DNA of 64,000 bases. Source: an uncultured bacterium (GTDB lineage Bacteria; Bacillota_I; Bacilli_A; RFN20; CAG-826). Shown here one piece after another: positions 1 through 64,000 of the stretch; positions within the stretch are counted from its first letter, which is position 1; each line of letters opens with the position of its first letter. The notes beneath the pieces were generated by a model. The model did no database searches. It saw only the letters and a list, made by a program, of their open reading frames with translations, and was not told the DNA's origin. Position numbers and translations under genes: made by a program. The stretch lies in contig CASDXP010000005.1 of assembly GCA_949285455.1 (NCBI GenBank), forward strand, positions 2,756-66,755, written 5' to 3'.

Positions 1-73
1 AGAAGCCTTTTTCTTTTTAAAAAATAAATTTGAAAAAAATGAACAAATAAGCGAAGCAATTATCTCTTTAGCC

Positions 74-835
74 ATGCAAGAAATTTTAGAGATAAAAAAC
101 CACGGGAATTTAATTTTAAAGTTCGATAAAAAAATTTCTCATTCTTCTTTAGAAGAAATAATCGATATTTTAAATGAGGTAAATAGTGGTAAACCCATTC
201 AATATGTATTAGGCCATGCCTCATTTTTAGGCCGTGAATTTTACGTTGACTCGAACGTTTTAATTCCTCGCCCTGAAACGGAAGAATTAGTGGACTTAAT
301 TATTAAAAAATATGCAAAGAATAAAAAGCCTCTTACTTTTGTCGATGTCGGTACTGGTAGTGGTGTTATTGCTATTTCTTTAGCGAAAAATTTAAAACAC
401 GCACGCGTGATCGCTATCGACGATGATGAAAAAACTCTACAAGTAGCGGTGCATAACACTTCGATGTTAGACGCAAATGTAGAATTTTATCTAGGTGATT
501 TATTAAATCCTCTAATGAAAAACGATATTAAAGTTGATGTTATAGTTGCAAATCTTCCCTACATCGAAAAGGAAGAAGATGTCGACCCCGTCGTTATTAA
601 TAACGAACCAAAGCATGCTTATTTAATTAAACCCGGTTACATTTTATATGAAAAACTTTTTCAACAAGTTAAAAAAGTCATGCAAGATGAATTAGATATC
701 TATCTAGAAATTCATCATAATCAAAAAGAAATAATGCATAAACTTTGCTTAGATAATTTAAATGCGACTACAATAGAAATTAAGAAAGATATGTCGGGTC
801 ACGATCGATTCGTCTTCATTCATTTATGCAAGTAG
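74..835 (+). CDS. prmC: Release-factor glutamine N5-methyltransferase (PrmC/HemK family AdoMet methyltransferase)
   Basis: 253-aa ORF. AdoMet motif I VDVGTGSGVIAI. NPPY-type substrate motif present as ANLPY (Pro->Leu variant). Start is near the window edge. 10-nt overlap with the next gene. Confidence 0.7.
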   Translation: MQEILEIKNHGNLILKFDKKISHSSLEEIIDILNEVNSGKPIQYVLGHASFLGREFYVDSNVLIPRPETEELVDLIIKKYAKNKKPLTFVDVGTGSGVIAISLAKNLKHARVIAIDDDEKTLQVAVHNTSMLDANVEFYLGDLLNPLMKNDIKVDVIVANLPYIEKEEDVDPVVINNEPKHAYLIKPGYILYEKLFQQVKKVMQDELDIYLEIHHNQKEIMHKLCLDNLNATTIEIKKDMSGHDRFVFIHLCK

Positions 836-1434
836 AACAATTTTTAAAACTAAAAGAAGCGTTATTTAAGCATCAAGTCATCGCCATTCCCACTGAAACA
901 GTATATGGCTTAGCTATTTTATATGATGATGAAATAGCGTTCGATACTTTAGTTAAAATAAAATTACGTCGCCCAGATAAACCTTTCACCTTGATGTTAG
1001 GCGATGTTAAAGATATTGAAAAGTTTGCTATTTTAAATGATTTAGCTAAAATTTTAATTAAACATTTCTTACCAGGCGAATTAACTTTATTACTGCAAGC
1101 TAGAAATGGCTTACCTTGGCAAGTAACATTAGGTACACCAAAGATTGGTATACGCGTAAGTGGAGATGAAACTTTAAGAAATTTTATTACCTACGTTTCT
1201 AAGCCTTTGCTCGTGCCAAGCGCGAACAAGGCTGATATGCCACCAGCGCTTAATGAAGAAGAAGTGAGACTTTATTTTAATGAAGACGAAGTCCAAGCAA
1301 TCGCTAGTGGAAAAATAGTATCAAAAACTCCTTCGACCATCGTCGATGTGAGTGATAATAAATTGAAAATTATTCGTCTTGGAACAATAAAAGAGACGGA
1401 AATTAAGGAGGTTTTAGCAAAATATGACAACTAA
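826..1434 (+). CDS. L-threonylcarbamoyladenylate synthase, Sua5/YciO/YrdC/YwlC family
   Basis: 202-aa ORF. YrdC-fold signatures (..IPTETVYGLA.., ..KPLLVPSANK..). Sits between prmC and rpiB, as in many Firmicutes/Mollicutes. Confidence 0.7.
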   Translation: MQVEQFLKLKEALFKHQVIAIPTETVYGLAILYDDEIAFDTLVKIKLRRPDKPFTLMLGDVKDIEKFAILNDLAKILIKHFLPGELTLLLQARNGLPWQVTLGTPKIGIRVSGDETLRNFITYVSKPLLVPSANKADMPPALNEEEVRLYFNEDEVQAIASGKIVSKTPSTIVDVSDNKLKIIRLGTIKETEIKEVLAKYDN

Positions 1435-1879
1435 AAAAGTATTTATCGCTTCTGATCACGCTGGTTTTGAAAAGAAAGAAATAGTGAAGAAAGCTCTCAT
1501 CCAAGAAGGCTTTAATATCGTTGATGTTGGAACTTACGATACTTCCTCTTGCGATTATCCTAACTTCGCTATTAAGTGTGCGGAAGAAGTAATTAAAAAT
1601 AAAAGTTTTGGTATCTTAATTTGTTCGAGCGGCGAAGGTATTATGATTGCTGCGAATAAAGTTAAGGGCATAAGAGCAGGCATCGGCTATAACGACGATG
1701 TCGCGGCTTTATTACGCGAACATAACGATGCGAACATGATATCTTTCGGCGCGAGTTTTATGCGCGAAGATGATATCATCCATCGCTCGATCATCTTCCT
1801 TACCACTGATTGTTTGGAAGGAAGACATCGTAGAAGAGTTGATTTAATTGAGACTTACGAAAAAGAACATATGAAATAA
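1424..1879 (+). CDS. rpiB: Ribose-5-phosphate isomerase B (RpiB/LacAB family)
   Basis: 151-aa ORF. N-terminus KVFIASDHAGFEKKE and the ..GIGYNDDVAALLREHNDANMISFGA.. region are typical of RpiB. 11-nt overlap with the upstream gene. Confidence 0.8.
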   Translation: MTTKKVFIASDHAGFEKKEIVKKALIQEGFNIVDVGTYDTSSCDYPNFAIKCAEEVIKNKSFGILICSSGEGIMIAANKVKGIRAGIGYNDDVAALLREHNDANMISFGASFMREDDIIHRSIIFLTTDCLEGRHRRRVDLIETYEKEHMK

Positions 1880-1890
1880 ATTTCACGTAT

Positions 1891-3042
1891 TTGTTATATG
1901 TGGACCGTTTTATTTGCCCCATCTGTGGGAATGATGACGAAACTTACTTTTTTAAACGTGGTGAAGTAATTTATTGCCGTCGTTGCATCTCTTTTCAAGG
2001 AGAATTAGCCTCACCTGATGCTTTTAATGTCGAAGAAGATGATGTTAGTCTAACTTACGCACTAAGTGCGGAACAAAAAGAGATTTCTTCACGATTTTTA
2101 AATTCGTTCAAAGCTCATAAAAACACTTTGATTCATGCCGTGTGTGGAGCGGGTAAAACAGAAATTGTTTATGAGACTATTTCCTATGCTTTACATAAGC
2201 ATATGCACGTCGGTTTCGCCACGCCTAGAAAAGATGTAGTCATCGAATTATTGCCTCGTTTTCAAGAAGCCTTTAAAAAGGCTAGAATCGTCGCTTTATA
2301 TGGTGGGCACACGAGTGAATTATATGGTGATATAATTTTGCTTACCACTCATCAACTGTTTCGTTATCACAACTACTTTGATTTACTTATTATCGACGAA
2401 GTAGATGCTTTTCCTTTCAAAGGAAATGAAACTTTAGAACACATTGCCTTAAATAGTGTCAAAGGTAATTATTGCTACATGTCTGCGACTCCTGATGAAA
2501 ATTTGATCTCTTCCTTTCAAAATGAGAATTCTACTTTTTTAGAATTATTTGTTAGATTTCATAAAAAAGCTATACCAGTACCCAAATTAGTGTGGGCTGT
2601 AGGAATTATTAAATATATCATTTTAATTTATAAATTAAAAAAATATCAAAAAAATCATTTGCCATGTCTTATCTTTTGCCCGACGATTGGGCTAAGTAAA
2701 AAACTTTATTCTTTTTTGAAGTGGTTTATTCCTCAAGGTACTTCTGTCTCTTCAAAAGATGAAGCAAGGATGCAAAAAGTACAAGATTTTAAAGATGGTA
2801 AATATATGTTTTTATGTACGACTTCTATCTTAGAAAGAGGTGTGACAATAAAAGATTTACAAGTCATCGTCTTCAACGCACATCATCCTTTATATAACAG
2901 ATACGCTTTAGTGCAAATCGCTGGAAGGGTAGGAAGAAAGATGGGGCATGAAAGAGGGGAGGTGATCTTTCTTGGACATAGAATTGATGAAGAAATGGTT
3001 CAAGCCAAAAAAGACATCGAAGCCGCGAACAAACATTTGTAG
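1891..3042 (+). CDS. comFA: ComFA-like DEAD/DEAH-box helicase with N-terminal Cys4 zinc finger (competence-type)
   Basis: 383-aa ORF. N-terminal CPICGN..CRRC zinc ribbon. Walker A CGAGKTE, DEAD-like IIDEVD, helicase C-terminal motif QIAGRVGRK. Confidence 0.6.
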   Translation: MLYVDRFICPICGNDDETYFFKRGEVIYCRRCISFQGELASPDAFNVEEDDVSLTYALSAEQKEISSRFLNSFKAHKNTLIHAVCGAGKTEIVYETISYALHKHMHVGFATPRKDVVIELLPRFQEAFKKARIVALYGGHTSELYGDIILLTTHQLFRYHNYFDLLIIDEVDAFPFKGNETLEHIALNSVKGNYCYMSATPDENLISSFQNENSTFLELFVRFHKKAIPVPKLVWAVGIIKYIILIYKLKKYQKNHLPCLIFCPTIGLSKKLYSFLKWFIPQGTSVSSKDEARMQKVQDFKDGKYMFLCTTSILERGVTIKDLQVIVFNAHHPLYNRYALVQIAGRVGRKMGHERGEVIFLGHRIDEEMVQAKKDIEAANKHL

Positions 3043-3637
3043 ATTGTGTTTAAAACCACTGAAACGTTATGGCTTAGTGATGAATTTAAAAGATGTGCAT
3101 GTGTGCCATCAATGCTACGCTAAATTTAAACCTATTTTTAAACATTTTAAATTTGAAAATTGTCACGCTTTAGCGATTTATGAATACGATGATTTTATTC
3201 GCTCATTAATTTATCAATACAAAACTAATTTAGATATTGCTTTAGGGCCAATATTTTTAGAGCGTTACCTCCATTTAAAATATTTTTATTTAGGTTACAA
3301 AGTCGCTTTAGCCCCATCGCATGTTTCGCACGATTTAGAAAGAGGCTTTCGCCCCGTAGAAGAAATGTTTAAAGCGCTAGGGCTGCCTCTAATTGATCCT
3401 TTTGAAAAGACGAGCCCAATTAAGCAAGTTGAATTGAACGTCGAAGAAAGAAAAAAAGTTAGTAAGCATATTAAATTAAAAAAAGATATCAATTTGAAAA
3501 ATCAAAAAATTTTGCTTGTCGATGATATTATGACGACCGGTTCCACTTTGAAAGCGATGGTGGAAATTTTAAAGGAAGAAAAAGTGAAAAAAATCAAAAT
3601 TTTAGTTGTAGCAAAAACTATGTTGAATGAAAAATAG
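2987..3637 (+). CDS. comFC: ComFC/ComF-family phosphoribosyltransferase-domain protein
   Basis: ORF 2972..3637. N-terminal CRLC..CHQC zinc finger. C-terminal PRTase motif ILLVDDIMTTGSTL. Start codon ambiguous (M at 2972 or 2987). Overlaps the comFA 3' end. Confidence 0.65.
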   Translation: MKKWFKPKKTSKPRTNICRLCLKPLKRYGLVMNLKDVHVCHQCYAKFKPIFKHFKFENCHALAIYEYDDFIRSLIYQYKTNLDIALGPIFLERYLHLKYFYLGYKVALAPSHVSHDLERGFRPVEEMFKALGLPLIDPFEKTSPIKQVELNVEERKKVSKHIKLKKDINLKNQKILLVDDIMTTGSTLKAMVEILKEEKVKKIKILVVAKTMLNEK

Positions 3638-3670
3638 GCATTTTGAGAACAGAACTTAACTTTTTTAATT

Positions 3671-3722
3671 TGAACTCGTGAAAATTTGTCGATATTTGAA
3701 AAATGAACTAGTGAAATTTTGT
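3671..3722. repeat. Imperfect 19-bp direct repeat TGAACTCGTGAAAATTTGT / TGAACTAGTGAAATTTTGT upstream of the DUF4143 ATPase gene
   Basis: Copies at 3671..3689 and 3704..3722 (16/19 identical), 44-95 nt upstream of the 3766 start. Confidence 0.45.
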
Positions 3723-3765
3723 AAGATTTTCTTTAAAAAATATGAAAATTAGATAAAATGGAGGT

Positions 3766-5124
3766 GTGAAAAAAATCGTGTTTCCAAGAAAAATTTACGC
3801 TAAGTTGAAGGAGTGGAAAGAAACTTCTAAGGGAAGAAGCGCTCTTTTGATTGAAGGGGCGAGGCGAGTTGGAAAAACATTCGTTGCCACAACTTTTGCT
3901 AAAAATGAATTTTATGAATATGCTCTTATCGACTTTTCTATTGTAGATGATAAATTTAAAAACATTTTTAACGATTTGTCTCATATTGAAAACTTCTTCA
4001 GAGATTTATTTTTAGCCTTAGATCGTAAGCCTTTGAAAAAGGGAAGTTTAATAATATTTGATGAAGTGCAATTTTGCCCAAAAGCTAGGCAGGCTATTAA
4101 GGCTCTCGTCGCGGATGCAAGATATTATTACATCGAAACTGGTTCACTAGTGTCCATCAAAGAAAACACTAGAGATATTTTGCTACCTTCTGAAGAAGAA
4201 GCGATACAAATGCATCCGCTTGATTATGAAGAATTTTTATTGGCAATTGATCAGACTTACGAATTAGAGATATTGAAGGAAGCATATAAAAATCACCAGC
4301 AAATTTCTAATAATTTACATCAAAAATTTATGAAAAATTATCGTTTATATCTTTCCGTCGGAGGGATGCCGCAAGCGGTATTAGCCTATCTTACCAGCAA
4401 GGATTTTTTCCTCGTCGAACGTATCAAATCAAATATCTTAAAACTTTACGAAGATGATTTAAAAAAGATTGATCAAACTTATGGGACTTTTTGTTATAGC
4501 ATCTATTCTCAAATTCCTACAATGCTAACAAAACATTCTTTCAAATTCAAAAATTGTTCAGTTTCATCACGAGTAGATTCCTATGTTTTTAAAAATAGTA
4601 TGAATAAATTAATTGAATCAAAAATTGTCATTCCAGTTTATCGTTGTTTAGATCCGCAAGGCGGTTTTCTACTTAGCAAGGATGATTCGAATTTTAAATT
4701 ATATTTGCTCGATGTAGGTTTATTTACTTCTTTAATTTACGCAAAGGGGCATAACAACCAAGATAGTATCTATCAAAAATTAATTTTAGACGATACGCAC
4801 TTAAATCTAGGAATGCTATATGAAAACGCTATCGCACAAACTCTCGTGGCTAATAATTTCATTCCTTATTACTATCTTTGGATCGATTTAAATGGCAACA
4901 ACACCCCGCATTATTACGAGTTAGATTTCCTTGTTCAAAAGGGTTATAAAATTGTTCCCATTGAAGTAAAATCAAGTCGTAGTTTTGCGATAAAATCTTT
5001 AGATTTATTTGAGAAAAAATATTCTAAAAATATCTTTCATCGTTACTGTATTTCGCCCAAACCAATTAAATATGAAAGTAGTTTAACTTACTTGCCTTTC
5101 TATTTAAGTTTTTGTTTAGAATGA
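3766..5124 (+). CDS. AAA+ ATPase with C-terminal DUF4143 / PD-(D/E)xK-like nuclease-fold domain
   Basis: 452-aa ORF. P-loop GARRVGKT, Walker B IIFDEVQ. C-terminal ELDFLV..IEVKSS is a D..ExK motif. GTG start sits very close to a GGAGG, so the exact start is uncertain. Paralogous to 50168..51463. Confidence 0.65.
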   Translation: MKKIVFPRKIYAKLKEWKETSKGRSALLIEGARRVGKTFVATTFAKNEFYEYALIDFSIVDDKFKNIFNDLSHIENFFRDLFLALDRKPLKKGSLIIFDEVQFCPKARQAIKALVADARYYYIETGSLVSIKENTRDILLPSEEEAIQMHPLDYEEFLLAIDQTYELEILKEAYKNHQQISNNLHQKFMKNYRLYLSVGGMPQAVLAYLTSKDFFLVERIKSNILKLYEDDLKKIDQTYGTFCYSIYSQIPTMLTKHSFKFKNCSVSSRVDSYVFKNSMNKLIESKIVIPVYRCLDPQGGFLLSKDDSNFKLYLLDVGLFTSLIYAKGHNNQDSIYQKLILDDTHLNLGMLYENAIAQTLVANNFIPYYYLWIDLNGNNTPHYYELDFLVQKGYKIVPIEVKSSRSFAIKSLDLFEKKYSKNIFHRYCISPKPIKYESSLTYLPFYLSFCLE

Positions 5125-5179
5125 TAAGATTTAAGACCTTGTTTTTAACTTTTACGTATTAATTATTTAGGAGGAACAT

Positions 5180-5506
5180 ATGGCTATTACAATCAACATT
5201 TATTACGAAGGTAAAAATAAAAGCGCACATAAGTTTGTCAAAGAAATGTATGCTTTAGGTTTAGTGGATAAGATAAGACGAGAAGAAGGCAATTTAAAAT
5301 ATGCTTATCATTTTTCTTTGGAAAATGATGAAGTCATTCTTCTCATCGATCAATGGTCCGATCAAGAAGCATTAGACAAACATCATCTTTCACCTATTAT
5401 GGAAGAAATTGCTAGATTAAGAGAAAAGTATGATTTAAAGATGAAAGTGGAAAGATACGTCGAGGATATAAGCGACGTTAACGATGAAAAATATATTCGT
5501 AAATGA
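5180..5506 (+). CDS. ABM (antibiotic-biosynthesis-monooxygenase-like) domain protein
   Basis: 108-aa ORF. Size and ferredoxin-like pattern (..LLIDQWSDQEALDKHHLSP..) match the ABM/ActVA-Orf6-like family. Confidence 0.5.
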   Translation: MAITINIYYEGKNKSAHKFVKEMYALGLVDKIRREEGNLKYAYHFSLENDEVILLIDQWSDQEALDKHHLSPIMEEIARLREKYDLKMKVERYVEDISDVNDEKYIRK

Positions 5507-5610
5507 ACCAGTTTACTTAAATAAATAGTATTATTAGTTTGTATTTGCTAATATAAATAAACGTAACACAAAATTAATAATAATTTTATAGATGAAAGAA
5601 GGTACATCCC

Positions 5611-8013
5611 ATGAGTGCAATTGAACGAATTCTTGGTTTCGATCGTAGGCGTATCAAACGTTATAGCAAGAAAGCTGATAAAGTTTTAGCTTACGAAGAA
5701 ACGATGAAAAATCTTAGCGATGAAGAACTTAAGGCTAAGACTCCTTATTTCAAAGAACAATTGAAAAATGGTAAAACTTTAGAAGATATCAAATACGAAG
5801 CTTTCGCTGTTGCAAGAGAAGCCGCAAGAAGAACATTAGGTCAATTTCCTTACAAAGTACAAGTCATGGGAGCGCTCGTGCTCCACGATGGTGATGTCGC
5901 GGAAATGAAAACTGGTGAAGGTAAAACTTTAACTGCAACGATGACGATTTATTTGAATGCTTTAAATGGCGAAGGGGCGCACGTCGTCACCGTCAACGAA
6001 TATTTAGCGAAACGTGATGCTGAATGGATGGGCCAAATTTATCGTTTCCTAGGCTTAAGCGTCGGCTGTAACTTACGCGAATTAACGCCTTCTGAAAAGA
6101 AGGAAGCTTACTTATGCGATATCACTTACACGACGAATTCAGAAGTTGGCTTCGATTACTTAAGAGATAATATGGTGCAAAACGCTGATAGGCGTGTTTT
6201 AAGAGGGCTAAAGTATGCTGTCATCGACGAAGCTGACTCCATTTTAATCGATGAAAGTAGAACCCCTCTCATCATCTCTGGTGGAGCCAAAGCTGCCCCA
6301 TCGCAATACACGGTCGCTGATCGATTTGTCAAAACTTTGAAAAAAGATAGGGATTTTACCATCGATATTAAATCTAAGACTTGTTCCTTAACTGATGCCG
6401 GTAACGATAAAGCTTGCCGTATGTTCGGAGTAAAAAATATTTACGATCCACAATACTCTGACCTAGTGCATAGAATTCATCAAGCTTTGAAAGCTAACTA
6501 CATCATGCAACGCGATGTTGAATATATGGTGGACGCCGATAATGAAATTCAACTTATCGATCAATTCACTGGTCGTATCCTAAAAGGAAGAGAATATTCT
6601 GATGGTTTACATCAAGCTATTCAAGCGAAAGAAAACGTTCAAATTAAGCAAGAGACGGTGACGATGGCCACTATCACCTATCAAAATTTCTTTAGATTAT
6701 ATAAAAAGTTGTCCGGTATGACTGGTACCGCTAAGACGGAAGAAGAAGAATTCCGTAAGATTTATAATATGCGCGTCGTCCAAATTCCACCTAACCTTCC
6801 AGTTAAACGTATCGACGCGGTCGATTATATGTACGTATCACATGATGCAAAACTTCGTGCTTTGATTAACGAAGTGAAAGAAAGACATGAGAAAGGTCAA
6901 CCAATCCTCATAGGTACAGTCTCGGTCGAATCGAGTGAAGAAGTTTCTAATTTGCTCGATAAGGCTGGTTTAAAACATGAGGTGTTAAATGCGAAAAATC
7001 ACGCAAGAGAAGCAGAAATTATTTCCCATGCTGGAGAAAAAGGCGCTATTACTCTTGCGACGAATATGGCAGGACGTGGTACTGACATTAAAATCGATGA
7101 CGAAGTTAAGAAATTAGGAGGCTTATGTGTCTTCGGTACAGAAAGACATGAATCGAGACGTATCGATAACCAGTTAAGAGGTCGAAGTGGACGTCAAGGT
7201 GATCCTGGTTTCTCTAGATTCTACACATCTTTAGATGACCAATTAATTGTTCGTTTCGGCGATGCCTTTTCAGAAAGATTACGTTCAGTCTTCAAAGGTA
7301 ATGAAGACGAACCGCTCGAAAGTAAGATGATGACTTCTATCACTACTTCCGCTCAAAAGCGTATCGAAGGACAAAACTTTGATATTCGTAAGAATTTACT
7401 CGATTACGATGACGTTTTAAGTAAACAAAGACAAGCAATTTACGATATTCGTGATCGTATCTTACTTGGTGGTAGCATCCAAGAAACACTACGTGAATTT
7501 TTCACTAATACTGGTCTATTCTTAGCAAAAAAATCTTTGATGCCTGATAATCCTCACCTCGTCTCCGGTGAATTACTTAAAAAGCAATGTGAACCGCGCT
7601 TCCTTCCTGACGGTAGCATCAAACCACAATTTTATGATGAAGCGCCTATTGAAGAAGTGGGGCAAGATTTAGGCGAAGCCTTATACGCTCGTTACCTTAA
7701 GCGTAAGGATGAATGGCCGAAGGAAATTGCTGATAAAGTAGAAAGAGAAATCGCTTTAATTTGTATCGATCGTAACTGGACGAAACATATCGATACGATG
7801 GCAAGACTACGTGACTCGATCGGTTTAAGAAGTTACGGCGGTACGAACCCATTACAAGCTTACGTCAACGAAGGTTATGACCATTACCGAGAAATGCTTG
7901 AAACCGCTTCGACGGATACAGTTTTAAATTTACTTAATGCCAAAATTAATTTAGAACCAAAACCGGAAGAAAAGAAAGAAGAAGAAAAATCTTCTAGTGA
8001 AGATAAGAAATAG
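5611..8013 (+). CDS. secA: Preprotein translocase ATPase SecA
   Basis: 800-aa ORF. Canonical SecA N-terminus MSAIERILG. Walker A KTGEGKTL. DEAD-like VIDEADSILIDE. Lys/Glu-rich C-terminal tail. Confidence 0.95.
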   Translation: MSAIERILGFDRRRIKRYSKKADKVLAYEETMKNLSDEELKAKTPYFKEQLKNGKTLEDIKYEAFAVAREAARRTLGQFPYKVQVMGALVLHDGDVAEMKTGEGKTLTATMTIYLNALNGEGAHVVTVNEYLAKRDAEWMGQIYRFLGLSVGCNLRELTPSEKKEAYLCDITYTTNSEVGFDYLRDNMVQNADRRVLRGLKYAVIDEADSILIDESRTPLIISGGAKAAPSQYTVADRFVKTLKKDRDFTIDIKSKTCSLTDAGNDKACRMFGVKNIYDPQYSDLVHRIHQALKANYIMQRDVEYMVDADNEIQLIDQFTGRILKGREYSDGLHQAIQAKENVQIKQETVTMATITYQNFFRLYKKLSGMTGTAKTEEEEFRKIYNMRVVQIPPNLPVKRIDAVDYMYVSHDAKLRALINEVKERHEKGQPILIGTVSVESSEEVSNLLDKAGLKHEVLNAKNHAREAEIISHAGEKGAITLATNMAGRGTDIKIDDEVKKLGGLCVFGTERHESRRIDNQLRGRSGRQGDPGFSRFYTSLDDQLIVRFGDAFSERLRSVFKGNEDEPLESKMMTSITTSAQKRIEGQNFDIRKNLLDYDDVLSKQRQAIYDIRDRILLGGSIQETLREFFTNTGLFLAKKSLMPDNPHLVSGELLKKQCEPRFLPDGSIKPQFYDEAPIEEVGQDLGEALYARYLKRKDEWPKEIADKVEREIALICIDRNWTKHIDTMARLRDSIGLRSYGGTNPLQAYVNEGYDHYREMLETASTDTVLNLLNAKINLEPKPEEKKEEEKSSSEDKK

Positions 8014-8016
8014 TTT

Positions 8017-9127
8017 ATGACAGATTTAAATACGATTAAGACATCATTAAGCGAAGACAAAACTATCATCCAAAAGTTAGGTGATTCACTTTGACCTGCC
8101 TAAATTAGAAGCACAAATTGAAGCATTAAATAAACAAGTGAATGACGATCATTTTTGGGATGACCGAAATGTGGCAGTGAAAGTCATCGATGAATTGAAT
8201 GAACTAAAAGATATCGTCGAAAACTATCATCAACTAATTGGGGATAGCGAGACGTTGAGCGATCTTTTATCATTAGTGGATGAAAATGATTTGTCTTTGA
8301 TGAATGAAATAGAAAAAGAATGGAAGAAATTTAAGAAAAATTATGATGAATTTCGTCTTAATATTTTATTTCAAGGTGAATATGATCATTTAAACGCTAT
8401 ATGTGAAATTCATCCTGGGGCCGGGGGAACTGAGTCACAGGATTGGGCGGATATGCTCTATCGTATGTATACAAGATATGCTGAAAAGCATCATTTTAAA
8501 GTCTCAATTTTAAATTATGAAGATGGGGATGAAGCTGGTATCAAATCAGTAACTTTCCGCGTGGAAGGTAAAAATGCCTACGGCTTATTAAAATGTGAAA
8601 AAGGGGTGCATCGTCTCGTAAGAATTTCTCCTTTTGATGCAAATAAAAGAAGACATACTTCTTTTGCTTCTTTTACTGCGACTCCAGAATTTAAAGGCGA
8701 CATCGATGTTAAAATCGATGAAAAAGATTTACGCATCGATACTTATCGTAGTGGTGGAGCGGGCGGTCAAAACGTCAATAAAGTAGAGACAGCTGTGCGT
8801 ATCACGCACTTACCGACTGGTATCGTTACCCAATGTCAAATTGAACGCAGCCAACTAGCGAATAAGGAATACGCGATGCGTATGCTCAAAGCTAAACTTT
8901 ACGAACGCGAACTAGAAATTAAGAAAAAGAATTTAAATGATATAATTGGAGATAAGAAAAATATCGAATGGGGAAGCCAGATTAGATCTTACGTCTTCTG
9001 TCCTTATACCTTAGTGAAAGATAATCGCACTGGTCATGAAGAAAGCGATGTCTACAAAGTGATGGATGGTGAGATTGATGGCTTTATTACCGCTATGTTA
9101 GAAAAGGAGGTAAAAGATCATGCTTAA
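8017..9127 (+). CDS. prfB: Peptide chain release factor 2, expressed via programmed +1 frameshift at CTT TGA C (8089..8095)
   Basis: Frame-0 ORF ATG 8017..TGA 8092 encodes [25 protein letters not shown]. The +1 frame continues DLPKLEAQ.. to 9127. It contains GGQ ([11 protein letters not shown]) and SPF (RISPFDANK) motifs. AGGTGA SD-like element lies just upstream of the slippery CUU. Confidence 0.85.
8089..8095 (+). other. Programmed +1 ribosomal frameshift site CTTTGAC of prfB
   Basis: Exact CUU UGA C heptamer in frame with the upstream 25-codon ORF, preceded by an internal SD-like AGGTGA. This is the classic RF2 autoregulatory site. Confidence 0.85.
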
Positions 9128-10109
9128 AAAGTATTTTGCTAACGCAAAAGCAGACATCTTAGATTTACTTCCTCGTTCTAAAAGAGATGCGAAAAGATTT
9201 ATCTTTCATATTTTACTTATTATCCTTGGTAGTTTTTTATTAGCGTTTGGAACGGTCATATTTTTAGAACCACTAAACATCGTCGCAGGTGGTTTAAGCG
9301 GTATTGCCATCATCTTCGCTCATTTCTTTGGTGAAGGTTGGTTCGACACGATTATTTTAATTGCTCAGTGGGTCTTATTTTTTATCGGTCTTATTTTCTT
9401 AGGTGTCAAATTTTCTTTCAATACCCTAGTGGCCACGATCGTTTATCCTTTAGCTTTGATGCTTTTTTATCGCGTACCGTGGTTCGATGAAAATCTCATC
9501 AGTCAAATCGTACCTGATCCTGCTTTAGCCGATACCGGCACGATTATTTTATGCGGTCTATTTGGTGGAGTTTTCGTCGGAGCAGGATGCGCTTTAACTT
9601 TCTTAGGCAATGGTACGACTGGCGGGGTCGACATTCTTGCCTTCATCGCAAGAAAATATTTACGTATTCGTCAATCTATCGCTTCTTTTGTTATCGATGC
9701 GACAATTATTATTTTTGGGATGTTTCTTATTCCTAACAACCTTGTTCAAGGCCTCGTCGGTGTCATTTCAGCCTTCGTCACGGCTTTGATGATCGAAATT
9801 ATCTATATTAAAGTGATGCACACTTCTTTAATTGCAGAAATTATTTCAACAGAATGGGAAGCGATTAATCGCTTCTTACAAGATGAAGTGGGCAGAGGTA
9901 CGACTATCGTCATCATCAAAGGCGGTTATAAGCAAGTTGAACATACGATGATTAAAGTCGTCTTTTCAAGACGTGAATACGCCCAAATTAAAGAAGGTAT
10001 CGCTCGTATTGATCCTTTTGCTTTCGTCACTTACACATCATCTGAAGCAGTTTATGGTGAAGGTTTTCAAGACCATTCTAAACGTAAAAAAGATAAAAGG
10101 AAAAAATAA
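9120..10109 (+). CDS. YitT-family membrane protein (DUF161 transmembrane region + C-terminal DUF2179)
   Basis: 329-aa ORF with multiple hydrophobic helices and a soluble C-terminal domain (..[16 protein letters not shown]..). 8-nt overlap with prfB. Confidence 0.7.
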
Positions 10110-10111
10110 AG

Positions 10112-12085
10112 ATGAACGAAGAACATCTTTTTCAAATTGTTTCTTCCTATAAGCCGACCGGCGATCAGCCTACCGCCATCGCTTCTTTAGTGAAAGGAAT
10201 TAGGGAAGGAAAACGCCTTCAAGTGCTTTTAGGTGCGACTGGCACTGGCAAAACTTTTAGCGTCGCAAATGTCATTGAAAGAGTGCAAAAACCAACTATA
10301 GTGTTGGTTCACAATAAAACCCTAGCGGGACAACTTTACGCGGAATTTAAGGAGCTTTTTCCTCATAACCGCGTCGAATATTTCGTTTCTAACTTCGATT
10401 TTTATCAACCTGAAGCTTACCTTCCTAAAACGGACACACACATCGATAAAAATGCTGTGATGAATGAAGAAATTGAAATGCTTAGAACGAGTGCAATTAA
10501 TTCTTTATTAGAAAGAAAAGATACGATTATTGTTGCAAGTGTGGCTTCTATTTATGGTTTAACTGATCCACAAGAATATCGTGACTTAGTGTTCTCAATT
10601 CGGGTTGGAGAGACGCTCGATCGCAAAAATGTTTTTAAGATGCTTGTGGATGCACAATACGTAAGGAACAATATGGAACTAAAGCCTGGAAGTTTTAGAG
10701 TAAGAGGAGACATCATCGAAATTATGCCTCCTAATAGTGATGAACTCATCGTTAGAATCGATACATTCGGCGATGAAGTGGAATCTATTCATAGCGTCGA
10801 TTCCCTCACCGGTGTCGTCAAAGAAAAACTCAACGCTTACTTTGTCTTTCCAGCTTATGAACACGCTTCGACGAGAGCGAGAATTAATAAAGCTTTAAAA
10901 GGTATCGAAGAAGAATTAGAAGAAAGATTGAAATTCTTTGAAAAAGAAAATAAACCATTAGAAAAAGAAAGATTGGAACTTAGAACGAGGCAAGATATCG
11001 AATCTTTAAGAGAATTTGGGATGTGCCCAGGTATCGAAAATTATTCACGTCATATCGATGGAAGAAAAGAAGGGGAAAGACCTTTTTGTCTATTAGATTA
11101 CTTTCCGAAAGATTTCTTATTAGTCATCGATGAATCGCACGTCACCTTGCCGCAAGTACGCGGTATGTACAATGGCGATAGATCAAGAAAATTAACGCTT
11201 GTGGAATATGGTTTTAGATTACCTAGCGCTTTAGATAATCGCCCTCTTTCATTCGAGGAATTTGAATCCTTAATGCCTTTAACTATCTGTACTTCCGCCA
11301 CCCCGGGCGATTACGAATTAGAAAAATCAAATGAAGAAGTCATCGAACAAATTATTCGACCGACAGGTTTGCTTGATCCACAAATCATAGTTAGACCAAG
11401 TTTAGGACAAATTGATGATTTGATATATGAAATTAAAAAGCGTATCGAAGTAGGGGAAAGAGTCATCGTCTGTACTCTTACAATTCGTATGGCTGAAGAT
11501 TTATCAAAATATTTAAAAGATCGAGAAATTAAAACAGTATATCTACATAACGAAACGAAAACATTGGAGCGAAGTCAAATTATTTACGAAGTAAGAAAAG
11601 GTAAATATGACGTCTTAGTGGGCATCAATTTATTAAGAGAAGGTCTAGATATACCAGAAGTTTCTTTAATCGCTATTTTAGATGCTGATAAAGAAGGCTT
11701 TTTAAGATCGACAAGGTCACTTATTCAAATTGTTGGTAGAGCTGCAAGAAATGAACATGGAACGGTCATTATGTATGCGGGTAACATGACTAAGAGCATG
11801 AATGAAACGATCGAAGAAACGAACCGAAGAAGAAACATTCAAATGCGTTACAATGACGAGAATGGTATTATTCCTCAAACAATTAAAAAAGAAATATACG
11901 CTCCAATTCATTACTATGAAAAAGATGAAGAAGATGTCGTTAAGAGACGCGCGAAGATGACTAAATCTGAATTAGATAAAGAAATTAAACGTTTAGAAAA
12001 AGCGATGCGTGAAGCTGCAAAAAATTACGATTTTGAAAAAGCTATCGAAATACGCGACATCTTATTTGAATTAAAAAGCCAATAA
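10112..12085 (+). CDS. uvrB: Excinuclease ABC subunit B
   Basis: 657-aa ORF. Walker [10 protein letters not shown]. Helicase motifs. C-terminal UvrB/UvrC-interaction motif ..[13 protein letters not shown].. Confidence 0.95.
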
Positions 12086-12211
12086 TAAAATTAATTACAA
12101 TTTTTTAACACATTGTAAAGATAATAAACAAAATTTAGTCAAAAATTTATTTATTTCATAATTTAATTGTTTTATTATTTTGTTAGTGTTTGGATAAAGG
12201 AGTTAAATATT

Positions 12212-13240
12212 ATGCCAAAACTTATGATTGTTGGTGGGACTGGTTTACTTGGCCATCACACCGCCTTAGAAGCTTTAAAACAAGGTTTTGAAGTCTCTTC
12301 ATTATCTATTGACGATGCGGACGTCGATGAAGAATTTAAAAAGAAAGTCGATATTCATATCCTCGATGTTTTCAAAGCTTCGCAAGAAGAAATTGCGAAA
12401 GCATTGAAAGGTTACGATTACATGATTTATTCGGTGGGACCGGATGATCGCGTAACCCCTAAAGCACCTGCTGATAAATTTTTCCACCAGCACTTAGTGG
12501 AAGACGCAGCGAAAGTTTTTAGAGCAGCAAGAGATGCGGGTGTGAAGAAATCTGTTTTATACAATTCTTATTTTGCTTACTTTGATCGCGAGATGCCTGA
12601 ACTTAAATTATATGAACGTCATCCATATGTTCGCGCACGAGTTGATCAAGCGAAGAAGGTGAATGAAGAAAAAGGTAAAATGGAAGTAGTAGTGCTTGAA
12701 CTTCCTTACATCTTCGGCACAGTTTATGGTCGTTCACCCCTTTGGAGAGATGTTTTCTTAGATCGTTTCATCAAAGGTAAGAGCATGCTTTTCTTCCCTA
12801 AAGGAAAAACGACGATGACAACTGTTAAACACATTGGTGAATCTGGTGTCGGTGCAGTCTTATACGGCAAGGATGGTATGCGTTATCCTATCGGCGATGA
12901 AAATAAAGATTATCACTACATGCTCAATACGATGTTAGATGAACTTTATAAAGGTACAGGTAAAAAACCACATAAAGTTCATAATGCACCGAGATGTTTT
13001 ATCGTCATGGGCGGAAAAGCGATCATGAAAGCTGAACTTAAAAAAGGTTTAGAACCAGGATTAAATTTTGGTTACATCATGAAAGATATTATGACTCGTG
13101 ATGTCGTCGTTCCAGAAGCGGTGTTAGATAAAGTTGCAAATGAACTTCATCTTACCCGTGGGGGACTAGATGAAGCTATTAGAGAAACCGCAAGAGCATG
13201 TTATCCTAATGGTTCATTCTTTGAAAAACCTAAAAAATAA
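12212..13240 (+). CDS. NAD(P)-binding Rossmann-fold oxidoreductase (NmrA/epimerase-like)
   Basis: N-terminal MIVGGTGLLGHH dinucleotide-binding motif. ATG at 12212 lies 9 nt after AAGGAG and is preferred over the longer ORF start at 12167. Confidence 0.55.
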   Translation: MPKLMIVGGTGLLGHHTALEALKQGFEVSSLSIDDADVDEEFKKKVDIHILDVFKASQEEIAKALKGYDYMIYSVGPDDRVTPKAPADKFFHQHLVEDAAKVFRAARDAGVKKSVLYNSYFAYFDREMPELKLYERHPYVRARVDQAKKVNEEKGKMEVVVLELPYIFGTVYGRSPLWRDVFLDRFIKGKSMLFFPKGKTTMTTVKHIGESGVGAVLYGKDGMRYPIGDENKDYHYMLNTMLDELYKGTGKKPHKVHNAPRCFIVMGGKAIMKAELKKGLEPGLNFGYIMKDIMTRDVVVPEAVLDKVANELHLTRGGLDEAIRETARACYPNGSFFEKPKK

Positions 13241-13260
13241 TTGATTGGGAATTTGAACCT

Positions 13261-14193
13261 ATGCCTAAATGTTTACTTTACGTCTTTTCAGGAACCGGAA
13301 ATACCTATTTAGCGGCTTCCTTTCTTAAAGACGAATTAGAAAAATTACATTACGAAGTTGATATCAAAAAAATGGAAGGTGATATTACTTCGCTTGACGT
13401 CAATGCTTACGATGTCGTAGGCATAGGTTTTCCAATCTATGGATTCAATCCTCCACAAGTCGTGCCAAAGTTTGTTAAAAAGATTGAAACGCCAAAAGAA
13501 AAGAAAAAATTATTTTTCTTTCGTACATCAGGTGAACCATTCATGTGGAATGATGTCGCCGCAAGAAGACTAGCAAAACGTTTAAGAAAAAGAAATTTTG
13601 AACTTATTTTAGATAAGCATTTTCTCATGCCTTATAACATTATGTTTAGGTATAAAGATGCTTTAGCGAAGCAACTTTATTTATATTTAAAATCACTTTG
13701 CAAGTTATTAGCGATGCAAATTCAAAATGAAGAAAATGAAGGTACGAATTACGCTTGGTATAAAAGACCATTATCGTTCGTCGCAAGACTAGTCTACGTC
13801 GTTCCTTACGTCAATAAAGCTTTTTACGTCCACGTGAATAAAAAGAAATGTAACAATTGTAATTTATGCATCAATTCTTGTCCTACGAACGCTATTTATC
13901 GTAATAAGAAAGGCAAGATTAAATTTAATACAAAATGCACCGTTTGCATGCGTTGTTCCATGTTTTGCCCGCAAGATGCCGTGCGTTTTGGCATGTTATC
14001 GCATTGGAGAGTTAACGGAGCCTACAATTTTAAGAAGTTAGAAAAAGATGAAAATATCAACCCGAATTTCATCAATAAAAACACGAAAGGATACTTCAAA
14101 TTATTTAAAAAGTATTTTAAAGAACAAAATGCCCTCCTACGAGAGCATCAAATTCCTTTACCGATCGAATTTAAAGAAGACGAAGTCTTATGA
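13261..14193 (+). CDS. Flavodoxin-like / 2x[4Fe-4S] ferredoxin fusion (EFR1-family ferredoxin)
   Basis: N-terminus LLYVFSGTGNTYLAA is flavodoxin-like. Two CxxCxxCxxxCP clusters (CNNCNLCINSCP, CTVCMRCSMFCP). Confidence 0.6.
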   Translation: MPKCLLYVFSGTGNTYLAASFLKDELEKLHYEVDIKKMEGDITSLDVNAYDVVGIGFPIYGFNPPQVVPKFVKKIETPKEKKKLFFFRTSGEPFMWNDVAARRLAKRLRKRNFELILDKHFLMPYNIMFRYKDALAKQLYLYLKSLCKLLAMQIQNEENEGTNYAWYKRPLSFVARLVYVVPYVNKAFYVHVNKKKCNNCNLCINSCPTNAIYRNKKGKIKFNTKCTVCMRCSMFCPQDAVRFGMLSHWRVNGAYNFKKLEKDENINPNFINKNTKGYFKLFKKYFKEQNALLREHQIPLPIEFKEDEVL

Positions 14194-14664
14194 TCTTAAG
14201 TATTGTTCTTTACGTTTTTCTTCTTTAATTGAAGAAAACATCAATGATGCTGCGGAAGCATCAAATAATTCCATAATACCGATAAGAGCAGGCGTCTTAG
14301 GGACGCTTTTTTCTTTTTCCCAGTTGAAGACACTTTGATAAGGAATCTTTAGAAGATTCGCAACTTCTTTTTGCGTTAATTTTTTCGATTCTCTTAAATA
14401 CTTAAAGTTTTTAGCAAATAATGTGGGGGAGAAAGTTTGGACTTCTGCGAAATCGTTTTCTTTCTTACTCTCGCAACGTAATAAAGAATCGACGTCAACT
14501 TTTAAAACTTTCGCCATCGGGGCTAGAGAAGATGATGATAAAGAAGATAACCCTTTTTCATATTTAGAGATTGCTTGCACCGTATAATTTAAGGCGTCCG
14601 CGACGTCTTTTTGCGTCAACCCTAATTCTTTTCTTCTAATTTGAATATATTCGTTTAATTTCAT
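14188..14664 (-). CDS. XRE-family transcriptional regulator with two tandem HTH domains
   Basis: 158-aa ORF. Two Cro/C1-type HTH units (..LTQKDVADALNYTVQAISKYEKG.. and ..LTQKEVANLLKIPYQSVFNWEKE..). Divergent from the YccF gene. Confidence 0.65.
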   Translation of the reverse strand: MKLNEYIQIRRKELGLTQKDVADALNYTVQAISKYEKGLSSLSSSSLAPMAKVLKVDVDSLLRCESKKENDFAEVQTFSPTLFAKNFKYLRESKKLTQKEVANLLKIPYQSVFNWEKEKSVPKTPALIGIMELFDASAASLMFSSIKEEKRKEQYLRS

Positions 14665-14870
14665 TTTTGTTTCCTTTATAGATTAATAGTATGCAAAGAA
14701 TAGCATATTTAGTCAAGTTAAAGGCTCTTTGTTCAAGATAACTTATACAACATTGATACTATTTGTTTTTCTTATGAACATAAGCGAGTTAGATTTTTAA
14801 CACTTTAGGTAATTTTGCTAGTAATTATTGAATAGCAAACTATAATGAGTAATAGGAGGTTTAAAACATT

Positions 14871-15236
14871 ATGAAGACGATAGGTAACATCTTATGGTTT
14901 ATCTTTGGTGGAGTCGAAATGGCTATCGCACAATTTCTTGCCGGTGCTTTATTTTGTATCACCATCATCGGTATTCCCATTGGGCTTCAACTTTTTAAGA
15001 TGGCGAAGTTCACTATCTGGCCTTTTGGAAAAACTGTAAACAAAGTAAAACCATCCGGATTAAAAGCTGTTCTTAACATCATTTGGGCAATTTTCTTCGG
15101 TTGGGAAATGGCACTTATTTACTTATTCATCGGCGCTATCTACTGCATTACTATCATCGGTATTCCTTTTGGCCGTCAATGGTTCAAGATGGCACATTTT
15201 ATCCTTTTACCACTAGGCAATGATTTTACTAAATAA
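14871..15236 (+). CDS. YccF-domain inner-membrane protein (two YccF repeats)
   Basis: 121-aa ORF. Duplicated ..ITIIGIP(I/F)G.Q.FKMA.F...P.G. motif characteristic of YccF. Confidence 0.65.
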   Translation: MKTIGNILWFIFGGVEMAIAQFLAGALFCITIIGIPIGLQLFKMAKFTIWPFGKTVNKVKPSGLKAVLNIIWAIFFGWEMALIYLFIGAIYCITIIGIPFGRQWFKMAHFILLPLGNDFTK

Positions 15237-15256
15237 GTAGAATAATGCAATTTTTA

Positions 15257-15286
15257 AAAGAAGGATTTATCCTTCTTTTTTTGTGC
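15257..15286 (+). terminator. Rho-independent terminator (10-bp perfect stem AAAGAAGGAT/ATCCTTCTTT + T-run)
   Basis: Perfect inverted repeat followed by TTTTTT immediately after the YccF gene. Confidence 0.7.
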
Positions 15287-15329
15287 AACAATTTTAAAAT
15301 AATTAGATGTCTATGATATAAATATAAAT

Positions 15330-15833
15330 ATGAAAAAAATTAAAAAAATATTTGCCATTTTATTTTCCTTTATCATTTTTACTCTCACTACTTCTTGTGA
15401 TGTTCCTATTCCTCCAAAAGAAATTACTACCGGCTTCTTTGGTGAAAGAGAATATCACGATTACGATTATTATGCAGAAATTTATTTAATGCACGATAGA
15501 TTTTATTTATTATGTTGGGAATATAATCATACTTGGGAAAGCGCATTAGTCACTGGCGGAATTTCTGGAGTAAGGGCTCACCCTGACGATGCTTATTACT
15601 GTCAAAAATATTATCCTTGTCCATTCCCTATTATGAAGGAAATTTTGAATGAGCGGCTTGAAAGCGGAACGAAACCTCCATTTAATGGCTTTCCAGAAGT
15701 TATTATTACTTCTTATCCTGCAACTAGAGATGAGTTAAATTCAGGGGTTACCTCTAGCGGCAGCGATATCGAATTATACAAAAAAATATACGAATATTTT
15801 GATTTGTATTGGAAGTATGGTAGTTATGAATAA
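15330..15833 (+). CDS. Putative lipoprotein (signal peptide + lipobox LTTSC)
   Basis: 167-aa ORF. N-terminus MKKIKKIFAILFSFIIFTLTTSCD. No recognisable catalytic motif. Confidence 0.45.
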   Translation: MKKIKKIFAILFSFIIFTLTTSCDVPIPPKEITTGFFGEREYHDYDYYAEIYLMHDRFYLLCWEYNHTWESALVTGGISGVRAHPDDAYYCQKYYPCPFPIMKEILNERLESGTKPPFNGFPEVIITSYPATRDELNSGVTSSGSDIELYKKIYEYFDLYWKYGSYE

Positions 15834-15834
15834 T

Positions 15835-16542
15835 ATGAAAAGATTAGTGTTGTTTTTAACTTTATTGCTTCCGCTTGCTGGGTGCGAAAACCAAGATCCG
15901 AATCTAGATTATTTATTTGCTTATTATGATGCAATGGCGCATTTAGGTGATGTTGAAGGTGCGTTAGATTTAGATAATAAACAAAGTTTAGTAAATGTTT
16001 CTTCTATTTACACTTTTTCTGATGGCTCACCTGAAGCGCACATTAGACAAGATTATGATTTAGATAATTATTATTATCATGAACTTACCACACAAGGTGA
16101 TTCGTTCATGGAAGTGTGGTTATATAAGAAAAACGAATTAGACATATTGTTCGTCATAAAGACTGATTACGGTCTTAATCGCTACTTCATTAAAGAATGT
16201 TCTAGTGAAGAAGAATTCAATCAAATGTTTGAAAAATATTCTATTAGATATATTCCCTTGATGCTTAGAGATTACGCTAATTATTCTTATGACAAAATTT
16301 ACGAAGTAAGAGAACTTCTAAACAATGAAACAGGTGTTTCTTTTAATAAAGATACGAAACATATTGGTATCAACTATACGTCTTACTCCTATGATTGGCT
16401 ATTTAATGAATTTGGTTTAATGTCTCAATCTTATAGTTGTGAAGAATATAGTTATGAACAAACATTTACTTTTGAAACTTTTGAACAAGTAGAAGCGGAT
16501 TATTCTAATTGTACTGATATAGGAGGGGTATTCTATGATTAA
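15835..16542 (+). CDS. Putative lipoprotein (lipobox LPLAGC)
   Basis: ORF track starts at 15799. ATG at 15835 (MKRLVLFLTLLLPLAGC) follows directly after the upstream stop and gives a canonical lipoprotein signal. Asp/Tyr-rich. Confidence 0.45.
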   Translation: MKRLVLFLTLLLPLAGCENQDPNLDYLFAYYDAMAHLGDVEGALDLDNKQSLVNVSSIYTFSDGSPEAHIRQDYDLDNYYYHELTTQGDSFMEVWLYKKNELDILFVIKTDYGLNRYFIKECSSEEEFNQMFEKYSIRYIPLMLRDYANYSYDKIYEVRELLNNETGVSFNKDTKHIGINYTSYSYDWLFNEFGLMSQSYSCEEYSYEQTFTFETFEQVEADYSNCTDIGGVFYD

Positions 16543-18172
16543 ATTAAAATTTTTATTATGCCCCATCATTTTGCTTAGCCTCATCGGCTGTTCAAATGAA
16601 GATGTGATGAATTTACCTTCTAATATCATAATAGATGAAGGGCAATCGACGATGTACTTAGAAATTGGCGATGCACAAAGATTGAAATGCTATAACGGAG
16701 AAAAAACGATAGACGATATTTCTTGGCATTCATCAAATTATAATGTTGTAAGCGTCGATATTTTTGGTAATATCGAAGCTTTGCATAAAGGAAAAGCCAC
16801 CATTACAGCTTCTACAGAAGGAAGAGATGAACATAATAATAAAACGACACTGGAAACAAAATTACAGATAGTTGTCAATCCATCTTATAATGACATTTTA
16901 GATGAACTCACTAACGACTTAGCGTTTTCCGCAGTTGTAAGAAAAAAAGGTAACAATGCTTCTTACGATGAACGATATTACATTGATACTTACTACTACA
17001 ATCGCGATTATAAGCAATATCATAGACAAGTTTCAAGAGTAAGTTTTTACACTTTATTACGAGACGGAATTTCTTCTTTGAACTATGTTTTTCTCGACGA
17101 ATTTTCTTCTTTCTTCGCAGATGAAAATGGCTATGCAATTACTAATTATTTAGATAGCAATAACGTCTTACATAATGATGTTATTTTAGATGAATTAGGA
17201 AACCCTATCATCTTTGATGAGGTGGCCATCTCACCATTTAAATATCTTAGTTCTGCTAATTTGTATTTTGCTGACGATTATACATTGAAGCTACTAGATT
17301 CAAACGAAAATAAAGTTAATTTTTTCAATGCCATTTATAATTGCAATATTGCTCTTGTTTCAGACATTGTTATTACCTACGATGATTTAGGCTTTCTTGA
17401 TACTTTATATTGTAATGGTGTGACGCTTGATTTGGCTGAATTTGAAATGTTAGGTACATTTACTTCTAGGCACCAGACAGGGGCTCCACGTAGGATTAGT
17501 GAGCCGGTTGAAGAAGAACTTGTCGCATTTTCTGAAGATCAAGAAATAGCGGTTCCAGCCATGTTAGAAGCTTTAAGAAATAAAAATTACACTATTGACA
17601 TCGAAGTGATAGGAGAAGGTGGAGACATCAATCATCAAATGAAAGTTACGCCTGATGGCATTGAAATATTAAAAAATCTTAGCATAGCGGGTAATCCAGA
17701 AACGATTGAAACTTACGCTCAAATAGATGATTTAGGTTTGATGCCAGTAGAAGTCGTTAATGAAAACAATGTCACTTATCTACAAGGTTTAAGCAATGAA
17801 AGTATTGCAAGTGACATCTACACTCTTAATCCAGTTGATTTTAATTCAAATTTATTTTTCTATCGTTATTCAGCCTATACGACAGAAGGTGGCCTTTATG
17901 GTGGTTTAGATAAGGCGAGTGGTCGCTTATTAGGTTTAGATCCACTTTATCCATTCTTCGATGAAGAAAGTAAGATTATCGATATTAATAAAGTTGCTTT
18001 TAATATTAGATTAAATTACGACTATGAGATGGAATATTTTCAATTATTCTACGCGAGTGGGGATGAATATGGTCTTAGTTCGACCGCTAGAAACGTCGGT
18101 TTAAAAATATATAATATTGGAACGACTTCTTTCTCATATAATGGTGCAACTTTTGTCCCTTTTAGTGAATGA
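16535..18172 (+). CDS. Surface lipoprotein with Big_2 (bacterial Ig-like) domain; paralog of 39661..42237
   Basis: 545-aa ORF. Lipobox LIGCSN. Big_2 signature ..ISWHSSNYNVVSVDIFGNIEALHKGKATITAST.. C-terminal region shares NPVDF..NLF, LLGLDP and ITNIGTT motifs with the 858-aa lipoprotein at 39661. Confidence 0.55.
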   Translation: MIKLKFLLCPIILLSLIGCSNEDVMNLPSNIIIDEGQSTMYLEIGDAQRLKCYNGEKTIDDISWHSSNYNVVSVDIFGNIEALHKGKATITASTEGRDEHNNKTTLETKLQIVVNPSYNDILDELTNDLAFSAVVRKKGNNASYDERYYIDTYYYNRDYKQYHRQVSRVSFYTLLRDGISSLNYVFLDEFSSFFADENGYAITNYLDSNNVLHNDVILDELGNPIIFDEVAISPFKYLSSANLYFADDYTLKLLDSNENKVNFFNAIYNCNIALVSDIVITYDDLGFLDTLYCNGVTLDLAEFEMLGTFTSRHQTGAPRRISEPVEEELVAFSEDQEIAVPAMLEALRNKNYTIDIEVIGEGGDINHQMKVTPDGIEILKNLSIAGNPETIETYAQIDDLGLMPVEVVNENNVTYLQGLSNESIASDIYTLNPVDFNSNLFFYRYSAYTTEGGLYGGLDKASGRLLGLDPLYPFFDEESKIIDINKVAFNIRLNYDYEMEYFQLFYASGDEYGLSSTARNVGLKIYNIGTTSFSYNGATFVPFSE

Positions 18173-18221
18173 TTGATTATTAATCTTTGTTTCTTAAATA
18201 ACTTATCACTATAATAGTGAT

Positions 18222-18926
18222 ATGGCTATCGCAGGTGTTTCTAATTTATCGCTCGTGGATTATGATGGTTATCTAACTTATACCATCTTCTTTAGTGGTT
18301 GTAATTTTCTTTGCCCTTTTTGCCATAATTCAATTATCGTCACAAGTGTAATAAAAGAAGATGAAATGTCTTTTGAAACGATTGTCAAAGATTTAAAAAC
18401 ACGCGTGAACAAGATAGATGCAGTCTGCTTTAGCGGTGGTGAACCTACCTTAGAGCCAAGACTTAAAGAATTTATTAAGCAAGTAAAAGAACTTGGCTTT
18501 TTAATTAAATTAGATACAAACGGGACAAGACCTGAAGTAGTGAAAGATTTATTAGATGATCATCTATTAGATTATATAGCGATGGATATTAAATCATCAT
18601 TAGATGATAAATATAATTTAGCAATTGGTAAAACCTTCGATTTAACACCAATAAAAAAGACAATTAATTTATTAAAAAATAGTTCTATCGATTTTGAATT
18701 TAGAACAACTTTAGTAAATGAATTACATGATGAAAAAACACTTATTCATATGATCGAATATTTAAAACCTTTTCCTAAATTAGTGTTTCAACATTTTGAA
18801 GATAGGGGTAGAAATATAAAAAATGGGCTCCACTCATTTCCTTATGACGAAGTAAAGAAAATTATTGATAGATACCCAAATTTAAATATTGAAACAAGAG
18901 GTTATGACTCGAGTGAGTCAAGATAA
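18222..18926 (+). CDS. nrdG: Anaerobic ribonucleoside-triphosphate reductase activating protein (radical SAM)
   Basis: 234-aa ORF. Radical-SAM cluster motif SGCNFLCPFCHN. Convergent with trxB and adjacent to nrdD. 25-nt 3' overlap with trxB. Confidence 0.75.
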   Translation: MAIAGVSNLSLVDYDGYLTYTIFFSGCNFLCPFCHNSIIVTSVIKEDEMSFETIVKDLKTRVNKIDAVCFSGGEPTLEPRLKEFIKQVKELGFLIKLDTNGTRPEVVKDLLDDHLLDYIAMDIKSSLDDKYNLAIGKTFDLTPIKKTINLLKNSSIDFEFRTTLVNELHDEKTLIHMIEYLKPFPKLVFQHFEDRGRNIKNGLHSFPYDEVKKIIDRYPNLNIETRGYDSSESR

Positions 18927-19819
18927 TCTAAACAATAGAAAGCTGCGATTGAACCATCGCTAGTAGCGGTGGTGACTTGTCTAATTTCTTTGACGCGCGT
19001 ATCACCAATAGCGAAGATACCGGGGACGTTAGTCATCATTCTTTCATTAGTGATAATGAAACCTTTTTCATTTAAATTAACTAAGTTTTTAAAAGCTTCG
19101 TTATGTGGAACTTGTCCGACCGCAATAAATATACCTTTCGCTTTAAAAGAACGTAATTCATGTGTTTTAGTATTTTCAAAGATAGCTTCATTAAAATCAG
19201 GCTCACCTTTTAGCTCTTTTAAATTGTAATTATAAAATACTTCGATGTTTTCTTTCGCTTTCATCCTTTTAATTAACGATAAGTCAGCGAACAATTTATC
19301 GAAGAGGGCCACTAAGTAAACTTTTTTAGAAGTAAGGGCTAACATATTAGCGTATTGTAAAGCTGTATTCGCGTCACCGACGACGATGACATCTTCATCA
19401 GCAAAGAACGCTCCATCACATGTCGCACAATATGATAAACCATGTCCGACATAATCATCTTCTTTTGCCACGCCAATCTTACGATGGCTTACTCCGTTTG
19501 CAATGATGACCGCTTTAGCGTGATGTTTACTTGTATCAGTGGTAACTTCAAAACCATCTTTCGTCTCTTCGATCGATAAAACATTTTCTAATTCAAATTC
19601 TGCTCCTAAGTCCATCACTTGCGTGAAAAAATTATCGATAAATTCTAGGCCAGAAATTTCTTTGATACCAGGAAGATTTTCGACGCGTGGCGATTTAGCG
19701 ATTTGCCCACCTAAAGATTCTTTTTCTAAGATGAGCACGCTCTTATCGTTACGTAATAAATTTAAAGCAGCGCTTAAGCCAGCTGGGCCAGCACCTATGA
19801 CGACGACATCTACATTCAT
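18902..19819 (-). CDS. trxB: Thioredoxin-disulfide reductase
   Basis: 305-aa ORF. FAD motif VVVIGAGPAGLSAA. Redox-active CATCDGAFF. NADPH site. Start lies 5 nt downstream of the nrdD stop. Confidence 0.85.
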   Translation of the reverse strand: MNVDVVVIGAGPAGLSAALNLLRNDKSVLILEKESLGGQIAKSPRVENLPGIKEISGLEFIDNFFTQVMDLGAEFELENVLSIEETKDGFEVTTDTSKHHAKAVIIANGVSHRKIGVAKEDDYVGHGLSYCATCDGAFFADEDVIVVGDANTALQYANMLALTSKKVYLVALFDKLFADLSLIKRMKAKENIEVFYNYNLKELKGEPDFNEAIFENTKTHELRSFKAKGIFIAVGQVPHNEAFKNLVNLNEKGFIITNERMMTNVPGIFAIGDTRVKEIRQVTTATSDGSIAAFYCLDYLDSLES

Positions 19820-19824
19820 AAACG

Positions 19825-22224
19825 TTAATTTTTCATCGAATCGATGTAGCCTTTGATATTGGAGGCGTTTTGATAATAGACGTAGCCATCTCCTTCTTTG
19901 CTTGGAACAAGTAAGGTTGGAGCTTGTTTAATATTATAAGATAATGTTTTTTCTTTTTCTTCTTCCGCGTCGATAGTGACGTAAGGAATATGATTCTTAT
20001 CTAACATCATTTTGACGATTTTACAATTTGGACAAGATTTCGTCGTAAAGAGCAGTAATGATTTATTTGTGTTCTTGTCATTAGTGACGACGTAATGCTC
20101 ATTTTCTTGATGACAATCTGTCGCGCGGTTCAATTCGATGTTTGAAATGCTCGCGGGGCTTACGAGGTAAGTCTTACGATCTTTAAATTCTTGTGCCTTG
20201 CCATCGTTCCAATTTTGTACAGGTCGATAATAACCAGTGATACGAGAATAAACTTCAGTCTTTTCGTGGCAGTGTGGACATTCATAGACTTCGCCTTTGA
20301 TGTAACCATGTTCCTTACATACTGAATAAGTAGGAGAAATAGTGTAATAAGGAAGTTTATAATTGTAAGCAATTTTTCTCACTAAGTTTTTCGTCGCTTG
20401 CCAAGAAGGCATCTTTTCGCCTAGGAAAGTATGGAAAACGGTTCCTGAGGTATAAAGTGGTTGAAGTTTATCTTGAATATCTAAAGCTTTAAAAATGTCA
20501 TCAGTGAAGCCGACTGGTAAGTGACTTGAATTCGTATAATATGGAGTCTTATTATCATCTGAAGCAGTGATGATGTCTGGATATAGTTTCTTATCGTGCT
20601 TAGCTAGACGATAGGCAGTCGATTCTGCCGGAGTAGCTTCAAGATTATATAAATCACCATATTGTTCTTGATAATCTTTAAGTTTTTCACGCATAAAATT
20701 AAGGGTTTTTACCGCGAAATCTTGTGCTTCTTCATGCGTTAAGTCACATCTTAACCATCTAGCGTTCAAACACGCTTCATTCATTCCTACCAAACCGATA
20801 GTGGAGAAGTGGTTATTAAAAGTACCGAGGTAACGTTTGGTGTAAGGATATAATCCAGCATTTAATAAACGAGTGATCGTATCTCTTTTAATTTTTAATG
20901 ATCTTGCACTTAAATTCATTAACTTAGTTAAACGATCATAGAAATCATTTTCATCCGTGGCAAGATAAGCAATACGCGGTAAGTTGATTGTGACGACACC
21001 AACTGAACCAGTCGATTCACCGCTTCCAAAGAAGCCGCCTGATTTTCTTCTTAATTCTCTTAAATCGAGTCTAAGACGGCAACACATCGAACGAACATCG
21101 CTTGGTTCCATATCAGAATTAATATAGTTTGAGAAATATGGGGTGCCATATTTCGCAGTCATCTCAAATAATAACTTATTATTTTCCGTATCAGACCAAT
21201 CGAAGTCGCGAGTAATAGAATATGTTGGGATCGGATATTGGAAACCACGACCATTTGCGTCACCTTCAATCATAATTTCGATGAAAGCACGGTTGACCAT
21301 ATCCATTTCTTTTTTACAATCACCATAGGTGAAATCGCATTCTTTACCACCTACGATCGCAGGCATATTTTTCATGTCGTTAGGAACGACCCAATCTAAT
21401 GTAATGTTAGAAAATGGTGCTTGCGTACCCCAACGTGATGGAGTGTTCACGCCGTAGACGAAAGATTGAATGCATTGTTTAACTTCTTTATAAGTTAAAT
21501 TATCTTTTTTAGCAAAAGGAGCAAGATAAGTATCAAAGCTTGAGAAGGCTTGCGCGCCTGCCCATTCATTTTGCATAATACCTAAAAAGTTGACCATTTG
21601 GTTACATAAAGTCGAAAGGTGAGATGCAGGGCTAGAAGTAATTTTACCAGGTACGCCGCCTAAACCTTCTTGAATAAGTTGCTTTAATGACCAACCAGCG
21701 CAGTAACCTGAAAGCATCGACAAGTCGTGGATATGGATGGCCCCGCTACGATGAGCTTGTTCAATTTCAGAATCATAAATTTCTGAAAGCCAATAATTCG
21801 CAGTCATCGCTCCAGAGTTAGAAAGAATAAGACCACCGACGGAATAAGTGACAGTGGAATTTTCTTTGACGCGCCAGTCATTGATTTTTAAATAATCATT
21901 AACCGTTTGAGCGTAATCTAATTCCGTCTTCTTAATTTGTCTTAAAGATTCATGTCTTTTACGATAGATAATATAAGATTTAGCAATATCGATATAGCCA
22001 CCTTGAATTAAAGCAATTTCGACTGCGTCTTGAATATCTTCGACATCGATGATGTCATCTTTAATTTTATTGTTGAACACCGCAGTTGTGTTAAGAGCTA
22101 ATAAACTAATAATATTATCATCATAATATTTGTTCTCTGCTTTAAACGCTCTTTCAATAGCGTTTTTAATCTTATTTAAGTCAAATTCTACAATCGATTC
22201 ATCTCTTTTTCTTACTTTGATCAT
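19825..22224 (-). CDS. nrdD: Anaerobic (class III) ribonucleoside-triphosphate reductase with N-terminal ATP-cone and C-terminal glutaredoxin/NrdH-like CxxC domain
   Basis: 799-aa ORF. ATP-cone (MIKVRKRDESIVEFDLNKI..). Glycine-radical motif RITGYYRP with CPHC zinc ribbon. A ~120-aa extension carries TKSCPNCKIVKMML, a thioredoxin-fold CPxC motif. Confidence 0.9.
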   Translation of the reverse strand: MIKVRKRDESIVEFDLNKIKNAIERAFKAENKYYDDNIISLLALNTTAVFNNKIKDDIIDVEDIQDAVEIALIQGGYIDIAKSYIIYRKRHESLRQIKKTELDYAQTVNDYLKINDWRVKENSTVTYSVGGLILSNSGAMTANYWLSEIYDSEIEQAHRSGAIHIHDLSMLSGYCAGWSLKQLIQEGLGGVPGKITSSPASHLSTLCNQMVNFLGIMQNEWAGAQAFSSFDTYLAPFAKKDNLTYKEVKQCIQSFVYGVNTPSRWGTQAPFSNITLDWVVPNDMKNMPAIVGGKECDFTYGDCKKEMDMVNRAFIEIMIEGDANGRGFQYPIPTYSITRDFDWSDTENNKLLFEMTAKYGTPYFSNYINSDMEPSDVRSMCCRLRLDLRELRRKSGGFFGSGESTGSVGVVTINLPRIAYLATDENDFYDRLTKLMNLSARSLKIKRDTITRLLNAGLYPYTKRYLGTFNNHFSTIGLVGMNEACLNARWLRCDLTHEEAQDFAVKTLNFMREKLKDYQEQYGDLYNLEATPAESTAYRLAKHDKKLYPDIITASDDNKTPYYTNSSHLPVGFTDDIFKALDIQDKLQPLYTSGTVFHTFLGEKMPSWQATKNLVRKIAYNYKLPYYTISPTYSVCKEHGYIKGEVYECPHCHEKTEVYSRITGYYRPVQNWNDGKAQEFKDRKTYLVSPASISNIELNRATDCHQENEHYVVTNDKNTNKSLLLFTTKSCPNCKIVKMMLDKNHIPYVTIDAEEEKEKTLSYNIKQAPTLLVPSKEGDGYVYYQNASNIKGYIDSMKN

Positions 22225-22391
22225 AATGCCTCCTCAGGTGATAAAAAAAGAACGCTTACTTCTATAAAAGAAGTTAACTTTTTGCAAGACATATTTTATA
22301 TAAATATATAGTTATATTAGAAGTGTTTTGCTCAAATTTTTTTGACTTTTACAAAACCATATTATTTAAGTAGAAAATTAGTAGTTTCAAT

Positions 22392-22829
22392 TTATTCTAC
22401 TTCGTAAAATTTTACTTGAATTTGTTTACTTTCTAGCGTGACGATAGCGTAACTTCCTAAACTTCCATCTCTTGGATAATCTAATGAACCAGGATTGATG
22501 AAGTGAATACCATCATGGACACGGTAATCCTTCTTGTGCGTATGGCCAGAAATAACGATCTTAATATTTTTATCGTAAAGATCATTCAATGAATATTGTA
22601 AGATGTGACGCATTATTAAACTACCAAAAGGCGTAGGGTGCACGTACTCTTTTTGCATTTCAAATAAATAATCTCTATTACCTTTGACAGTAATGAAAGG
22701 AAATAGCTCGTCTGGTGAAAGTTCGCTATCACCAGCGTGCAAATATAAATCCATCTTCGGATGTTTTATTAAGAGCTTTTTTAAATTATCAATTTCACCA
22801 TGCGTATCGCTTACTACTAAGATTTTCAT
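22392..22829 (-). CDS. YfcE/MJ0936-family metallophosphoesterase
   Basis: 145-aa ORF. MKILVVSDTHGE..GD..GNRD..GHTH motifs of calcineurin-like phosphoesterases. Confidence 0.7.
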   Translation of the reverse strand: MKILVVSDTHGEIDNLKKLLIKHPKMDLYLHAGDSELSPDELFPFITVKGNRDYLFEMQKEYVHPTPFGSLIMRHILQYSLNDLYDKNIKIVISGHTHKKDYRVHDGIHFINPGSLDYPRDGSLGSYAIVTLESKQIQVKFYEVE

Positions 22830-22938
22830 ACTTATATCTTACATAAATCACACAATTTTTAAAATCAAAGATTTTATTTGACACATAAAATTAAATAATT
22901 AAAAATTTTAAATTATAAATAATTTATATAAAATATTT

Positions 22939-22965
22939 TTAGCACTCTATGTTGACAAGTGCTAA
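22939..22965 (+). promoter_or_regulatory. CIRCE (HrcA operator) inverted repeat TTAGCACTC-N9-AAGTGCTAA overlapping the clpB -35
   Basis: Matches consensus TTAGCACTC-N9-GAGTGCTAA with one mismatch. Lies 43 nt upstream of the clpB start. Confidence 0.75.
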
Positions 22966-22980
22966 ATAGATATTTATAAT
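22952..22980 (+). promoter_or_regulatory. Consensus sigma-A promoter of clpB (TTGACA-17 nt-TATAAT)
   Basis: Perfect -35 TTGACA (22952..22957), 17-nt spacer, perfect -10 TATAAT (22975..22980). AGGAGGTGA SD at 22997..23005. Confidence 0.75.
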
Positions 22981-23007
22981 GATGTCACTGAATAATAGGA
23001 GGTGATA

Positions 23008-25122
23008 ATGATGGAACAACCAATTGATTATTCAAAAGATGAAAAAGTTTTAGAAAAATTTGGACGTAATATTACTGAGCAAGTAAAACTTGGTAAAGTT
23101 GATCCTGTCATCGGTCGAAATGACGAAATAAGAAAAATCATCGAAATTTTAGCAAGAAAGACGAAAAATAATGTCATTCTCATCGGTGAACCTGGTGTCG
23201 GTAAAACTGCTATTTTAGAAGGGCTTGCTGAACGTATCGTCAAAAACGATGTGCCTGATTCATTAAAAGATAAAGAAATATTTGAACTTGATATGGGCGC
23301 GCTTGTCGCAGGGGCAAAATATCGTGGTGAATTCGAAGAGAGACTAAAAGCTGTTTTAAATAAAATTAAAGCAAGCGAAGGAAAGATTATTCTTTTCATC
23401 GATGAAATTCATCTCATCGTCGGTGCAGGTCGTACGGATGGAGCATTAGATGCTTCTAATATGCTTAAACCTATGCTTGCGAGAGGCGAAATTGATTGCA
23501 TTGGTGCGACAACTTTAAATGAATATCGTGAATACATTGAAAAAGATCGTGCTTTGGAAAGAAGATTTCAACCAGTCTTAATTAATGAACCAACTGTAGA
23601 AGATACAATTTCTATTTTACGTGGTTTAAAAGAACGATTCGAATCATATCATGGCGTCACTATTATGGATAACGCTCTCGTGGCGGCGGCGACTTTATCA
23701 AATCGTTACATCACTAATAGATTTTTGCCTGATAAAGCTATCGACTTAGTGGATGAAGCATGCGCCTCTATCAAAGTGGAAATTGAATCGATGCCAACGG
23801 AACTTGATGAAACTTTAAGACGTATTCGTCGTCTTGAAATTGAAAAAGCAGCGTTAAGTAAAGAAAATGATGAATCTTCGAAGAAACGCCTTATTGCTCT
23901 AAGTGAAGAACTTGATAAAGAAAATAAAATTAAACAAGAACTTGAATCACGTTGGGTAAATGAAAAGAAAGACATCGAAGAAGCTAAGAACATTAAAAAA
24001 GACATTGAACAGGCTCGTTTTAACTTAGATAAGTACTTACAAAAAGGTGATTACGTTAAGGCGAGTGAAATTCAATATGAAAAAATTCCTAATTTAGAAA
24101 AAAGATTAAAAGAATTAGAAGCAAAAGACGATAGTCATAAACGCTTACTTTCCGAAGTAGTGGATGAAGAAGAAATTGCTCGTATCGTTTCTAAGATGAC
24201 TAACATCCCAGTTTCTAGAATCGCTAAAGGGGATAAAGAAAAAGTTTTAGACTTGCCTAACATCTTAAAAAGAAGAGTGAAAGGGCAAGATGAAGCTATT
24301 AAGCTTGTAAGCGATGCGATCATTAGACAAAGAGCGGGTATCAAAGATCAAAATAAGCCTATTGGTTCATTCCTTTTCTTAGGACCAACTGGTGTTGGCA
24401 AGACTGAAGTGGCAAGAACATTAGCGGAAGCGCTTTTCGATAGCGAACATCATATCATTCGTATCGATATGAGCGAATATATGGAAAAGTTTAGCGTCTC
24501 GCGTCTTATCGGCGCGCCTCCAGGCTATGTCGGTTATGAAGAAGGTGGCCAATTAACGGAAAAAGTCCGTAGAAATCCATATAGTATCGTTTTATTTGAT
24601 GAAATTGAAAAAGCTCATCCTGAAGTATTTAATCTCTTACTTCAAGTTTTAGATGAAGGAAGACTTACTGATTCGCAAGGAAGAGTTGTCGATTTTAAAA
24701 ATACTGTCATCATCATGACTTCTAACTTAGGAAGTGAATATTTGCTCCACGGTGAACAAGAAAAAGTTGAACAACTATTGCATCGAACATTTAGACCTGA
24801 ATTCTTAAATAGAATAGATGAAATTGTTTACTTCCATCCTTTAAATAAAGAAGTGCAACTTCAAGTCGTAAGTAAGATGCTCGATGACTTAGTGAGAAGA
24901 CTTAATGAAATCTATTATTCGTTTAGTTTTACAGCAGAAGCGAAGAAGAAAATTCTTGACGATGCTTATTCTCCTGAATTTGGAGCAAGGCCTTTAAAAC
25001 GTTACATTCAAAATGAAGTTGAAACGATGTTAGCGAAGAAAATTATGGCTAATGAAGTGGACACTAAACACGCTTACGTCGTCGATGTGAAAGATGATCA
25101 ATTCGTCGTTTTAACAAAATAA
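23008..25122 (+). CDS. clpB: ClpB-type AAA+ disaggregase chaperone lacking the N-terminal domain (Mollicutes-type short ClpB)
   Basis: About 704 aa. Two AAA modules (GEPGVGKT and GPTGVGKT Walker A). Coiled-coil middle domain. Begins at the ..[19 protein letters not shown].. region, i.e. no N-domain. ATG 23008 preferred over GTG 23002. Confidence 0.9.
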
Positions 25123-25137
25123 TTTTTCTAAATATTG

Positions 25138-25175
25138 ATAAGATGCTTTCATCTAAGAAGGCATCTTTTTTCATT
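25138..25175 (+). terminator. Rho-independent terminator after clpB
   Basis: AAGATGC...GCATCTT stem followed by TTTTT. Confidence 0.6.
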
Positions 25176-25235
25176 AAAAAATATATTTATTTTCTCCAAT
25201 AAATCCAATATAATTGTATTATCAGGAGCAAAAAG

Positions 25236-25829
25236 ATGATTGTTACAGTTAATATTTTAAAAAATAAATATCAAAATTATCGAAATGTATTAGATAAGAT
25301 TAAAAGAGAAGTAGATAATGGCACTTTAATACGCATTAAAAATGGCTTATATGAAACCGATAGAAATGTTGAACCATATTACCTTGCTTCTTCTATCGTT
25401 TCTCGTTCTTATCTAAGTTTTGAATGGGCTTTATCTATCTATGGTCTTATCCCTGAAAGAGTCTATACATTTACTTCAGCTTCTTATAACCTAAGAAAAA
25501 ATAAAACGTATGTTAATTACTTCGGCTGTTTTGAATTTTATGATGTACCTAAAAATATTTTTTATGAAGGAGTGAATTCTTATCTAGAAAAAGGTTACAT
25601 TTACAAAATTGCTACAAAAGAGAAAGCTATTTGTGATTGTTTGGCTAAGTGGCCAGTTGTCCATTCTATTAAACAACTTAAAATTTTATTGTTCGAAGAT
25701 AAAAGAATTTATGAAAACGAATTTAATAAATGTGATTTTAAAGCAATGTCGAACCTTGCAAGTTTGTATCATAAGACAAATTTAAAACTTTTAGTTGAAT
25801 TAATAAATAAGGAGTATTTATATGCCTAA
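25236..25829 (+). CDS. abiEi: AbiEi-family antitoxin/transcriptional regulator (type IV TA/abortive infection)
   Basis: 197-aa ORF. 8-nt overlap with the downstream nucleotidyltransferase gene. Sequence pattern ..IKNGLYET..YLSFEWALSIYGL.. is shared with the second copy at 57070. Confidence 0.65.
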   Translation: MIVTVNILKNKYQNYRNVLDKIKREVDNGTLIRIKNGLYETDRNVEPYYLASSIVSRSYLSFEWALSIYGLIPERVYTFTSASYNLRKNKTYVNYFGCFEFYDVPKNIFYEGVNSYLEKGYIYKIATKEKAICDCLAKWPVVHSIKQLKILLFEDKRIYENEFNKCDFKAMSNLASLYHKTNLKLLVELINKEYLYA

Positions 25830-26688
25830 CACACTTGAATTAATGCTTGCAAAATACGATTTAAAATCTCAATTAGACAAAGAAAACGCTATTAAGGAAA
25901 TAATGCAAGAAATTGCTTTAGCAGGCTTAGCAAACACTAATTTTTTCACTAAAGCGGCATTTTATGGAGGAACTTGTCTTCGCATTTTCTACGGTTTAGA
26001 TCGATTTAGCGAAGATTTAGATTTTGCACTTTTAAATAAAGATGAAAATTTCGATTTATCAAATTATTTCGAACCATTAAAAAATGAATTTAACATGTAT
26101 GGTATTAATCTAGATATTGAATATATAACGAAGAAAAATAGTGATGTGGAAAGTGCTTTTATTAGTGCGAATACGGCGACTCTTATGCTTCATTTTTATC
26201 ACGATAATAGCGAAGTAAAAAGTATCATCCATAATCAAAAAATTAAAATTAAATTTGAAATAGATATGAATAATCCACCTGGTGGTAAAGTAGAATTTAG
26301 ATATCAAACTCTACCGGAACCTTACGAAATTCAAATATTCGATGAATCTAGTTTATTTGCAGGAAAGATACATGCTATTTTATGTCGTAATTATCTTCAT
26401 CGTGTGAAAGGGCGCGATTATTTTGATTATCTATTTTTTATTTCTAGTGGCACGAAATTTAATCTTAAATATTTAGAAAATAAACTAAAAAATACTGGCG
26501 GGATAATCGATTCAAAAGAAGCGTTAACTTTAGATAAAGTGAAAGAACTTCTTTACGCCAAGTTTAGCCATGTCGATTATCCTTTAATGGTTGAAGATGT
26601 GTCTAAATTTATTCCTAATAAAGAACAATTGAAAACTTATAAAAAAGAATTATTTTTATCTACCTTAAATAAATTGGAATGCACGTAA
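25822..26688 (+). CDS. abiEii: AbiEii-family nucleotidyltransferase toxin (DUF1814)
   Basis: 288-aa ORF. Nucleotidyltransferase motif GGTCLRIFYGLDRFSEDLDF (GS/GG..DxD). Translationally coupled to abiEi. Confidence 0.7.
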   Translation: MPNTLELMLAKYDLKSQLDKENAIKEIMQEIALAGLANTNFFTKAAFYGGTCLRIFYGLDRFSEDLDFALLNKDENFDLSNYFEPLKNEFNMYGINLDIEYITKKNSDVESAFISANTATLMLHFYHDNSEVKSIIHNQKIKIKFEIDMNNPPGGKVEFRYQTLPEPYEIQIFDESSLFAGKIHAILCRNYLHRVKGRDYFDYLFFISSGTKFNLKYLENKLKNTGGIIDSKEALTLDKVKELLYAKFSHVDYPLMVEDVSKFIPNKEQLKTYKKELFLSTLNKLECT

Positions 26689-26741
26689 TTTTTCATTATT
26701 TCTTTATTGTTAAATAAAGTGTGATTATTTATCATAAAAAT

Positions 26742-27836
26742 ATGAAAAGGAAATTACTTCTACTCACAGCATTAATATTGCCGTTAGCAAGTTGCGATTT
26801 CTTTAAGCAATTTTTGCCTGACCCACCTTCACCTCCTAATCCCCCAGTGGAAGGTGATCAATTAAATATAATCGCCCTTGAGATGAAAGGAAGATATGGC
26901 GATAGTCTCATCATTAAATATAACGATTACGACATCTTAGTGGATGCTGGAACGGAAAGCGATGAAGATACAGTACAAGAGGCTTTAGTAAAATATGTGA
27001 CAGATAAAACAATCGATTTATTAATTCTCACTCATCTTCATAGTGACCACATCGGGGCGATGCAAGATGTAAGCTTTTTTAAATCGATTGGAATGAATGT
27101 TAAAACTTTCATCGATCCTGATACTTTACCAACTTCTAAAACGGCAGAAAATTATGTTGATATGCGCGAAGCTTTCGTTAGCGAGGGCAGCGATTACATT
27201 TCGTATTATGATTTAATTAATATTACAGAATATAAAAGAAAGATTTATTTGAGCGAAGAAGATAATATTTATCTAGAGTTCTTTGATACAGGCGCGGTAG
27301 CGAAACCAAAAGAAGAAGTAAGTGATTTAAATTCTTCGAGCATCGCTTGTGTTTTAAATTATTCTAATAGTAAAGTTTTCATGGCTGGTGATTTACCATC
27401 TAGCGAAGAAGAAGCTTTAATAAATAGTATGGATGCTTCGCAAAGAAATTATTTTAAAGAAGAAAATCAAGTGTTATATAAGACGTGTCATCACGGAAGT
27501 ATTACTTCCAATGGCGATGAACTTTTAACATATGTTAAACCAGATACCATTTTTTCTATGTCTGGTATTTTATCAAGCAATCAAGAAAACGCACCTTTAG
27601 AAGACCAACATCCTTACATAGCCGCTATTAACCGTATGGCTAAATATTCTAAAGATATTTATTGGACTTCCATTAACGGAACGACAGTTTTTTCTTCTAA
27701 AGGCGATATATTTACTAAAACATTCGCTGGCCGCACGGTGGATTATTACCTCGATGGTAAGATAGTAAGTAGAGAAGAAGAAAAAGATATTACTTTTTTA
27801 AATAGTGCTTGGTATAAACAATTAAGTCAGACATAA
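26742..27836 (+). CDS. Metallo-beta-lactamase-fold hydrolase lipoprotein (ComEC C-terminal-domain-like)
   Basis: Lipobox LPLASC. HxHxDH motif LTHLHSDHIG. ATG 26742 preferred (MKRKLLLLTALILPLASC). Confidence 0.55.
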   Translation: MKRKLLLLTALILPLASCDFFKQFLPDPPSPPNPPVEGDQLNIIALEMKGRYGDSLIIKYNDYDILVDAGTESDEDTVQEALVKYVTDKTIDLLILTHLHSDHIGAMQDVSFFKSIGMNVKTFIDPDTLPTSKTAENYVDMREAFVSEGSDYISYYDLINITEYKRKIYLSEEDNIYLEFFDTGAVAKPKEEVSDLNSSSIACVLNYSNSKVFMAGDLPSSEEEALINSMDASQRNYFKEENQVLYKTCHHGSITSNGDELLTYVKPDTIFSMSGILSSNQENAPLEDQHPYIAAINRMAKYSKDIYWTSINGTTVFSSKGDIFTKTFAGRTVDYYLDGKIVSREEEKDITFLNSAWYKQLSQT

Positions 27837-28066
27837 ATAAGACTTATAGTCTCAAAGTTGTTTTCATAGCTATTGCTTATTACTTTTTTATTTGCTTAGA
27901 TATATTTTATATCCGCATGTGAGCCTTATATTCGTAAATTAATAATTAAAAATACACATCATTTTTAATAATATTTTCTTTAAATTTGTGAAAAACTCAC
28001 AAAAACAAAAATAATATATGTAAAAATAAGGAATATTTTTCTATAATATATTAGGAGGTAAAAAAT

Positions 28067-29248
28067 ATGTTATTACAATTTTCAACGGTGAATTTTAAAT
28101 CATTTAAAAACGAAGTAACTTTAAATTTGGTAGCTAACAATTTTAAAGAACACGAAGAACGCATTATTTATTTTAATAATGAAAGAGTGCTGCCTCTCGT
28201 CGGTGTTTTTGGTGCGAATGCTTCAGGTAAAAGCAATTTATTAGAAGCTTTTTTCTTCGCTGTCAATTTGATAAGAAATTCTTTATCTTCTCAAACATCA
28301 GAAGAACTTTTTAATATAAAGCCTTTCATGTTTGATGATTCTAAAGATAATTCGCCTTCATCCTTCGATTTTATTTTTGTTAAAGATGGGGTGAAATATG
28401 AATATGGTTTTGCTATTGATAAGAAGTGTGTTATTGAAGAATATTTATATGTATATAAAAGCCAAAAACCATCTTTAGTTTTTGAAAGAAAAAATGTCAA
28501 TGAATATCATTTTAGAGATTATGCTCGTCACGAATTATCGCCGATTGTGTCAAGAACTCTGCCTAATAAATTGTTTTTATCGGTCGCCGCAAATTTCAAC
28601 GCCAAACTTGTCAAAGCTTGTTTTGATTGGTTTAAGAACGATATCAATTTCTATTTTGAACAAGCGATTGAGGAAAAGGCAATTCTAGATGCTATTAAAG
28701 ATGAAAAGATGAATAAATTTATCGCTGATTTTTTAAATCACGCTGATATCAATATATCAAATATTAAATGGCAAATTGCTAAAATAAATAATCAACAAAA
28801 GATTAATTTTAAGACCATGCATCTCATCAGAGCTAATGGGGAATTAAAAGAGTTTTCCTTAGATATAAAAGATGAATCACACGGCACACAAAAATTGCTT
28901 TCATACGCGCCTTTGTTTTATAAAGCGCTAAACTTTGGCGGAGTGGTCGTCATCGATGAGATAGATAATGCTATCCACGTTGAGCTCATGAAATACATCA
29001 TCTCGTTATTTAACGACCCGTTAATAAACAAAACCTCTGCCCAACTTATTTTCAACGCTCAAAATGCCCTCTTGTTAGATTTAGATATTATGCGTCGTGA
29101 TCAAATTTGTTTTGTCGAAAAAAACTTCCTTACTGGTGTTTCTTCTCTTTATTCGCTCGATGAATTTAAGGTGCGCCTGGATGATAAAGTACTAAAAAAA
29201 TATCTAGAAGGAAGATATGGAGCATTACCGAACATCATTTATGAATGA
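28067..29248 (+). CDS. AAA_15/AAA_21-type ATPase (AbiLi/RloA-like abortive-infection ATPase)
   Basis: 393-aa ORF. Walker A GANASGKSNLLEA. Walker B VVIDEIDNAIH. ABC/SMC-like architecture. Stop overlaps the downstream start (ATGAATGA). Confidence 0.6.
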   Translation: MLLQFSTVNFKSFKNEVTLNLVANNFKEHEERIIYFNNERVLPLVGVFGANASGKSNLLEAFFFAVNLIRNSLSSQTSEELFNIKPFMFDDSKDNSPSSFDFIFVKDGVKYEYGFAIDKKCVIEEYLYVYKSQKPSLVFERKNVNEYHFRDYARHELSPIVSRTLPNKLFLSVAANFNAKLVKACFDWFKNDINFYFEQAIEEKAILDAIKDEKMNKFIADFLNHADINISNIKWQIAKINNQQKINFKTMHLIRANGELKEFSLDIKDESHGTQKLLSYAPLFYKALNFGGVVVIDEIDNAIHVELMKYIISLFNDPLINKTSAQLIFNAQNALLLDLDIMRRDQICFVEKNFLTGVSSLYSLDEFKVRLDDKVLKKYLEGRYGALPNIIYE

Positions 29249-29864
29249 AATTATAGTTGGACAAAAGAGGCGAAAATTAAATTCTCGTCTCGATAAAAAA
29301 CTTATCCTCCTAGGTGTAGAAGGAAAAAATAGCACCGAAGCGTCCTATTTTCTTAATTTTAATCGCCTGCAAAATACTTATCGTATCAAAATCGCTAAGG
29401 GGCGAGATACGCATCTATTAAGTATAATAGATGAATTAAATTTGTGCCGTAAAGACACCGATTTTAAAAAAGGAGATTTAATGTATTGTATTTTCGACTT
29501 AGATAATGATCCATATAAAATAAAAGTAGCGGATGAGTTGATAAAAAAATATCGTAAGCAAGACATTATTTTTCTTTATTCTAATCCTTGTTTTGAATTA
29601 TTTTTTCTTTGGCATTTTATTTATTCGACGAAGCCTTATTCAAATAGTCGTAAAGTTATTACTGATTTAAAAAAACACATGCCATATTACGAAAAGAACA
29701 TTAATTGTTTTCACTCATTATTTTCTAAAATTGAAATAGGGATTAGAAACAGTGAAAACATAATGTTTTATCATAGTAGGCATAAACAGTTTGGTATTTA
29801 TTTAAATCCAGTAACTAAAGTTCATGTATTAGTAAAATTATTATTTTCTTTTATACAACGTTAA
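29241..29864 (+). CDS. RloB-like (TOPRIM-like) protein, AbiLii-like partner of the upstream ATPase
   Basis: N-terminal LILLGVEGKNSTEASYF matches the RloB signature (..CEGxKTExxYF). ATG 29241 overlaps the ATPase stop. The ORF track start at 29217 is also possible. Confidence 0.55.
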   Translation: MNEIIVGQKRRKLNSRLDKKLILLGVEGKNSTEASYFLNFNRLQNTYRIKIAKGRDTHLLSIIDELNLCRKDTDFKKGDLMYCIFDLDNDPYKIKVADELIKKYRKQDIIFLYSNPCFELFFLWHFIYSTKPYSNSRKVITDLKKHMPYYEKNINCFHSLFSKIEIGIRNSENIMFYHSRHKQFGIYLNPVTKVHVLVKLLFSFIQR

Positions 29865-30660
29865 TTGGAATAACTTCTAAAGCGAGCATAATCATAAAAC
29901 CAATAATAAAGGCCCATAAGCCAAAATGAATAGCTTTGCCTTTTCTTGCTTCAGGTAAAAGTTCGTCGACTGTAACATAAATCATCGCTCCGCTAGCGAA
30001 GCTAAGTAGCCAAGGAAGAAGTGGCTCTAAATAGAAAGCTAAAAATAAGCTAACGATAGCGAAAATTGGTTCGACTATGCCTGTTAAAGTTGCCATAAGA
30101 AAGGCTTTGACCTTACTCATTCCATTCGCATATAAAGGCACTGAAATTGCAAAAGATTCAGGAATGTTTTGAATAGTGATGCCAATCGCTAGTGAAAGCG
30201 CGGCTAAAGAAGTTTCTAAACTAGGGGTGGCTAAGGCTAATCCGCAAGCAAAACCAACCGCTAAACCTTCCGGTACGTTATGAATTAAAACAGCAAAAAA
30301 TAATTTTGTATGCTTTCCCAATTTGTTCGTTTTAATACCTTCTTCTTCTGAACCTTCATGATGTAAGTGAGGAACAAGTTTATCAATTAAATAAAGTAAA
30401 ATACAACCTATAAAGAAACCAATTAAAACAGGAACGTAAGGGAAAGAAGCATAGGTAGGGGAAGCTTTAGCTTCTTCAATCGAAGGCAAGAGTAAGCCAA
30501 AAATACCTGCCGCTATCATGATGCCGCTTGCAAAGCCTAGAACAAGATTATTAGTTTTATCACTTAAATCCTTTTTAAAAAGAAATACTAAGGCTGAACC
30601 TAATAATGAGCCTAAGAAGATGATAGTAATTGAAATTATTGCATAATGAATCGGTTCCAT
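29851..30660 (-). CDS. ZIP-family divalent-metal (zinc) transporter
   Basis: 269-aa polytopic ORF. His-rich loop HLHHEGSEEEG. Conserved HNxPEG motif (HNVPEGLAVG). Confidence 0.8.
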   Translation of the reverse strand: MEPIHYAIISITIIFLGSLLGSALVFLFKKDLSDKTNNLVLGFASGIMIAAGIFGLLLPSIEEAKASPTYASFPYVPVLIGFFIGCILLYLIDKLVPHLHHEGSEEEGIKTNKLGKHTKLFFAVLIHNVPEGLAVGFACGLALATPSLETSLAALSLAIGITIQNIPESFAISVPLYANGMSKVKAFLMATLTGIVEPIFAIVSLFLAFYLEPLLPWLLSFASGAMIYVTVDELLPEARKGKAIHFGLWAFIIGFMIMLALEVIPINVV

Positions 30661-30741
30661 AGGTTAATTATCATAATAGCGTTAGATATAGCATGCAAGA
30701 AATATGCATGTACGTTAATGTTTTGCTAATTAAAAAAATTG

Positions 30742-31299
30742 CTATAACGTCAAAGTAAAAACAAAAGCAAATATAATTGCGTTAAGCGACGCTAAAATTG
30801 AATAAATTTCGATAGGAATACTTTTAATTTTTTCTTCATTTTGTTCTTTTTCCTCATTTTCTTCTTCATCACTTTCAATCGATTCTAAAGGTTTAGAAAT
30901 AGTTCGCCCTCTTCTTTTAAAATGTTTCATTCTTGTTTGCTGATATAAATATCTTGCTAGCCAAATTATCGTTACCGTAACAAAAAGCAAAACTATAAAA
31001 CTTGGAATATCTAGTGGTTCGTTGATATCAAGATTTAATTTGTAAGTATATTCAACGTAAGCAAAAAGGATGATATCTATGATTAAAATTATGATAGAAA
31101 TGGGAAGCATATAGGTATATTCTCTTTTAGTCATTTTCTTTCTAATTTGATCTTTAGTTAACGCTCCTACTTTATTATCGATATGAAGCCATTTCTTCTT
31201 AAATATTTCTATCAATATAGAGGGATATAAAATCTGAAATAAACTTAATCCTATAATTGCGTATAAATATGAATACATTGATGATTGCCTACCCTTCAA
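30742..31299 (-). CDS. Small polytopic membrane protein, paralog of 31303..31848 (orphan immunity-protein candidate)
   Basis: 185-aa ORF, 3-4 predicted TM helices. N-terminal ~55 aa are closely similar to the neighbouring gene, then diverge. Acidic C-terminal tail. Confidence 0.4.
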   Translation of the reverse strand: MKGRQSSMYSYLYAIIGLSLFQILYPSILIEIFKKKWLHIDNKVGALTKDQIRKKMTKREYTYMLPISIIILIIDIILFAYVEYTYKLNLDINEPLDIPSFIVLLFVTVTIIWLARYLYQQTRMKHFKRRGRTISKPLESIESDEEENEEKEQNEEKIKSIPIEIYSILASLNAIIFAFVFTLTL

Positions 31300-31302
31300 C
31301 GA

Positions 31303-31848
31303 TTAATACAATATTAGAATTGGTATGAGGATGAAACTATTGAACAAAATAATTGAAGTATATAGTGTCATTGCAGCATTTTTGCCTGATTCATTCAAAA
31401 CCCATTTCATTCTTTTCCATCTCTCTCGTGCAGTATGCCGCCCATGGGCTAAATAACCCCCATCGACGGCTTTTATATTTCTTCCAAATATTTTTTTTCT
31501 TGCTTCGTAATAAACGTCAATAATTGCAGAAGCAAGAACAGCAAAGACAAAAAGCAATATTATTATGGAAGCAGCTACTATTAATGGCTTATCCATTGTA
31601 ATTGTGTATTGAAAAGCACAAAAACAATAAATTAGAAGAGTAGCGTTTATTATTAGAATTGGCAAAGAAACTAGAGTTAGAAAAATATGTTCCCTTTTTC
31701 CCATTTTATTTCTTACTTCTCTTTTAGATAAAGTTCCATTTTCATTATCGATATGGAACCATCGTTTTTTAAAAATAGTTATCAACAAAATGGGGAATAA
31801 AATTAGAAATAAACTTAACCCTATAATTGTATATAAATATGGATACAT
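31303..31848 (-). CDS. Small polytopic membrane protein immediately downstream of the RHS toxin gene (cognate immunity-protein candidate)
   Basis: 181-aa ORF beginning 22 nt after the RHS stop on the same strand. Hydrophobic helices. Confidence 0.4.
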   Translation of the reverse strand: MYPYLYTIIGLSLFLILFPILLITIFKKRWFHIDNENGTLSKREVRNKMGKREHIFLTLVSLPILIINATLLIYCFCAFQYTITMDKPLIVAASIIILLFVFAVLASAIIDVYYEARKKIFGRNIKAVDGGYLAHGRHTARERWKRMKWVLNESGKNAAMTLYTSIILFNSFILIPILILY

Positions 31849-31869
31849 TAGATTGCCTACCTGTTTCTA

Positions 31870-34800
31870 TTAATTTTTATTATTTTCTATTATTCCATAC
31901 ATTGATGAATTAAGGAAATCGCTTATTAAATTTTCGAATTTGTCTGAAATTATTTCTAGAAATTTAGGAGTTATAGATGTGCCTAACCTTGCTATTAGCC
32001 TCCCAAATATTTTATCCATTCCATTAGTGAGCTCTCCAAATATGTTAGTACTTATTCCGCTTACAACTCCGTTCATAAAAGAAGTAAAGAGATCCATATC
32101 AGTACCATACGTTAAAAAATCAGTAACTATTGAACCAATAATTTCGCCTGCAAAGGTAGCAACCACATCTACAATAAGCCTGGTGATTTTATAATATATA
32201 TGATTCAAACTAACAGCAGCAAATAATCCGCTTATAAATCCGCTTACAAATGCACCTAAATATTCTTGCCATGATGACCATTTCCATCTAGAAAAATCTA
32301 ATTGGTAATTGATTAGGTTCATTATGATATCTGTGACAAATAATGTAGCGACGCTTATTGCTGCAAATATTATTCCATATAGTAGTGCGGTTAATATCCA
32401 AATCCTTCCGCTTGAATCAACGTACTTAATAGGATTGTTTCTACAATAGATGTATAAATTTAAACCATTAAGTTGAGTTTTAGTTTCATCTAAGATTGAT
32501 AATTCATCACGTGAAATAAATCTAGCGAAGAAGGGACTATAATATCTTGCATTTAGATAATATAAATTAGATTCAGCGTCATAATAATAACTACGATATC
32601 TAAATGGGTTAATATTACCTATATTTTCTGAAGTGTGATTAATAACCTCGTGATTACCAAAAGCATCATATTCATAACTTGCAACTAGAGTTAAATCATC
32701 TTGCTTATAAATGTTTATAATGTCACCAAAAATATTTTTCTCATAAATGTAACTAGTGCCATTATGAGTAAAACCTATTAACGATTTATTCAAGTAATGG
32801 TATTCAATATCTTTCGAACTAGATTTTTCTCTTAAAATAAGATTATTTGATAAATAATATGTTGTTTTTTCACCATTTATTGTTTTTGAAGTTCTAATAC
32901 CGTTTAAATTATAAGTGTAACTAACATTATCAAAATTAATTAAATGCGATTCATTATTCCAAACGAAGGTATGATTATCATATGAAGTAAGTCTTCCTAA
33001 GGCATCGAAAGTTACATCTTTATCATTGACTCTTCTTAAGATATCTTTATTTGATGAAACGTTATAATAGAAGTTATCTACATGCGTGGAATCTAATAAT
33101 ATTTCATCTTCGTGAGTGTAATCATAAGTTGTTCTATTAACTAAATTACCATTTGCATCATAACTATACGTTATCGTTTTATTTAGTTCTTTATTATCTT
33201 CTCTAATTAAACGATCAACTTTATCGTATTTATAATAAGTATTACCAATATCACTTTTTACTTTGGTGACGTTAAGAAGTTTATCGTAATCGTAAGAATA
33301 ACGATGATAAACATTACTTCCAATAATATTTTCTAGCAATTTAATATTTGTAAGAGTCTTTTTGTCAGTGGTGAAATAATTTAAATTCTGTCTTAATAAA
33401 ACATTAGAATTAGTGTCCTTTATTTCGTTATATGTAAGACGACCAAAAACATCAGATTTTAAATTCGCTAAATAGTTAGATGAAGTGATAGAAGTTAATC
33501 TTAAGGTTTTACTATCATAAGAATAACTAGAAGATATAGTCTTATCGCCTAGATTGATACTTTCACTATCCAAACAATTTTTATTAGCGAAAGAATAAGT
33601 GTGAATAACATTAAGTTCATCGTAAGCATCAATTTCTTTAGTTAATCTATCGTAATCATCGTAAGTATATGAAATCGATTCTTCACCTTTTTCAATTTTT
33701 ATCAATCTTTTCTTATCATCATAAGTATAGTTAATAGTGGAATTATCGCTTCTCGTCGATTTTATTAAATTACTATCTTTATCATAAATTGAAGAAATCG
33801 TGTAGTTTAACGGACTAATCGTAGTGACTATCTTTTCCCCGTTAGTGACTAAATCGTCGCTGTAATTGCTAGTGTAGGCAAATGAATATAAAGACGATTC
33901 TCCAATTTTTATGTGGGTTTTACGGTGCTTATAATCATAAGAATAAGTATAAATTATTCCATCTTGCTCCATGGAAGTTAATAAATCCGATGTATAGTTA
34001 AATTTGATTGGATTAATTAAACCATCATCGTTATAAGAAAGATCCACTAGTTTTTGTGAATAGATATCGTAGCCTAATGATAATGTAGAATTATTTGGCC
34101 CGATGATAGTAGTAGGATATCTTGAATTAGAAAGATAATTAATCTGATAATCATCCTCATTTGTGAGTCTTCCTAATTCATCATAAACACTAGTTTTTTC
34201 TTGTTTTAAAGAAGGGGAATCTAAATTATATTGATAAGTTTTGTTCTTAAAACCTAATTCATCATAATTTATTTCTTTAACGTTATTTAAATTATCTATC
34301 GTACGAATTAATCGATTGTAATTATCGTAATCGTATTTCTTTTGAGCTGTAACACCGTAGATATCGTTAGAGACTTCCCTTACCAGATTTGAGTTTCTAT
34401 ATTCGTAATCTATTACGTTAGATGGGCTTAATTTTCTTAGTAAATGTAAGTCGTCATCATAAATATTAATTTCACCAATGACTTCATAAATTTTCACTTC
34501 TAAGTTAGTAAAGAAAGAAGAAGGAATTTCTAAATCAGAAGTAATTTTGATCGTTACCTTACTAACTAAATTATTGAAGAAAACCGGAATAGCTATTTGA
34601 GGGGTGATTCTATCGTAATGAATAGTGTAACTCGCTAGGTCGCCGGTCGCTATTATTTCAATCGATAATTCATTTTCATTATTGATATCAAAATTTGTTA
34701 TATTTGAAAAATCTATGATCGTGGCGGCAAGCAAATATTTTTTTGCAAAATCAATTTCACTTTTTAAAATTTGTAAAGTAAAACTACCATTTGAATAACT

Positions 34801-37800
34801 AACGTTTGTGTAGTTTTTAGTTGCAAGTAAATTTCTTTCTTCATAGCTTACATCGAATACGATATTTCTTTCGTTATAACTTTTATAAGAGGAAGAAGAA
34901 GTGAGCAAATCTAAATCTATGTTTTTTCGATAGATGATGTCACCGTTTTTATTGACGTAAACTGTCGTTTTATTATTGTTTATATTATCTTCAGCGGTAA
35001 TTTCAAAATTGTTCGCATTGACTCCCACATCTTCGATACTAGAATTGTCTACAATTTTATTTGTGATAAGGCCATCTTCAATACGAAGAGTTTTATTCGT
35101 GATATTGTATCCTTTAAATTTCATTTCGCTCCAAATGAAATTAATCTTTTCAGAGTTTGAATTCTCGACGGAGGTAAGATTTTTATAAGTATCGTAGGTA
35201 AATGTTAGTTTTTCCTCGTTTCCTTTATAGCCTTTAAAAATAATTTCATCTTGACCATCGCCTAATGTAAGAAGTCTAGTCATCTTAAATTTAGTTTCGA
35301 TTAGATTAGGATCGATGATGGAAGATAGAAGACCATTTTCATCGTAATTGATAGTAATTGTTTGCACAGATGAAGCAATTTCTACAAGGTTATCGTCGAT
35401 GTATTTAAGAGTTATTTCGTTTTCATTTAAATCGGAAATATAAATTAATCTTCCATAGTAATCAAATCCAAAGATTAAACCCTCTTCGCTTAAAAGGAAA
35501 TCTTGTGCATTATCTTTTTGCGCTAAGACTTCATTAGCCTTCAAAGTTCTATAATAATCGATATCTTTTTTATATCGATCGATTCTTTCTAATATGTCTT
35601 TGATAGAAAGTTTAATCGATTCAATTTGATGATTGTAACTTACGCTTGTGGAATTGAATGAATTAATTTGTGAGGCAGTTATTTGTTCTTCATTATTTAT
35701 CAGTTCACTAAAAACAGAATTCATCGTTTCCATTTGATTAGCGGTTTCTTCTTCCATTTGTTTTAAAGATAATAAGTATTGTTGAGCTTGTTTTGTTAAA
35801 TCTTTTAAAGTCGATTCATATTGTTCAATGGTACTTTCGATAGAAACTATATTTTCATTTTCATAGTAATCAGGTTTAATGTAAGTTTCATCGATATTTT
35901 TTGCATAATAATGATTTAACTCTAACTCGTTCGTAGCAATAGAATAAGCTTCCTTATTGTTAGTATTTAATTTGTAATAATATTTTGGTATGAGCGCAAA
36001 GTATTGTTCTTCTTTTATAGCGATAGAACAATTAATTAAGATAGGATTAACTTTTGTATTAGAGGATTTTAAATAATAACTGCCATTCTTATATTCGACT
36101 TCATTAGGAAAGTAGACAGCATATTGTAAAATTGCCTCATTCTGAGCATAAGTAACATCATTGAAATACATTGATAATAAAGAACGAACTTCGCTTTCAT
36201 CGTCAATTCTCGCCTTTGCTTGACCAATAAAACTAGTAATTTTAATTTGTCCGTTTTCATCTACTACCTTATCAATTGTTTCTAGCGGATCATCGTAAGT
36301 GAAGTGGTGGGTTAGTTTGACTTCTTTTTTCGAAGCCATATTTAAACTGTTCGCAGAGGAAATATAAGTAAGCCCATTAGAACTTATGACTTCGTAAGTT
36401 ACTTCGTGGACGTTACCGTGTCCATCTTTAAATTTATATTTTTGATCGCTATCTAGATAGACACTTTTATTGCTCACTAGATGATAAGAGCCGTCATTAT
36501 TTAAGTAGTACCATTTTTCGTAGAATGTATGAATATTTCCATTTCCATCAATGTAATGAATTTCATTTTGTAGTGCATCGATGTTATTTTGCTTACTTTT
36601 AATTAATCGAGAAGATAAGTTAAAAGCCCAACCTTTTGGAAGCCCCTTAATTTTATCTGCTGCTCTAAATAAATTTCTCGAATCATAATAAAAATTAAGA
36701 TTTACGCTCAATGCGTTAGAAGCGATGCTCGTCAGTGGAATTTCATAATGCAAATTACTTGTATATAAATTAGCCCTAAATGAAGAATTGTGACTAAAAT
36801 TATGCGAGATAATTACATTATTTTTATCATCACCAATACTTTGATATTTTGAAGTTATATTGGGGGTATTCTCACTATCGAAGCTAGTTTCATTAGTGAT
36901 AGCGATAAAAGGATTATTTTCTTTATTGTCAGCGACATATTCTAACGTTAATGTAATTGGTTCAATCGTTACATTTTCTTCTTTACGCTTAACGTCATCG
37001 TTAACGAAAGACGAAATATCGATTCGTAATAAATTATGAGAAGAATTGATAGGAACATTAGCGATGATAGTTTCACCATAAGACACTTTTATGTAATCGA
37101 GATCACTCACATTATCGCTAGCGTCAAATTTGATGTTAATAAACGATAAAAAATGTTCATTGCCTCTATCTTTTAATAATGAGGTAATTTCATCCATGTT
37201 GAGATTAATTTTTGTTAAGTTATTAACGCTATCTATGTAACCGCATATAGTTTTACCAGGATAGACATAATTATCGTTCGAATCTTTTATTTCTATAAGC
37301 GAAACATAGTTATATCTAAAATAAAGTTTAAGATTGACGCTTTGATTGGTGCTTAGATAAGCACTATTTGCTGTAATTATGATAGTTTTAGAAGATGTAA
37401 GATTATTAACTACTTGCACGTCAAAATCTTCACACGATATTTCCCCATCATTAGTCTCTAAATATGGTTCTAATATAAATCCATTATCAGTTCCAAAGAA
37501 ATTAACTTTTTTATCATCAACCTCCATTAATAGCGATGTAACAAAGCCAAGTGAGACTACACTATCACCAGTTTTTAAAGGTATTGTTAACAAGCACCCA
37601 TCGTTCGTAGATATAAGTGTATAGGCGGGACCAGGAATTGTGCCGCTTGTAGTTATTGTAGTTGGTCCATTGAAATAAACTATGGGAGATGGTCTGCTAG
37701 CAGTAGCAGAACTATTAACTCCATAAATTTGTTTATATATAGAGCACGTTAATGAAACAGAATCTTTATTTAAACTAAATGAAAAAGAATTATGTATAGT

Positions 37801-38106
37801 AGAACCATCACTAGCGATATAGGGAGTAGATATTTTTACATTTTTATTCAATGCTGAAATTGTTCGACTTTGTCCAGATAAGTTTTTGGCTAGAAGAAAA
37901 CTATTTTGAATAGGGACAACACTATTAGAAATATTAATAAAAGAAACTGGATGAGTGTATAATTTTATGTCAAGTTCATTAATTTCTTTAGAATAAATAC
38001 TAGATAATGAAAGTTTTAAGTCCTTATTTTTGTAATCGCCCATATAAGGAATATTCGCGTGATTCTTTTTTAAAAAGATGTCTTTAAAATTAAATTTATT
38101 TTGCAT
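31870..38106 (-). CDS. RHS/YD-repeat polymorphic toxin (2078 aa) with hydrophobic C-terminal extension
   Basis: Very long ORF. Many YD repeats (YTYDDKKRL, YTYDDYDRLTKE, YDANGNLVNRTTYDY). Terminal core ends in the ..NNPIKYVDSSGR.. motif, followed by a 177-aa hydrophobic tail. No N-terminal signal peptide seen. Confidence 0.85.
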   Translation of the reverse strand: MQNKFNFKDIFLKKNHANIPYMGDYKNKDLKLSLSSIYSKEINELDIKLYTHPVSFINISNSVVPIQNSFLLAKNLSGQSRTISALNKNVKISTPYIASDGSTIHNSFSFSLNKDSVSLTCSIYKQIYGVNSSATASRPSPIVYFNGPTTITTSGTIPGPAYTLISTNDGCLLTIPLKTGDSVVSLGFVTSLLMEVDDKKVNFFGTDNGFILEPYLETNDGEISCEDFDVQVVNNLTSSKTIIITANSAYLSTNQSVNLKLYFRYNYVSLIEIKDSNDNYVYPGKTICGYIDSVNNLTKINLNMDEITSLLKDRGNEHFLSFINIKFDASDNVSDLDYIKVSYGETIIANVPINSSHNLLRIDISSFVNDDVKRKEENVTIEPITLTLEYVADNKENNPFIAITNETSFDSENTPNITSKYQSIGDDKNNVIISHNFSHNSSFRANLYTSNLHYEIPLTSIASNALSVNLNFYYDSRNLFRAADKIKGLPKGWAFNLSSRLIKSKQNNIDALQNEIHYIDGNGNIHTFYEKWYYLNNDGSYHLVSNKSVYLDSDQKYKFKDGHGNVHEVTYEVISSNGLTYISSANSLNMASKKEVKLTHHFTYDDPLETIDKVVDENGQIKITSFIGQAKARIDDESEVRSLLSMYFNDVTYAQNEAILQYAVYFPNEVEYKNGSYYLKSSNTKVNPILINCSIAIKEEQYFALIPKYYYKLNTNNKEAYSIATNELELNHYYAKNIDETYIKPDYYENENIVSIESTIEQYESTLKDLTKQAQQYLLSLKQMEEETANQMETMNSVFSELINNEEQITASQINSFNSTSVSYNHQIESIKLSIKDILERIDRYKKDIDYYRTLKANEVLAQKDNAQDFLLSEEGLIFGFDYYGRLIYISDLNENEITLKYIDDNLVEIASSVQTITINYDENGLLSSIIDPNLIETKFKMTRLLTLGDGQDEIIFKGYKGNEEKLTFTYDTYKNLTSVENSNSEKINFIWSEMKFKGYNITNKTLRIEDGLITNKIVDNSSIEDVGVNANNFEITAEDNINNNKTTVYVNKNGDIIYRKNIDLDLLTSSSSYKSYNERNIVFDVSYEERNLLATKNYTNVSYSNGSFTLQILKSEIDFAKKYLLAATIIDFSNITNFDINNENELSIEIIATGDLASYTIHYDRITPQIAIPVFFNNLVSKVTIKITSDLEIPSSFFTNLEVKIYEVIGEINIYDDDLHLLRKLSPSNVIDYEYRNSNLVREVSNDIYGVTAQKKYDYDNYNRLIRTIDNLNNVKEINYDELGFKNKTYQYNLDSPSLKQEKTSVYDELGRLTNEDDYQINYLSNSRYPTTIIGPNNSTLSLGYDIYSQKLVDLSYNDDGLINPIKFNYTSDLLTSMEQDGIIYTYSYDYKHRKTHIKIGESSLYSFAYTSNYSDDLVTNGEKIVTTISPLNYTISSIYDKDSNLIKSTRSDNSTINYTYDDKKRLIKIEKGEESISYTYDDYDRLTKEIDAYDELNVIHTYSFANKNCLDSESINLGDKTISSSYSYDSKTLRLTSITSSNYLANLKSDVFGRLTYNEIKDTNSNVLLRQNLNYFTTDKKTLTNIKLLENIIGSNVYHRYSYDYDKLLNVTKVKSDIGNTYYKYDKVDRLIREDNKELNKTITYSYDANGNLVNRTTYDYTHEDEILLDSTHVDNFYYNVSSNKDILRRVNDKDVTFDALGRLTSYDNHTFVWNNESHLINFDNVSYTYNLNGIRTSKTINGEKTTYYLSNNLILREKSSSKDIEYHYLNKSLIGFTHNGTSYIYEKNIFGDIINIYKQDDLTLVASYEYDAFGNHEVINHTSENIGNINPFRYRSYYYDAESNLYYLNARYYSPFFARFISRDELSILDETKTQLNGLNLYIYCRNNPIKYVDSSGRIWILTALLYGIIFAAISVATLFVTDIIMNLINYQLDFSRWKWSSWQEYLGAFVSGFISGLFAAVSLNHIYYKITRLIVDVVATFAGEIIGSIVTDFLTYGTDMDLFTSFMNGVVSGISTNIFGELTNGMDKIFGRLIARLGTSITPKFLEIISDKFENLISDFLNSSMYGIIENNKN

Positions 38107-38259
38107 GTTTCCCCTTTCTTATATGATAAATGATTTTATTGATAAAATGAATGAAAATAGGATTAAGTTAAATGTTTTTAATCATTTATGAAGTAATTAT
38201 TTACTTCTTTAGTTATAATGTAGTTGTTTTAAAAGAAAAGAAAGGTAGAAATAAATAAT

Positions 38260-39456
38260 ATGCATTGCGTAAGAAAAGTTAATGAATCGCTCACGTGGGT
38301 CGGTGCGGATGACCGTAAAATTCATATTTTTGAAGGTGTCTATCCTTTAAAAAGAGGAATGTCTTATAATTCTTACTTACTAAAGGATGAGAAGACGGTT
38401 TTGTTAGACACTGTCGATAAAGCTTGCTTAGAGACTTTTTTAGAAAACGTTAAGTATGCACTAGATGGAAGAAAATTAGATTATATTATCGTCCATCATA
38501 TGGAACCTGATCATTCCGCTACTTTAAAAATTTTATTAGATTATTATCCTGAGGCTACAGTCGTTTGTAACCAAAAGATTTTAAACATGATTTATCAATT
38601 CTTTGGTAGCGATTTAAAACTTCAAACGTTGATCGTTAATGAAGGGGACACTTTAAATGTTGGCGAACATACTTTTCATTTTGTAAACGCTCCAATGGTG
38701 CACTGGCCAGAAGTGATGATGAGTTATGAAAGTAAAGATAAAATTTTATTTTCCGCAGATGCTTTTGGCACTTTTGGTGCTTTAAATGGGGCTTTATTTT
38801 CTGATGAAGTGGAATATGAACATAATTATTTAGATGAAGCGAGAAGATATTACACAAATATTGTTGGAAAATATGGTCCACAAGTGCAAGCGGTCTTAAA
38901 GAAAGCAAGTGCTTTAGACATTAAACTCATTTGCCCATTACATGGTTTCGTCTTTAGAAAAGATTTAGATAAAATTATCGATAAATATTTGAAGTGGAGT
39001 TCTTATACACCAGAAGAAAAAGGTGTTTTATTAGTTTATAGTTCAGTTTATGGTCACACGGAAAATGCCGCGAATATTTTAGCGTGCCAACTGGTGGAAA
39101 AAGGATTGAGAGTCGAAATGTTCGACTTATCTTTAACTGATGTGTCAGAAGTAGTGGCGAATGCTTTTAAATATTCACATATCGTTTTAGCCTCCACAAC
39201 ATACAATATGGGTATATTCTTACTCATGGATAATTTATTACATGATTTAATTGCGCATAATTTACAAAATAGAATTGTTGCTATTATGGAAAATGGTAGT
39301 TGGGCTCCTCAAGCGGGTAAACTTATGAAAGAAGAAGTGATGAAGATGAAAAATATGACCATCTTAGAAAATAGTGTCACGATCAAATCGAGCGTGGATG
39401 AATCTTCTTTAACACAAATTGTTTCTCTTGCGGACGCTATAGCGAAAACTTTTTAA
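38260..39456 (+). CDS. Flavodiiron protein (FprA-type; MBL-like diiron domain + flavodoxin domain)
   Basis: 398-aa ORF. N-terminal HxExDH-type diiron motif (HHMEPDHSA). C-terminal flavodoxin-like domain (LLVYSSVYGHTE). Confidence 0.7.
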   Translation: MHCVRKVNESLTWVGADDRKIHIFEGVYPLKRGMSYNSYLLKDEKTVLLDTVDKACLETFLENVKYALDGRKLDYIIVHHMEPDHSATLKILLDYYPEATVVCNQKILNMIYQFFGSDLKLQTLIVNEGDTLNVGEHTFHFVNAPMVHWPEVMMSYESKDKILFSADAFGTFGALNGALFSDEVEYEHNYLDEARRYYTNIVGKYGPQVQAVLKKASALDIKLICPLHGFVFRKDLDKIIDKYLKWSSYTPEEKGVLLVYSSVYGHTENAANILACQLVEKGLRVEMFDLSLTDVSEVVANAFKYSHIVLASTTYNMGIFLLMDNLLHDLIAHNLQNRIVAIMENGSWAPQAGKLMKEEVMKMKNMTILENSVTIKSSVDESSLTQIVSLADAIAKTF

Positions 39457-39493
39457 TCGAATAAAATAATATTTTTTAATGAAGAGCCTAAAA

Positions 39494-39519
39494 ACGATTT
39501 AGGCTTTTTCTTATATTTT
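39494..39519 (+). terminator. Rho-independent terminator after the flavodiiron gene
   Basis: AGCCTAAA/TTTAGGCT 8-bp stem followed by TTTTT. Confidence 0.65.
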
Positions 39520-39660
39520 AGAAATTCATATTATTAGTATACGTGTATGCATACTGTACACACGCAAAAAACTTGTTAAAAAATTTTTAAAAAAACTATT
39601 GCAATTAAACGCTTAAACGCATATCTTAACGCATATATAGTAATAGAAAGGAGATTACAC

Positions 39661-42237
39661 ATGAATTTAAAGAAATTTGTTCTATTACCTCTAGCTGCTT
39701 TAGTTCTTGCTAGCTGTGGTCCTAATGTCGTTCCTCCCGAAGGCATTTCTGTCGCCGCAGCTGAAACGACTTTAGAGATGGGCGATACGATGACTCTCAC
39801 CGCCACTCTTACGCCTGCAGATGCTGAAGCAGATATCACTTGGTCTTCAAGTGACACCGAAGTTGCCACTGTCGATGCGACAGGTACAGTTACAGCTGTT
39901 GGTTTAGGCGAAGTTGAAATTACGGCGACCGTTGTCAGCGATGACATCATTCTCCGCGATTCCGTTACTTTAGCCGTCAATCCTGATGTGGAAGCAGTGC
40001 TTGCAAGTATCGCAACTGAAATTGCTGTTACTGGTACCGCAAGTCTTGTTGCTCCAGGAGGAAGTCTAGGTTCCTTCGCTTTTGATACTTACCTTAACGT
40101 TAACCAAGGTGAAATGCAATTGTATTGGTCTTCCGAAGGTTCCGTCTATAGCTATTTCGCTGATGAAGAAGGTTATCTTGTCGATTACGTTTTAAATAAT
40201 CATAATGAAGTACAAGTAATTTCTTATACTTCTGGTGGTCAACCAGTCCCCGCTGAAAACTACATCACTTATTCCTTCGGCGCGATCACCGCTTCTGAAG
40301 TGGTAGTTACCACTCCAACCCAATTAGATGTCGCAATTGGTGAAGATCATGGTGCAGTAGATTTAGCAGTCGAATTATCTGGTTACATCTGCGACGTCAC
40401 CGATACTGTTACGATCAATCTTAATAAAGATGGTAGCGTTGCATCTCTTACTGTCGTCGGTCACGGTGTAGCTGAACTTACTGGTGGTTCTACTACCGAT
40501 TACGTTAATACAGTTACCGCAACTGTTACGACCAAAGAAGCCATCGGCGCTCCAAATAAAGCTACACCAATGCCAGAATTAACTGGTGATGATGCCGCTA
40601 TTGTCAATTCATTCCTTACCGGTTTAGAAAATGAAAACTACACATTAGACATCGTCGATACTGGTGAAAGTATTGGTGAAGTTGTCGTCACTGACGACGG
40701 CGTCATTGCCGATGGTACAGTTTTTGCTTTAACGACTGATGGTGTCTATGAAGTTACAGTTGATGAAGAAGCTGGTACGATGACTGCTACTAGCGCAGAA
40801 GCTATTGCTGCTGCAGTTTCAGAACTTCTCAATCCAGTTGATTTCTCACCAAACTTATTTATTCCACAAGGTAATAATGTCTATAAATTAGCTGGTGGTT
40901 TAACTGATAATGTATTACTTGGTCTTGATCCAGCCTTAGTCTTCATTGGTGACTATTATTTAATTCCAAGTATCAATTCAGTTGAAATTACTTTAACCGT
41001 CGAAGGTGCGACCGTTACAGGTGCAACTCTCTCTTATACCTATGATTATTATGGATTAGGTTGGATTATGGGTGATTTAGTCATTACTATCACTAATATT
41101 GGTACGACTGCTTTCCCATATGCTGACTTAGAATTCGTCGAATACGTTCCACCAACTGCTTGGAGTGATGTTACTGGTGACGAAAATTGGTATCAAACTG
41201 CTACTGAAGCTTTAGGCGAAGAAGTTGATAACGTTCCATTCATCGTAGCTGATTGGTATGGTTATGCTGACACTGAAGATTCTGAATTTGGTGTTCAAGC
41301 TTCATTTACTTCTCAAACTGACGCTGTTAATTTAGTTAATTCTTATCTTGCTATTCTTGCGGCTGCTGGTTGGACCGATAGTGGCTTAGTAGATCCTTAT
41401 GGTTCCGTTGCCTACACTAATGGAACGAGCGCAATCTATGTTTCCACAGATGCTTGGTCAAGCGGTTATGACTATATCACCGATATTATCTTCTGGTCCG
41501 TCGATAGCTTAGCACCTGCTGTTACTCAGTGGAGTGATCTTGACGCTGCTTGGGCTGAAGGAATTAACACTACTACCGGTGGCGATATCGATACCGTTCC
41601 ATTCACGGACTTAGGTTGGCAATTAATGAGTGGAAACTACGCTATTGGTGGTGTTACTACAGATGTATATGATGCCTCTTACAATGCTTATTATTTAGAA
41701 TATGCACTCACAGAAGCTGGTTGGACGCAAACTGGATTAATTGATCCAGCAACCGAAAATGAAGTGTGGACATTAGAAGGTAATCCAATTGCTGTATCCG
41801 TTTATCTAGTTACAGTTACTATGACAGATGGTAGCACAGGCTACGCCGTCAAAGTTGATTTCCTTGCTGCTAGCAGTTGTGTTATGCCGCCTGCTGCCAC
41901 TTCTTGGTCTGAATATGATGCTGATTTTGCCGCTTCTATGGAAGCAGCAGGAATTGATGTTGATCTTGTTCCATTCTTAGACGCTGAATGGGCATGCGAT
42001 GCATCTACATCTTCCGCTTACGTCTACACTGATCCAACAACCGCACAAGAAATTTATGACGCTTACGTCGCTCTTTTAGAAGAAGCTGGTTGGACCGCTG
42101 CTGGTGAAGCTGATGAAAGCGGCATCACAACCTTCACTAACCCAGATACAAACGTTACAATTGGTGTTCAATTAGACGTTAGAACTACTTCTGTTGCTTA
42201 CGTTAACTTATACTGGGGCACTAGTGCTGCTGAATAA
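39661..42237 (+). CDS. Large Ala/Thr/Gly/Asp-rich surface lipoprotein: Big_2 domain + shared middle domain + three ~100-aa C-terminal repeats
   Basis: 858-aa ORF. Lipobox LASCG. Big_2 signature ..ITWSSSDTEVATVDATGTVTAVGLGEVEITA.. Three repeats of the pattern W-S-D/E...VPF...Y..LE.AGWT..G. Nucleotide composition is visibly more G+C-rich than its surroundings. Confidence 0.6.
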   Translation: MNLKKFVLLPLAALVLASCGPNVVPPEGISVAAAETTLEMGDTMTLTATLTPADAEADITWSSSDTEVATVDATGTVTAVGLGEVEITATVVSDDIILRDSVTLAVNPDVEAVLASIATEIAVTGTASLVAPGGSLGSFAFDTYLNVNQGEMQLYWSSEGSVYSYFADEEGYLVDYVLNNHNEVQVISYTSGGQPVPAENYITYSFGAITASEVVVTTPTQLDVAIGEDHGAVDLAVELSGYICDVTDTVTINLNKDGSVASLTVVGHGVAELTGGSTTDYVNTVTATVTTKEAIGAPNKATPMPELTGDDAAIVNSFLTGLENENYTLDIVDTGESIGEVVVTDDGVIADGTVFALTTDGVYEVTVDEEAGTMTATSAEAIAAAVSELLNPVDFSPNLFIPQGNNVYKLAGGLTDNVLLGLDPALVFIGDYYLIPSINSVEITLTVEGATVTGATLSYTYDYYGLGWIMGDLVITITNIGTTAFPYADLEFVEYVPPTAWSDVTGDENWYQTATEALGEEVDNVPFIVADWYGYADTEDSEFGVQASFTSQTDAVNLVNSYLAILAAAGWTDSGLVDPYGSVAYTNGTSAIYVSTDAWSSGYDYITDIIFWSVDSLAPAVTQWSDLDAAWAEGINTTTGGDIDTVPFTDLGWQLMSGNYAIGGVTTDVYDASYNAYYLEYALTEAGWTQTGLIDPATENEVWTLEGNPIAVSVYLVTVTMTDGSTGYAVKVDFLAASSCVMPPAATSWSEYDADFAASMEAAGIDVDLVPFLDAEWACDASTSSAYVYTDPTTAQEIYDAYVALLEEAGWTAAGEADESGITTFTNPDTNVTIGVQLDVRTTSVAYVNLYWGTSAAE

Positions 42238-42271
42238 TTAAATATTTATTTCAATAGCAATAAAATTACAA

Positions 42272-42304
42272 GGGTCTTGCTTCCTAAAGCAAGGCTCTTT
42301 TTAA
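42272..42304 (+). terminator. Rho-independent terminator after the 858-aa lipoprotein gene
   Basis: CTTGCTT...AAGCAAG stem followed by CTCTTTTT. Confidence 0.6.
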
Positions 42305-42501
42305 TTGCTTATAACTACTATATTAACCTGGGAAATTCCGGTAAATGTACCTAGAAAATTCCGAATTTTCATAAAATCATGAACGTTTTACATAGTAAAC
42401 AAACTAAGAATATTAACAACAATTATAAAATTTTCTAGTTTACACTAGAGTGAAAAGAATGTAATATATATAGCGTTATCGAAAGAAAGGGATAAAAAGA
42501 T

Positions 42502-42732
42502 ATGGAATGGTATGACATCATCTTCTTAATCGTTGGTATCATCGCTATCATCTTATCGCTCATGCAAGGTGGTAAATCACAAGGTGCCTCTGGTGCGATT
42601 ACCGGTGGTGGTCTCAATATCTTTGTTAAAACGAAAGAAAGAGGTATTGAAAAAGTTATTTCTATTCTCACTTTAATCGTCGATATTGCCTTCATGACAA
42701 TCGCTATTCTTATCAACGCTTACGCTGGTTAA
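42502..42732 (+). CDS. secG: Preprotein translocase subunit SecG
   Basis: 76-aa two-helix protein. Gly-rich loop LMQGGKSQGASGAITGGG is typical of SecG. Confidence 0.65.
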   Translation: MEWYDIIFLIVGIIAIILSLMQGGKSQGASGAITGGGLNIFVKTKERGIEKVISILTLIVDIAFMTIAILINAYAG

Positions 42733-42760
42733 GCAATAGTTTATTAAGAAACAATCTTCT

Positions 42761-42786
42761 AAGTCCTCTCGTAGGACTTTTTTCTT
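42761..42786 (+). terminator. Rho-independent terminator after secG
   Basis: AAGTCCT ctcgt AGGACTT stem followed by TTTTTC. Confidence 0.65.
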
Positions 42787-42838
42787 TTATTTGATAAATG
42801 CTTATCATTAATAATGATATTGCTATATAATGTGATAT

Positions 42839-43648
42839 ATGAATTTAATAAGTGTCAAAGATTATGTCAAATTAAGAAAAGAAGAAATAAAAAAGGAAAT
42901 CATTTCTCTTTTACGTAAGCCAAAACTTGTCATCATTCAAATGAATGATGATGTCGCCTCTAATTCTTACGTTAAAGGGAAACTAAAAGACGCAGAAGAA
43001 TTAGGCATCGATGCATCACTAATAAAATTAGATGAATCTTTAAATGAAGAGCAATTATTAAAGATAATTGATGAAGTTAATAACCATGAAACTGTCGATG
43101 GTTTAATCGTCCAACTCCCGTTACCGAAACATATCTCTGAAAGTAAAATTAAAGAGAGCATTAATCCTAAGAAAGATGTCGATGGCTTTCATCCTCTTTC
43201 TAAATTTAAAGCTTGCACTCCGAAAGGTATCATTTCTTATTTGACTTATCTTGGCTTTAATTTCGTCGGCAAGAATGTCGTCATTATCGGAAGAAGTAAT
43301 ATTGTTGGTCGTCCGCTTGCGAAGCTTCTTTTAGATTTGAGTATGAACGTGACAGTTTTACATTCTAAAACGTCTATAGAAGATCGTAATTTTTATTTAA
43401 AACACGCGGATTTAGTTGTTTTAGCGGTGGGAAAACCTTATTTATTAACGAAAGATGTTCCTTTAAAAAAAGACGCTATTCTCGTAGATGTTGGTATTTC
43501 TAGATTAGATGGTCACTTAGTGGGCGATATCGAACCAAGAGAAGATGTTTTATTACAAACACCAGTTCCTGGAGGAGTGGGATTACTTACACGATTAAGT
43601 TTGATGGAAAATGTATTGGAGGCATATGAAGATGGAATTTCATGTTGA
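42839..43648 (+). CDS. folD: Bifunctional methylenetetrahydrofolate dehydrogenase/methenyl-THF cyclohydrolase
   Basis: 269-aa ORF. FolD motifs (..YVKGKLKDAEELGI.., ..VIIGRSNIVGRPLA.., PVPGGVG). Confidence 0.85.
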   Translation: MNLISVKDYVKLRKEEIKKEIISLLRKPKLVIIQMNDDVASNSYVKGKLKDAEELGIDASLIKLDESLNEEQLLKIIDEVNNHETVDGLIVQLPLPKHISESKIKESINPKKDVDGFHPLSKFKACTPKGIISYLTYLGFNFVGKNVVIIGRSNIVGRPLAKLLLDLSMNVTVLHSKTSIEDRNFYLKHADLVVLAVGKPYLLTKDVPLKKDAILVDVGISRLDGHLVGDIEPREDVLLQTPVPGGVGLLTRLSLMENVLEAYEDGISC

Positions 43649-44216
43649 TCATGTTGAAGTTTATGGCTTAGCTAAAGCCATTAAGGCAAGCGGGAATCCG
43701 ATGCGCACAGAAATTAATAATGGCCCGGTGGATGAAAAAGATTTGGCAAGAGCCATTAAATTAGGTACGACTCCGAAAGGGGAAGGGCATGATAATTTCT
43801 TAAAAGGTATCATCGTCCAATTTGATGTTTATGCACCTCTTTATTGGTGGAAACAAGCCCAAAGATATCATTGGTTAGATTTCATTTCTTCGCAATCGAC
43901 GATGCATTCGCTTTTAAAATTTGATGTTAAATCACAATGTGTATCTGATACGAGTGAAGAAGTATTAAATATCGTTCAAAAGATGATCGATGAATATAAG
44001 AATTTAGAAGATGAAGAACAAAAGAAAGTTCTTTGGCGAAAGATTGTCGCTTCTTTACCTTGTGGCTTTTGTTTAGGGGCTTCTATGACCACAAATTATC
44101 AACAATTAAAAACTATTTATTTTCAAAGAAGATTCCATAAATTAAAAGAATGGCACATCTTCTGCGAGATGATTTTAAATCTTCCTAAATTCAAAGAATT
44201 AGTGATTAAAGAATAA
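43626..44216 (+). CDS. Divergent ThyX-like (flavin-dependent thymidylate-synthase fold) protein, overlapping the folD 3' end
   Basis: About 197 aa. Segment FDVYAPLYWWKQAQRYHWLDFISSQSTMHS parallels the ThyX core [27 protein letters not shown], but RHR is replaced by RYH. GGAGG lies before the ATG. 23-nt overlap with folD. Confidence 0.4.
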   Translation: MKMEFHVDHVEVYGLAKAIKASGNPMRTEINNGPVDEKDLARAIKLGTTPKGEGHDNFLKGIIVQFDVYAPLYWWKQAQRYHWLDFISSQSTMHSLLKFDVKSQCVSDTSEEVLNIVQKMIDEYKNLEDEEQKKVLWRKIVASLPCGFCLGASMTTNYQQLKTIYFQRRFHKLKEWHIFCEMILNLPKFKELVIKE

Positions 44217-44479
44217 TTTTTAATTATTATTACCATCTGGTATTGTTTTATCGTACTTAAGAATTAAATCTTTTAATGTTTCATTAAATAATTCTTTTTT
44301 CATTATTTTTTAGTTGATTACACTAGTTGATAAAATCATTAATAAAATCCAAGATGTTAGTGTGAATAGATTTAGCTATGTTACTGTTCTTGGTGAGCAT
44401 AGGCCAAAGTCCATCGCTAAATCCAAATGGAAGCAAATGACACATTATAATATTAAAAAAAGGGAGCAAATGTAAAACT

Positions 44480-44848
44480 ATGACAGAACAAAAATATATT
44501 AACGGTTATAAGTGTATTATCGCGGCATTAAGTAAGGATGTAGATTACGATAATTATGATTTAGATGATCCTAACATTAAAATTTACGAATTAAATGATC
44601 CTATTAAATTTAAAAAGTACACCAACGCTAAATTTATTGACGAAATTGTGACGCAATGCGATGCTGATTGGTTAGATGATTATGAAGAACAAACTTTATT
44701 TCCTAATGTGTTACCAAAAGCAATTGATATTGTTTCAAAAGCGATAGCGCAAAAGGAAAACGCTGATATTATCGATTACTTATTGAAAACTAGAGAATTG
44801 ATGGAAATTGCTTTAAAAAATGATACCTTTATGGAGTTTTGTTTCTAA
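44480..44848 (+). CDS. Small acidic hypothetical protein
   Basis: 122-aa ORF, Asp/Glu/Tyr-rich, no recognisable motif. Followed by a strong bidirectional terminator. Confidence 0.35.
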   Translation: MTEQKYINGYKCIIAALSKDVDYDNYDLDDPNIKIYELNDPIKFKKYTNAKFIDEIVTQCDADWLDDYEEQTLFPNVLPKAIDIVSKAIAQKENADIIDYLLKTRELMEIALKNDTFMEFCF

Positions 44849-44851
44849 TAA

Positions 44852-44887
44852 AAAATACCCCATCTAATTTAGAGTTTGGGGTATTTT
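44852..44887. terminator. Bidirectional rho-independent terminator (AAAATACCCCA...TGGGGTATTTT)
   Basis: 11-bp stem flanked by an A-run upstream and a T-run downstream. Serves the convergent genes at 44480..44848 (+) and 44916..45479 (-). Confidence 0.7.
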
Positions 44888-44915
44888 ATTGTTCGATTAA
44901 TTAAATGAACTTTAA

Positions 44916-45479
44916 TTATTTTTGTTTTTCTCTCGCTAGTGCGATACTTGAAGTGATGATGAGCATCAAACCCGCAAGGGCGATAGCAGCGCCGACGATC
45001 GTTAATAATATATTAGCGATTTGAGAATTATCAATAATTCCTAAGACGATGAAGGTGATACCTACTGCTAAAGCAAGAGCGAAGATGGAAAAATCGAAGG
45101 CGATGAGAGATGGTCTTAATTTTTCTTTCACATCTTTAATTCCTCTAGCGAGGAAAAATAAAGATAAGGCACATAAGACGGAACCGACGAGTAGAGGTAA
45201 GAAACTTACGACTAATTCAGGCATGAGGAACAATAAGATTGCTACACCCATCAAGGCTCCACCGACGAGAATTGAAGTATCGAATTCAAGACGACGTGCG
45301 AAAAGTGGCATGAGCATGAACAAGGCTGCGTCGAGTAAGATGAAGATGCCGATGACGATACCAATAAATGAATTGAAATTAGGCATCCAGCAGCAAATTG
45401 CTAAGACGAGGCCGAACACTAAAAGAAGTGCACCTTCAATAATTTGTAGCCATTTCCAACGTGTGAAGATTGATTTCAT
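44916..45479 (-). CDS. DUF308/HdeD-like small membrane protein
   Basis: 187-aa ORF with 5-6 hydrophobic helices. N-terminus MKSIFTRWKWLQIIEGALLLVFG is typical of HdeD-family proteins. Confidence 0.5.
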   Translation of the reverse strand: MKSIFTRWKWLQIIEGALLLVFGLVLAICCWMPNFNSFIGIVIGIFILLDAALFMLMPLFARRLEFDTSILVGGALMGVAILLFLMPELVVSFLPLLVGSVLCALSLFFLARGIKDVKEKLRPSLIAFDFSIFALALAVGITFIVLGIIDNSQIANILLTIVGAAIALAGLMLIITSSIALAREKQK

Positions 45480-45575
45480 AGTATGAGCTCCTTTCTTACT
45501 TAATTATGTTGTTAAAACTTTAAAAATGCAAGATTTTGCATTAAGCAAATAATAAATAATGTTATAATAAACTAT

Positions 45576-46478
45576 ATGCTGAAGAAATTTCTTAATTTGA
45601 AACTAAAATCTCTCTACGTTTTAGACCTCATAATCGTCGGCGTTATCGCTATTGCACTTTTGCTTGTCGGAACGTTTTGCGATTTTGATTTTTCTAGTTT
45701 AGTTGCGATGAACGATAATGTGGGGTGGATGACTTTATCATTTATTTTTACTATTCCGCTCTACGTCGCTTTAGCGATCGCTATCGATGCATTGATTATT
45801 ATTTTCTTAGCGAAAAATAAAATTAAACCTTGGTTCTATATTGGTGGGGCAATCATCATCTTTTTAGTAAGTATTGTGTTGATGGTCATGGATTTAGAAG
45901 AATTATTAGAAGGATCACATGCGATCGCTTCCACTAGCGTCATCTATCTTGTATCTATCTTAATTGCTTTGACGTTAGAAGTCGTTTTCTTAGTTTTAGC
46001 CTCATTTATTTTGAAAAATAAAAACATCGATCAACTTTTCCGCATCGCGATGTTTTTAATTATTTCCATCGCTATTTCCATCGCCTTAACGTTACTTATT
46101 AAATACGTATGGGGAAGACCTCGATATAACGATATTTTAAATGATGGTGTCGCGTTCCAAGATTGGTTTAAACCTAATTTTGAATATGCCTTCACTTATA
46201 AATCTTTCCCGAGCGGACACGTAACAAAAGCGATGGCTATCTTCCCTTTAGTGTCCACGCTTATCATCTTACATCCAAGATTAAGTAAAGGACTTTACGT
46301 ACGCTTATTAACTTATGGTTCGCTCATCTTCGTCTTATTGCTCGCTTTCATTCGTATCTTAAGCGGAAACCATTTCATCAGCGATATTTCGATGTCTATC
46401 ATCCTTTCTTTAATAACTTACATTATCACAGCTTATTTCACTTACGTCTTTCATTATCAAAAGAAAGTTTCAGATTAG
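45576..46478 (+). CDS. PAP2-family membrane phosphatase
   Basis: All three PAP2 motifs present: KYVWGRPR (KxxxxxxRP), SFPSGH (PSGH), RILSGNHFISD (SRxxxxxHxxxD). Confidence 0.65.
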   Translation: MLKKFLNLKLKSLYVLDLIIVGVIAIALLLVGTFCDFDFSSLVAMNDNVGWMTLSFIFTIPLYVALAIAIDALIIIFLAKNKIKPWFYIGGAIIIFLVSIVLMVMDLEELLEGSHAIASTSVIYLVSILIALTLEVVFLVLASFILKNKNIDQLFRIAMFLIISIAISIALTLLIKYVWGRPRYNDILNDGVAFQDWFKPNFEYAFTYKSFPSGHVTKAMAIFPLVSTLIILHPRLSKGLYVRLLTYGSLIFVLLLAFIRILSGNHFISDISMSIILSLITYIITAYFTYVFHYQKKVSD

Positions 46479-47645
46479 ATGAACATTATTAAATATGTCG
46501 AAAAATGGGGGCAAGTTTCCTTTCATAAAAGGCCGTTAAATGAAGTGGATAGTTTAATTTTATCTTGCTTATCTTATTTTCATTGGGAAGAGCTCGTCCC
46601 GCATATCGACGAAGATAAGCCTGGTTTATTAATTGGTGATATTTTCGCTAATAAGAAAACATTCGAGACGCTTATCGCTGGTTCGATGATGAATCCTAAA
46701 AAAGACCAAAAACTCTTGTTAGCCTTGATGCATTCGCCAAGATTTTCTCACCTAAAACTTAATTATTATCAATCGATTTTTAATAAAGATAATAATGAAC
46801 AATTCGCCGCTATTACTTTCGTTTACGAAGATTTCTTCCTCATCGCTTTTAGAGGAACAGATCAAACATTAACGGGTTGGAAAGAAGATTTTGAAATGGC
46901 GATATTAAATGAAGTGCCTGCGCAGGCGGATGCTTTAAATTATGTTCGCAAAGTTGCTTCTAAAGAAAAATTGCAAGAGATGAAATTTTATATGTCCGGC
47001 CATTCTAAAGGTGGGAATTTAGTCATGTATGCGGCGACGAAGATGGATTTAGATTTAAAAGAAAGATTAATCATGGCTAGGTCGCACGATGGTCCAGGCT
47101 TCAAAGATTACGATGCGCATATCGATAATTTAATTCCTATCATCAATAAGACTTCTTCAACTGTACCTTATTCTTCTTTAATTGGAACTTTATTAGGTTT
47201 TAGAAGAGATTCAAAAATTGTCGATGCAAAATCTTATTTTATTTTGCAACATATTCCTTACACATGGAAAATTAATAGAAAAACAGGAGATTTTGTCTAT
47301 TTAACTTATCGATCTAAAACGTCTTATAAAGCTGAAATATCGATGACCCGTTTCATCCATTCTTTAAGCGAGGAAGAAAAGAAGAAATTTATCGACATTG
47401 TTTTTTACGTTTTGGATAATGAAAACAATTCTTTAAGCGCAATATTAAAAAAGCCATTTAGAAGTGCGATTAATATGCGTAAGCACTATAAAAAATTAAG
47501 CGAGGAAGAAAGACAATTTGTCAAATTTGTCTTGAAGCGTTTAAGAATGTATTGGAAAGAAGCATTCTTAGATAAATTAACTTATAAGAAAAAACCGATA
47601 GATAAAGCATATCGTGATTTCGTCATTTTCGATGAATGGAATTAA
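46479..47645 (+). CDS. DUF2974/Mbeg1-like alpha/beta-hydrolase (lipase-like) protein
   Basis: 388-aa ORF. GHSxG nucleophile elbow (MSGHSKGG). Confidence 0.5.
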   Translation: MNIIKYVEKWGQVSFHKRPLNEVDSLILSCLSYFHWEELVPHIDEDKPGLLIGDIFANKKTFETLIAGSMMNPKKDQKLLLALMHSPRFSHLKLNYYQSIFNKDNNEQFAAITFVYEDFFLIAFRGTDQTLTGWKEDFEMAILNEVPAQADALNYVRKVASKEKLQEMKFYMSGHSKGGNLVMYAATKMDLDLKERLIMARSHDGPGFKDYDAHIDNLIPIINKTSSTVPYSSLIGTLLGFRRDSKIVDAKSYFILQHIPYTWKINRKTGDFVYLTYRSKTSYKAEISMTRFIHSLSEEEKKKFIDIVFYVLDNENNSLSAILKKPFRSAINMRKHYKKLSEEERQFVKFVLKRLRMYWKEAFLDKLTYKKKPIDKAYRDFVIFDEWN

Positions 47646-47714
47646 ATAATTGCTATAATATAAGTTGGTTTTAAAATTATTCACTATATTTCTGAAAGGA
47701 GTTAAGAAAAAAAT

Positions 47715-48461
47715 ATGATGAAATTAGTGCTCATCCGCCATGGCGAAAGCTTATGGAACAAAGAAAATTTATTTACAGGTTGGACCGATGTCGACCTATC
47801 GCCAACCGGAGTGGAAGAAGCTAAAGGAGCGGGTCGTCTTTTAAAACAATTAGGCTACGATTTTGATATTTGTTACACCTCCTATTTAAAAAGAGCGATT
47901 CACACCTTAAATCACGTCTTAGATGAATTAGATAGGGATTGGCTTCCGGTCGTCAAAAACTGGCGATTAAATGAAAAACATTACGGAGCGTTACAAGGCT
48001 TAAATAAAGCTGAAACAGCGACAAAATATGGCGAAGCTCAAGTGAAGCTTTGGCGACGTTCTTTCGACGTTTGTCCACCGGCTTTAGAAGAAGATGATCC
48101 TCGCTCTCCTTACGTCGCGGATATGTATCGTAACGAAGATAAGAAAGATTTGCCTTTAACTGAATCTTTAAAAGAAACTATTACTAGAACAGTACCATAT
48201 TTTAATGAAGTGATTAAAAAGGATATGGAAAAAGGCAAGAGAGTTTTAATCGTTGCACATGGAAATTCATTGAGATCGCTCGTCAAATATTTTGATAAAT
48301 TAAGCGATGCAGAAATAATCGATGTCAACATTCCTACTGGCGTTCCTCTCGTCTACGAATTCGATGATAAATTTAACGTCACTAAAAAATATTATCTTGG
48401 TGATCAAGAAGAACTAGCGAAGAAGATGAATGCTGTTAAAAATCAAGGAAAAGCTAAATGA
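47715..48461 (+). CDS. gpmA: 2,3-bisphosphoglycerate-dependent phosphoglycerate mutase
   Basis: 248-aa ORF. N-terminal [10 protein letters not shown] catalytic His motif. Conserved dPGM core. Confidence 0.9.
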
Positions 48462-49930
48462 TGAAAAAAGTTCCCCCTCTCGTTTTATTTGCAACTTTAT
48501 TAACGAGCGTTTCTAGTTGCGGGCCAAGCCCCTTACCAGATCCAGATGTTCCACCTGAAGGGAAAGCTTACATCGACATCTTACAAATTAATGATTTCCA
48601 TGGCAAGATGGTTCGAGATGAAGAATCTAAAGATCCAGGAATTGCCCGCATTTCACGTTATATTAAAGCAAGGAAGGCGAGAAACCCTGATGGTTTAGTG
48701 CTCCTAAGTGGGGGCGATATGTGGCAAGGTTCAAGTGCCTCTAATTCGAATAAAGGCAAACTTGTCAATGAATGGATGAACCTCATGGAATTTGACGCTA
48801 TGACGCTTGGCAACCATGAATTCGATTGGGGCATCGATAATATTAAAGCTATAAAAGAAGAGGCAAATTTTCCTTTCTTAGGGGCAAATATTATCGATTA
48901 TGAAACGAAAGAAAGACTCGATTTTGTCGAACCTTACACTATCATCGAAAGACTCGGTTTTAAAATTGGTGTCATCGGCATCATCGGCGAGGACCAATGG
49001 GAAGATATTTATTCTCAATATGTCGTCGATTTAGAATTTGCGACACCTGTTAGTTACGTTCAAGAACTTTCTTCAACTTTAAAAGAAGAGAAAGATTGTG
49101 ACATCGTCGTCTTAAGCATGCATGAAGGGCACGGCACATCTTATATCAACCAATACGTGAATATGGTCGATGTCATTCTATGCGCGCATGACCATGAAAC
49201 TTATCTTTCGAATGAAAAAGGTGTTTACGTCATCAATTGTGGGGTGGATGGACATCATATGTCCGCGATTCGTTTCGAAGTTGATTTAGCGAGTAAAGAA
49301 TTTAATGTCATCGAAGATGAAACGATGTATACACCAGATGATTATCTATATGAATATGACGCAGATCCTGATGTCGATGCATGGTTTAAAGAAAGATATG
49401 ATACTTCGATTGACAAAGAAGTGATTGGAAGGCTAGAAGATGGCGAATTGAGTGATACTGGTGCTTCTGATTTAAGTGTCTTAGCCATCTATGACCACGT
49501 CAAAAATGATTTAGGTTACGATGTCGTTTACGCTTTCGATACACGCGCACAGAGAGGTACGATTTATGAAGGTGATATCACTTATGAAAGACTTTATAAA
49601 GTCATGCCTTTCGATAACGATATCGTCATCTTATCTTTAACTGGTAGCCAAATAAATTCTTTGAAGAGCGGGAATGCATTCTATCGCCCAGAAAAGATAA
49701 CTTTTGAAAGTGATAAAACTTATCTCGTCGCTTCTTCCAATTTCATCGCTTATCGGATGTCAGAAAATAGAAATTATACTGGTATTCCTAATTTTGATCC
49801 TGCGACGCAAGTAGTGGAATATTTAGAAGGAACTTATCCACGTGAGCTAGTTAAATCTTATTTAAAAGAACACGGAAGCGTTTCGAAAAAAGATTTCTCT
49901 AATTTTCACTTCAGTGATTTCTATCTTTGA
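48458..49930 (+). CDS. Bifunctional metallophosphatase/5'-nucleotidase-family lipoprotein
   Basis: 490-aa ORF. Lipobox VSSCG. Calcineurin-like motifs (DFHG, GGDMWQG, GNHEFD). C-terminal 5'-nucleotidase substrate-binding domain. Confidence 0.7.
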
Positions 49931-49956
49931 TCCTTTATCTTTAAAAAAATAATTTT

Positions 49957-49985
49957 AAGTCTCACTTAACAAAGTGGGACTTTTT
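49957..49985 (+). terminator. Rho-independent terminator after the 5'-nucleotidase gene
   Basis: AAGTCTCAC...GTGGGACTT stem with one G-U pair, followed by TTTTT. Confidence 0.6.
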
Positions 49986-50030
49986 CTTAAAATTAAAAAT
50001 TTGCTACTTTAACTTAGGAAGCGAAATATC

Positions 50031-50036
50031 TATAAT
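50031..50036 (+). promoter_or_regulatory. Candidate -10 element (TATAAT) for tRNA-His
   Basis: Perfect TATAAT ends 10 nt before the tRNA 5' end. No convincing -35 element. Confidence 0.35.
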
Positions 50037-50046
50037 ATTATTCACT

Positions 50047-50124
50047 GGCGAATGTGGTGAAGTGGTTAACACAACCGGCTGTGAACCGGTCATTTCGCGG
50101 GTTCAACTCCCGTCGTTCGCCCCA
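50047..50124 (+). tRNA. tRNA-His (anticodon GTG) with encoded G-1 and 3' CCA
   Basis: Cloverleaf folded by hand. 8-bp acceptor stem GGCGAATG/CGTTCGCC (G-1:C73, one G-U). Anticodon stem CCGG/CCGG with loop CTGTGAA. T-arm GCGGG-TTCAACT-CCCGT. CCA at 50122..50124. Confidence 0.8.
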
Positions 50125-50135
50125 AATAGTATATT

Positions 50136-50159
50136 ATCTAGGCTTTGCCTAGATTTTTA
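50136..50159. terminator. Bidirectional terminator (ATCTAGGC ttt GCCTAGAT + T-run) shared by tRNA-His and the convergent ATPase gene
   Basis: 8-bp perfect stem. T-run on the plus strand and A-run upstream (T-run for the minus strand). Confidence 0.65.
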
Positions 50160-50167
50160 TTAAAATT

Positions 50168-51463
50168 TTAGATACAAAACGCTGCGTAAAGAGGAATTGT
50201 TTTATTATCATCTTCAAAGGCAAAATTTTTACTCGATAGTTTGATAGCGTAAGCGGGCTTATAAGCATCCATATAAACTTTTAATCTTTTAGCTTTGCTA
50301 TTATCAGCGGATTTGACTTCGATGGGAATAAGTTTACCTTCACGTTGAATGATAAAATCTATTTCCGCTCCACGGTCGGATTCCCAATAGTAGGTGTTAT
50401 ATCCGTTGATGGAAAGTTGGACGTTAGCGTAGTTTTCAGCCATACCTCCTTTGAAGTCATTTAATTCCGGAGTCATATAAAAAATATCGTCAGGAGTTAA
50501 ATCTTTCTTCGCGGAAAGTAAACCTAAATCCGATACGTAAATCTTGAAGGCATCGATGTCACGATAATTTTCTAAAGGTTTTTTAATTTGTTCGACTTTA
50601 TAAACTTTCGATACGATACCAGTTAAACTAAGCCATTCGATAGCGTTTTCAAGCTCGGAAGCTCGACCGCCTTTTTTGACTAACTTATATTGAAAACGAG
50701 TATTTTTCTTAGAGAGTTGGACCGTAATGTTATCGTAGACGAGTCTAGTTTTTTTAATTTCATTTAAGTTGTTATATTTGCTCATATCATCAAGATAACT
50801 TGTAAGGATATTATCTTGCGTATGGCGTACAAGAATATAGTCTTTCGTCTCCACGAATTGTCTGACGCACTCTGGCATTCCACCTACGATGAGATATTGG
50901 CGGTAGAGTTCCATCGCCTTATTGTGAAGAGCGGAAGGCATAGGTGAATTAGTGTTAAAATACTTTTTAATTTGCGTTACAAGATCATCTTCTTTCATCG
51001 CGATCATAAATTCTTCCATGTCCATAGGATACATAGTTTTCATATCGACTTTACCGACGGGAAAAGAAAATTTTGAACGATTGACCGCCACACCCAAAAG
51101 ACTTCCAGCGACGATAATGTGATAATCAGGGGCCTCTTCGCAAAAATATTTTAATGAGGTCAAAGCTCTTTCACAAAGTTGTATCTCATCGAACACGATG
51201 AGCGTTTTTTCTTTGACGATCGTTTGCCCGGCAATATGAGATAAAATCGGTATCAAATATGTAGGGCTAATATTTTCTTCAAAAGTTTCATTTAGCTTGG
51301 GATTAGTTTCAAAATTAAAGTAGGCGACATTTTCATAATGGCTACGCCCAAACTCTAAAATAGAGTAGGTTTTACCTACTTGCCTCGCTCCTTGTAAAAT
51401 GAGAGGCTTACGATATTTGCTTTCTTTCCACGCTTCTAAAAAGTCGATGATTTTTCTATACAT
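50168..51463 (-). CDS. AAA+ ATPase with C-terminal DUF4143/PD-(D/E)xK-like domain (paralog of 3766..5124)
   Basis: 431-aa ORF. P-loop GARQVGKT, Walker B IVFDEIQ. C-terminal EIDFII..IEVKSA is a D..ExK motif. Confidence 0.65.
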   Translation of the reverse strand: MYRKIIDFLEAWKESKYRKPLILQGARQVGKTYSILEFGRSHYENVAYFNFETNPKLNETFEENISPTYLIPILSHIAGQTIVKEKTLIVFDEIQLCERALTSLKYFCEEAPDYHIIVAGSLLGVAVNRSKFSFPVGKVDMKTMYPMDMEEFMIAMKEDDLVTQIKKYFNTNSPMPSALHNKAMELYRQYLIVGGMPECVRQFVETKDYILVRHTQDNILTSYLDDMSKYNNLNEIKKTRLVYDNITVQLSKKNTRFQYKLVKKGGRASELENAIEWLSLTGIVSKVYKVEQIKKPLENYRDIDAFKIYVSDLGLLSAKKDLTPDDIFYMTPELNDFKGGMAENYANVQLSINGYNTYYWESDRGAEIDFIIQREGKLIPIEVKSADNSKAKRLKVYMDAYKPAYAIKLSSKNFAFEDDNKTIPLYAAFCI

Positions 51464-51826
51464 AATCTAGTTTCCTCGAATGTAATATAAAACATATTCG
51501 TGTAGAAATCAATGTTTTTTATTTCAGTTTTTACATTAAAATGCACGAATATTTTTAAAAATTATACATTATTTGACACGAATATTACATGGAATAATTA
51601 CTACACTTATAATTAAGTGTGTTAATCATAGTATTGTGTTTGTGTGATGATTTGAATAATCTTTTCAAAGTGCGTGAAGAAAATATAATGAGTTTATGAT
51701 CAAGAAAATTGATGTTGGTACTTTATAAAAACGATATCGATAAGTATTCTCATTATTAAAAATTAGTAAAGTTTAATCATTTATTTTTTAAAATATTATA
51801 TATTATAGTTAAATTAGATATGTAAA

Positions 51827-51894
51827 AGTTTTAGGAATGAAATCCAAAAACTTGTAAAAAAGAAGAAGTTTTAGGAATGTAATCCAAAAACTTG
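51827..51894. repeat. Two tandem 28-bp copies (40-bp period) of an imperfect palindrome AGTTTTAGGAATG[A/T]AATCCAAAAACTTG
   Basis: Copies at 51827..51854 and 51867..51894 differ at one position. Each has 10-bp arms AGTTTTAGGA/TCCAAAAACT with one mismatch. Lies 47-114 nt upstream of the ATPase gene at 51941, in the divergent intergenic region. Confidence 0.6.
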
Positions 51895-51940
51895 AAAAAA
51901 TAATTTATTTGATTATATTATTTATTAGGAGGGCAAAAGT

Positions 51941-53149
51941 GTGAAAATTGAGCGAAAAGATTATTTAGAAAAATTAATTGCACTTAAAGATAAGCATCTT
52001 ATCAAAATCATCACTGGCGTGCGTCGATGCGGTAAGTCGACATTGTTTGAAATTTATCAAGATTATCTTCTCACCCATGGCGTTTTAGAAGATCAAATCA
52101 TCAGCATCAATTTTGAAGATTACGATTACGAAGCTTTGAAGGAGCCTAAAAAACTATATGATTACATCAAAGATAGACTGATTGATGATAAGAAAATGTA
52201 CATATTTTTAGATGAAATTCAAAATGTGAAAGATTTTCATAAAGTCGTCGATAGTTTGTTCATTAATAAGAATGTTGATCTCTACATTACTGGCTCGAAT
52301 GCTTACTTGCTTTCGTCTGAGATTGCTACTTTAATTTCTGGGCGTTACATCGAAATAAAAATGTTACCTCTTTCATTTAAAGAATATGTTTCTAGTAGCG
52401 GTAGTGAAATTGATTTAGCAAATAAATATCGAAAATACATTGAATTTAGTTCTTTTCCTTACGTTTTAGAATTAGATGAAAATAAGGATATTATTAAAGA
52501 TTATTTAGAAGGCTTATTAAATACAATTGTTTTAAAAGATGTCGTTCAGAGAAATAAAATATCGAACATTTTACTATTCAAAAGTGTTTTACGTTTTATC
52601 TTTGATAATATTGGTTCTCAATTATCTAGTAAAAAGATTGCGGATACGTTAACCTCAAGCGGAAGAAAAGTGGATTCTAAGACGGTTGAAAAATATCTTC
52701 AAGCGTTGATGGAGTGTTACGTAATTTATCAAGCGAGTCGCTACAACATCAAAGGAAAAGAATACTTAAAAACACTAGATAAATATTATGTTGTGGATAT
52801 TGGCTTAAGATATTCTTTATTAGGCACGAGTTTTCGCGATAGCGGACATATATTAGAAAATGTCGTTTATTTAGAACTATTAAGAAGGGGACAAGAAGTT
52901 TATATTGGTAAAATTAACGATTTAGAAGTCGATTTTGTTGCGATGTCTAAAAACAACATGACTTACATCCAAGTAGCGGCTTCTATCAAAGATGAAAAAA
53001 CGTTAGAAAGAGAACTTATCCCATTAGAAAAAATTGATGATTCATATCCTAAATATATTTTGACGTTAGATGATGCGCCAGAGGCTAATTATAAAGGAAT
53101 TAAGATCGTCAATGCTTTGGATTGGTTACTAGGTAAAGTTTGGCCTTAA
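51941..53149 (+). CDS. AAA+ ATPase (AAA_14-like) with C-terminal DUF4143/PD-(D/E)xK-like domain, distinct subfamily
   Basis: 402-aa ORF. GTG start 7 nt after AGGAGGG. P-loop GVRRCGKST, Walker B IFLDEIQ. C-terminal DLEVDFV...IQVAAS. Confidence 0.65.
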   Translation: MKIERKDYLEKLIALKDKHLIKIITGVRRCGKSTLFEIYQDYLLTHGVLEDQIISINFEDYDYEALKEPKKLYDYIKDRLIDDKKMYIFLDEIQNVKDFHKVVDSLFINKNVDLYITGSNAYLLSSEIATLISGRYIEIKMLPLSFKEYVSSSGSEIDLANKYRKYIEFSSFPYVLELDENKDIIKDYLEGLLNTIVLKDVVQRNKISNILLFKSVLRFIFDNIGSQLSSKKIADTLTSSGRKVDSKTVEKYLQALMECYVIYQASRYNIKGKEYLKTLDKYYVVDIGLRYSLLGTSFRDSGHILENVVYLELLRRGQEVYIGKINDLEVDFVAMSKNNMTYIQVAASIKDEKTLERELIPLEKIDDSYPKYILTLDDAPEANYKGIKIVNALDWLLGKVWP

Positions 53150-53247
53150 TTAAGTCAAAAATATTATTAAAAAATTTATGAATTAAAATTCTAATTAAGG
53201 AAAATGGCAGCGATTTTACTTTTTGTTATACTTATAAAATGAAACAT

Positions 53248-53541
53248 TTATGCCTTTAAACACCCTATTGGGACAACTTTTATTCCATCTTCTCTTGTAT
53301 ATGCTATTTCTCCACCAGTGATGATCATGAGCAAATCTGGTTCTTTGATATTTTTGTTCTCGTTTTTTGCATTTGAAATTAGCTCTTTTAACTTTAAAAG
53401 ATGCTTTGCGCTTTCTTCAATTTGTTTATTACCTAATTTAAACTCAATCAAGGCGTAGCAGCCAACAATCAAAACTGCGCCAACACTATCTAGCATTTCT
53501 TCTAATATATTGTCTAAATATCTAGGGAAATATTGTTCCAT
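53248..53541 (-). CDS. Small PD-(D/E)xK-like protein (possible nuclease-domain remnant)
   Basis: 97-aa ORF. ..D-x13-IEFK.. (D..ExK-like) motif resembling the C-terminal domain of the neighbouring DUF4143 ATPases. No upstream ATPase part. Confidence 0.3.
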   Translation of the reverse strand: MEQYFPRYLDNILEEMLDSVGAVLIVGCYALIEFKLGNKQIEESAKHLLKLKELISNAKNENKNIKEPDLLMIITGGEIAYTREDGIKVVPIGCLKA

Positions 53542-53595
53542 TTTAAAAAATCACCCAACAAATTAACAACAAATTGATAATGAAAAGTTAACACA

Positions 53596-53657
53596 AATGT
53601 AGTTTTTTTCTGTAATTCAATGTAGTTTTTTTCTGTAATTCAATGTATATTTTTTCC
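53596..53657. repeat. Tandem direct repeat AATGTAGTTTTTTTCTGTAATTC x2 plus a partial third copy
   Basis: Perfect 23-bp units at 53596..53618 and 53619..53641, then a degenerate AATGTATATTTTTTCC. Lies upstream of the minus-strand ORF at 53541. Confidence 0.55.
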
Positions 53658-53756
53658 CATTTTAAGATTTTATTTAAAAATTTAGAAATATATCTATGAG
53701 TTTAAATATAATGTCTTGTTTGTAAGTTAAATCGCGTTTTATTTATAAGTAATTAA

Positions 53757-55169
53757 CTAAATATCTTTAATTAAATTCTTATTTTTCCAATTTCCTTTTT
53801 TCCAACGAATATAGAATGCGAGTGCGCGAATACATTCATCTAGACACGCACCGATGAAGGCACCATATATGCCTAGATTACAAACGATAGAAAGTAAAGC
53901 GCTTAACCCAACTGTAAAAAGCCAAGAAGTGGAAACGCTCATGATGACAGGAAAAGCAATGTCACCTGCAGTTTCTAAGCCTTTAACGTACACTAGATTT
54001 GTCGCTCTTCCTTGCTCTAATAAAACATTTATCGATAAACATATAAGTGCAGCGATACCGCAATATATCAAGCTCATTCCCTCGGTATTAATTGTTGGGT
54101 TATCGATAGCGGGAGCCATAATGGAAGTGAAGACAGGATAAGCGATAGCGAGAACAATTAAAGATAAGAAAAAAGAAATGAGACGCGACATACGTCCGAC
54201 ATCATAAACGATCTTATTTGCCGCTTCCTTATTATTTTCTCCAAGTAATGTTCCTTCTATGACTTGCATTGCAAGTCCTACTCCTTGTGCAAATAGATAA
54301 ATAATAGAAGTAAAAGTCATGATGTAAGTGCGAAGATTTTGATCGAGAACACTACAAGAATAATTAATGATGATCATCAAAACGAATTGAGAAAGATTAT
54401 AAGATAAAGTTTCTCCGGCGGTAGGAAGACCAATTTTTAATTGCCTTTTTAAAAGTAAAGAAGGGAAGGGCTTAAGTTCTTTTAAAGATATTTTGGTTTT
54501 AACTTTCACTTTAAAAAATATGTAAGAAATAATAAGCGATAAAAAGCGTGAGATAAAAGTAGCTAGACCTACCCCAATGATTTTTCCATCTAAATCTAAG
54601 TTTGGTATACCCCACAAGACAATTGCGACGATGATAATATTGATGACACCCATAAATATGGAAATAAGAGTTGGTTCAATCATTCTTTTATTCGCTCTTA
54701 AAAAATTAGAAAAAGCTTGATTTAAGGAATAAAAAATAAGTGATGGAGCGCTCACATATAAATATAACTTCGCATAAGGAATAATATTTATATCCACCTG
54801 CATCCAATCGAAAATAAATGGAGCAATAGCGATTAAAATAATAGCCACTAAAATGCCTAATATTAAGTTTAAGAAAATGGTTAACGGATAGATTTTTTTA
54901 ATGCCACTTTCATTATGTGCACCGCGAAGTTGAGCGATAAGAATAAGTGACGATGTAGCGAGGACGCTAAAAGAGACGATAAAAATATTTGATATTTGAT
55001 TCACTTGACCAATTGCGTTCGTGCCTTCAGGAAAAGAAGCGAACATGAATTGGTTAATATAACCAATGCCAACGGTTAAAATTAACTCGACGATGATAGG
55101 CAAGGCGAGTTTTAAGACATTTTTATTTTCTTTAAATAATTTGATGTAGTGAAAGCCATGCGTCTTCAT
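53757..55169 (-). CDS. MATE-family multidrug/oligosaccharidyl-lipid efflux transporter
   Basis: 470-aa ORF with 12 predicted TM helices in a two-lobe MATE-like arrangement. Confidence 0.75.
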   Translation of the reverse strand: MKTHGFHYIKLFKENKNVLKLALPIIVELILTVGIGYINQFMFASFPEGTNAIGQVNQISNIFIVSFSVLATSSLILIAQLRGAHNESGIKKIYPLTIFLNLILGILVAIILIAIAPFIFDWMQVDINIIPYAKLYLYVSAPSLIFYSLNQAFSNFLRANKRMIEPTLISIFMGVINIIIVAIVLWGIPNLDLDGKIIGVGLATFISRFLSLIISYIFFKVKVKTKISLKELKPFPSLLLKRQLKIGLPTAGETLSYNLSQFVLMIIINYSCSVLDQNLRTYIMTFTSIIYLFAQGVGLAMQVIEGTLLGENNKEAANKIVYDVGRMSRLISFFLSLIVLAIAYPVFTSIMAPAIDNPTINTEGMSLIYCGIAALICLSINVLLEQGRATNLVYVKGLETAGDIAFPVIMSVSTSWLFTVGLSALLSIVCNLGIYGAFIGACLDECIRALAFYIRWKKGNWKNKNLIKDI

Positions 55170-55414
55170 AGAATAAAGATTTTAGCAACATATTTTATAT
55201 TAGCAATAGCAAATATAAGAAAAAGTGAAAAAATATAATTGATAAATTCATCTATAACACGTTTTACAAAAAAGAAAAATTTAACCGCAAAAATATTTAA
55301 AAATAAAAGTTTTGCGATTTAACTAAAAATTAAAGTCCTTAAGATTAAATCATTTTCTTTTGCATAAATAAAAGATTAAGTTATATGTTCTAATTGTTGA
55401 AAGGAAGAAAAAAT

Positions 55415-56107
55415 ATGATTGAACGTGCTTTTGTTACTTGTCACATGTATGTTCCAATGGATGACAAAATTGAAACGGAAATCAAAGATTATCCTGATTG
55501 TGAAGTCGCTGGTGAAATTTATGATCAAATTACTTTTTCATCATCGAAGGCGTGGGGATGTGGAATAGCTACTTTTCAATATCTAAGTGACGAAGTAGCG
55601 TCTTTAGAAAGCTATGAACCTTACGCAGGTGAATTAAAAGATCACTTCATCAAAGATGAAATCTATTGTTTTGCTTTCGATAGATTAGGTAAATTATTTT
55701 TTAAAGATACTTATAATGATTACGCTAATAAGAAGTCACGTTTCGTTTCCGTTTTGACGCATAATGTCGATCGGCGTTTCATCACTTATTTAAATAAGAA
55801 AGGTATTTCATATATTTTTGCTGGTGAAAAAGATTTGGACTTACCCTTATTTTTAAAGAAAATCTACGATTTAGGAATAAAGCATTTTTATCTTTGCGGT
55901 GGGGCTCAAATAAATGCATTATTTATGGAACAAGATTTAATTGATGAAATTTCTTTAATAATCGCACCTGGAGTGCAAGGCGGAAGAAAAGAAGTGACGT
56001 TCGTAGGAACGGAGGACGTGTCTAAATTTCCTAAATACTTTAAAATAAAAGAAGTTAAAGTTTTAGATGGTGATACAGTTCATCTCATTTACGAAAGGAA
56101 GGATTAA
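55415..56107 (+). CDS. RibD C-terminal domain / dihydrofolate-reductase-like family protein
   Basis: ATG 55415 after AAAGGAAG. Rossmann-like ..HFYLCGGAQINALFMEQDLIDEISLIIAPGVQGG.. pattern of the RibD_C/DHFR-like family. Confidence 0.55.
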   Translation: MIERAFVTCHMYVPMDDKIETEIKDYPDCEVAGEIYDQITFSSSKAWGCGIATFQYLSDEVASLESYEPYAGELKDHFIKDEIYCFAFDRLGKLFFKDTYNDYANKKSRFVSVLTHNVDRRFITYLNKKGISYIFAGEKDLDLPLFLKKIYDLGIKHFYLCGGAQINALFMEQDLIDEISLIIAPGVQGGRKEVTFVGTEDVSKFPKYFKIKEVKVLDGDTVHLIYERKD

Positions 56108-56110
56108 CTT

Positions 56111-56575
56111 ATGAAAATTCTTATCACTTACGTCTCTTTTTCTGGCGTTACAAAAAAAGTTGCTTTACGTTTAAAAGAAATGTTAGGGGCGGATGAAGAA
56201 GAAATTGTTCCAAGCAAGGCTTATATTTTAGAAGATTTAAACTGGAACGATAAATATTCTCGCTCATCCATGGAGATGAACGATGAAAAATCTCGCCCTA
56301 GTTTTAAACCGTTAACATTAGACCCCTTAGCCTATGATGTTATCTTCATCGGCTATCCTATTTGGTGGTACGTCGAACCACGTCTCATCGATACATTTTT
56401 AGACTATTACGATTTAAAAAATAAAATAATTGTTCCTTTTGCCACAAGCGGGAGCAGTGGGATTGCTGGAAGTCTTACCCACCTGCGTAATTTATATCCA
56501 TCTTTAAATATCAAAGAAGGATTATTACTTAACGATTACATCGATGAAAATAAAATTAGAGCTTTGATGTCATGA
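56111..56575 (+). CDS. Flavodoxin-like protein
   Basis: 154-aa ORF. N-terminus MKILITYVSFSGVTKKVA is a flavodoxin FMN-binding loop. Confidence 0.55.
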   Translation: MKILITYVSFSGVTKKVALRLKEMLGADEEEIVPSKAYILEDLNWNDKYSRSSMEMNDEKSRPSFKPLTLDPLAYDVIFIGYPIWWYVEPRLIDTFLDYYDLKNKIIVPFATSGSSGIAGSLTHLRNLYPSLNIKEGLLLNDYIDENKIRALMS

Positions 56576-57000
56576 AAAAAATATTTGCTTTTGCCTTACT
56601 AAGCACTTTTGCTTTGATGAGTTGTTATAATGCGAATTTAAAAGAAGAAATGGTCATAGAAATTGCTGGTGAAAGAAGAACCTTAACCTTAGAAAATAAT
56701 GATAGCGTTAATGCATTAATTTCTTTAATATCCACGAACGACGGAAAATTAAGCCTCACTTTTAGCGATTATGGGGGCTTTGAAAAACTTACTAATCTTA
56801 ATACAACTCTTCCTTCAAATGACGTTAAAGTCGTCACTGAACCTGGCGACATCGTCTTATATCAAAGTTCACATTTAGTCATCTTCTATGGCTCTAATAG
56901 TTGGTCGTATACACGCATAGGAAAAATTGATGATACTTCGGACTTATCTTCATTTTTAAAAGAAGGGGAAGAAGTAAATATCGATTTTCTTTGCGTTTAG
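56572..57000 (+). CDS. Cyclophilin-like-fold lipoprotein (DUF-type, commonly paired with flavodoxin genes)
   Basis: 142-aa ORF. Lipobox LMSCY. ..IEIAGERRTLTLENNDSVNALISL..GDIVLYQSSHLVIFYGSNSWSYTRIGKID.. matches the cyclophilin-like family. 4-nt overlap with the flavodoxin gene. Confidence 0.5.
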   Translation: MKKIFAFALLSTFALMSCYNANLKEEMVIEIAGERRTLTLENNDSVNALISLISTNDGKLSLTFSDYGGFEKLTNLNTTLPSNDVKVVTEPGDIVLYQSSHLVIFYGSNSWSYTRIGKIDDTSDLSSFLKEGEEVNIDFLCV

Positions 57001-57069
57001 ATTTCAAGAAGAGAATTTATCGATATTTGTACTAAAAAATAAATTTAACTTGCCATATTTGAACAGTTA

Positions 57070-57819
57070 TTGTTTAATTTAGGTATGAAAGTCTTACCAA
57101 TTTTATTTTCATATGATGATATAAAAGATAAATATCCAAACGTTAATGGTTTCTATTCGTTTTTGAAGCGTTCGATAAAAAAAGGCACTATCAAGCAAGT
57201 TAAAAAAGGACTTTATGCTTTAATAGATCCATCTACTGGAAACATATATGCGACGAAGTTTCAAGTCGCTAGTGCTCTTTTTGATGATTCTTATTTTTCA
57301 TATCATGAAGCTTTGGAGTATTATGGCTTAGCATCGCAATCATTTATTTCACAATTTATTTATCTAAGTAAAAATCACGCAAACGATTTTGAATTTGAAG
57401 ACGTTATTTACCATTCAAAAATAAGTCGATGCAATTTAGAAATTGAAGATCATATGAAGGAAAATGCTATAAGAGTAGTGTCTTTAGAACGTGCGATAGT
57501 GGATTCAATCGACAATTTTCATTTAAGTGGTGGGCTAGAAGAAGTGGAACTTGCGTTAGATAGTTGTCCTAAACTTGATACTCGAAGAGTGATGTCACTT
57601 CTAAAATTTTATGATAAAATTTTCCTATATCAAAAAGTAGGCTATCTATTCGAAAAACATTTTGGTGACGCTATCCCGCGATCATTCTACGAAGAATGTT
57701 CATCTAAAATAGGCACTAAAAAAGTGTATTTAGAGTGTGCGCCTGGAAAATCAAAATTTATATCCAAATGGAATTTATTTATTGAAGACAAAGGAGAAAC
57801 ACCTAATGAATTATTCTAA
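57070..57819 (+). CDS. AbiEi-like antitoxin (second copy)
   Basis: 249-aa ORF. ..VKKGLYALID..YFSYHEALEYYGL.. parallels the AbiEi at 25236. Overlaps the downstream nucleotidyltransferase pseudogene by 14 nt. Confidence 0.55.
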   Translation: MFNLGMKVLPILFSYDDIKDKYPNVNGFYSFLKRSIKKGTIKQVKKGLYALIDPSTGNIYATKFQVASALFDDSYFSYHEALEYYGLASQSFISQFIYLSKNHANDFEFEDVIYHSKISRCNLEIEDHMKENAIRVVSLERAIVDSIDNFHLSGGLEEVELALDSCPKLDTRRVMSLLKFYDKIFLYQKVGYLFEKHFGDAIPRSFYEECSSKIGTKKVYLECAPGKSKFISKWNLFIEDKGETPNELF

Positions 57820-58747
57820 AATTTACGTAAGTGAAATTTCAAAGAGAACAGGATTCATTGCAAGTAACGTCGAAAAAGCGATCCGACTCCTCGACGTTCT
57901 AGATTTTATTTTTAATAAAAGTAGTTTTTGCGATGCTCTCACCCTCAAGGGAGGCACGGCAATTAATCTCATATACACTAATTTAAAGCGTCTTTCTGTG
58001 GATATTGATTTGGATTACCATCGTTATTTAGAGAAAGAAAAAGTCGAAAAAGATAGACAACTTATCATTGGAGAACTTGATGAGTATATGAAAAAAGAAG
58101 GCTATTTTGCTAAGTCTGTTAGAGATAGCGCAATTTCATCATCTAGAATTTAGGCGTACTTAAACACCTTTGGAAACAATGACAATATAAAAGTGGAAAT
58201 TAATTTTATTAATCGAATTAGCCTTTATCCTACTATTACAACCATCGTTAATTATTTTAATAAAGAAGTGCGCGTTAATGTATTAAGAAAAGAAGAATTG
58301 TACGGAATGAAAATTGCCGCTTTGATTGATAGAAGTAAGCCAAGAGATTTATTTGATATTGCTTATCTAATCGATAATTTAAAAGATGTAGACATGTGTA
58401 TTCTTGCAAAAGCAGCTATTTTTTATCTCTCGCTAGACGGCATTTATACTATCGACAATTCAATTTGTGATGGAATCAAAAGCATAACTTATCAAGCGGT
58501 AAAAAAAGAATTATTGCCGGTATTAAAAAAAGGTGAAAGATTCGATGTTGTTATTGTTAAGGAAAAAGTTATAAAAAATGTTTGTTCCCTATTAACTAAG
58601 AATCAAGACAACTTATCTTATTTAAAAGAATTTTCCGAAGGAAATTTTAACCCATACATATTATTTGATAGTAAGCTGCTAATAGAGCAACAAAACATCC
58701 CATGGCTCAATGGAAAATTTCAAATATTAAATAATTATCCAAATTAG
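57806..58747 (+). pseudogene. AbiEii-like nucleotidyltransferase interrupted by an in-frame TAG (58151..58153)
   Basis: ATG 57806 after AAGGAGA. N-terminal part carries the nucleotidyltransferase motif LKGGTAINLIY..RLSVDIDLDY. ORFs 57737..58153 and 58193..58747 are in the same frame, separated only by one TAG codon. Confidence 0.5.
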
Positions 58748-58835
58748 TATTAGATTAAAAAAATACTCATTTTAAACTTAGGGGAAAAGTTCCCTAACTT
58801 TTAAATAATAAATTATTTATAGATGAAATTTCATT

Positions 58836-58866
58836 AAAAATAGGAGCGGTTAACTCCTATTTTTTA
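58836..58866. terminator. Bidirectional terminator AATAGGAG cggttaa CTCCTATT flanked by A- and T-runs
   Basis: Perfect 8-bp stem. Serves the convergent AbiE remnant (+) and Mrp gene (-). Confidence 0.65.
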
Positions 58867-58884
58867 AATTCTTAGTGTTATAAG

Positions 58885-59712
58885 TTAATTAACTTCTTTC
58901 TTAATAAGTTCGACAAGTTCATCAAAATAATGATCTTGTACTAGTTCAATTTTACCTTCATCGCACAGCTTAGCGATATCTTGTTCAATTGGTAAAGTAA
59001 CTAATACTTTCGCTTCGACCTTATCTTTTAATTCTTTAGAAGCGCTGGGGAAAAGATAAATCTTCTCTTTACAGTGTGGGCAAATCGCGTAACTCATATT
59101 CTCGACGATACTTAAGATGGGAATGTTCATCTCTTTTGCCATGTTGATGGCTTTCATGACGATCATCGAGACGAGGTCTTGAGGGGTGGTGACGACAATT
59201 ATTCCATCTAATGGGATAGATTGATAAATTGTTAAAGGAACATCTCCTGTGCCTGGAGGTAAATCGATCAATAAGACATCTAGTTCATCCCAGACGACAT
59301 CTTCGTAAAATTGTTTAACTACACCTCCGATGATAGGGCCTCTCCAAATGAGAGGGGTTTCTTCGTCATCCAATAAGTTATTAATAGATATAACTTTAAT
59401 TTCTAAGTTAGTTAAAACAGGTAAAATTAATTTTTCATTTAAAGCAGAAGCCTTTTCTTTTAAACCGAACATCTTAGGGATAGAAGGACCGGTAACATCT
59501 GCGTCTAAAATACCTACTTTTAGACCTGATTTCGCTAAAGAGGTGGTGAGGTGAGAAGTGACCATCGATTTACCAACCCCGCCTTTACCAGACATCACAG
59601 CATATATTTTCTTAATGTGACTTAATTCATTCAGATGTGCGTGGAAATCAACTTCTCTTTCACTACAATTTTCGACGTTACAACCAGCACATTGATGATT
59701 ACAATCGCTCAT
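58885..59712 (-). CDS. Mrp/ApbC-family Fe-S cluster carrier ATPase
   Basis: 275-aa ORF. Deviant Walker A SGKGGVGKS. Conserved CxxC (CPHC). N-terminal Cys-rich segment. Confidence 0.8.
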   Translation of the reverse strand: MSDCNHQCAGCNVENCSEREVDFHAHLNELSHIKKIYAVMSGKGGVGKSMVTSHLTTSLAKSGLKVGILDADVTGPSIPKMFGLKEKASALNEKLILPVLTNLEIKVISINNLLDDEETPLIWRGPIIGGVVKQFYEDVVWDELDVLLIDLPPGTGDVPLTIYQSIPLDGIIVVTTPQDLVSMIVMKAINMAKEMNIPILSIVENMSYAICPHCKEKIYLFPSASKELKDKVEAKVLVTLPIEQDIAKLCDEGKIELVQDHYFDELVELIKKEVN

Positions 59713-59833
59713 ATATATTTTTCTCCTTTTCTAGTCATTAAAATTATACGCTTAAATGTTTAAAAATTTAACGAAATGCTCATATTTACTAATTTATTAG
59801 GATTTGATATCTTGAAAGTGTGAGGTGCTAAAT

Positions 59834-60406
59834 ATGAAAAATAAGTTAAAAACTTTCGTCTTTTTACCTATCATTCTTTTGACGCTTTCTTCCTGTGGAG
59901 AAAGTAAGCCTTCAATTTTTGTCGCCTCCACTGGTTTACGTGCGGTTTTAGAAACGGTGGAAGAACTTTCTTTTAGCGTAAGAGTCTACTTTGGCCGTAC
60001 GGATGACTTTGTAAAATTTTATCAAGAAAATTATGAATTTAATGAAATTCCTAAAGACGGAATATATGTCATCGAAAGAGCAATTTATGATAATTACAAT
60101 ACTTTGATGGATAGACTTATTACCCCGATTGAAGATTTCGTTTCTAACGACGATTATTTCATGGATTATTACTATCATGAGGAAAACGATATAGTGGGTC
60201 ATTATGTTTTCGATCATTATTATCTAGACGTTATCGACCTTAGTAATATTCATTGTAATGAAGGTCACATAAATTATTTATTAAAATACGTTCGCGCGAG
60301 CGATTATACTGAATATGATAGGAGTTATTTATTAGGTGGAACTTATCAAGATGGTGATATGAGTTTTGATATCGAAGAATCAATCTTGGAAGTTTCTTTA
60401 ACGTAA
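59834..60406 (+). CDS. Putative lipoprotein (lipobox LSSCG)
   Basis: ATG 59834 after TGAGGTG. MKNKLKTFVFLPIILLTLSSCG signal. Asp/Tyr-rich, no catalytic motif. Confidence 0.45.
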   Translation: MKNKLKTFVFLPIILLTLSSCGESKPSIFVASTGLRAVLETVEELSFSVRVYFGRTDDFVKFYQENYEFNEIPKDGIYVIERAIYDNYNTLMDRLITPIEDFVSNDDYFMDYYYHEENDIVGHYVFDHYYLDVIDLSNIHCNEGHINYLLKYVRASDYTEYDRSYLLGGTYQDGDMSFDIEESILEVSLT

Positions 60407-60558
60407 AGTTATTTAATAATAAATATTAATAGACATATTTTTTTATCTTTGTTCACTAATTCAGTTAGTTTTCTTTTAAACATATAAAATTGCATTTGAC
60501 AATTGCATTATCTTTCATTATCTTATTAGTCAATATTAAAGAAAGGAGGAATACACTC

Positions 60559-62481
60559 ATGTCGAAAACAAAATTAATGTTACTCCCTCTCGCCGCTCTC
60601 GCGTTAGGCGCTTGTGCTCCTGAAACTCCAACTGATTGGACGGAAGAAGATAAAGCGACGATGGTCGAAGTGCTAGGGGAAGGACATTATTTACCCTTCA
60701 TGCATATTCCCGGTTACAATTTAAGCGTCGAAGGCGATCACCTCATCTTATTAGCGAAAGGCACGCAAGAAACGTTAGATTCTTACGCAGTTGTCTTAGA
60801 AGATGCTGGTTACACCTTAGAAGGTGAAAATTACGTCTTACCAATCGAAGAAACTGATACGGCCTTAAATGATATTGTCGTCGCTCTCAGTTTAGAAAAT
60901 GAAATCTTCGAAATTGACGCAAGTGTGGATCCAACTCCTAAATTCGCTTGGACGGCAGAAGATCTAGAAGCGATGGAACTCACTCTTCCTGGTATCGTCT
61001 TACCTGGCATTCAAGAATTTGCAGGTTACGATTATATAGCAGGCGCTTACCAAGATGAAACATCTCCAACTGGTGGTATGTTCCAATTCGTCATCTACTT
61101 AGATCATAATGCGGAAGGCGCTGCCACTGCGCAACAACTTAACAGTTTATATCAAACTGCATTACTTGAAGCATTCCCTGGCGAATTAGAACTTGGCACA
61201 CAATATACGAACGGTAATGAATATCTTTCTCATTACACTTCTACATCTGCTGCTTATACTTCGATGAATTGGACTGTGACGAGTTTCTATCGAAATAACA
61301 CGATGGGCGATGAAACTTATTTCTGTATCCAAGCTGGTGTCACCCAATTCTTACCTTGGGAAGATCCAGACGCGGAAGGTGCAACTGATAACATCGAAGA
61401 AATTAAAGCCTTAAATGAAGATGGCACAGCTGTCCTCGAAGGTGAAGAAGTCGTCATCCGTGGTACTGTTGCTTCCATCAGTGGAAGAAACTTCGTCTTA
61501 AAAGGAAGAAACGATCTTGATACGTCCTTCAACGACGGTATCTTAATTAAAGATCTCGATGCTTCTATCACTATGCCAGAACTTAATACCTTCGTCCGTG
61601 TTACGGCAACTGTTCATACAAGTGAAGGCTTACCATATCTCACCGCAAGTGCAGTTGAACTCATCCAAGAAGATGGACAAAAATTCTATAGTGATTTACT
61701 CTACGTCACCTATAAAGAAGAACTTGTCGACAAAACTTATTATGGTCTTCCAGTGAGTTACATGGGCTACTTCGTCGGCATCGATGCTGGTAGCGTCGTC
61801 GAAGAAGGCGTCGCTGCAACAGTGAGCTTAGCAGCTGATATGACCTACAATGAAGAAACTGGCGAATACTCTTGGGATGAAAGTCAAGTTATGACGCTTT
61901 ATCTCAATCCTGAAAACACTGATGTTAGCGTCCTCATCAATTCACTTAACGTTTACGTCTTAGGTGACGTCGTCACCGTGACGAATGCGATGGTGGATTA
62001 CGATGAAAATGGCGAAGCTAGACTTACCGCTCATGAAGGTACGATCGTTTCACCATATGTCACGCTTGGCACGAAGTGGTCTAAAGATGTCGTCACCTCA
62101 TTATACGATTCTTACGCTGGTTATGGCGAAGGTGCGGCTATGAACCCATTCCCTGCTACGTTACCTGCTAGCATTGCTAATTTGACTGGATTTGAATATC
62201 TCGTCATGGATGGTGCATACATAGATGCCCAATATGGTCAATCTGGCGATCCAAGAGTTATGATTGAAATTCACTCTAATGATATCACCTCTGAAAACGC
62301 TCAAACTTACGTCGATGATTTCGTCGATGCTCTCGAGCTGATTGCTGGTGGTGCAGCATGGATTTATGATAGCGATCGTTATTGGCTCATCGACGCTGAC
62401 GGTCAATCTGTCAATAACATCCAAATGATCGTTGAAGCAGATGCTGGTTATCTCTACGCTCTCTACTTCTTCATGGTCTAA
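60559..62481 (+). CDS. Acidic Ala/Thr/Gly/Glu-rich surface lipoprotein sharing the ~100-aa W..(E/D)D..LPF..AG(W/Y)T repeat module with 39661..42237
   Basis: ATG 60559 after AAAGGAGG. Lipobox LGACAP. Two N-terminal copies of the repeat (TDWTEEDKATM...LPF...LEDAGYTLEG and KFAWTAEDLEAM...LP...). G+C-richer codon usage than neighbouring genes. Confidence 0.55.
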   Translation: MSKTKLMLLPLAALALGACAPETPTDWTEEDKATMVEVLGEGHYLPFMHIPGYNLSVEGDHLILLAKGTQETLDSYAVVLEDAGYTLEGENYVLPIEETDTALNDIVVALSLENEIFEIDASVDPTPKFAWTAEDLEAMELTLPGIVLPGIQEFAGYDYIAGAYQDETSPTGGMFQFVIYLDHNAEGAATAQQLNSLYQTALLEAFPGELELGTQYTNGNEYLSHYTSTSAAYTSMNWTVTSFYRNNTMGDETYFCIQAGVTQFLPWEDPDAEGATDNIEEIKALNEDGTAVLEGEEVVIRGTVASISGRNFVLKGRNDLDTSFNDGILIKDLDASITMPELNTFVRVTATVHTSEGLPYLTASAVELIQEDGQKFYSDLLYVTYKEELVDKTYYGLPVSYMGYFVGIDAGSVVEEGVAATVSLAADMTYNEETGEYSWDESQVMTLYLNPENTDVSVLINSLNVYVLGDVVTVTNAMVDYDENGEARLTAHEGTIVSPYVTLGTKWSKDVVTSLYDSYAGYGEGAAMNPFPATLPASIANLTGFEYLVMDGAYIDAQYGQSGDPRVMIEIHSNDITSENAQTYVDDFVDALELIAGGAAWIYDSDRYWLIDADGQSVNNIQMIVEADAGYLYALYFFMV

Positions 62482-62508
62482 TTGGTAAATTCGATCAATT
62501 TATCTTTG

Positions 62509-62540
62509 AAAGGTATGCCCGCAAGGGTGTACCTTTTTTC
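62509..62540 (+). terminator. Rho-independent terminator with GCAA tetraloop after the lipoprotein gene
   Basis: AAAGGTATGCCC-GCAA-GGGTGTACCTTT stem (with G-U pairs) followed by TTTTC. Confidence 0.55.
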
Positions 62541-62544
62541 TATC

Positions 62545-64000
62545 TTAAAGATAGATTATGTCAATTCTAAGCGAAAATGTCCCAACATTTTTATAAACAT
62601 TAACGTAGAGAATAACGATTATTTTTGAACGCTTCTTGAAAGGAATCATAATTTGGATATCTCCATGGATGATCCATAGGTGGTATCCAATTTTTCTTTT
62701 TATTTTTACATTTGACTCCCTCGTCAAATGTTGAGGATACATCTTTGTTTTTGTTAATTTTCTTTAAGACATATGTTTTGTCAAAGACATTTCCATATAA
62801 TTCACCATTAAATGTTTCTACAACAATACATTTAGTTTTATTACTAGGATAAATTCTTTTGTCATTTTCATCATAAAATGCATAATATTGATTTTTAAAA
62901 GAAATAGAACATCCTTTATCAACAAGCCTTCTAGATACTTTTGATAAATAATAATCGATACTTGATTCTTCTATATCTGCGAATACTGAATTATAACCTT
63001 TATTAGAAAGTGAAAACTCCTTGATGTATTCTGGAATAAAAACATTAATGAGATATTCATTAGCCATTTCAATCGTATTGATATTTTTTAATGTTAATTC
63101 GGCTTTTAAACGATCTTGGAATATACCATTATATCGTTCAATTTGCCCTTTGGATTGAGCAACACTTGTCGTAGTTAACTCTACACCTAAATTCTTACAA
63201 GCAAAGGCAAATTGAGTTAATGTATCATCTTCATCTTTCTTTCTACTTTTTGATTCGTAAGTAAAGACTGTTCTTTTATCGGTAAGGAACTTAGCTGGTA
63301 TTCCATATTTTCTTAATATTTGTTTAAACACATGATAATAACCGTTTAATGTTTCTTGATGATCAAAATAAGCTCCTACAGGCATGCCTGTAGCATTATC
63401 TATAGCAAGATGAAGATGCATAAATAAGTCATCATTCCATCTTTGAGAACATGCATCCATCTGAATTAGTTCACCAAAATATTTCGCCTTTTCTTGCCTA
63501 GGATGCGCATCTTCTAAAGCTAGCAAGTGTTCTACCTTCTTTTCTAAAGTTACTTCATCACACTTACTAGCTTTAGAAGCGAGTATTTCTTCTTTTTTGA
63601 ATTTGCGTCTAGTTTTTCTTTGAAGTTTTGGAGAACGAATCTTTTCTTTGATAAGAAGGTCATAAAGAGTTGAATAAGGGATGACGATGTTCTCTTCTTT
63701 AGCAAGTAGTGTTTTAAAATGTTTGTAATTACAAATTAAATAATTTTCCTTATCTCCTTTGTATTTTGTCATTGCTAAATGTATTATTTTATTTGAGAAG
63801 TCTAGTGGGATTTTATTACTGGGTTTTCGATCTCTATTGCCATGTATAAAAGCCTTCTTGCCTTCTCTTTTATATTTATTTAGCAATCGATTAACCTGCC
63901 TAGTAGATATTCCTAATTTAATAGAACATCGTCTTTTTGATATTTTGCCTTCTGAAGTTAGTTTAATGTTTTCATACTTTTCTTGTTCATTCATCTTAAG
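62545..64000 (-). mobile_element. Insertion sequence (partial; the transposase-start side of the IS, near coordinate 64000, is cut by the window edge)
   Basis: Transposase ORF occupies 62600..63994. It begins right after the lipoprotein terminator. Inverted repeats could not be defined because one end lies outside the window. Confidence 0.4.
62600..63994 (-). CDS. DDE transposase, rve/integrase-core superfamily (IS481/ISNCY-IS1202-like) with N-terminal HTH
   Basis: 464-aa ORF. N-terminal HTH (..CSIKLGISTRQVNRLLNKY..). DDE triad context ..QMDAC.., ..FLTDKRTVF.., ..QSKGQIERYNGIFQDRL.. typical of rve-family transposases. Confidence 0.7.
   Translation of the reverse strand: MNEQEKYENIKLTSEGKISKRRCSIKLGISTRQVNRLLNKYKREGKKAFIHGNRDRKPSNKIPLDFSNKIIHLAMTKYKGDKENYLICNYKHFKTLLAKEENIVIPYSTLYDLLIKEKIRSPKLQRKTRRKFKKEEILASKASKCDEVTLEKKVEHLLALEDAHPRQEKAKYFGELIQMDACSQRWNDDLFMHLHLAIDNATGMPVGAYFDHQETLNGYYHVFKQILRKYGIPAKFLTDKRTVFTYESKSRKKDEDDTLTQFAFACKNLGVELTTTSVAQSKGQIERYNGIFQDRLKAELTLKNINTIEMANEYLINVFIPEYIKEFSLSNKGYNSVFADIEESSIDYYLSKVSRRLVDKGCSISFKNQYYAFYDENDKRIYPSNKTKCIVVETFNGELYGNVFDKTYVLKKINKNKDVSSTFDEGVKCKNKKKNWIPPMDHPWRYPNYDSFQEAFKNNRYSLR

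Follow-up and report, generated by a model that had tools for sequence, protein, structure and literature searches.

The three genes between positions 30,742 and 38,106 of the window (the whole 64,000-nucleotide stretch that was analysed) probably form a polymorphic-toxin module for competition between closely related strains (estimated probability about 0.7), in which an RHS cocoon would carry a membrane-active C-terminal domain (CT) and two small membrane proteins, S1 and S2, would provide immunity. We infer toxicity, cleavage, pore formation and protection alike from sequence comparison and from analogy with characterized Rhs proteins. The host is an uncultured gut-type bacterium of Bacillota lineage. 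TGA served as stop codon in 8 of 42 ORFs, and Trp was always encoded by TGG (125 codons), indicating that genetic code 11, and not the Mycoplasma code, is used.

Organization of the locus

ORF calling located three genes, all on the minus strand, at the coordinates claimed in an earlier note made from the sequence alone. The features of the locus are the following:

31870–38106, minus strand: gene of the RHS/YD-repeat toxin (2078 aa), preceded by a strong Shine-Dalgarno sequence (AAGAAAGGGGAAACATG) and encoding no signal peptide; supported by profiles (RHS_repeat, YD_repeat, Rhs core) and hydropathy
31303–31848, minus strand: S1, 181 aa, 4-TM membrane protein, putative cognate immunity protein
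30742–31278, minus strand: S2, 178 aa from the ATG at 31278, 4-TM paralogue of S1, putative second or orphan-type immunity protein
36772–38106, minus strand: N-terminal region of the RHS protein (aa 1–445), beta-rich, with no family assignment and no hydrophobic signal
35518–35850, minus strand: antiparallel coiled-coil hairpin (aa 753–863) inserted in the YD shell (AF2, weak coiled-coil Pfam matches)
32407–32670, minus strand: RHS-associated core and predicted aspartyl autoprotease plug (aa 1813–1900, D1867 and D1897; TIGR03696, RhsP alignment)
31873–32406, minus strand: CT (aa 1901–2078; hydropathy, motif counts, AF2, CT profile)
31341–32226, minus strand: hypervariable toxin-tip and immunity cassette, comprising RHS aa ~1961–2078, the spacer and most of S1 (sliding DNA identity, dN)
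38107–38259, minus strand: 5' untranslated/promoter region of the RHS gene (blastn of the deletion scar, sequence)
55170–55393, no strand: empty "second site" between MatE and RibD_C (comparison with relatives)

No upstream extension of the RHS ORF is possible. The gap between this gene and S1 measured 21 nt and not the 22 nt given before, and the gap between S1 and S2, reported as 3 nt, is probably 24 nt, the most likely start of S2 being the ATG at 31278 rather than the TTG at 31299. This start is favoured by a ribosome-binding stretch (GGTAGGCAATC) present upstream of both S1 and S2, and by the gene calls of related loci, which use the same start. S1 and S2 are paralogous (35% identical), with four TM helices each by hydropathy.

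The AbiE- and AbiL-like defence genes noted beside the locus are real according to PADLOC (AbiEi, 4.8e-55; AbiEii, 1.1e-95; AbiLi, 2.5e-85; AbiLii, 4.9e-19), AbiL being variably present among loci. PADLOC defence-system models returned zero families for RHS, S1 and S2. Since relatives carry the module at another site too, away from AbiE and AbiL, the defence island is a neighbour and not evidence of module function. The richness in lipoproteins holds locally, about 9 of 55 ORFs having an N-terminal lipobox, and Big_2 lipoproteins adjoin the RHS gene.

RHS repeats, core and predicted autoprotease plug

Profile searches confirmed that the 2078-aa protein is a YD-repeat protein with an RHS-core end, all scores lying above the curated cut-offs: RHS_repeat PF05593 gave 38.4 bits (cut-off 22), YD_repeat_2x TIGR01643 gave 38.1 bits (cut-off 15.8) and the RHS-associated core TIGR03696, at aa 1813–1900, gave 69.9 bits (cut-off 32.5, E 1.9e-19). 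Eight or nine YxYD-type motifs were found between aa 879 and 1847, and the terminal motif of the core, ...CRNNPIKYVDSSGR, corresponds to aa 1888–1901. Along with the core, both aspartates of the predicted protease are present. The positions of D1867 and D1897 correspond to Asp residues in RhsP (8h8a), RHS2 (5kis) and TccC2 (in the RhsP alignment, RFISRDE is paired with RFIQQDP and YVDSSG with IDPTG), and both residues are invariant across the orthologues; the related entry 8h8b has Ala at the second Asp position (IAPTG). The motif is degenerate, DELS-x25-DSSG with a 30-residue spacing, as compared with the autoprotease consensus of Rhs proteins, DPXGX18DPXG (PMC10684867). All the PDB sequence matches were Rhs or Tc proteins, Tse5 among them (8cp6). 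The 2078-aa protein is probably an Rhs polymorphic toxin, functionally closest to Tse5.

Structure prediction of the N-terminal part, which had been suggested as a check, gave a beta-rich region, but the AF2 model of aa 1–1200 had a pLDDT of 33, a confidence at which the cocoon fold was not reproduced. No match to aa 1–445 was found in Pfam, NCBIfam or PHROGs. The N-terminus (MQNKFNFKD...) is kept in all orthologues, and diversity is lower over its first 25 residues (0.08) than over the following 175 (0.14–0.17); aa 1–445 might have a receptor-binding or targeting role. The coiled-coil hairpin (helices 753–804 and 811–863) was the sole AF2 segment with a pLDDT around 70. It showed weak coiled-coil Pfam matches (BPS1, DUF948 and TACC), and a similar but larger helical insertion is present in a distant relative (P0091).

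The C-terminal domain

The CT, located directly after the RHS core, is a hydrophobic domain of 178 aa that is predicted to be all-helical. Its three TM-like segments (1902–1920, 1949–1967 and 1977–1995) are the only ones in the whole RHS protein by hydropathy, and small-xxx-small motifs number 15 per 177 aa in the CT vs about 5 in the protein body. Five helices were modelled by AF2, with low confidence beyond residue 80. The core of the family consists of a TM helix...D...WxxSxWxxYxG...GxxGG, including a W-rich interfacial motif, followed by about four more predicted helices. The CT profile gave 28 matches in 1.84 billion proteins; the family is rare and uncurated. Each match with upstream sequence present comes after an RHS core, the three full-length proteins all lack a signal peptide, and three distant loci encode a small TM protein of another kind after the toxin gene. 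Comparison of the CT with known pore-formers (Tse5-CT, the colicin pore domain, Tox-WTIP and TspA-CT) gave nothing significant in Pfam, PDB profile or Foldseek searches, the fold comparison having used the low-confidence model. From its predicted helices and by analogy the CT looks membrane-damaging, and is a putative membrane-depolarising or pore-forming toxin.

Polymorphism of the CT-S1 cassette

Twenty-one orthologues and about 15 related loci were compared. The cassette variation proposed earlier was observed across related loci, where the CT varies and the first downstream gene varies with it. Clustering at 90% identity gave 6 clusters for the CT among the 21 orthologues, so the C-terminus is not the same everywhere, at least 9 for S1 and 3 for the whole RHS protein. 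A cassette of ~0.9 kb is 40–77% identical between strains, with flanks that are 93–100% identical. When DNA identity was calculated over sliding stretches of 60 bp, most cassette bins gave 38–77% against types B, D and E, and positions outside gave 93–100%; against type C, identity was 0.90–0.97 over 31927–32046, inside the cassette. A conserved island within the cassette covers 31687–31806 (the S1 N-terminus). Against one locus (L011), identity was about 100% to either side of a 0.9-kb block and 42–77% within it.

Amino acid identity between types was 42–69% for the CT tip and 52–67% for S1, which was 100% identical only where the CT was identical; the values were 85–97% for the body of the protein and 92–100% for the flanking ZupT and flavorubredoxin. 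The dN values were 0.33 for the CT tip and 0.28 for S1 (dN/dS 0.41 for both), and 0.02–0.07 elsewhere (0.02–0.03 for the flanks, with a dN/dS of 0.05). Among non-identical types the distances of CT and S1 correlated only weakly (r 0.43, 10 non-independent pairs). The hypervariable part of S1 comprises TM3 and the TM3-TM4 loop (aa ~81–160). S2 is more conserved than S1 (65–97%) and is N-terminally truncated in type-C strains. Comparison of the aligned loci shows the CT tip and S1 evolving and recombining together as one ~0.9-kb cassette, and the polymorphism, as read from these alignments, consists in divergence within a single CT family and a single immunity family, not in the replacement of one toxin fold by an unrelated one. 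The toxin/immunity arrangement described in the earlier note is supported, a polymorphic CT appearing with a linked downstream gene and neither of the two refuting conditions set in that note (no core or protease motif, or one C-terminus everywhere) having been observed, with the qualification that variability begins about 60 residues past the core motif, not directly at it, and within one CT family.

A CT that is toxic at the membrane without making a pore, binding and blocking an essential membrane protein or lipid carrier while S1 serves as decoy or shield, would agree with its want of homology to any pore-former and with the position of the most variable part of S1, which is the charged TM3-TM4 loop, not a TM helix, and would suit protein-protein recognition. 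However, the CT combines three TM-like helices with glycine-zipper-like spacing and a W-rich interfacial motif, as depolarising toxins typically do, and Tse5, the sole characterised hydrophobic Rhs CT, forms pores (PMC10684867). We consider toxicity without a pore a minor, rather improbable alternative.

The second site and orphan S1-S2 pairs

The module consists of three genes only and is found at two different sites. The second chromosomal site, flanked in the window by MatE (53757–55169, minus strand) and RibD_C (55394–56107, plus strand), contains in relatives a full RHS-S1-S2 module (L005), a 98-aa RHS remnant with intact S1-S2 (L017) or, in 10 contigs, an orphan S1-S2 pair behind a deletion scar (the scar was examined in L018). 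Using blastn of the scar, bases 38121–38180 were found to persist at 100% identity before the orphan pairs at this site in other strains. One contig encodes RHS type C and S1 type C plus an orphan type-B S1. As the aligned loci show, strains keep immunity pairs after losing the toxin, and the S1-S2 pairs left after RHS deletion give independent support to the toxin/immunity reading.

The same observations bear on whether the module might be an intracellular abortive-infection or addiction system, whose cytoplasmic RHS protein would respond to phage attack by freeing a membrane toxin, S1 and S2 being the antitoxins. The adjoining AbiE and AbiL and the lack of an export signal would fit such a system, but the module proteins have no PADLOC match, the module also lies at a second site without Abi neighbours, and AbiL itself is variably present. 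Moreover, at least 10 contigs retain an intact orphan S1-S2 pair although RHS has been deleted, and one strain carries immunity to a toxin type that it does not encode, which is sensible only if the toxin comes from outside. We therefore regard an intracellular function as very unlikely.

An adhesin or teneurin-like structural protein on the surface, with the C-terminus as membrane anchor and S1 and S2 as unrelated membrane proteins, seems equally unlikely. Such a protein would explain the large gene, the absence of a catalytic toxin domain and the Big_2 lipoproteins alongside; nevertheless, a protein anchored at its C-terminus but lacking an N-terminal signal would remain largely in the cytoplasm, an anchor would be expected neither to evolve fastest nor to co-vary with the next gene, and the C-terminus lies past the predicted self-cleavage site.

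Export route

The RHS protein gave no PAAR, LXG, VgrG, SpvB or DUF6531 match at E≤0.1 in Pfam and NCBIfam, and no hydrophobic segment or Sec signal peptide of the WapA type was found in aa 1–1900, in agreement with the earlier description of an N-terminus with no recognisable signal peptide, LXG or PAAR-like domain. The PAAR, prePAAR or VgrG-interacting N-terminus of T6SS Rhs effectors had no match at the same threshold, and the lineage is Bacillota. As for T7SSb, no helical LXG-like N-terminus, DUF6531, WXG100-like partners or EssC was matched in the module or in the 64-kb window, and the N-terminus is predicted to be beta-rich. The doubt raised about the export route was thus justified. A host- or eukaryote-directed Tc-like BC toxin needing a TcA-type injector is the least probable alternative, for although the core matches TccC and YenC2 and the size is near that of TcB-TcC fusions, no SpvB/TcdB mid-domains (Pfam) and no TcA-sized gene were found in any of about 15 loci, and the membrane immunity genes and orphan immunities indicate bacterial targets.

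Comparison with known systems

Tse5 (PA2684), from Pseudomonas aeruginosa, belongs to the Rhs proteins and encloses a pore-forming CT (PMC10684867, PMC9637101). It shares with the module the RHS shell, the two-Asp aspartyl-protease plug (here by alignment), the core sequence match (8cp6), a hydrophobic CT of small size (16–20 kDa) beyond the point of cleavage, and a gene for immunity, which is Tsi5 in the case of Tse5 and here, putatively, the 4-TM S1 (PMC10684867). Tse5 is delivered by the T6SS via its N-terminal region, whereas no trafficking domain was found in this protein of Bacillota lineage, whose N-terminal region of 445 aa and shell insertion, the coiled-coil hairpin, are further differences; the two CTs have no detectable similarity. 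Tox-WTIP, the only pore-forming CT in the catalogue of polymorphic toxins by Zhang et al. 2012, resembles the present CT in being an RHS-linked, non-enzymatic, membrane-spanning helical toxin domain (PMC3482391), but comes from proteobacteria and consists of two helices that bear RxxR and Wx[ST]IP motifs. TspA/TsaI and EsxX, T7SS depolarising toxins of the glycine-zipper kind in Staphylococcus aureus, come with tandem paralogues of a polytopic membrane immunity protein that recombination diversifies (PMC9484751, PMC12744356). They resemble the module in the membrane-depolarising type of CT (putative here) and in the tandem paralogous membrane immunity proteins, but they are LXG and not RHS proteins, with no sequence relation to CT, S1 or S2.

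WapA (Bacillus subtilis, Streptococcus suis) and LrhA (Listeria) are, like the module, RHS polymorphic toxins of Bacillota in which the CT varies and an immunity gene lies downstream. WapA carries a signal peptide for the Sec pathway. In LrhA a helical N-terminus occurs together with DUF6531, and WXG100-like partner genes lie beside EssC; LrhI also contains a TM segment (PMC10327511). The module differs from both in having no Sec signal, helical N-terminus, DUF6531 or WXG100-like partners. The pore-forming colicins (A, E1 and Ia) have no signal peptide, a C-terminal membrane-inserting helical domain and a 3–4-TM immunity protein encoded alongside, and colicin Ia binds its receptor through a long coiled-coil hairpin; they lack an RHS cocoon and an autoprotease, and a lysis protein releases them. 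Between colicins and the module there is no homology, and the module has no lysis gene; the likeness is analogy only.

Proposed mechanism

In the polymorphic-toxin reading, the 2078-aa protein would build an RHS cocoon, as its repeats and core suggest, and the C-terminal plug, with D1867 and D1897, would by alignment cut after ...VDSSGR. By analogy with solved Rhs proteins, the ~20-kDa hydrophobic, glycine-zipper-like helical CT would stay enclosed in the shell and, as in Tse5, would at the target cell insert in the cytoplasmic membrane and dissipate the membrane potential. S1, encoded 21 nt downstream, would be the cognate immunity protein, co-variation suggesting that it blocks its own CT type inside the membrane; S2, its paralogue, would give a second immunity, probably to a different CT type. 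Against this reading count the degenerate protease motif, the absence of a sequence or fold match between the CT and known pore-formers, the weak CT-S1 correlation among non-identical types, the absence of a recognised export signal or partner in the module or the 64-kb window, and the low confidence of the cocoon model. More speculatively, targeting or receptor binding might be assigned to the N-terminal beta-rich region and to the coiled-coil hairpin.

A tentative extension, possible but doubtful, is that the module encodes a secretion-system-independent "RHS bacteriocin". The signal-less cocoon might be released, e.g. by lysis of a few producers, bind a neighbour via the N-terminal beta-rich region or the coiled-coil hairpin, and unload its pore-forming tail directly into the membrane of a related Bacillota cell, exposed perhaps for want of a wall. 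If true, this would represent a colicin-like lifestyle on an RHS chassis, and the CT family would mark a distinct class of self-delivering Rhs toxins.

Identity of the three-gene module

Three open reading frames on the minus strand, found where the earlier note had placed them, make up the module:

31870-38106, minus strand: RHS, YD-repeat protein of 2078 aa, putative toxin
31303-31848, minus strand: S1, protein of 181 aa, putative immunity protein
30742-31299, minus strand: S2, putative immunity protein (ORF as first called)

RHS and S1 are separated by 21 nt. The start codon of S2 is probably the ATG at 31278, since an identical GGTAGGCAATC stretch lies ahead of S1 and of S2. The two small proteins are paralogous (35% identical) and have four TM helices each. 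In profile searches of the RHS protein, RHS_repeat, YD_repeat_2x and the RHS-associated core all exceeded their curated cut-offs, the core (TIGR03696) lying at aa 1813-1900 (E 1.9e-19), and the toxin/immunity interpretation previously given to the locus is supported. The PDB sequence relatives were all Rhs/Tc proteins (RhsP, RHS2, TccC, YenC2, Tse15 and Tse5), and residues D1867 (RFISRDE) and D1897 (YVDSSG) align onto their two catalytic aspartates; 8h8b, an entry related to RhsP 8h8a, has Ala at the second position. The surroundings of the motif are degenerate by comparison with the autoprotease consensus DPXGX18DPXG (PMC10684867). PHROGs and PADLOC gave zero matches for RHS, S1 and S2, and tblastn detected no further fragments of RHS, its C-terminal domain (CT, aa 1901-2078) or S1 elsewhere in the window.

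The N-terminal 445 residues of the RHS protein are rich in beta structure, without a match to any family. The shell seems to start near aa 450-530, because LNFYYDSRN...GLPKGWAFNLSS...IHYIDGNGN can be aligned to the beginning of P0091, a distant relative. An AF2 model of aa 1-1200, built with 6 close orthologues, reached a pLDDT of 33 and was unusable except for a coiled-coil helical hairpin (753-804 and 811-863), the sole part modelled with confidence. Orthologues are 82-94% identical to the window protein over the full length and about 60-97% over the N-terminal 400 residues. According to a hydropathy scan, the protein has just three TM-like segments, all of them in the CT, where small-xxx-small motifs are abundant. 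AF2 predicted the CT as five helices (pLDDT 55 with 21 sequences), and confidence was moderate only over the first 80 residues; a Foldseek search of the PDB with this low-confidence model yielded no match at E<1.

The CT defines an uncurated family

A CT profile search retrieved 28 proteins from 1.84 billion representatives, and in every hit extending upstream the match was preceded by an RHS core. The common core of the family consists of a TM helix followed by D-x14-W-x2-S-x-W-x2-Y-x-G...G-x2-G-G, and no family covering it was found in Pfam, PDB or PHROGs. PDB profile matches of the CT were dismissed as chance helical-repeat hits. When eight CT-bearing sequences (that of the window included) and two distant downstream putative immunity proteins were scanned with Pfam, no family was assigned; DUF7396 scored 20.7 bits, under its cut-off, and over one TM helix only. 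Downstream of the toxin, three distant loci carry a gene for another small TM protein that has no relation to S1; this, too, agrees with a toxin acting at the membrane and countered by membrane-borne immunity.

Co-diversification of the CT tip and S1

Full-length RHS relatives formed three 90%-identity clusters among 5.8 billion proteins. Their 22 members all come from metagenome assemblies of one uncultured lineage, and 21 near-full-length sequences were aligned. The earlier note had called the C-terminal domain variable, and this was borne out by six CT clusters at 90% identity among the 21 orthologues, with per-site diversity maximal at aa 1951-2078. Loci were compared by CT type: A (window and L003), B (L001), C (L007), D (L009) and E (L011).

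Pairwise amino-acid identity between the compared loci
ZupT: 93-100%
Flavorubredoxin: 92-100%
RHS body: 85-97%
CT tip (aa 1961-2078): 42-69%
S1: 52-67%
S2: 65-97%

An S1 identity of 100% was limited to one pair, in which the CT is identical too. Nei-Gojobori estimates of dN were 0.33 for the CT tip and 0.28 for S1, 0.03-0.07 for the RHS body and 0.02-0.03 for the flanks; dN/dS was 0.41 for both the CT tip and S1, as against 0.05-0.06 for the flanks. At the DNA level, window and L011 are 42-77% identical in the block ~32226-31341 and 95-100% identical on either side of it; the block is a swapped cassette comprising the toxin tip and most of S1. The variability of S1 sits in TM3 and the TM3-TM4 loop, the first 60 residues being conserved. 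The S1/S2 family falls into 19 clusters at 90% identity; outside this lineage, no relatives were found.

A second site and orphan immunity genes

In close relatives, whose MatE and ParA are 94% and 95% identical to the window copies, a module sits at a second chromosomal site between Flavodoxin_4/RibD_C and MatE. This position is empty in the window (55170-55393). A full RHS gene with a type B CT occupies it in L005, and in L017 a 98-aa in-frame RHS remnant is followed by intact S1 and S2. In at least 10 contigs an S1-S2 pair lies behind a scar which, as examined in L018, joins 60 bp of the RHS 5' region (window 38121-38180, 100% identical) to the final RHS codons (...YGIIENNKN*). In addition, one 198,886-bp scaffold bears a type-C RHS with a type-C S1 and, about 10 kb further on, an orphan type-B S1 that is 92% identical to the S1 of L001.

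Immunity kept after loss of the toxin, together with immunity to a toxin type that is not made, are hallmarks of toxin warfare between strains. An intracellular role of the module is hard to reconcile with immunity genes that outlast the toxin and with cells that hold immunity to a toxin type they do not make. On population-genetic grounds, cassette swapping and immunity retention indicate that the toxin reaches other cells.

Neighbourhood and host

The AbiEi/AbiEii and AbiLi/AbiLii pairs that had been named as a defence island beside the RHS locus were confirmed as neighbours, the latter at 28067-29864 (PADLOC 2.5e-85 and 4.9e-19). The window and L003 have the AbiL pair, L007 has only fragments of it, and L001, L009 and L011 lack it. 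Since the pair is lost or degraded in a number of strains and the RHS module is found elsewhere as well, the island is a neighbour and not functional evidence for the module. Between AbiE and AbiL, an MBL-fold protein (26721-27836) with a lipobox at about residue 21 showed weak LmuA, Avs1a and ComEC-like matches and may be either a nuclease at the surface or part of a defence system. Three short ORFs at 57070-58747 (249, 138 and 184 aa), compared by eye over their N-terminal sequences only, resemble a second AbiEi/AbiEii-like pair, possibly split or frameshifted.

Apparent repeated ATPase paralogues occur at 3766-5124, 50168-51463 and 51941-53149, one adjoining tRNA-His (50048-50124), and related loci hold further copies at variable positions; their AAA_14/DUF4143 label is inferred from genes in these loci. 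The G+C content is 0.416 at 40001-42000 vs about 0.30-0.33 around it. This stretch falls inside the gene of an 858-aa Big_2 lipoprotein (39661-42237), and relatives have an extra 437-aa Big_2 gene at this place that the window lacks. A 464-aa edge ORF (62600-63994) with a helix-turn-helix-like N-terminus looks like a transposase or integrase.

The window uses genetic code 11. The best PDB matches of its UvrB and SecA are probably the Bacillus proteins, which places the lineage in the Bacillota. Lipoboxes were found in about 9 of 55 ORFs, and predicted lipoproteins of orphan families are numerous (e.g. 15330, 15799, 16535, 39661, 48458, 56572, 59825 and 60490); among the orphan lipoproteins no NCBIfam model matched except 5'-nucleotidase at 48458, and nothing lineage-specific was obtained. 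The large surface proteins of the window contain no LPXTG motifs.

Delivery of the toxin

Most of what is understood about Rhs toxins concerns those carried by a known machine (T6SS, T7SS or Sec). For the RHS module, no marker of any of these three was found. Profile searches agreed with the earlier note that PAAR, LXG and a signal peptide are undetectable in the RHS protein, as are VgrG, SpvB and DUF6531, and the hydropathy scan revealed no TM-like segment before residue 1902. Likewise, the full-length CT-family hits P0075, P0081 and P0091 have no signal peptides or known trafficking domains. LrhA, a Listeria Rhs protein, is T7SS-linked (PMC10327511), whereas the window RHS has no such marker. 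S2 is unlikely to be an export or release factor, being a clear S1 paralogue that persists alongside S1 where RHS has been deleted.

Immediately upstream of P0081 (L014 4772-5065) are genes for Phage_holin_5_2 and a nucleotidyltransferase; the holin is at most a weak hint of a relation to release of a signal-less toxin, or a coincidence. At the P0091 locus (GCA_009777485.1), the pair of RHS and TM-protein genes is succeeded by phage-fibre-like genes (Gp10_C, Phage_fiber_rpt; L015 13398-16047).

Proposed mechanism and significance

The interpretation with most support is that of an Rhs polymorphic toxin whose CT is encapsulated, cut off by the protein itself and able to depolarise membranes. 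The CT would lie enclosed within the RHS cocoon, severed by self-cleavage, and would depolarise the target membrane by pore formation; S1 would protect as the cognate immunity protein, and S2 may act as a second one. Domain composition, catalytic-residue conservation, CT tip/S1 co-diversification, module mobility and orphan immunity pairs are directly visible in the sequences compared. Tse5 is the nearest analogue: its cocoon brings a pore-forming fragment to membranes (PMC10684867, PMC9637101).

The Rhs toxin concept is already established; what is new is the CT family, an uncurated membrane-toxin family, together with a 4-TM immunity family, and the RHS protein is unusual in its shell insertion and in having no recognisable delivery domain. 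The module is also a finely resolved case of a cassette made up of toxin tip and immunity gene, for which recombination boundaries and deletion scars have been mapped. This very clean cassette and orphan-immunity evidence, together with the export question, makes a good experimental entry point, and the locus is a natural test case for the release of a ~240-kDa cocoon and the delivery of a hydrophobic payload. Should the host prove to be wall-less, the module would be one of the few weapons documented for competition among bacteria of this kind.

Follow-up and report, generated by a model that had tools for sequence, protein, structure and literature searches.

The classical orphan modules of rhs and CDI loci lie directly downstream of the main rhs gene, where a piece of the core and a full alternative tip are kept. 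The Tse5 (RhsP1)-Tsi5 system of Pseudomonas aeruginosa has been described by González-Magaña et al. (2022, PMC9637101; 2023, PMC10684867). Tse5-CT is an Rhs-borne, hydrophobic and helical pore former which inserts into the membrane and depolarises it, and its membrane immunity protein Tsi5 is encoded directly downstream (PMC9637101). In Staphylococcus aureus, arrays of TsaI (DUF443) genes downstream of TspA place tandem polytopic immunity paralogues behind a polymorphic membrane-depolarising toxin (Garrett et al. 2022, PMC9484751). The TsaI paralogues share one conserved block, roughly the first 75 amino acids with two transmembrane (TM) helices, and vary in the remainder; the authors suggested that the shared block touches a partner which is itself conserved, and that the variable remainder tracks the toxin. 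The arrays also hold fragments of toxin genes (PMC9484751). The ExiC/ExiD proteins of S. aureus ST398 are a polytopic membrane pair, both members of which are needed against the LXG glycine-zipper toxin EsxX (Alcock et al. 2025, PMC12744356). They are always paired, and orphan pairs are also present in genomes or loci without the toxin (PMC12744356).

We analysed a window of 64,000 nucleotides (the whole stretch of DNA under study) in which the gene of an RHS protein is followed by two small genes, here called A and B. The arrangement is one already known, and the A/B-RHS locus is a new, species-restricted example and not a new kind of system. Judged by the comparisons given below, its resemblance to ExiCD, TsaI and Tse5-Tsi5 appears to be functional and architectural only, and by sequence the locus does not qualify as a member of any of them. 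Should the function proposed below be correct, the locus would add a new, sequence-unrelated membrane immunity family and a new membrane-active RHS tip. Two-component membrane immunity, known from ExiCD, would then also gain its second and independent case in the fixed A/B pair. What is generally understood of polymorphic toxin systems would not be altered.

Gene organisation

As originally predicted, two tandem and co-directional open reading frames are located on the minus strand directly after the RHS gene. The features of the locus and of a second chromosomal site, which is empty in the window, are as follows.

31870..38106, minus strand: gene of the RHS/YD-repeat protein (2078-aa ORF; matches to TIGR03696, PF05593 and the YD repeat)
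31870..32406, minus strand: C-terminal tip of the RHS protein, amino acids 1901-2078 plus stop codon (from hydropathy, motifs and an alignment of 6 alleles)
31303..31848, minus strand: gene A, 181 aa, four predicted TM helices; allele-variable member of the pair
30742..31278, minus strand: gene B, 178 aa from ATG 31278, 4-TM paralogue of A; conserved member of the pair
31279..31302, minus strand: A-B spacer of 24 nt with the duplicated ribosome-binding region GGGTAGGCAATCATCA ahead of the ATG of B
31849-31869, minus strand: equivalent region preceding A, AGGTAGGCAATCTA, which matches the A-B spacer in a DNA alignment
38121..38180, minus strand: 5' untranslated, promoter-proximal region of rhs; in the second locus of relatives it is fused to the last rhs codons before A'B'
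55225..55271, no strand: empty site of the second rhs-A-B locus, from blastn of contigs L005 and L019 against the window
53757-55169, minus strand: MatE gene, one flank of the empty second site
55394-56107, plus strand: RibD_C gene, the other flank of the empty second site

The three genes are tightly packed, with gaps on the minus strand of 21 nt between rhs and A and of 24 nt between A and B. At 81 nt past B, the same strand carries the gene of a ZIP-family transporter. The length of 185 aa first given for B is that of the mechanical ORF, which does reach TTG 31299. The start is, however, probably ATG 31278 and the protein 178 aa long, since L009 and L019, two contigs from other strains, have an in-frame stop three codons upstream of this ATG. 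Scans for promoters and terminators around A and B and upstream of rhs gave sites no commoner than in shuffled sequence. No rRNA was present in the window.

A tblastn search of the 64-kb window turned up no additional copy of A, of B or of the tip. The original prediction had pictured B as an orphan immunity gene left over from a displaced tip, and had suggested looking for further orphan copies as well as for an orphan C-terminal toxin fragment. A tblastn search with the tips detected no such fragment, either between A and B or elsewhere in the window. The orphan copies are absent from the window too but do exist in other strains, where they occupy the second site as A'B' modules.

The RHS protein and its tip

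The Rhs-associated core model TIGR03696 matched amino acids 1813-1900 of the RHS protein (E 1.9e-19), and TIGR01643 and PF05593 repeats were recognised too. The core ends at amino acid 1900 (...NNPIKYVDSSG) with a PxxxxDxxG-type motif directly before the C-terminal domain. Rhs proteins in the PDB, Tse5 included, align to the RHS protein only up to about amino acid 1906. Tse5 (PDB 8cp6) matches core residues 1832-1893 only, and the tip of the window has no sequence similarity to Tse5-CT. The systems also differ at the other end of the protein: Tse5 has a PAAR-like N-terminus and uses the T6SS, whereas no such domain was found here, and Pfam and NCBIfam searches gave no recognisable signal peptide, trafficking or delivery domain.

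The tip of 178 aa contains three hydrophobic segments, predicted to be membrane segments, and three GxxxG motifs (GFISG, GEIIG and GVVSG). The motif NLINYQLDFSRWKWSSWQEYLGAFVSGFI is invariant in an alignment of 6 alleles. From these properties the tip is presumed to be a membrane-inserting toxin domain. It has no family in Pfam and no solved structure in the PDB by phmmer or profile searches, and an AF2 model built from the single sequence was all-alpha with a pLDDT of 48.6, which we judged unusable for a fold search. A homologue search with the single sequence came back empty and missed the parent RHS protein too, probably because of a word-index limit for long proteins. When a profile of the tip was used, the sole match was a 98-aa rhs remnant on contig L014, described below. 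The general layout is that of Tse5-Tsi5, an Rhs protein with a hydrophobic helical C-terminal tip (here predicted) and the gene of a small membrane protein directly downstream; but Tsi5 is a single protein with two TM helices, while in the window two proteins with four each are encoded.

Relationship and membrane topology of A and B

A and B are paralogues, with 43% identity over 129 aa (E 2e-27) in a BLASTP comparison adjusted for composition, and the likeness is not merely compositional. The duplication extends into the ribosome-binding region GGTAGGCAATC, as seen in the DNA alignment. The first 55 or so residues had been called almost identical, which overstates the case, as 35 of the first 54 residues (65%) are shared. 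Nor do the proteins diverge completely after this point: they remain alignable, with roughly 27% identity, as far as about residue 129, and weaker similarity together with an identical layout of helices extends all the way to the C-terminus.

Both proteins are predicted to be polytopic, with four TM helices in each at about residues 5-26, 55-75, 89-107 and 160-178. Both have two K/R-rich loops, predicted to lie on one side of the membrane, and this would give A and B an N-out/C-out topology. For A, AF2 was run on nine sequences and gave a model with four long helices (pLDDT 76). A Foldseek search of the PDB with this model gave nothing at E <= 0.001 and only generic helical bundles. The acidic low-complexity run of B, ESIESDEEENEEKEQNEEK, had been taken for an acidic tail. 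It is internal, located in loop 2 between TM3 and TM4, and a hydrophobic helix follows it.

Within A the conserved part is TM1 with loop 1 (amino acids 1-54), and hypervariability between strains is seen in TM3, loop 2 and TM4. The conserved first 55 or so residues of A and B show the same pattern as the block of about 75 residues in TsaI. Between A and B, codons 1-54 have a dS of 0.36-1.0 and a dN of about 0.2, values which indicate that the N-terminal likeness is held by selection and that the shared module of TM1 and loop 1 is kept by purifying selection. Gene conversion was considered as a source of the shared N-terminus; it is ruled out for codons 21-54, where dS is 0.6-1.2. In codons 1-20 it is possible, dS falling to 0.09 in one locus.

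None of the databases placed A or B in a described family. Hits in Pfam, NCBIfam, PADLOC and PHROGs did not rise above noise, and sequence and profile searches of the PDB gave no match. DUF443, the Pfam family of TsaI, did not match at E <= 0.1. TsaI moreover has five TM helices against the four predicted here, and its copies number 2-16 and are variable, whereas A and B are fixed as two distinct lineages and the carrier is an RHS protein.

Polymorphism and selection

Comparison of the locus between strains, for which only about 6 allele types were available, gave the following values.

RHS core: identity 85-96%, dS 0.16, dN/dS 0.16
Tip: identity 55-78%, dS 0.69, dN/dS 0.34
A: identity 52-69%; dS 0.53 (amino acids 1-55) and 0.88 (amino acids 100-183); dN/dS 0.12 (amino acids 1-55) and about 0.5 (amino acids 100-183)
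B: identity 73-97%, dS 0.38-0.58, dN/dS 0.22-0.33

In a sliding-window comparison the hypervariable block runs from the middle of the tip to the end of A and leaves B outside. The C-terminal half of A shows 40-58% identity between strains when the near-identical alleles of L015, L005 and L014 are left aside. By segment, the mean identity of A is lowest in TM3 (54%) and loop 2 (42%), and that of B is highest in TM2 (92%) and TM4 (95%). The values for core, tip and small genes suggest that the allelic lineages making up the tip-A-B module are old and have been grafted onto an RHS core that is young.

The predicted topology places loop 2, where A varies most, in the cytoplasm, which is not an obvious meeting place for a toxin arriving from outside.

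The variability of A might be thought to reflect relaxed constraint, A and B being lineage-specific membrane proteins of unrelated function which hitchhike beside rhs. Such a view would sit well with the failure to find a homologue of known function and with the confinement of the family to one uncultured species. We think it very improbable, however. dN/dS is below 1 in every segment, and in the N-terminal module it is 0.12 despite a dS of about 0.5; both A and B are therefore under purifying selection and maintained as functional genes. The rhs-A-B operon architecture is, besides, constant at two chromosomal sites, and A'B' are selectively kept upon loss of rhs.

The five tip types present on long contigs are each accompanied by their own type of A, although these are too few alleles for a test of linkage. 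The linkage of tip type and A type does not seem to be strict. In L019 the centre of the tip and the whole of B are 100% identical to those of the window, while the tail of the tip differs and A is only 56% identical. Tip and A may recombine more freely than strict cognate pairing allows, or L019, a metagenome contig of 5 kb across repeated loci, may be chimeric. L009 provides a similar contrast, its B being 97% and its A 56% identical to those of the window. Recombination thus appears to have uncoupled the alleles of A and B, which does not favour tight co-evolution between the two.

The uncoupling bears on the role of B. One could suppose that A is the cognate immunity protein of the resident tip and B an independent one, acting alone against another tip, ancestral or from another strain. 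A and B have the paralogy and common architecture that this supposition asks for, their alleles recombine independently, and TsaI is a known tandem array of paralogous membrane immunity genes that act independently (PMC9484751). We nevertheless regard an independent B as rather unlikely. The 24-nt spacer is the same at every locus and contains no remnant of a tip, and B is never missing and never multiplied: all eight clean loci have a single A and a single B, spaced by 24 nt according to gene coordinates (the length of the spacer itself was read in the five that are linked to RHS). All B alleles belong to one conserved lineage, with 73-97% identity to each other and 34-47% to any A. As this lineage is distinct from every A, no B is another strain's A, and the greater conservation of B relative to A is the opposite of what a displaced polymorphic cassette would predict. 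No RHS tip was found with a B-type gene directly after it, and a profile search of 1.84 billion cluster representatives returned one cluster of A and one of B only. The proposal of B as an orphan is accordingly given up. On this comparative evidence B looks like a fixed component of the operon and not the leftover of a displaced tip, and the A-B pair of a single locus would lie outside the definition of an orphan.

A second site and rhs-deleted copies

In the strains syntenic with the window the order at the first site is a flavodiiron-type gene, rhs, A, B and ZIP (contigs L001-4, L009, L011-13, L015-17 and L021-22). A second site, located between the RibD_C gene and the MatE gene, is occupied in several strains. 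In L019 it is filled by rhs, of which at least 816 aa lie on the contig, with A and B behind it, and the operon architecture is the same as at the first site. In L005-L008 and L014 the second site holds A'B' without rhs.

These copies bear on a condition set out with the original prediction, according to which homologues without an RHS or toxin neighbour would speak against a role in immunity. Such homologues exist, but they carry remnants of rhs and hence argue for the immunity idea. In L005, 60 nt at 9892-9951 are 100% identical to window positions 38180-38121, the 5' untranslated region of rhs. This stretch is joined directly to the last nine codons of rhs, after which A'B' follow (the equivalent of window 31899-30743). 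In L014 the 5' region of rhs, 17 N-terminal codons and 48 C-terminal codons form a fusion ORF of 98 aa before A'B'. The copies without rhs are thus best read as deletion derivatives of an rhs-A-B operon. The two deletions at the second locus are different, and both have kept the rhs promoter and A'B'. A' of the orphan copies is 86-88% identical to the RHS-linked A of L015. In L005 the orphan A'B' are apparently on the same contig of 198,886 bp as an intact rhs with another type of A. From this structure the second-site A'B' appear to be true orphan modules, each with both A and B, in which the toxin is dead and the immunity-type genes are intact.

The second locus in L005 and L014 resembles the classical rhs/CDI orphans in that fragments of rhs are followed by immunity-type genes, but it differs in representing the entire operon a second time on the chromosome, with the interior of rhs deleted and the promoter kept. 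The sampled population presents a natural series. It includes rhs-A-B in intact form at both sites, two different rhs deletions in which the promoter and A'B' survive, and an unoccupied site; the series illustrates how "immunity-only" modules may originate from toxin operons. A scaffold of 2.8 kb, L020, was set aside as a probable assembly chimera; the neighbours of its A-B segment look unrelated, and its B runs on into a foreign acidic protein.

The rhs deletions are also informative about another possible function. A and B could be holin-like proteins or export or insertion helpers which release or load the RHS protein and have no part in immunity. The RHS protein lacks a recognisable secretion signal, and A and B, being small, with several TM helices and charged loops, are superficially holin-like. 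Holin families in PHROGs and Pfam gave no match to either protein, however, and nothing would lead an export helper to become hypervariable along with the tip, as A has. Moreover, A'B' have been kept under the rhs promoter twice after rhs was deleted, with an A' type that differs from that of the genome's intact rhs locus. That the promoter and both small genes persist when the toxin is lost is what one would expect of immunity genes and not of export helpers, and a helper function is in our opinion improbable.

Proposed function of the A-B module

We consider it very probable that the tandem paralogues belong to a toxin-immunity system of the RHS type. The original suggestion that they are immunity candidates for the RHS tip is upheld on circumstantial grounds: A comes directly after a polymorphic tip, the tip and A share a hypervariable block, and the rhs-deleted A'B' copies exist. 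Our preferred explanation, which we hold with modest confidence, is that A and B constitute a two-gene inner-membrane immunity module for the tip encoded upstream. Gene order, paralogy, predicted topology, the pattern of polymorphism, strict co-occurrence and the rhs-deleted promoter-A'B' copies are the observations on which it is built. From them we infer that the tip is toxic, that A and/or B protect against it and that A and B interact physically.

In the producer the tip (amino acids 1901-2078), as a hydrophobic, all-helical domain with GxxxG motifs, would be carried and shielded inside the RHS shell. Once in a sister or competitor cell, it would insert into the cytoplasmic membrane and dissipate the membrane potential. 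A and B, as N-out/C-out four-helix proteins, would neutralise the tip within the membrane. A would be the allele-specific component, whose TM3-loop 2-TM4 part diversifies together with the tip, and B a fixed, conserved paralogous partner, probably acting with A. B might form a hetero-oligomer with A, or might hold a conserved target or a conserved part of the tip. The N-terminal module shared by both, consisting of TM1 and the basic loop FKKRWFHIDN...KREY, is likely to be a common interface for a partner, a receptor or membrane insertion.

A more specific version of the two-gene module would have ancient paralogues in an obligate heteromeric complex, with A providing hypervariable specificity and B acting as a conserved scaffold or masking a receptor, directed against an undescribed family of RHS-borne, helical, depolarising toxins. 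We offer this version tentatively and consider it possible rather than probable.

A two-gene module invites comparison with ExiC/ExiD. A and B are likewise always paired and likewise found as orphan pairs. The requirement for both genes that characterises ExiC/ExiD has as its counterpart here strict A-B co-occurrence only. In contrast to ExiC/ExiD, A and B are paralogous and adjacent, and the toxin is the tip of an RHS protein and not an LXG protein. No sequence relation between the two pairs was detected; this is an indirect result, drawn from the A+B profile search of the 1.84 billion representatives, which matched nothing outside the one species. A soluble cytoplasmic immunity pair of the ExiAB type is absent here as well. 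Its absence is expected if the RHS shell shields the tip, as has been argued for Tse5 (discussion in PMC12744356). The variable A and the conserved B are easily swapped experimentally.

Distribution of the family

With A as the query, eight clusters were retrieved out of 5.8 billion protein clusters, every one with a length of 180-183 aa. The profile HMM of A and B, run at full HMMER sensitivity against the 1.84 billion cluster representatives, matched two clusters only, which correspond to the A lineage and the B lineage. No relatives of A or B were found in JGI metagenome contigs, viral contigs or plasmids. Among 185,579 species genomes the family was carried by one, the metagenome-assembled genome GCA_949297055.1 of an uncultured bacterium. 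Taken together, the cluster, genome, metagenome, viral and plasmid searches indicate that this putative toxin-immunity system is confined to one AT-rich uncultured species. The source of the window is a bacterium of this kind, known from metagenome assemblies only, in which interbacterial antagonism has been little studied; the GC content of the carrier is about 30%.

Possible mosaic structure of the tip and candidate immunity genes

Exchange between alleles of the rhs tip (the C-terminal, presumed toxin domain) and of A and B, the paralogous candidate immunity genes behind it, may have shaped a related metagenome contig, L019 (ERZ17292900 k87_6954889), which carries a copy at locus 2, the second site, between the RibD_C and MatE genes.

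L019 1-3560: locus-2 rhs-A-B copy

The centre of the tip and B of this copy are 100% identical to the locus-1 copy of the window, and the last ~60 codons of the tip together with the entire A belong to a different allele from that of the window. Either a cassette of tip tail and A was swapped as a unit, or the contig is an assembly chimera between the paralogous loci. A short island within gene A, at codons ~22-42 (window ~31720-31785; alignment columns 1590-1650), shows 75-98% nucleotide identity, with 90-98% in most alleles, and the sequence on either side of it falls to 63-85%. The island may serve as a recombination anchor for cassette exchange; alternatively, it may be a mere reflection of a strongly constrained loop, FKKRWFHIDNENG.

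The 2.8-kb scaffold L020 (ERZ16268278 scaffold_34246) has genes that look unrelated (RlmH-like and MerR) on either side of its A-B segment, and a foreign acidic protein is fused in frame to B. This scaffold is probably a metagenome assembly chimera.

N-terminal region of the RHS protein

Family searches with residues 1 to ~1200 of the RHS protein (gene 31870-38106) returned no matches to a signal peptide, PAAR, LXG or any other trafficking domain, or to any other family, apart from weak coiled-coil-type matches at residues ~750-860.

Genes surrounding the RHS locus

The RHS locus is adjoined by a cluster of anti-phage defence genes (window 25236-29864).

25236-26688: AbiEi/AbiEii
26721-27836: metallo-beta-lactamase-fold protein
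28067-29864: AbiLi/AbiLii pair (AAA_21 and RloB)

The orthologue of the metallo-beta-lactamase-fold protein in related loci has a precomputed Pfam match to Anti-Pycsar Apyc1. The AbiL pair represents an insertion of ~2 kb in the window relative to four related contigs (L001, L009, L011 and L015), in which the pair is missing and a ZIP gene lies directly beside the lactamase-fold gene.

A further gene of the window encodes a surface protein.

39500-42237: region of the gene for an 858-aa Big_2-domain surface protein

Over this gene the G+C content climbs from ~0.30 to ~0.41. Because its identity to L001 (~84%) is below that of the adjacent genes, it appears to be another variable surface locus.

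Several paralogous AAA_14/DUF4143 ATPase genes are dispersed over the region.

Window 3766-5124: AAA_14/DUF4143 ATPase gene
Window 50168-51463: AAA_14/DUF4143 ATPase gene
L005 12826-17154: three consecutive AAA_14/DUF4143 ATPase genes, beside MatE

L005 and L014 carry the delta-rhs orphan module, a locus-2 copy in which most of rhs is deleted and A'B' are kept. In L014 the module is followed a few kb downstream, at 13666-15927, by an IS element with an rve integrase, together with a methyltransferase/HNH fragment; L005 lacks both.

Follow-up and report, generated by a model that had tools for sequence, protein, structure and literature searches.

A candidate membrane-depolarising RHS payload with paired putative membrane immunity genes in an uncultured bacterium

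Organisation of the RHS locus

The window, i.e. the whole 64-kb stretch of DNA that was analysed, carries on its minus strand a long RHS gene followed by two small genes, imm1 and imm2 (Table 1). When the full-length protein was scanned with Pfam, RHS/YD repeats were recognised (PF05593, E 1.5e-9), and the NCBIfam model Rhs_assc_core (TIGR03696) was matched over its full length at residues 1813-1900 with an E-value of 1.9e-19. RHS shells of known structure in the PDB match residues ~1400-1900. By the Rhs_assc_core match, residue 1900 is the last of the RHS core, which agrees with the bounds given in the earlier note, where a tip of 177 aa had been placed after the RHS terminal motif; the tip is directly adjoined by the stop codon (31870-31872). 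An exact-sequence look-up of the RHS protein returned no match.

Table 1. Features of the RHS locus, with positions numbered along the window
Feature	Position	Strand	Basis
imm2, four transmembrane segments, paralogue of imm1 (35% identity)	30742..31278	(-)	hydrophobicity, paralogue alignment
imm1, 181 aa, four transmembrane segments, predicted cognate immunity protein	31303..31848	(-)	hydrophobicity, allele comparison
RHS/YD-repeat polymorphic toxin gene, 2078 aa	31870..38106	(-)	ORF list, RHS_repeat and Rhs_assc_core matches
RHS core end with two autoprotease aspartates, D1867 in RFISRDELSIL and D1897 in NNPIKYVDSSGR	32404..32523	(-)	phmmer alignment to 8h8a
C-terminal tip, RHS residues 1902-2078 (177 aa), predicted helical membrane domain and toxin payload	31873..32403	(-)	hydrophobicity, Rhs_assc_core boundary, family searches, AF2
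Helix 1, tip residues 1-23, strongest transmembrane segment	32335..32403	(-)	Kyte-Doolittle 2.32, Hessa-type -1.8, AF2 pLDDT 85-89
Trp/Tyr-rich loop motif DFSRWKWSSWQEY, family signature	32260..32298	(-)	invariant residues, allele comparison
Helix 2, tip residues 48-66, glycine zipper A51-G55-G59	32206..32262	(-)	hydrophobicity, zipper scan
Helix 3, tip residues 76-94, zipper A82-G86-G90, contains D79 and E87	32122..32178	(-)	hydrophobicity, zipper scan
Helix 4, tip residues 105-123, zipper S108-G112-G116, moderate hydrophobicity only	32035..32091	(-)	hydrophobicity, zipper scan
Two amphipathic C-terminal helices, tip residues 124-177	31873..32034	(-)	hydrophobic moment; AF2 helical, low confidence

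When aligned by phmmer with 8h8a, RFISRDELSI pairs with RFIQQDPISI, and YVDSSG pairs with WIDPTG. The entry 8h8b, which bears the same molecule name, has WIAPTG at the position of the second aspartate and a chain of 1402 aa, versus 1152 aa. Judged from this alignment, D1867 and D1897 are the conserved C-terminal autoprotease pair, and cleavage of the RHS protein is predicted.

The start of imm1 lies 21 nt past the RHS stop codon, and a shared ribosome-binding-like GGTAGGCAATC was noted there. The start of imm2 is likely the ATG at 31278 rather than the TTG at 31299. Both genes had previously been proposed as immunity candidates encoding membrane proteins, and each was indeed found to specify four hydrophobic segments.

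The RHS protein showed neither a signal peptide nor an N-terminal hydrophobic segment, and LXG and PAAR domains were not detected either. More generally, nothing in it was recognised as serving export or delivery (Sec signal, LXG/T7SS, PAAR/VgrG/T6SS or TcB). Its N-terminal 900 aa match nothing in the PDB or PHROGs, and nothing meaningful was placed there by Pfam or NCBIfam scans of the full-length protein. Among the ORFs scanned in the window, SecA is the only secretion gene. Promoter and terminator scans gave results at or below chance, and the Rfam scan returned a tRNA-His gene only. The surface proteins encoded in the window are lipoproteins, not LPXTG proteins.

Hydrophobicity and predicted fold of the tip

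All 2078 residues of the RHS protein were examined on the Kyte-Doolittle scale, with a 19-residue window and a cut-off of 1.4. Segments above this cut-off were confined to the tip, at tip residues 1-19 (2.32), 48-66 (1.75) and 76-94 (1.84). On a second scale, for which Hessa-type insertion values were summed per 19 residues, the four hydrophobic stretches of the tip gave -1.8, +1.9, +5.2 and +6.5 kcal/mol, the helices of the neighbouring ZIP transporter ranging on the same scale from -1.5 to +6.7. No 19-residue segment below 8 was observed in residues 1-1901 of the RHS protein, in ClpB or in SecA. Taken together, these values confirm the four hydrophobic stretches reported previously, two of them being clearly membrane-spanning and two marginal. 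By these values the tip is thus composed of two autonomous transmembrane-type helices and two marginal ones, which likely depend on packing within a bundle. Beyond them, a hydrophobic moment of 0.50-0.55 was found at tip residues 124-139 and 144-176.

The sequence was also scanned for the glycine-zipper patterns (G/A/S)xxxGxxxG or GxxxGxxx(G/S/T). Four matches were found on three helices of the tip, versus one in the 1901-residue core. Shuffled tips contained on average 0.40 matches, and at least four were found in 0.1% of the shuffles.

The AF2 model of the tip is all-helical, with low confidence past residue 65 (mean pLDDT 60.9). For a canonical member of the tip family described below, the model is a four-helix bundle with a pLDDT of 80-89; the alignments are shallow (17-18 sequences). 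When both models were compared with the PDB by Foldseek, nothing was found below E 0.4. The top fold matches are generic helical membrane bundles. A structural resemblance to the Tim17/Tim22/Tim23/OEP16/NDUFA11 four-helix membrane fold is seen in a model of moderate confidence and does not imply homology; the tip has no match to the Pfam Tim17 model.

Searches of Pfam, NCBIfam and PHROGs with the tip gave nothing above threshold; weaker matches were limited to helix 1 and to small transmembrane families, and those to DUF7396 (E 1e-3) and phrog_3595 (E 3e-3) are treated as compositional. A single-sequence word-index search with the tip gave nothing, and sequence and profile searches of the PDB with the tip and its family gave noise only (for the family profile, no chain below E 0.3). 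Neither a Pfam colicin domain match nor a ten-helix globule, which characterise the colicin-type pore formers, was found in the tip. A soluble enzyme fold, which the earlier note had named as counting against its reading, was likewise matched nowhere (Pfam, NCBIfam, PDB, Foldseek). Since neither a family nor a fold of catalytic type was matched and the composition is hydrophobic, a soluble enzyme was rejected.

The fold matches also bear on the idea of a membrane toxin that forms no pore; the tip would instead attach to one particular membrane protein or lipid carrier of the target, which it would block or hijack. On their own, helices 3 and 4 are too polar for insertion, the invariant Trp/Tyr loop could serve as a recognition surface, and the top matches are to accessory subunits and to components of carriers, not to toxins. 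However, no target candidate is evident, and zippers on three helices followed by terminal amphipathic helices match the characterised depolarising toxins (PMC12744356, PMC9637101). We consider this mode of action unlikely.

Relatives and alleles of the tip

Searched by HMMER against 1.84 billion representatives, the tip gave 9 matches, and a profile search recovered 22 proteins with E-values down to 6e-61. By these searches, the tip belongs, as a divergent member, to an unnamed family of some 30 RHS C-terminal domains, for which Pfam, NCBIfam and the PDB gave no match. In every match with a complete N-terminus the domain directly follows the RHS 'DPxG' motif, and many of the relatives are orphan cassettes of 180-330 aa. 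The family motif is W-x-x-S-x-W-Q-x-Y, followed by GGAIGG; tip residues W40, S43, W45 and Y48 are unchanged throughout the family alignment (A1), and G50 and G59 are invariant across the family.

A small membrane protein lies immediately downstream of the relatives in all five independent contexts. In L005-7, L008/9 (two copies), L010 and L011, this neighbour has 150-200 aa and two transmembrane segments, and it is unrelated to the four-segment immunity candidates of the window. The main RHS protein of L005 carries a different tip, followed by a soluble protein. The membrane character of the putative immunity proteins in all contexts points to the membrane as the site of action.

Across the family, conservation is strongest in the first 65 residues of the domain; between alleles, it is the C-terminal half that differs. 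This distribution would suit a bipartite tip, in which helices 1-2 and the Trp loop would be an entry or translocation module and the variable C-terminal helices an effector with a non-pore target. Another RHS tip, in L003, which joins a hydrophobic hairpin to a soluble-looking domain and is followed by a lipoprotein-type gene, is consistent with such an arrangement, and the T6SS DNase Tde1 needs a glycine zipper for translocation (PMC10240207). Nevertheless, the C-terminal part (~55-100 residues) is helical and amphipathic, with no conserved catalytic-type motif or family match, and the putative immunity proteins are of membrane type in every context. We regard the bipartite arrangement as improbable.

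Comparison of the window with two further alleles, MAG159 and L015, showed where the locus diverges. The flanking ZIP gene is 98.5% identical to that of the window in MAG159 and 94.8% in L015 (range 94-99%), and the RHS core 84.6% and 96.4% (85-97% for the three alleles together). For the tip the corresponding values are 53% and 78%, for imm1 52% and 59% (52-61% for the three alleles together) and for imm2 77% and 83%. At the nucleotide level the change sits precisely at the core/tip junction (32403), where identity drops from 95% to 43-73%; the drop covers the tip and imm1. Within the divergent tip, the Trp/Tyr loop is an island of 95% nucleotide identity, and loop 1 is 96% invariant among the three alleles. 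From its co-diversification with the tip, imm1 is predicted to be the cognate immunity protein that protects the producer. Taken by its repeats, core domain, aspartate pair, variable tip and adjoining gene, the RHS ORF is a polymorphic toxin with a predicted C-terminal cargo.

In L012 the RHS gene is cleanly deleted: 60 nt of its 5' leader are fused to the last 9 codons of the tip, followed by imm1 and imm2. P0002 is a deletion remnant of the same appearance. Such remnants in other lineages could point to a decaying tip with no current role. This is extremely unlikely: an ORF of 2078-2079 codons is intact in the window, in P0001 (a full-length orthologue matching MAG159), L015, L016 and L017, and the family-invariant residues are kept.

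The earlier note had also raised the alternative of a C-terminal membrane anchor tethering the RHS shell to the membrane of the producer itself. Helix 1 is strongly hydrophobic and begins one residue past the core motif, and a signal peptide is missing from the N-terminus of the RHS protein. Since both autoprotease aspartates are conserved, however, the tip should be severed, which makes a covalent anchor unlikely. Furthermore, members of the family are found in orphan cassettes, each paired with a downstream gene, divergence of the tip and imm1 greatly outpaces that of the flanks, and imm1 and imm2 are retained after deletion of the RHS gene; none of these features would be expected for an anchor. 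On the grounds of the aspartates, the cassette behaviour and the co-diversification with imm1, the anchor was rejected as very unlikely.

Known systems and predicted mode of action

The closest known parallel is Tse5 (PA2684) with its immunity protein Tsi5 in P. aeruginosa (PMC9637101, PMC10684867). In both systems, an RHS shell is followed by a hydrophobic C-terminal domain of ~150-180 residues with transmembrane and amphipathic helices, with an aspartate pair for its release (predicted in the present case), no enzymatic signature and, directly downstream, an integral membrane protein as known or predicted immunity protein. Tse5-CT (149 residues) forms pores (PMC9637101). The two kinds of helix that make it up, transmembrane and amphipathic, are likewise predicted for the tip, and imm1 and imm2 are predicted to be membrane immunity proteins. 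Tsi5 has two predicted transmembrane regions (PMC9637101), whereas the immunity candidates of the window have four segments each and form a tandem pair. The family profile showed no similarity to Tse5 in a PDB copy in which the one Tse5 chain encountered was that of the shell (8cp6_B). In addition, the RHS protein differs from Tse5 in having no PAAR-like N-terminus, VgrG or T6SS context, and its host in belonging to a low-GC, apparently Bacillota-related lineage, for which a Bacillota MAG is the nearest named relative among the matches.

The membrane-depolarising T7SSb toxins TspA/TsaI, EsxX and TelE (PMC12744356) share with the locus a low-GC host, polytopic membrane proteins as known or predicted immunity proteins and the zipper pattern (G/A/S)xxxGxxxG in hydrophobic helices, which is present in the tip. 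The tandem imm1/imm2 paralogues recall the arrays reported for tsaI (PMC9484751). For channel-forming effectors, the neutraliser is almost always a polytopic membrane protein (PMC12744356). TspA, EsxX and TelE are nevertheless LXG-borne and T7SSb-exported, whereas the tip lies inside an RHS shell; no match to PF04740 (LXG) was found in the full-length RHS protein, and no sequence match of the tip to these three toxins.

Tox-WTIP is the only pore-forming toxin domain in the 2012 catalogue of polymorphic toxins (PMC3482391). Like the tip, it lies at the C-terminus of RHS proteins, is small, hydrophobic and non-catalytic, and contains a conserved tryptophan. It consists, however, of two transmembrane helices bearing RxxR and Wx[ST]IP motifs and is known from Proteobacteria only, whereas the present family has four to six helices (counted from AF2) and neither motif; when the tip and 16 relatives were scanned with Pfam, no Tox-WTIP model came up, and the motifs were absent from the tip by eye. 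The CdiA-CT ionophores with CdiI (PMC11630599) are also polymorphic and helical, with a putative glycine zipper, membrane immunity proteins and a membrane-depolarising action, the last two being predictions for the present locus. They differ by CdiB/CdiA two-partner secretion, their occurrence in Enterobacteria and an N-terminal entry domain using AcrB or other receptors, and no sequence match of the tip to them was found.

A membrane-type tip had been presented as atypical for RHS proteins; the hydrophobic character stands, and Tse5 (PMC9637101) and Tox-WTIP (PMC3482391) are precedents. The proposal of a pore-forming or ionophore payload gained comparative support from the toxin-cassette family, the identity drop at the junction, downstream genes outliving the RHS gene, the membrane proteins downstream of relatives, an all-helical membrane-type predicted fold and the lack of an enzyme match. 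Our preferred reading, of moderate confidence, is that the tip serves as an RHS payload that depolarises membranes in the manner of Tse5 and is countered by immunity proteins within the membrane, its fold being an all-helical glycine-zipper domain of ~180 residues. The family is new by sequence; its kind is already known from Pseudomonas Tse5. Against this reading stand the marginal hydrophobicity of helices 3 and 4, the low AF2 confidence past residue 65, the generic fold matches, the lack of detected sequence kinship with characterised pore formers, of a recognisable RHS export signal and of secretion system genes in the window, and the unrelatedness of imm1 and imm2 to the two-segment neighbours of other members.

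For such a depolarising payload, the following sequence of events may be proposed. By analogy with Tse5, the RHS shell would enclose the hydrophobic tip inside the producer cell, and the aspartate pair, whose motifs are conserved, would free it just before I1902. Once delivered, helices 1 and 2 would enter the cytoplasmic membrane of the target; together with the zipper-bearing helices 3-4 they would pack or oligomerise, conduct ions and collapse the membrane potential. The producer would be shielded by imm1, which on the evidence of co-diversification may neutralise the toxin through helix-helix contact in the membrane, and imm2 would probably cover other alleles in circulation.

A bolder proposal, which we consider doubtful, is that the family represents an undescribed class of RHS-delivered channel formers, built as a four-helix glycine-zipper bundle of Tim17/OEP16-like type whose invariant Trp loop is interfacial, used by a low-GC lineage and borne on a carrier with no known export signal. 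If this were true, the 2078-residue carrier would imply a so far undescribed route of RHS toxin release or delivery, outside T6SS, Sec/WapA and T7SSb.

To our knowledge, the experimental record of membrane-active RHS payloads is essentially one case, Tse5, which belongs to a Gram-negative T6SS. A separate sequence family following the logic of Tse5 would now be present in low-GC, apparently Bacillota-related metagenome lineages. Its natural series of toxin/immunity alleles, together with the immunity-only remnants, offers a ready system for three questions: how hydrophobic toxins are stored in RHS shells, how in-membrane immunity achieves specificity and how an RHS protein leaves the cell with no known export signal. 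The family would also justify new toxin-domain and immunity models for genome annotation.

The RHS gene and the limits of its tip

The window has a GC content of 33%, and as it encodes RF2 (SPF motif) and TGA is the stop of 7 of the 36 ORFs, the standard bacterial code (code 11) applies. The features discussed, including imm1 and imm2, two predicted immunity genes lying 3' of the RHS gene, are collected in the table.

Positions of features in the window
Feature	Positions	Strand	Description
RHS protein gene	31870-38106	minus	ORF, 2078 residues, RHS repeats
imm1	31303-31848	minus	predicted immunity protein
imm2	30742-31278	minus	predicted immunity protein, probable start
imm2, mechanical ORF	30742-31299	minus	TTG start at 31299
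Large surface-type proteins	16535-18172; 39661-42237; 60490-62481		two with Big_2 domains
AAA_21 ATPase and RloB	28067-29864		candidate defence system, between an MBL lipoprotein gene and the ZIP transporter gene
AbiEii and upstream 197-aa ORF	25236-26688		overlapping genes
AbiEii	25822-26688		nucleotidyltransferase toxin gene

In an NCBIfam scan, the whole TIGR03696 model (Rhs_assc_core) was matched by RHS residues 1813-1900, which places the tip at residues 1902-2078, exactly where the earlier note had put it. Over the whole protein, Kyte-Doolittle values (19-residue window) exceeded 1.4 only at tip residues 1-19, 48-66 and 76-94. The four hydrophobic stretches announced for the tip gave Hessa-type insertion sums of -1.8, +1.9, +5.2 and +6.5 kcal/mol, inside the range of the helices of the neighbouring ZIP transporter, whereas windows below 8 were absent from RHS residues 1-1901, ClpB and SecA. 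All four are thus backed by hydropathy, but only two of the helices are of clear transmembrane type, the other two being marginal. Four glycine-zipper motifs were found on three helices of the tip, versus one in the 1901-residue core, and only 0.1% of tip shuffles reached four. The final 54 residues form two amphipathic helices; a bipartite tip, combining an entry module with an effector, is considered unlikely.

Both autoprotease aspartates, D1867 and D1897, were found in the RHS protein, whose RFISRDELSI and YVDSSG segments correspond in the alignment to RFIQQDPISI and WIDPTG in 8h8a, an Rhs protein of solved structure. The entry 8h8b carries the same molecule name; it has an alanine at the second aspartate position and 250 more residues in its chain. 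In Tse5, D1141 and D1164 are needed to release the C-terminal domain, which begins at I1169 (PMC9637101). Since both aspartates are present, cleavage is expected just before I1902.

The tip family and the alleles of the locus

The tip was without sequence match in Pfam, NCBIfam, PHROGs and PDB, and a word-index search gave zero matches. Scanned in full with HMMER, 1.84 billion representatives yielded 9 relatives; the profile derived from these retrieved 22 proteins, the best at an E-value of 6e-61. This search for remote relatives revealed a family of RHS C-terminal cassettes, covered by no curated model, with no characterised soluble enzyme among the matches. In every match with a complete N-terminus the domain directly follows the RHS 'DPxG' motif, and many members are orphan RHS C-terminal ORFs of 180-330 residues. 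The consensus starts with a Gly/Ala-rich first helix, SDxxSN and W-x-F-S-(S/N)-W-Q-T-Y, followed by GAxxGGAIGG, TGIGMxLE and further small-residue zippers. Within the family the window's tip is divergent (17-28% identity to distant members), and it keeps the invariant residues D25, N29, W40, S43, W45, Y48 and G59; that it is in decay is very improbable.

AF2 modelling (17-sequence alignment) gave five helices for the window's tip, confident for residues 1-65 only, and a four-helix bundle over residues 1-110 (pLDDT 80-89) for the tip of a canonical member. Foldseek agreed on the top match and gave no significant one. The models support a membrane helical bundle and match no soluble enzyme fold, in line with the membrane-type tip initially proposed, but are not evidence of homology. 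The predicted Tim17/OEP16-like fold and the question of export are the more novel points.

Two further alleles of the locus, MAG159 (L001/L002) and L015-17, were compared, with the window as reference.

Identity of two other alleles to the window
Component	MAG159	L015
RHS core	84.6%	96.4%
Tip	53%	78%
imm1	52%	59%
imm2	77%	83%
ZIP	98.5%	94.8%

Nucleotide identity was 95% as far as position 32441, 43-73% over the tip and 42-82% over imm1, and rose again beyond. Within the tip, invariant positions amounted to 96% in the Trp-loop region, 0% in loop 2 and 26-42% in helices 3 and 4; imm1 variability peaked in helices 2-3 and the long third loop.

Beside the RHS locus, the AAA_21/RloB pair is missing from the syntenic loci L015-17, and RloB is in fragments in L002 (MAG159); the pair looks like a variable defence islet. 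The AbiEii gene and its 197-aa neighbour are conserved in L002 and L015-17, and the latter may be an AbiEi-like partner, making a type IV toxin-antitoxin pair.

Predicted immunity genes and neighbourhoods of the relatives

Both ORFs downstream of the RHS gene encode four hydrophobic segments apiece, which bears out their description as membrane-type proteins. Their family is small (19 clusters) and has no Pfam model. imm2 is a tandem paralogue of imm1, with the same ribosome-binding-like GGTAGGCAATC upstream; because of this shared element and of the homology to imm1 (MYPYLY versus MYSYLY), imm2 probably begins at the ATG at 31278.

At three loci (L012-14), both imm genes are present without the RHS gene. 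At L012 (8892-8984), a 60-nt stretch with full identity to the RHS 5' leader of the window runs straight into the final nine codons of the tip; imm1 and imm2 come next, and the genomic neighbourhood differs from the window's. This is a clean RHS deletion with both imm genes kept behind the leader. A 98-aa protein (P0002) is a comparable remnant, in which the RHS N-terminus is fused to the last ~50 tip residues.

The relatives' loci show the classic rhs order, in which orphan C-terminal cassettes come after a full-length RHS gene and an immunity gene. Directly after the family tip of L005-7, L008/9 (two copies), L010 and L011 comes a protein of 150-200 residues whose N-terminal part has two transmembrane helices; the main RHS protein of L005 bears a different tip, followed by a soluble protein. 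These contexts, the allelic pattern and the retention of imm genes are hallmarks of a toxin/immunity module. Between the two initial readings, a toxin payload is therefore favoured, and a membrane anchor, against which this behaviour speaks, is quite improbable.

Three hydrophobic-tip cassettes occur in series at L008 (2890-8273): an 852-aa RHS protein and a 281-aa orphan, each with a family tip and, behind it, one of two paralogous proteins of 151-153 aa that have two transmembrane segments, and a third orphan with a different Gly-rich hydrophobic tip. An orphan cassette array with other Gly-rich hydrophobic tips was seen in a Bacillota MAG (L003, 1-4700), where a two-transmembrane-segment protein follows one tip and a lipoprotein-type protein another.

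Export and proposed mode of action

Among Gram-positive RHS proteins, WapA is exported by Sec (PMC12704120) and LrhA is linked to T7SSb (PMC10327511). No signal peptide, LXG or PAAR domain was found in the window's RHS protein, nor any PDB or PHROGs match in its signal-peptide-free residues 1-900; weak coiled-coil-type matches occur at residues ~750-870. By eye, a 1546-aa relative (P0006) has no obvious signal peptide. The scanned ORFs of the 64-kb window include SecA and no dedicated secretion genes. The three surface-type proteins checked all carry lipoprotein signal peptides (L-A-S-C, I-G-C, G-A-C) and lack LPXTG, suggesting a low-GC lineage with lipoproteins as surface decoration and possibly little cell wall.

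The closest functional analogue of the tip and imm genes is Tse5/Tsi5 (PMC9637101), and a Tse5-like payload is the model with the best support. The RHS shell would conceal the hydrophobic tip until autoproteolysis releases it; the freed tip would then enter the cytoplasmic membrane of the target and, through the conductance of a glycine-zipper-packed helical assembly, dissipate the membrane potential. A membrane-targeting toxin of non-pore type is considered unlikely. Under the Tse5-like model, imm1 would neutralise the tip within the membrane, and imm2 would probably widen protection, as tandem tsaI genes are reported to do (PMC9484751). Similar logic is found in the LXG glycine-zipper toxins TspA, EsxX and TelE (PMC12744356) and in CdiA-CT ionophores (PMC11630599). 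The 2012 polymorphic-toxin catalogue holds Tox-WTIP as its sole pore-forming domain (PMC3482391), and its motifs are absent from the tip.

In gut Bacillota, RHS proteins with hydrophobic tips may be common. Judged from its sequence, the tip represents a new family of an already known kind, that of RHS-borne membrane-active toxins with membrane immunity.

Follow-up and report, generated by a model that had tools for sequence, protein, structure and literature searches.

A ThyX-fold protein encoded beside folD in uncultured gut Bacilli and in phages of anaerobes is a candidate divergent thymidylate synthase

The window, i.e., the whole 64-kb stretch of DNA analysed here, carries a folD gene and, directly downstream on the same strand, a short open reading frame referred to here as gene X. 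Genes for the anaerobic ribonucleotide reductase and its activase lie ~21 kb from X. The relevant features are as follows.

18222-18926, + strand: nrdG, anaerobic ribonucleotide reductase activase (tblastn, 50% identity to L003 NrdG)
19825-22224, - strand: nrdD, anaerobic ribonucleotide reductase (tblastn, 73% identity to L003 NrdD)
42761-42779: terminator-like hairpin after the preceding small gene (consensus match only)
42802..42831, + strand: promoter-like site TTATCA-18-TATAAT directly 5' of folD (consensus match only)
42839..43648, + strand: folD, bifunctional 5,10-methylene-THF dehydrogenase/methenyl-THF cyclohydrolase, 269 aa
43618..43622, + strand: GGAGG, Shine-Dalgarno-like, within the folD 3' end, 9 nt 5' of the ATG at 43632 (read from the sequence)
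43632..44216, + strand: gene X (predicted ThyX fold), 194 aa from the likely ATG at 43632
43632..43648, + strand: 17 nt common to the folD 3' end and the start of X (23 nt from the ATG at 43626)

The folD assignment is supported by both Pfam domains (THF_DHG_CYH, PF00763, E = 3.4e-32; THF_DHG_CYH_C, PF02882, E = 6.8e-41), and its stop is the TGA at 43646-43648. The X reading frame lies on the + strand, ends in a TAA stop at 44216 and contains in-frame ATGs at 43611, 43626 and 43632, as read from the sequence. The ATG at 43632 is the likely start, because GGAGG lies 9 nt upstream and because homologues (P0032 and P0121) share the N-terminal MEF of the resulting protein, which starts MEFHV; P0001 has a length of 194 aa. 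Residue numbers throughout refer to the 196-aa version beginning at 43626, the other alternative start being 43611. The preliminary description had given a 23-nt overlap with folD, which is correct when counted from the ATG at 43626, but the likely start shortens it to 17 nt. The reading frame that it quoted is real, the peptide FDVYAPLYWWKQAQRYHWLDFISSQSTMHS corresponding to residues 66-95. The possibility that X is not a gene was rejected, as the reading frame is conserved and the fold prediction is confident.

Among 80 related bacterial genomes, 79 have folD as the same-strand gene immediately upstream of X. Junction lengths in the 79 genomes, taken from the ends of tblastn alignments, range from an overlap of 16-19 nt to a gap of 34 nt, with one outlier of 250 nt, and the overlap geometry is compatible with translational coupling of X to folD. 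The promoter-like site and the upstream hairpin, both consensus matches only, weakly suggest that folD and X form a bicistronic unit. The pair is retained while its outer flanks vary, from SecA...UvrB-SecG to nrdD-nrdG-dCMP deaminase. The distant nrdD and nrdG of the window adjoin folD-X in sister genomes, and they adjoin X in many phages. A contiguous dCMP deaminase-folD-X arrangement is present in 15 of the 80 genomes. All 80 loci belong to one clade, and the synteny is therefore partly inherited. In every genome compared (77/77), X is more highly conserved than its neighbour FolD (median identities of 66% versus 57%). Prophage cargo was rejected as an explanation of this part of the window, given the housekeeping neighbours and the recurrence of the arrangement in 79/80 genomes. 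Metagenome-assembled genomes of the clade are labelled Coprobacillus sp. CAG:826, “Ca. Alloenteromonas,” “Ca. Enteromonas,” “Mollicutes” or “Tenericutes bacterium,” and the X-bearing lineage consists of uncultured, small-genome gut Bacilli.

The X family is large: clustering at 90% identity gives at least 4,650 clusters, and clustering at 50% gives 2,636. Most members are from anaerobes or phages of anaerobes. The window protein shares 61-96% identity with its close bacterial orthologues. Together with the recurrent folD adjacency, these figures are far beyond what chance would produce. The family is so far unnamed and escapes naming by Pfam, NCBIfam, PGAP and UniProt. The window protein has no match in Pfam or NCBIfam (E ≤ 10) or in PADLOC, and a phmmer search of the PDB with it returned a single chance match to a viral polymerase. 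It reaches no curated Thy1/thyX model threshold (Pfam PF02511, NCBIfam, TIGR02170). Across the family, Thy1 is the only recurrent weak Pfam match (10 of 66 members; best E value, 1.7e-5), and P0177, at 22.1 bits, falls short of the 24.8-bit cut-off. A full-length match was found to PHROG 6721 (E = 9.4e-56; residues 3-195 on profile positions 6-217 of 218), a sequence cluster labelled “unknown function” for which fold, context and a proposed activity can now be offered. Long family members carry HNH/AP2 endonuclease inserts, and a Pfam scan of members with N- or C-terminal extensions revealed no informative fusion partner. The distant representatives P0121, P0123 and P0124 are located on short contigs. 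No described “ThyX-like” or third thymidylate synthase family matching X was found in the literature.

Structure prediction assigns X to the ThyX fold. The AlphaFold (AF2) model is of high confidence (pLDDT, 97; pTM, 0.89), and all of the top 50 Foldseek matches in the PDB are ThyX of T. maritima or H. pylori (probability, 1.0; E values, 3e-8 to 4e-7; TM scores, 0.58-0.70; ~19% identity). The top two matches in a viral structure library are uncharacterised proteins with 24-27% identity, which probably belong to the X family, and annotated ThyX proteins come next. A profile search of the PDB returned ThyX alone, in register, at E values of 0.5-1.5. The hhalign comparison of the family with T. 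maritima ThyX, in which the ThyX side was a single sequence or a narrow 31-sequence alignment (Thermotogota only), gave a local match of 45 columns at 26-27% probability, with H55 placed on H53 and R80 on R78. The Thy1 fold proposed in the preliminary description is thus borne out by the agreement of structure prediction and Foldseek and by the weak Thy1 matches in 10/66 members, while the window protein itself remains outside the Pfam profile. X shares with ThyX/Thy1 (PF02511; T. maritima TM0449, PDB 1O26) the predicted fold and the order of secondary-structure elements, and differs in sequence (~19% identity), in a shorter C terminus (196 versus 220 aa) and in its tight linkage to folD. Neither Pfam nor the fold search connects X with ThyA (PF00303, Thymidylat_synt), the latter search giving ThyX only. 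ThyA probably has the same net role as X, but its fold and mechanism are unrelated; it releases dihydrofolate and so requires DHFR, whereas a ThyX-type reaction yields THF. On the structural model, X is a ThyX-fold protein with a remodelled active site, the segments of which are as follows.

43788..43790, + strand: His55, in the motif GEGHDNF, aligned with ThyX His53; 94% conserved
43851..43871, + strand: K76-Q77-A-Q-R80-Y81-H82, aligned with ThyX R74-Q75-W-F-R78-H79-R80
43887..43907, + strand: loop S88-S89-Q90-S91-T92-M93-H94, replacing ThyX E86-L-S88-G-R90-Y91-S
44094..44153, + strand: N157-Y-Q-Q-L...Q167-R168...H171...W176, aligned with ThyX N163...R174...H178

Conserved equivalents exist in X for ThyX residues H53, Q75, R78, P151, N163, R174 and H178. 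In ThyX, H53 stacks on flavin and folate (PMC11940539), R78 (the first Arg of RHR) both binds dUMP and stabilises the flavin in its reduced state (PMC11940539, PMC6514825) and R174 binds and activates dUMP (PMC6514825, PMC7226160). The counterparts of the first two, H55 and R80, are conserved at 94% and 97%, and Arg174 aligns with the invariant R168 inside a conserved N...L...QR...H segment in which Q167 is likewise invariant. The preliminary description had RHR replaced by RYH, with both of its Arg residues lost. The middle His and the final Arg are indeed replaced, but the first Arg is kept, R80 coinciding with R78 in an ungapped alignment with T. maritima ThyX. Within the family, R80, Y81 and H82 are conserved at 97%, 100% and 76%, respectively, and the ThyX signature RHRx7S becomes RYHx7Q (R80-Y81-H82-x7-Q90). 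A divergent phage subgroup has TYK instead of RYH, with Thr in place of R80.

Other ThyX residues are replaced in X, namely, R74, H79, R80, S88, R90, Y91, R147, R165, E58 and H59. Ser88, Arg90, Tyr91, Arg147 and Arg74 correspond to Q90 (67%), T92 (variable), M93 (92%), K139 (variable) and K76 (variable), respectively. In T. maritima ThyX, R90 belongs to the conserved arginines that bind dUMP. Mutants of Y91 are ~1000-fold slower (PMC11940539). The SSQSxMH loop that occupies this region in X is itself conserved, S91 being invariant and S88, S89, M93 and H94 at least 90% conserved. One family member is tandemly duplicated, with motif loss complementary between the copies, which is expected if a functional site is shared between subunits.

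Phage genomes provide a second context for X. In a survey of 80 IMG/VR loci covering 8 kb to either side of X, NrdD was encoded in 44, dUTPase in 37, NrdG in 31 and class II ribonucleotide reductase in 9; a guanylate-kinase-like dNMP kinase was present in 23, in 15 of them as the next gene downstream. This niche (ribonucleotide reductase, dUTPase and dNMP kinase) is common to X and ThyX/Thy1, and the slot is interchangeable. In a set of 80 phage loci that share a single NrdD lineage as anchor, X was found in 24, Thy1 in 25-26 and ThyA in 2, and no locus held two synthase types (0/80; hypergeometric P ~5e-6, with loci counted as if unrelated). One case of replacement is that of loci L188 and L186, whose DNA flanks are 96-99% identical on both sides of a slot that holds X in L188 (99.9% to the X family in hhalign) and a Pfam Thy1 protein in L186 (108.8 bits). 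The L186 protein has YTH instead of RHR, and the Thy1 proteins of L201 and L237 are canonical. In all, 48 X/Thy1 same-slot pairs were found, involving 9 X loci and two different positions relative to nrdD. The slot directly upstream of the dNMP kinase is occupied by X, Thy1 or ThyA, depending on the phage, with ThyA in the related phages L217 and L221. Neither ThyA nor ThyX was found beside X in any X-bearing locus examined, and no ThyA- or ThyX-like sequence was detected in three complete X-bearing phage genomes (Fnu1, XP41-N3 and ProddE), of which Fnu1 additionally encodes FolD, dUTPase, NrdD/NrdG and guanylate kinase. Neither of the checks by which the preliminary description could have been refuted went against it, as a Thy1 fold was predicted and a canonical thyA or thyX was likewise absent from the 64-kb window and from ~1.2 Mb of bacterial flanks (≤10 kb per side, a weak test).

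Taken together, X is probably a very divergent flavin-dependent thymidylate synthase of the ThyX/Thy1 fold that is fed by FolD. This reading is favoured by the conserved dCMP deaminase-folD-X operon, by the phage neighbourhoods with NrdD/NrdG, dUTPase and dNMP kinase, by the exclusion of ThyX/ThyA and the exchange of slots in near-identical phages, and by the lack of any other thymidylate synthase in complete phages with X. Between the alternatives of the preliminary description, a divergent thymidylate synthase and a paralogue of altered activity, the same evidence favours the former. X would bind flavin and dUMP and convert dUMP, methylene-THF and a reductant to dTMP and THF. FolD would supply the 5,10-methylene-THF, and dCMP deaminase, encoded directly before folD in sister genomes, would supply dUMP. 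X would be co-transcribed with folD, with probable translational coupling, and may, like ThyX, be an oligomer whose subunits jointly form the active sites. In these bacteria it would be the sole thymidylate synthase. Against this reading, R90, Y91, R147, R74, R165 and the His and second Arg of RHR are changed, R80 too is lost in the divergent phage subgroup, the window protein stays below the curated Thy1/thyX thresholds, the bacterial synteny comes from a single clade, the exclusion statistic takes no account of phylogeny, and the Thy1 protein that takes the place of X in L186 itself deviates from RHR.

The residue changes leave some room for the stronger proposal of a second flavin-dependent thymidylate synthase family, mechanistically distinct within the ThyX fold and serving as the sole thymidylate synthase of an entire order of gut bacteria and of numerous phages, which we consider possible but tentative. 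The flavin/uracil core (H53, R78 and R174) would be kept and R90, Y91 and the RHR flavin-phosphate clamp lost, and therefore cofactor binding, the flavin or the reductant could differ. The cofactor might be bound differently, or another flavin or reductant used, in a manner suited to strict anaerobes; the phages concerned would infect C. difficile, C. perfringens and Fusobacterium.

It is unlikely that X is a ThyX-fold enzyme with another product or substrate, such as a dUMP hydroxymethylase (forming 5-hmdUMP), a PolB-like dCMP/UMP C5-methylase or some other folate-dependent enzyme transferring one-carbon units to a nucleotide. The altered RHR and the exchange of the S88/R90/Y91 loop of ThyX for the equally conserved SSQSxMH would fit such a change, and the phage dUTPase and dNMP kinase modules would also suit modified-base pathways. 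ThyX paralogues of changed specificity are known, e.g., PolB, a UMP C5-methylase of polyoxin biosynthesis (COG1351) encoded in an antibiotic gene cluster (PMC7226160). It provides a precedent for divergence from the canonical enzyme within the ThyX fold. X, by contrast, is not recognised by the Thy1 profile and, instead of an antibiotic cluster, has folD, dCMP deaminase, nrdD/nrdG and housekeeping genes as neighbours. In bacteria X is a conserved core gene beside such housekeeping genes, in an operon with dCMP deaminase and folD. A change in base chemistry is also unlikely because close relatives, the phages with 96-99% identical flanks, exchange X for an ordinary Thy1 in the same slot. A base-modifying enzyme could, moreover, coexist with ThyA or ThyX, whereas X never does in the loci examined.

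We also think it improbable that X, as a functional or near-functional thymidylate synthase, is redundant with a canonical thyA or thyX elsewhere in the bacterial genomes and serves a special condition, e.g., strict anaerobiosis or a different reductant. Some organisms do possess two thymidylate synthases, mycobacteria carrying thyA as well as thyX, and the bacterial survey covered 64 kb of the source genome and ≤10 kb to either side of X in the remaining genomes. Redundancy is, however, difficult to reconcile with the mutual exclusivity of X and ThyA/ThyX in all phage loci and in each of the three complete phage genomes surveyed, with a constraint on X stronger than that on FolD in 77/77 genomes and, as a weak test, with the absence of thyA/thyX from ~1.2 Mb of bacterial flanks. 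A catalytically inactive ThyX-fold protein, acting as a nucleotide- or folate-binding regulator or assisting FolD or the reductase as an accessory subunit, would account for the loss of R90, Y91, R147 and part of RHR and for the failure to match curated thymidylate synthase models, but is very improbable given the retention of flavin/uracil-interface residues (H53, R78, R174 and N163), the (near-)invariance of replaced positions (Y81, S91 and Q167), as in a working site, the complementary motif loss of the tandem duplicate, which fits a functional site shared between subunits, and the presence of X in the slot where other phages encode genuine thymidylate synthases.

Thymidylate synthesis is essential, and we know of only two recognised enzyme families that perform it, ThyA and ThyX. 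Annotation and metabolic models depend on profiles of these two families, and X, a fold-level homologue of ThyX with thousands of members, slips through them. If the proposed function is correct, genomes with X are wrongly scored by current annotation as lacking a thymidylate synthase. If X is active, the prediction of thymidine dependence would be lifted for a whole lineage of uncultured gut Bacilli, and a gene for DNA-precursor synthesis would be recognised in many phages of anaerobic pathogens. ThyX residues regarded as “essential” (RHR, R90 and Y91) would need to be revisited, with consequences for views of the mechanism and for ThyX-directed inhibitors, and the coupling of folD to X would constitute a compact two-gene module for dTMP synthesis.

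The ORF that overlaps the 3' end of folD (here X; residues numbered from ATG 43626, 196 aa) is most economically read as a divergent flavin-dependent thymidylate synthase, and we consider this assignment probable. The features of the junction are:

42839-43648, + strand, folD, 269 aa, both FolD domains by Pfam
Start within the folD 3' end to 44216, + strand, X
43618-43622, + strand, GGAGG, 9 nt ahead of an in-frame ATG at 43632 (MEFHV...)

The 23-nt overlap in the preliminary description is correct when counted from ATG 43626. However, because GGAGG lies 9 nt before ATG 43632, homologues begin MEF and the closest homologue has 194 aa, the true start is probably 43632, giving an overlap of 17 nt. 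The peptide quoted in that description comprises residues 66-95. A promoter-like site ahead of folD and a terminator-like hairpin after the small upstream gene fit, weakly, a two-gene unit of folD and X. A 264-nt AT-rich spacer separates X from a downstream 122-aa ORF (44480-44848, + strand) with no significant match in Pfam, PHROGs, NCBIfam, or PADLOC.

The X protein has no match in Pfam, NCBIfam, or PADLOC, even at an E value of ≤10, and only a chance match in a sequence search of the PDB, while PHROG 6721 (“unknown function”) covers its full length (E 9.4e-56). Relatives number 4,650 among 90%-identity clusters, where the named matches listed all read “hypothetical protein” and lack any precomputed Pfam domain, and 2,636 among 50%-identity clusters. 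The AlphaFold2 model made from an alignment of 66 family sequences was very confident (pLDDT 97, pTM 0.89), and its top 50 Foldseek matches in the PDB were exclusively ThyX proteins, namely T. maritima TM0449 and H. pylori ThyX (probability 1.0, E 3e-8 to 4e-7, TM 0.58-0.70, identity 16-21%). In a viral structure library, the first two matches were “uncharacterized” proteins (24-27% identity), probably X-family members, followed by annotated ThyX proteins. Fainter sequence signals agree: PDB chains matched by the alignment profile were all ThyX and aligned in the same register; Pfam Thy1 was the sole family matched repeatedly by members (10/66, best E 1.7e-5; 22.1 bits against a cut-off of 24.8 for member P0177); and when T. 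maritima ThyX was compared by tblastn with the fetched loci, its best subthreshold matches lay within X. Membership in the curated Thy1 families of Pfam and NCBIfam was not reached by sequence. The confident model, the Foldseek matches, and the concordant faint signals thus show a ThyX fold, bearing out the ThyX-like character originally proposed.

The family alignment was merged with a ThyX alignment; X follows the order of secondary-structure elements in ThyX (TM0449, PDB 1O26), and ungapped local alignments of X with ThyX are in agreement.

Table. ThyX residues (T. maritima numbering), X counterparts, and conservation in the X family
Kept: H53, H55, 94%
Kept: Q75, Q77, 74%
Kept: R78, R80, 97%
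Kept: P151, P145, 100%
Kept: N163, N157, 94%
Kept: R174, R168, 100%
Kept: H178, H171, 98%
Replaced: H79, Y81, 100%
Replaced: R80, H82, 76%
Replaced: E86, S88, at least 90%
Replaced: S88, Q90, 67%
Replaced: G89, S91, 100%
Replaced: R90, T92, variable
Replaced: Y91, M93, 92%
Replaced: R147, K139, variable
Replaced: R74, K76, variable
Replaced: R165, Q159, variable (commonest, Leu)
Replaced: E58/H59, K60/G61, 65%/97%

In ThyX, R78 points toward N1/C2=O of the reduced flavin, and H53 makes stacking contacts with flavin or folate; RHR contacts the phosphates and ribityl of FAD; equivalents of R78, R174, R74, S88, and R90 hold dUMP; and Y91 covers the reacting atoms, with Y91 mutants ~1,000-fold slower (PMC11940539, PMC6514825, and PMC7226160, as a set). 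As judged from the aligned residues, X retains the flavin/uracil core, and other, equally conserved residues (SSQSxMH, Y81, Q167) take the place of the mobile active-site loop and of some of the flavin-phosphate clamp. The first Arg of RHR, previously described as missing, is present, as R80 aligns with R78 in 97% of the family. In the metagenomic member P0131 (456 aa), the X domain occurs twice in tandem, and the two copies have lost different motifs: GH, RY, and QR..H survive in domain 1, which lacks SSQS, and SSQSTMH survives in domain 2, which lacks RYH and QR. As each half complements the motifs lost by the other, this pattern suggests that different subunits may contribute to the X active site, as they do in ThyX. 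In four phage proteins that score 109-116 bits against Pfam Thy1 (L186:4692-5372, L218:2298-2972, L207:6574-7251, and L209:4284-4961), RHR is replaced by YTH or ERH and QASTRY is retained; RHR is therefore variable already within recognized ThyX proteins.

In six members (P0122, P0172, P0191, P0194, P0198, and P0185), the variable loop that immediately precedes the GH motif is interrupted, between residues ~36 and ~45 of the window protein, by in-frame inserts of ~250 aa that contain HNH_3 and in some cases also AP2 endonuclease domains. These look like domesticated or mobile homing-endonuclease insertions, and visual inspection showed no obvious intein-like junction residues. Inteins and introns are known from ThyX genes (Liu and Yang 2004, cited in PMC6514825).

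The genome collection contained 491 relatives of X, and the best 80 of these (61-96% identity) all came from uncultured Bacilli-like MAGs; many bin labels were generic or evidently wrong, and informative ones included Coprobacillus sp. CAG:826, “Ca. Alloenteromonas,” “Ca. Enteromonas,” and “Mollicutes”/“Tenericutes bacterium.” In 79/80 genomes, folD lies immediately upstream on the same strand, with junctions (from tblastn alignment ends) ranging from a 16- to 19-nt overlap to a 34-nt gap and one outlier of 250 nt; the remaining genome has nrdD-nrdG there instead. Outer neighbors vary, with SecA-PrfB-YitT-UvrB-SecG-folD-X-peptidase M29 in ~30-38 of the 80 and contiguous dCMP deaminase-folD-X in 15/80, in many cases with nrdD, a thioredoxin-reductase-like gene, and nrdG ahead of it. 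The constant pair amid differing neighbors has therefore been held together through rearrangements. X is also more conserved than FolD in 77/77 genomes (median identity, 66% versus 57%). dCMP deaminase produces dUMP and FolD produces methylene-THF, both substrates of thymidylate synthase; X would be made together with FolD in these bacteria, and FolD would supply its methylene-THF. In the window, nrdG and nrdD lie ~21 kb from X. In sister genomes (L003:654-4628; also L012, L022, L031, and others), NrdD has a C-terminal glutaredoxin domain and is followed by a thioredoxin-reductase-like flavoprotein, nrdG (opposite strand), dCMP deaminase, folD, and X. This arrangement might provide the reductase, and conceivably X as well, with a reductant system of its own.

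The family is also common in phages, being carried by 25 GenBank phage records, always as “hypothetical” or unannotated, with hosts including Fusobacterium, C. difficile, C. perfringens, Enterocloster, and Desulfovibrio, and by at least 471 IMG/VR stretches.

Table. Neighbors within ±8 kb of X in 80 IMG/VR loci
NrdD, 44/80
dUTPase, 37/80
NrdG, 31/80
DNA polymerase III alpha, 25/80
Guanylate-kinase-like dNMP kinase, 23/80
DUF3310, 16/80
DnaB, 15/80
RecD-like helicase, 15/80
Nucleoside deoxyribosyltransferase-like protein, 14/80
Class II RNR, 9/80

The dNMP kinase is the very next gene in 15/80 loci, and in viral contig L110 X directly follows folD, and a dCMP deaminase is encoded 3 kb downstream of X. 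The whole Fnu1 genome (130.9 kb) encodes X, FolD, dUTPase, NrdD/NrdG, guanylate kinase, and glutaredoxin; in ProddE (42.6 kb), X lies between DNA polymerase and exonuclease, followed by NTP pyrophosphohydrolase, kinase, and NrdD/NrdG; and in XP41-N3 (38.6 kb) it lies within a recombination and replication block. The Fnu1 and ProddE annotations contain no thymidylate synthase, seven ThyA/ThyX queries gave no tblastn match at E<0.1 in these three genomes, and neither enzyme was found in the window or any X-bearing locus fetched. The X-bearing phage loci are DNA-precursor modules missing only a thymidylate synthase.

Phage-encoded FolD adjoins X upstream at L110:7131-8564 (dCMP deaminase, 11233-11607), occurs elsewhere in X-bearing genomes (Fnu1 109906-110742, equal to L257:18907-19743; L141:13889-14662), and accompanies canonical ThyX at L237:17045-17824. 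A small DUF3310 protein, which could be a partner of X, lies directly downstream of it in 11/80 viral loci (L100-L134, e.g., L131:766-1200) and in one short metagenomic contig (L173:604-804). Fnu1 nrdD (51137-54813; L256:1137-4813) is annotated as two pieces flanking a GIY-YIG nuclease gene, probably an intron or homing-endonuclease interruption.

A second set of 80 viral loci, anchored on close relatives (63-100% identity) of the NrdD beside X in L103, was queried with X, four phage Thy1 proteins, T. maritima ThyX, one phage ThyA, and E. coli ThyA. X was present in 24, Thy1 in 25-26, ThyA in 2, and none in 29, and X never co-occurred with Thy1 or ThyA (0/80); the chance of no overlap under independence, ~5e-6, ignores relatedness and hence makes the exclusion look stronger than it is. 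More telling are near-identical genomes with X or Thy1 in one slot. Loci L188 and L186 share 96-99% DNA identity over 1-2190, 3920-4751, and 5594-16253 and nothing in the slot between, which in L188 holds an X-family gene without Pfam match (4929-5594; hhalign 99.9%, E 7e-33 to the family alignment) and in L186 a gene that matches Pfam Thy1 at 108.8 bits, together with a 71-aa ORF. In both loci the slot is bordered by one shared gene upstream and, downstream, by a conserved gene of 659 aa, presumably a DNA ligase (LigA-like). Altogether, 48 X/Thy1 pairs, involving nine X loci and two different positions relative to nrdD, match at 85% identity or more on either side of a slot that does not align. 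Sequence downstream of X in L190 and of a canonical RHR ThyX (161 bits) in L201 is 88-94% identical, and the position directly upstream of dNMP kinase is occupied by X (L219, L220, L224, L174, and L176), ThyA (L217 and L221; 182-201 bits), or Thy1 (L218 and L207). The L217 ThyA (6273-7967, 564 aa) has a ~275-aa insert relative to the 289-aa L221 protein (7248-8117), which splits its Pfam Thymidylat_synt match in two and may be an intein or endonuclease insertion. Anticorrelation is an accepted sign of two enzymes with the same activity, with precedent in ThyA versus ThyX of jumbo phages (PMC7824862).

Given the changes in the loop and in RHR, the product or the cofactor could differ from that of ThyX. 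A different product is made less likely by the swaps with ordinary Thy1 between near-isogenic phages and by the housekeeping surroundings of X, and the conservation pattern of the family makes an inactive protein unlikely. Being homologous to ThyX, the putative synthase is not a new kind of enzyme, and no description of its family was found in the literature searched or the profile libraries. X is a new and widespread ThyX variant with a rebuilt active site, whose family is invisible to current annotation.
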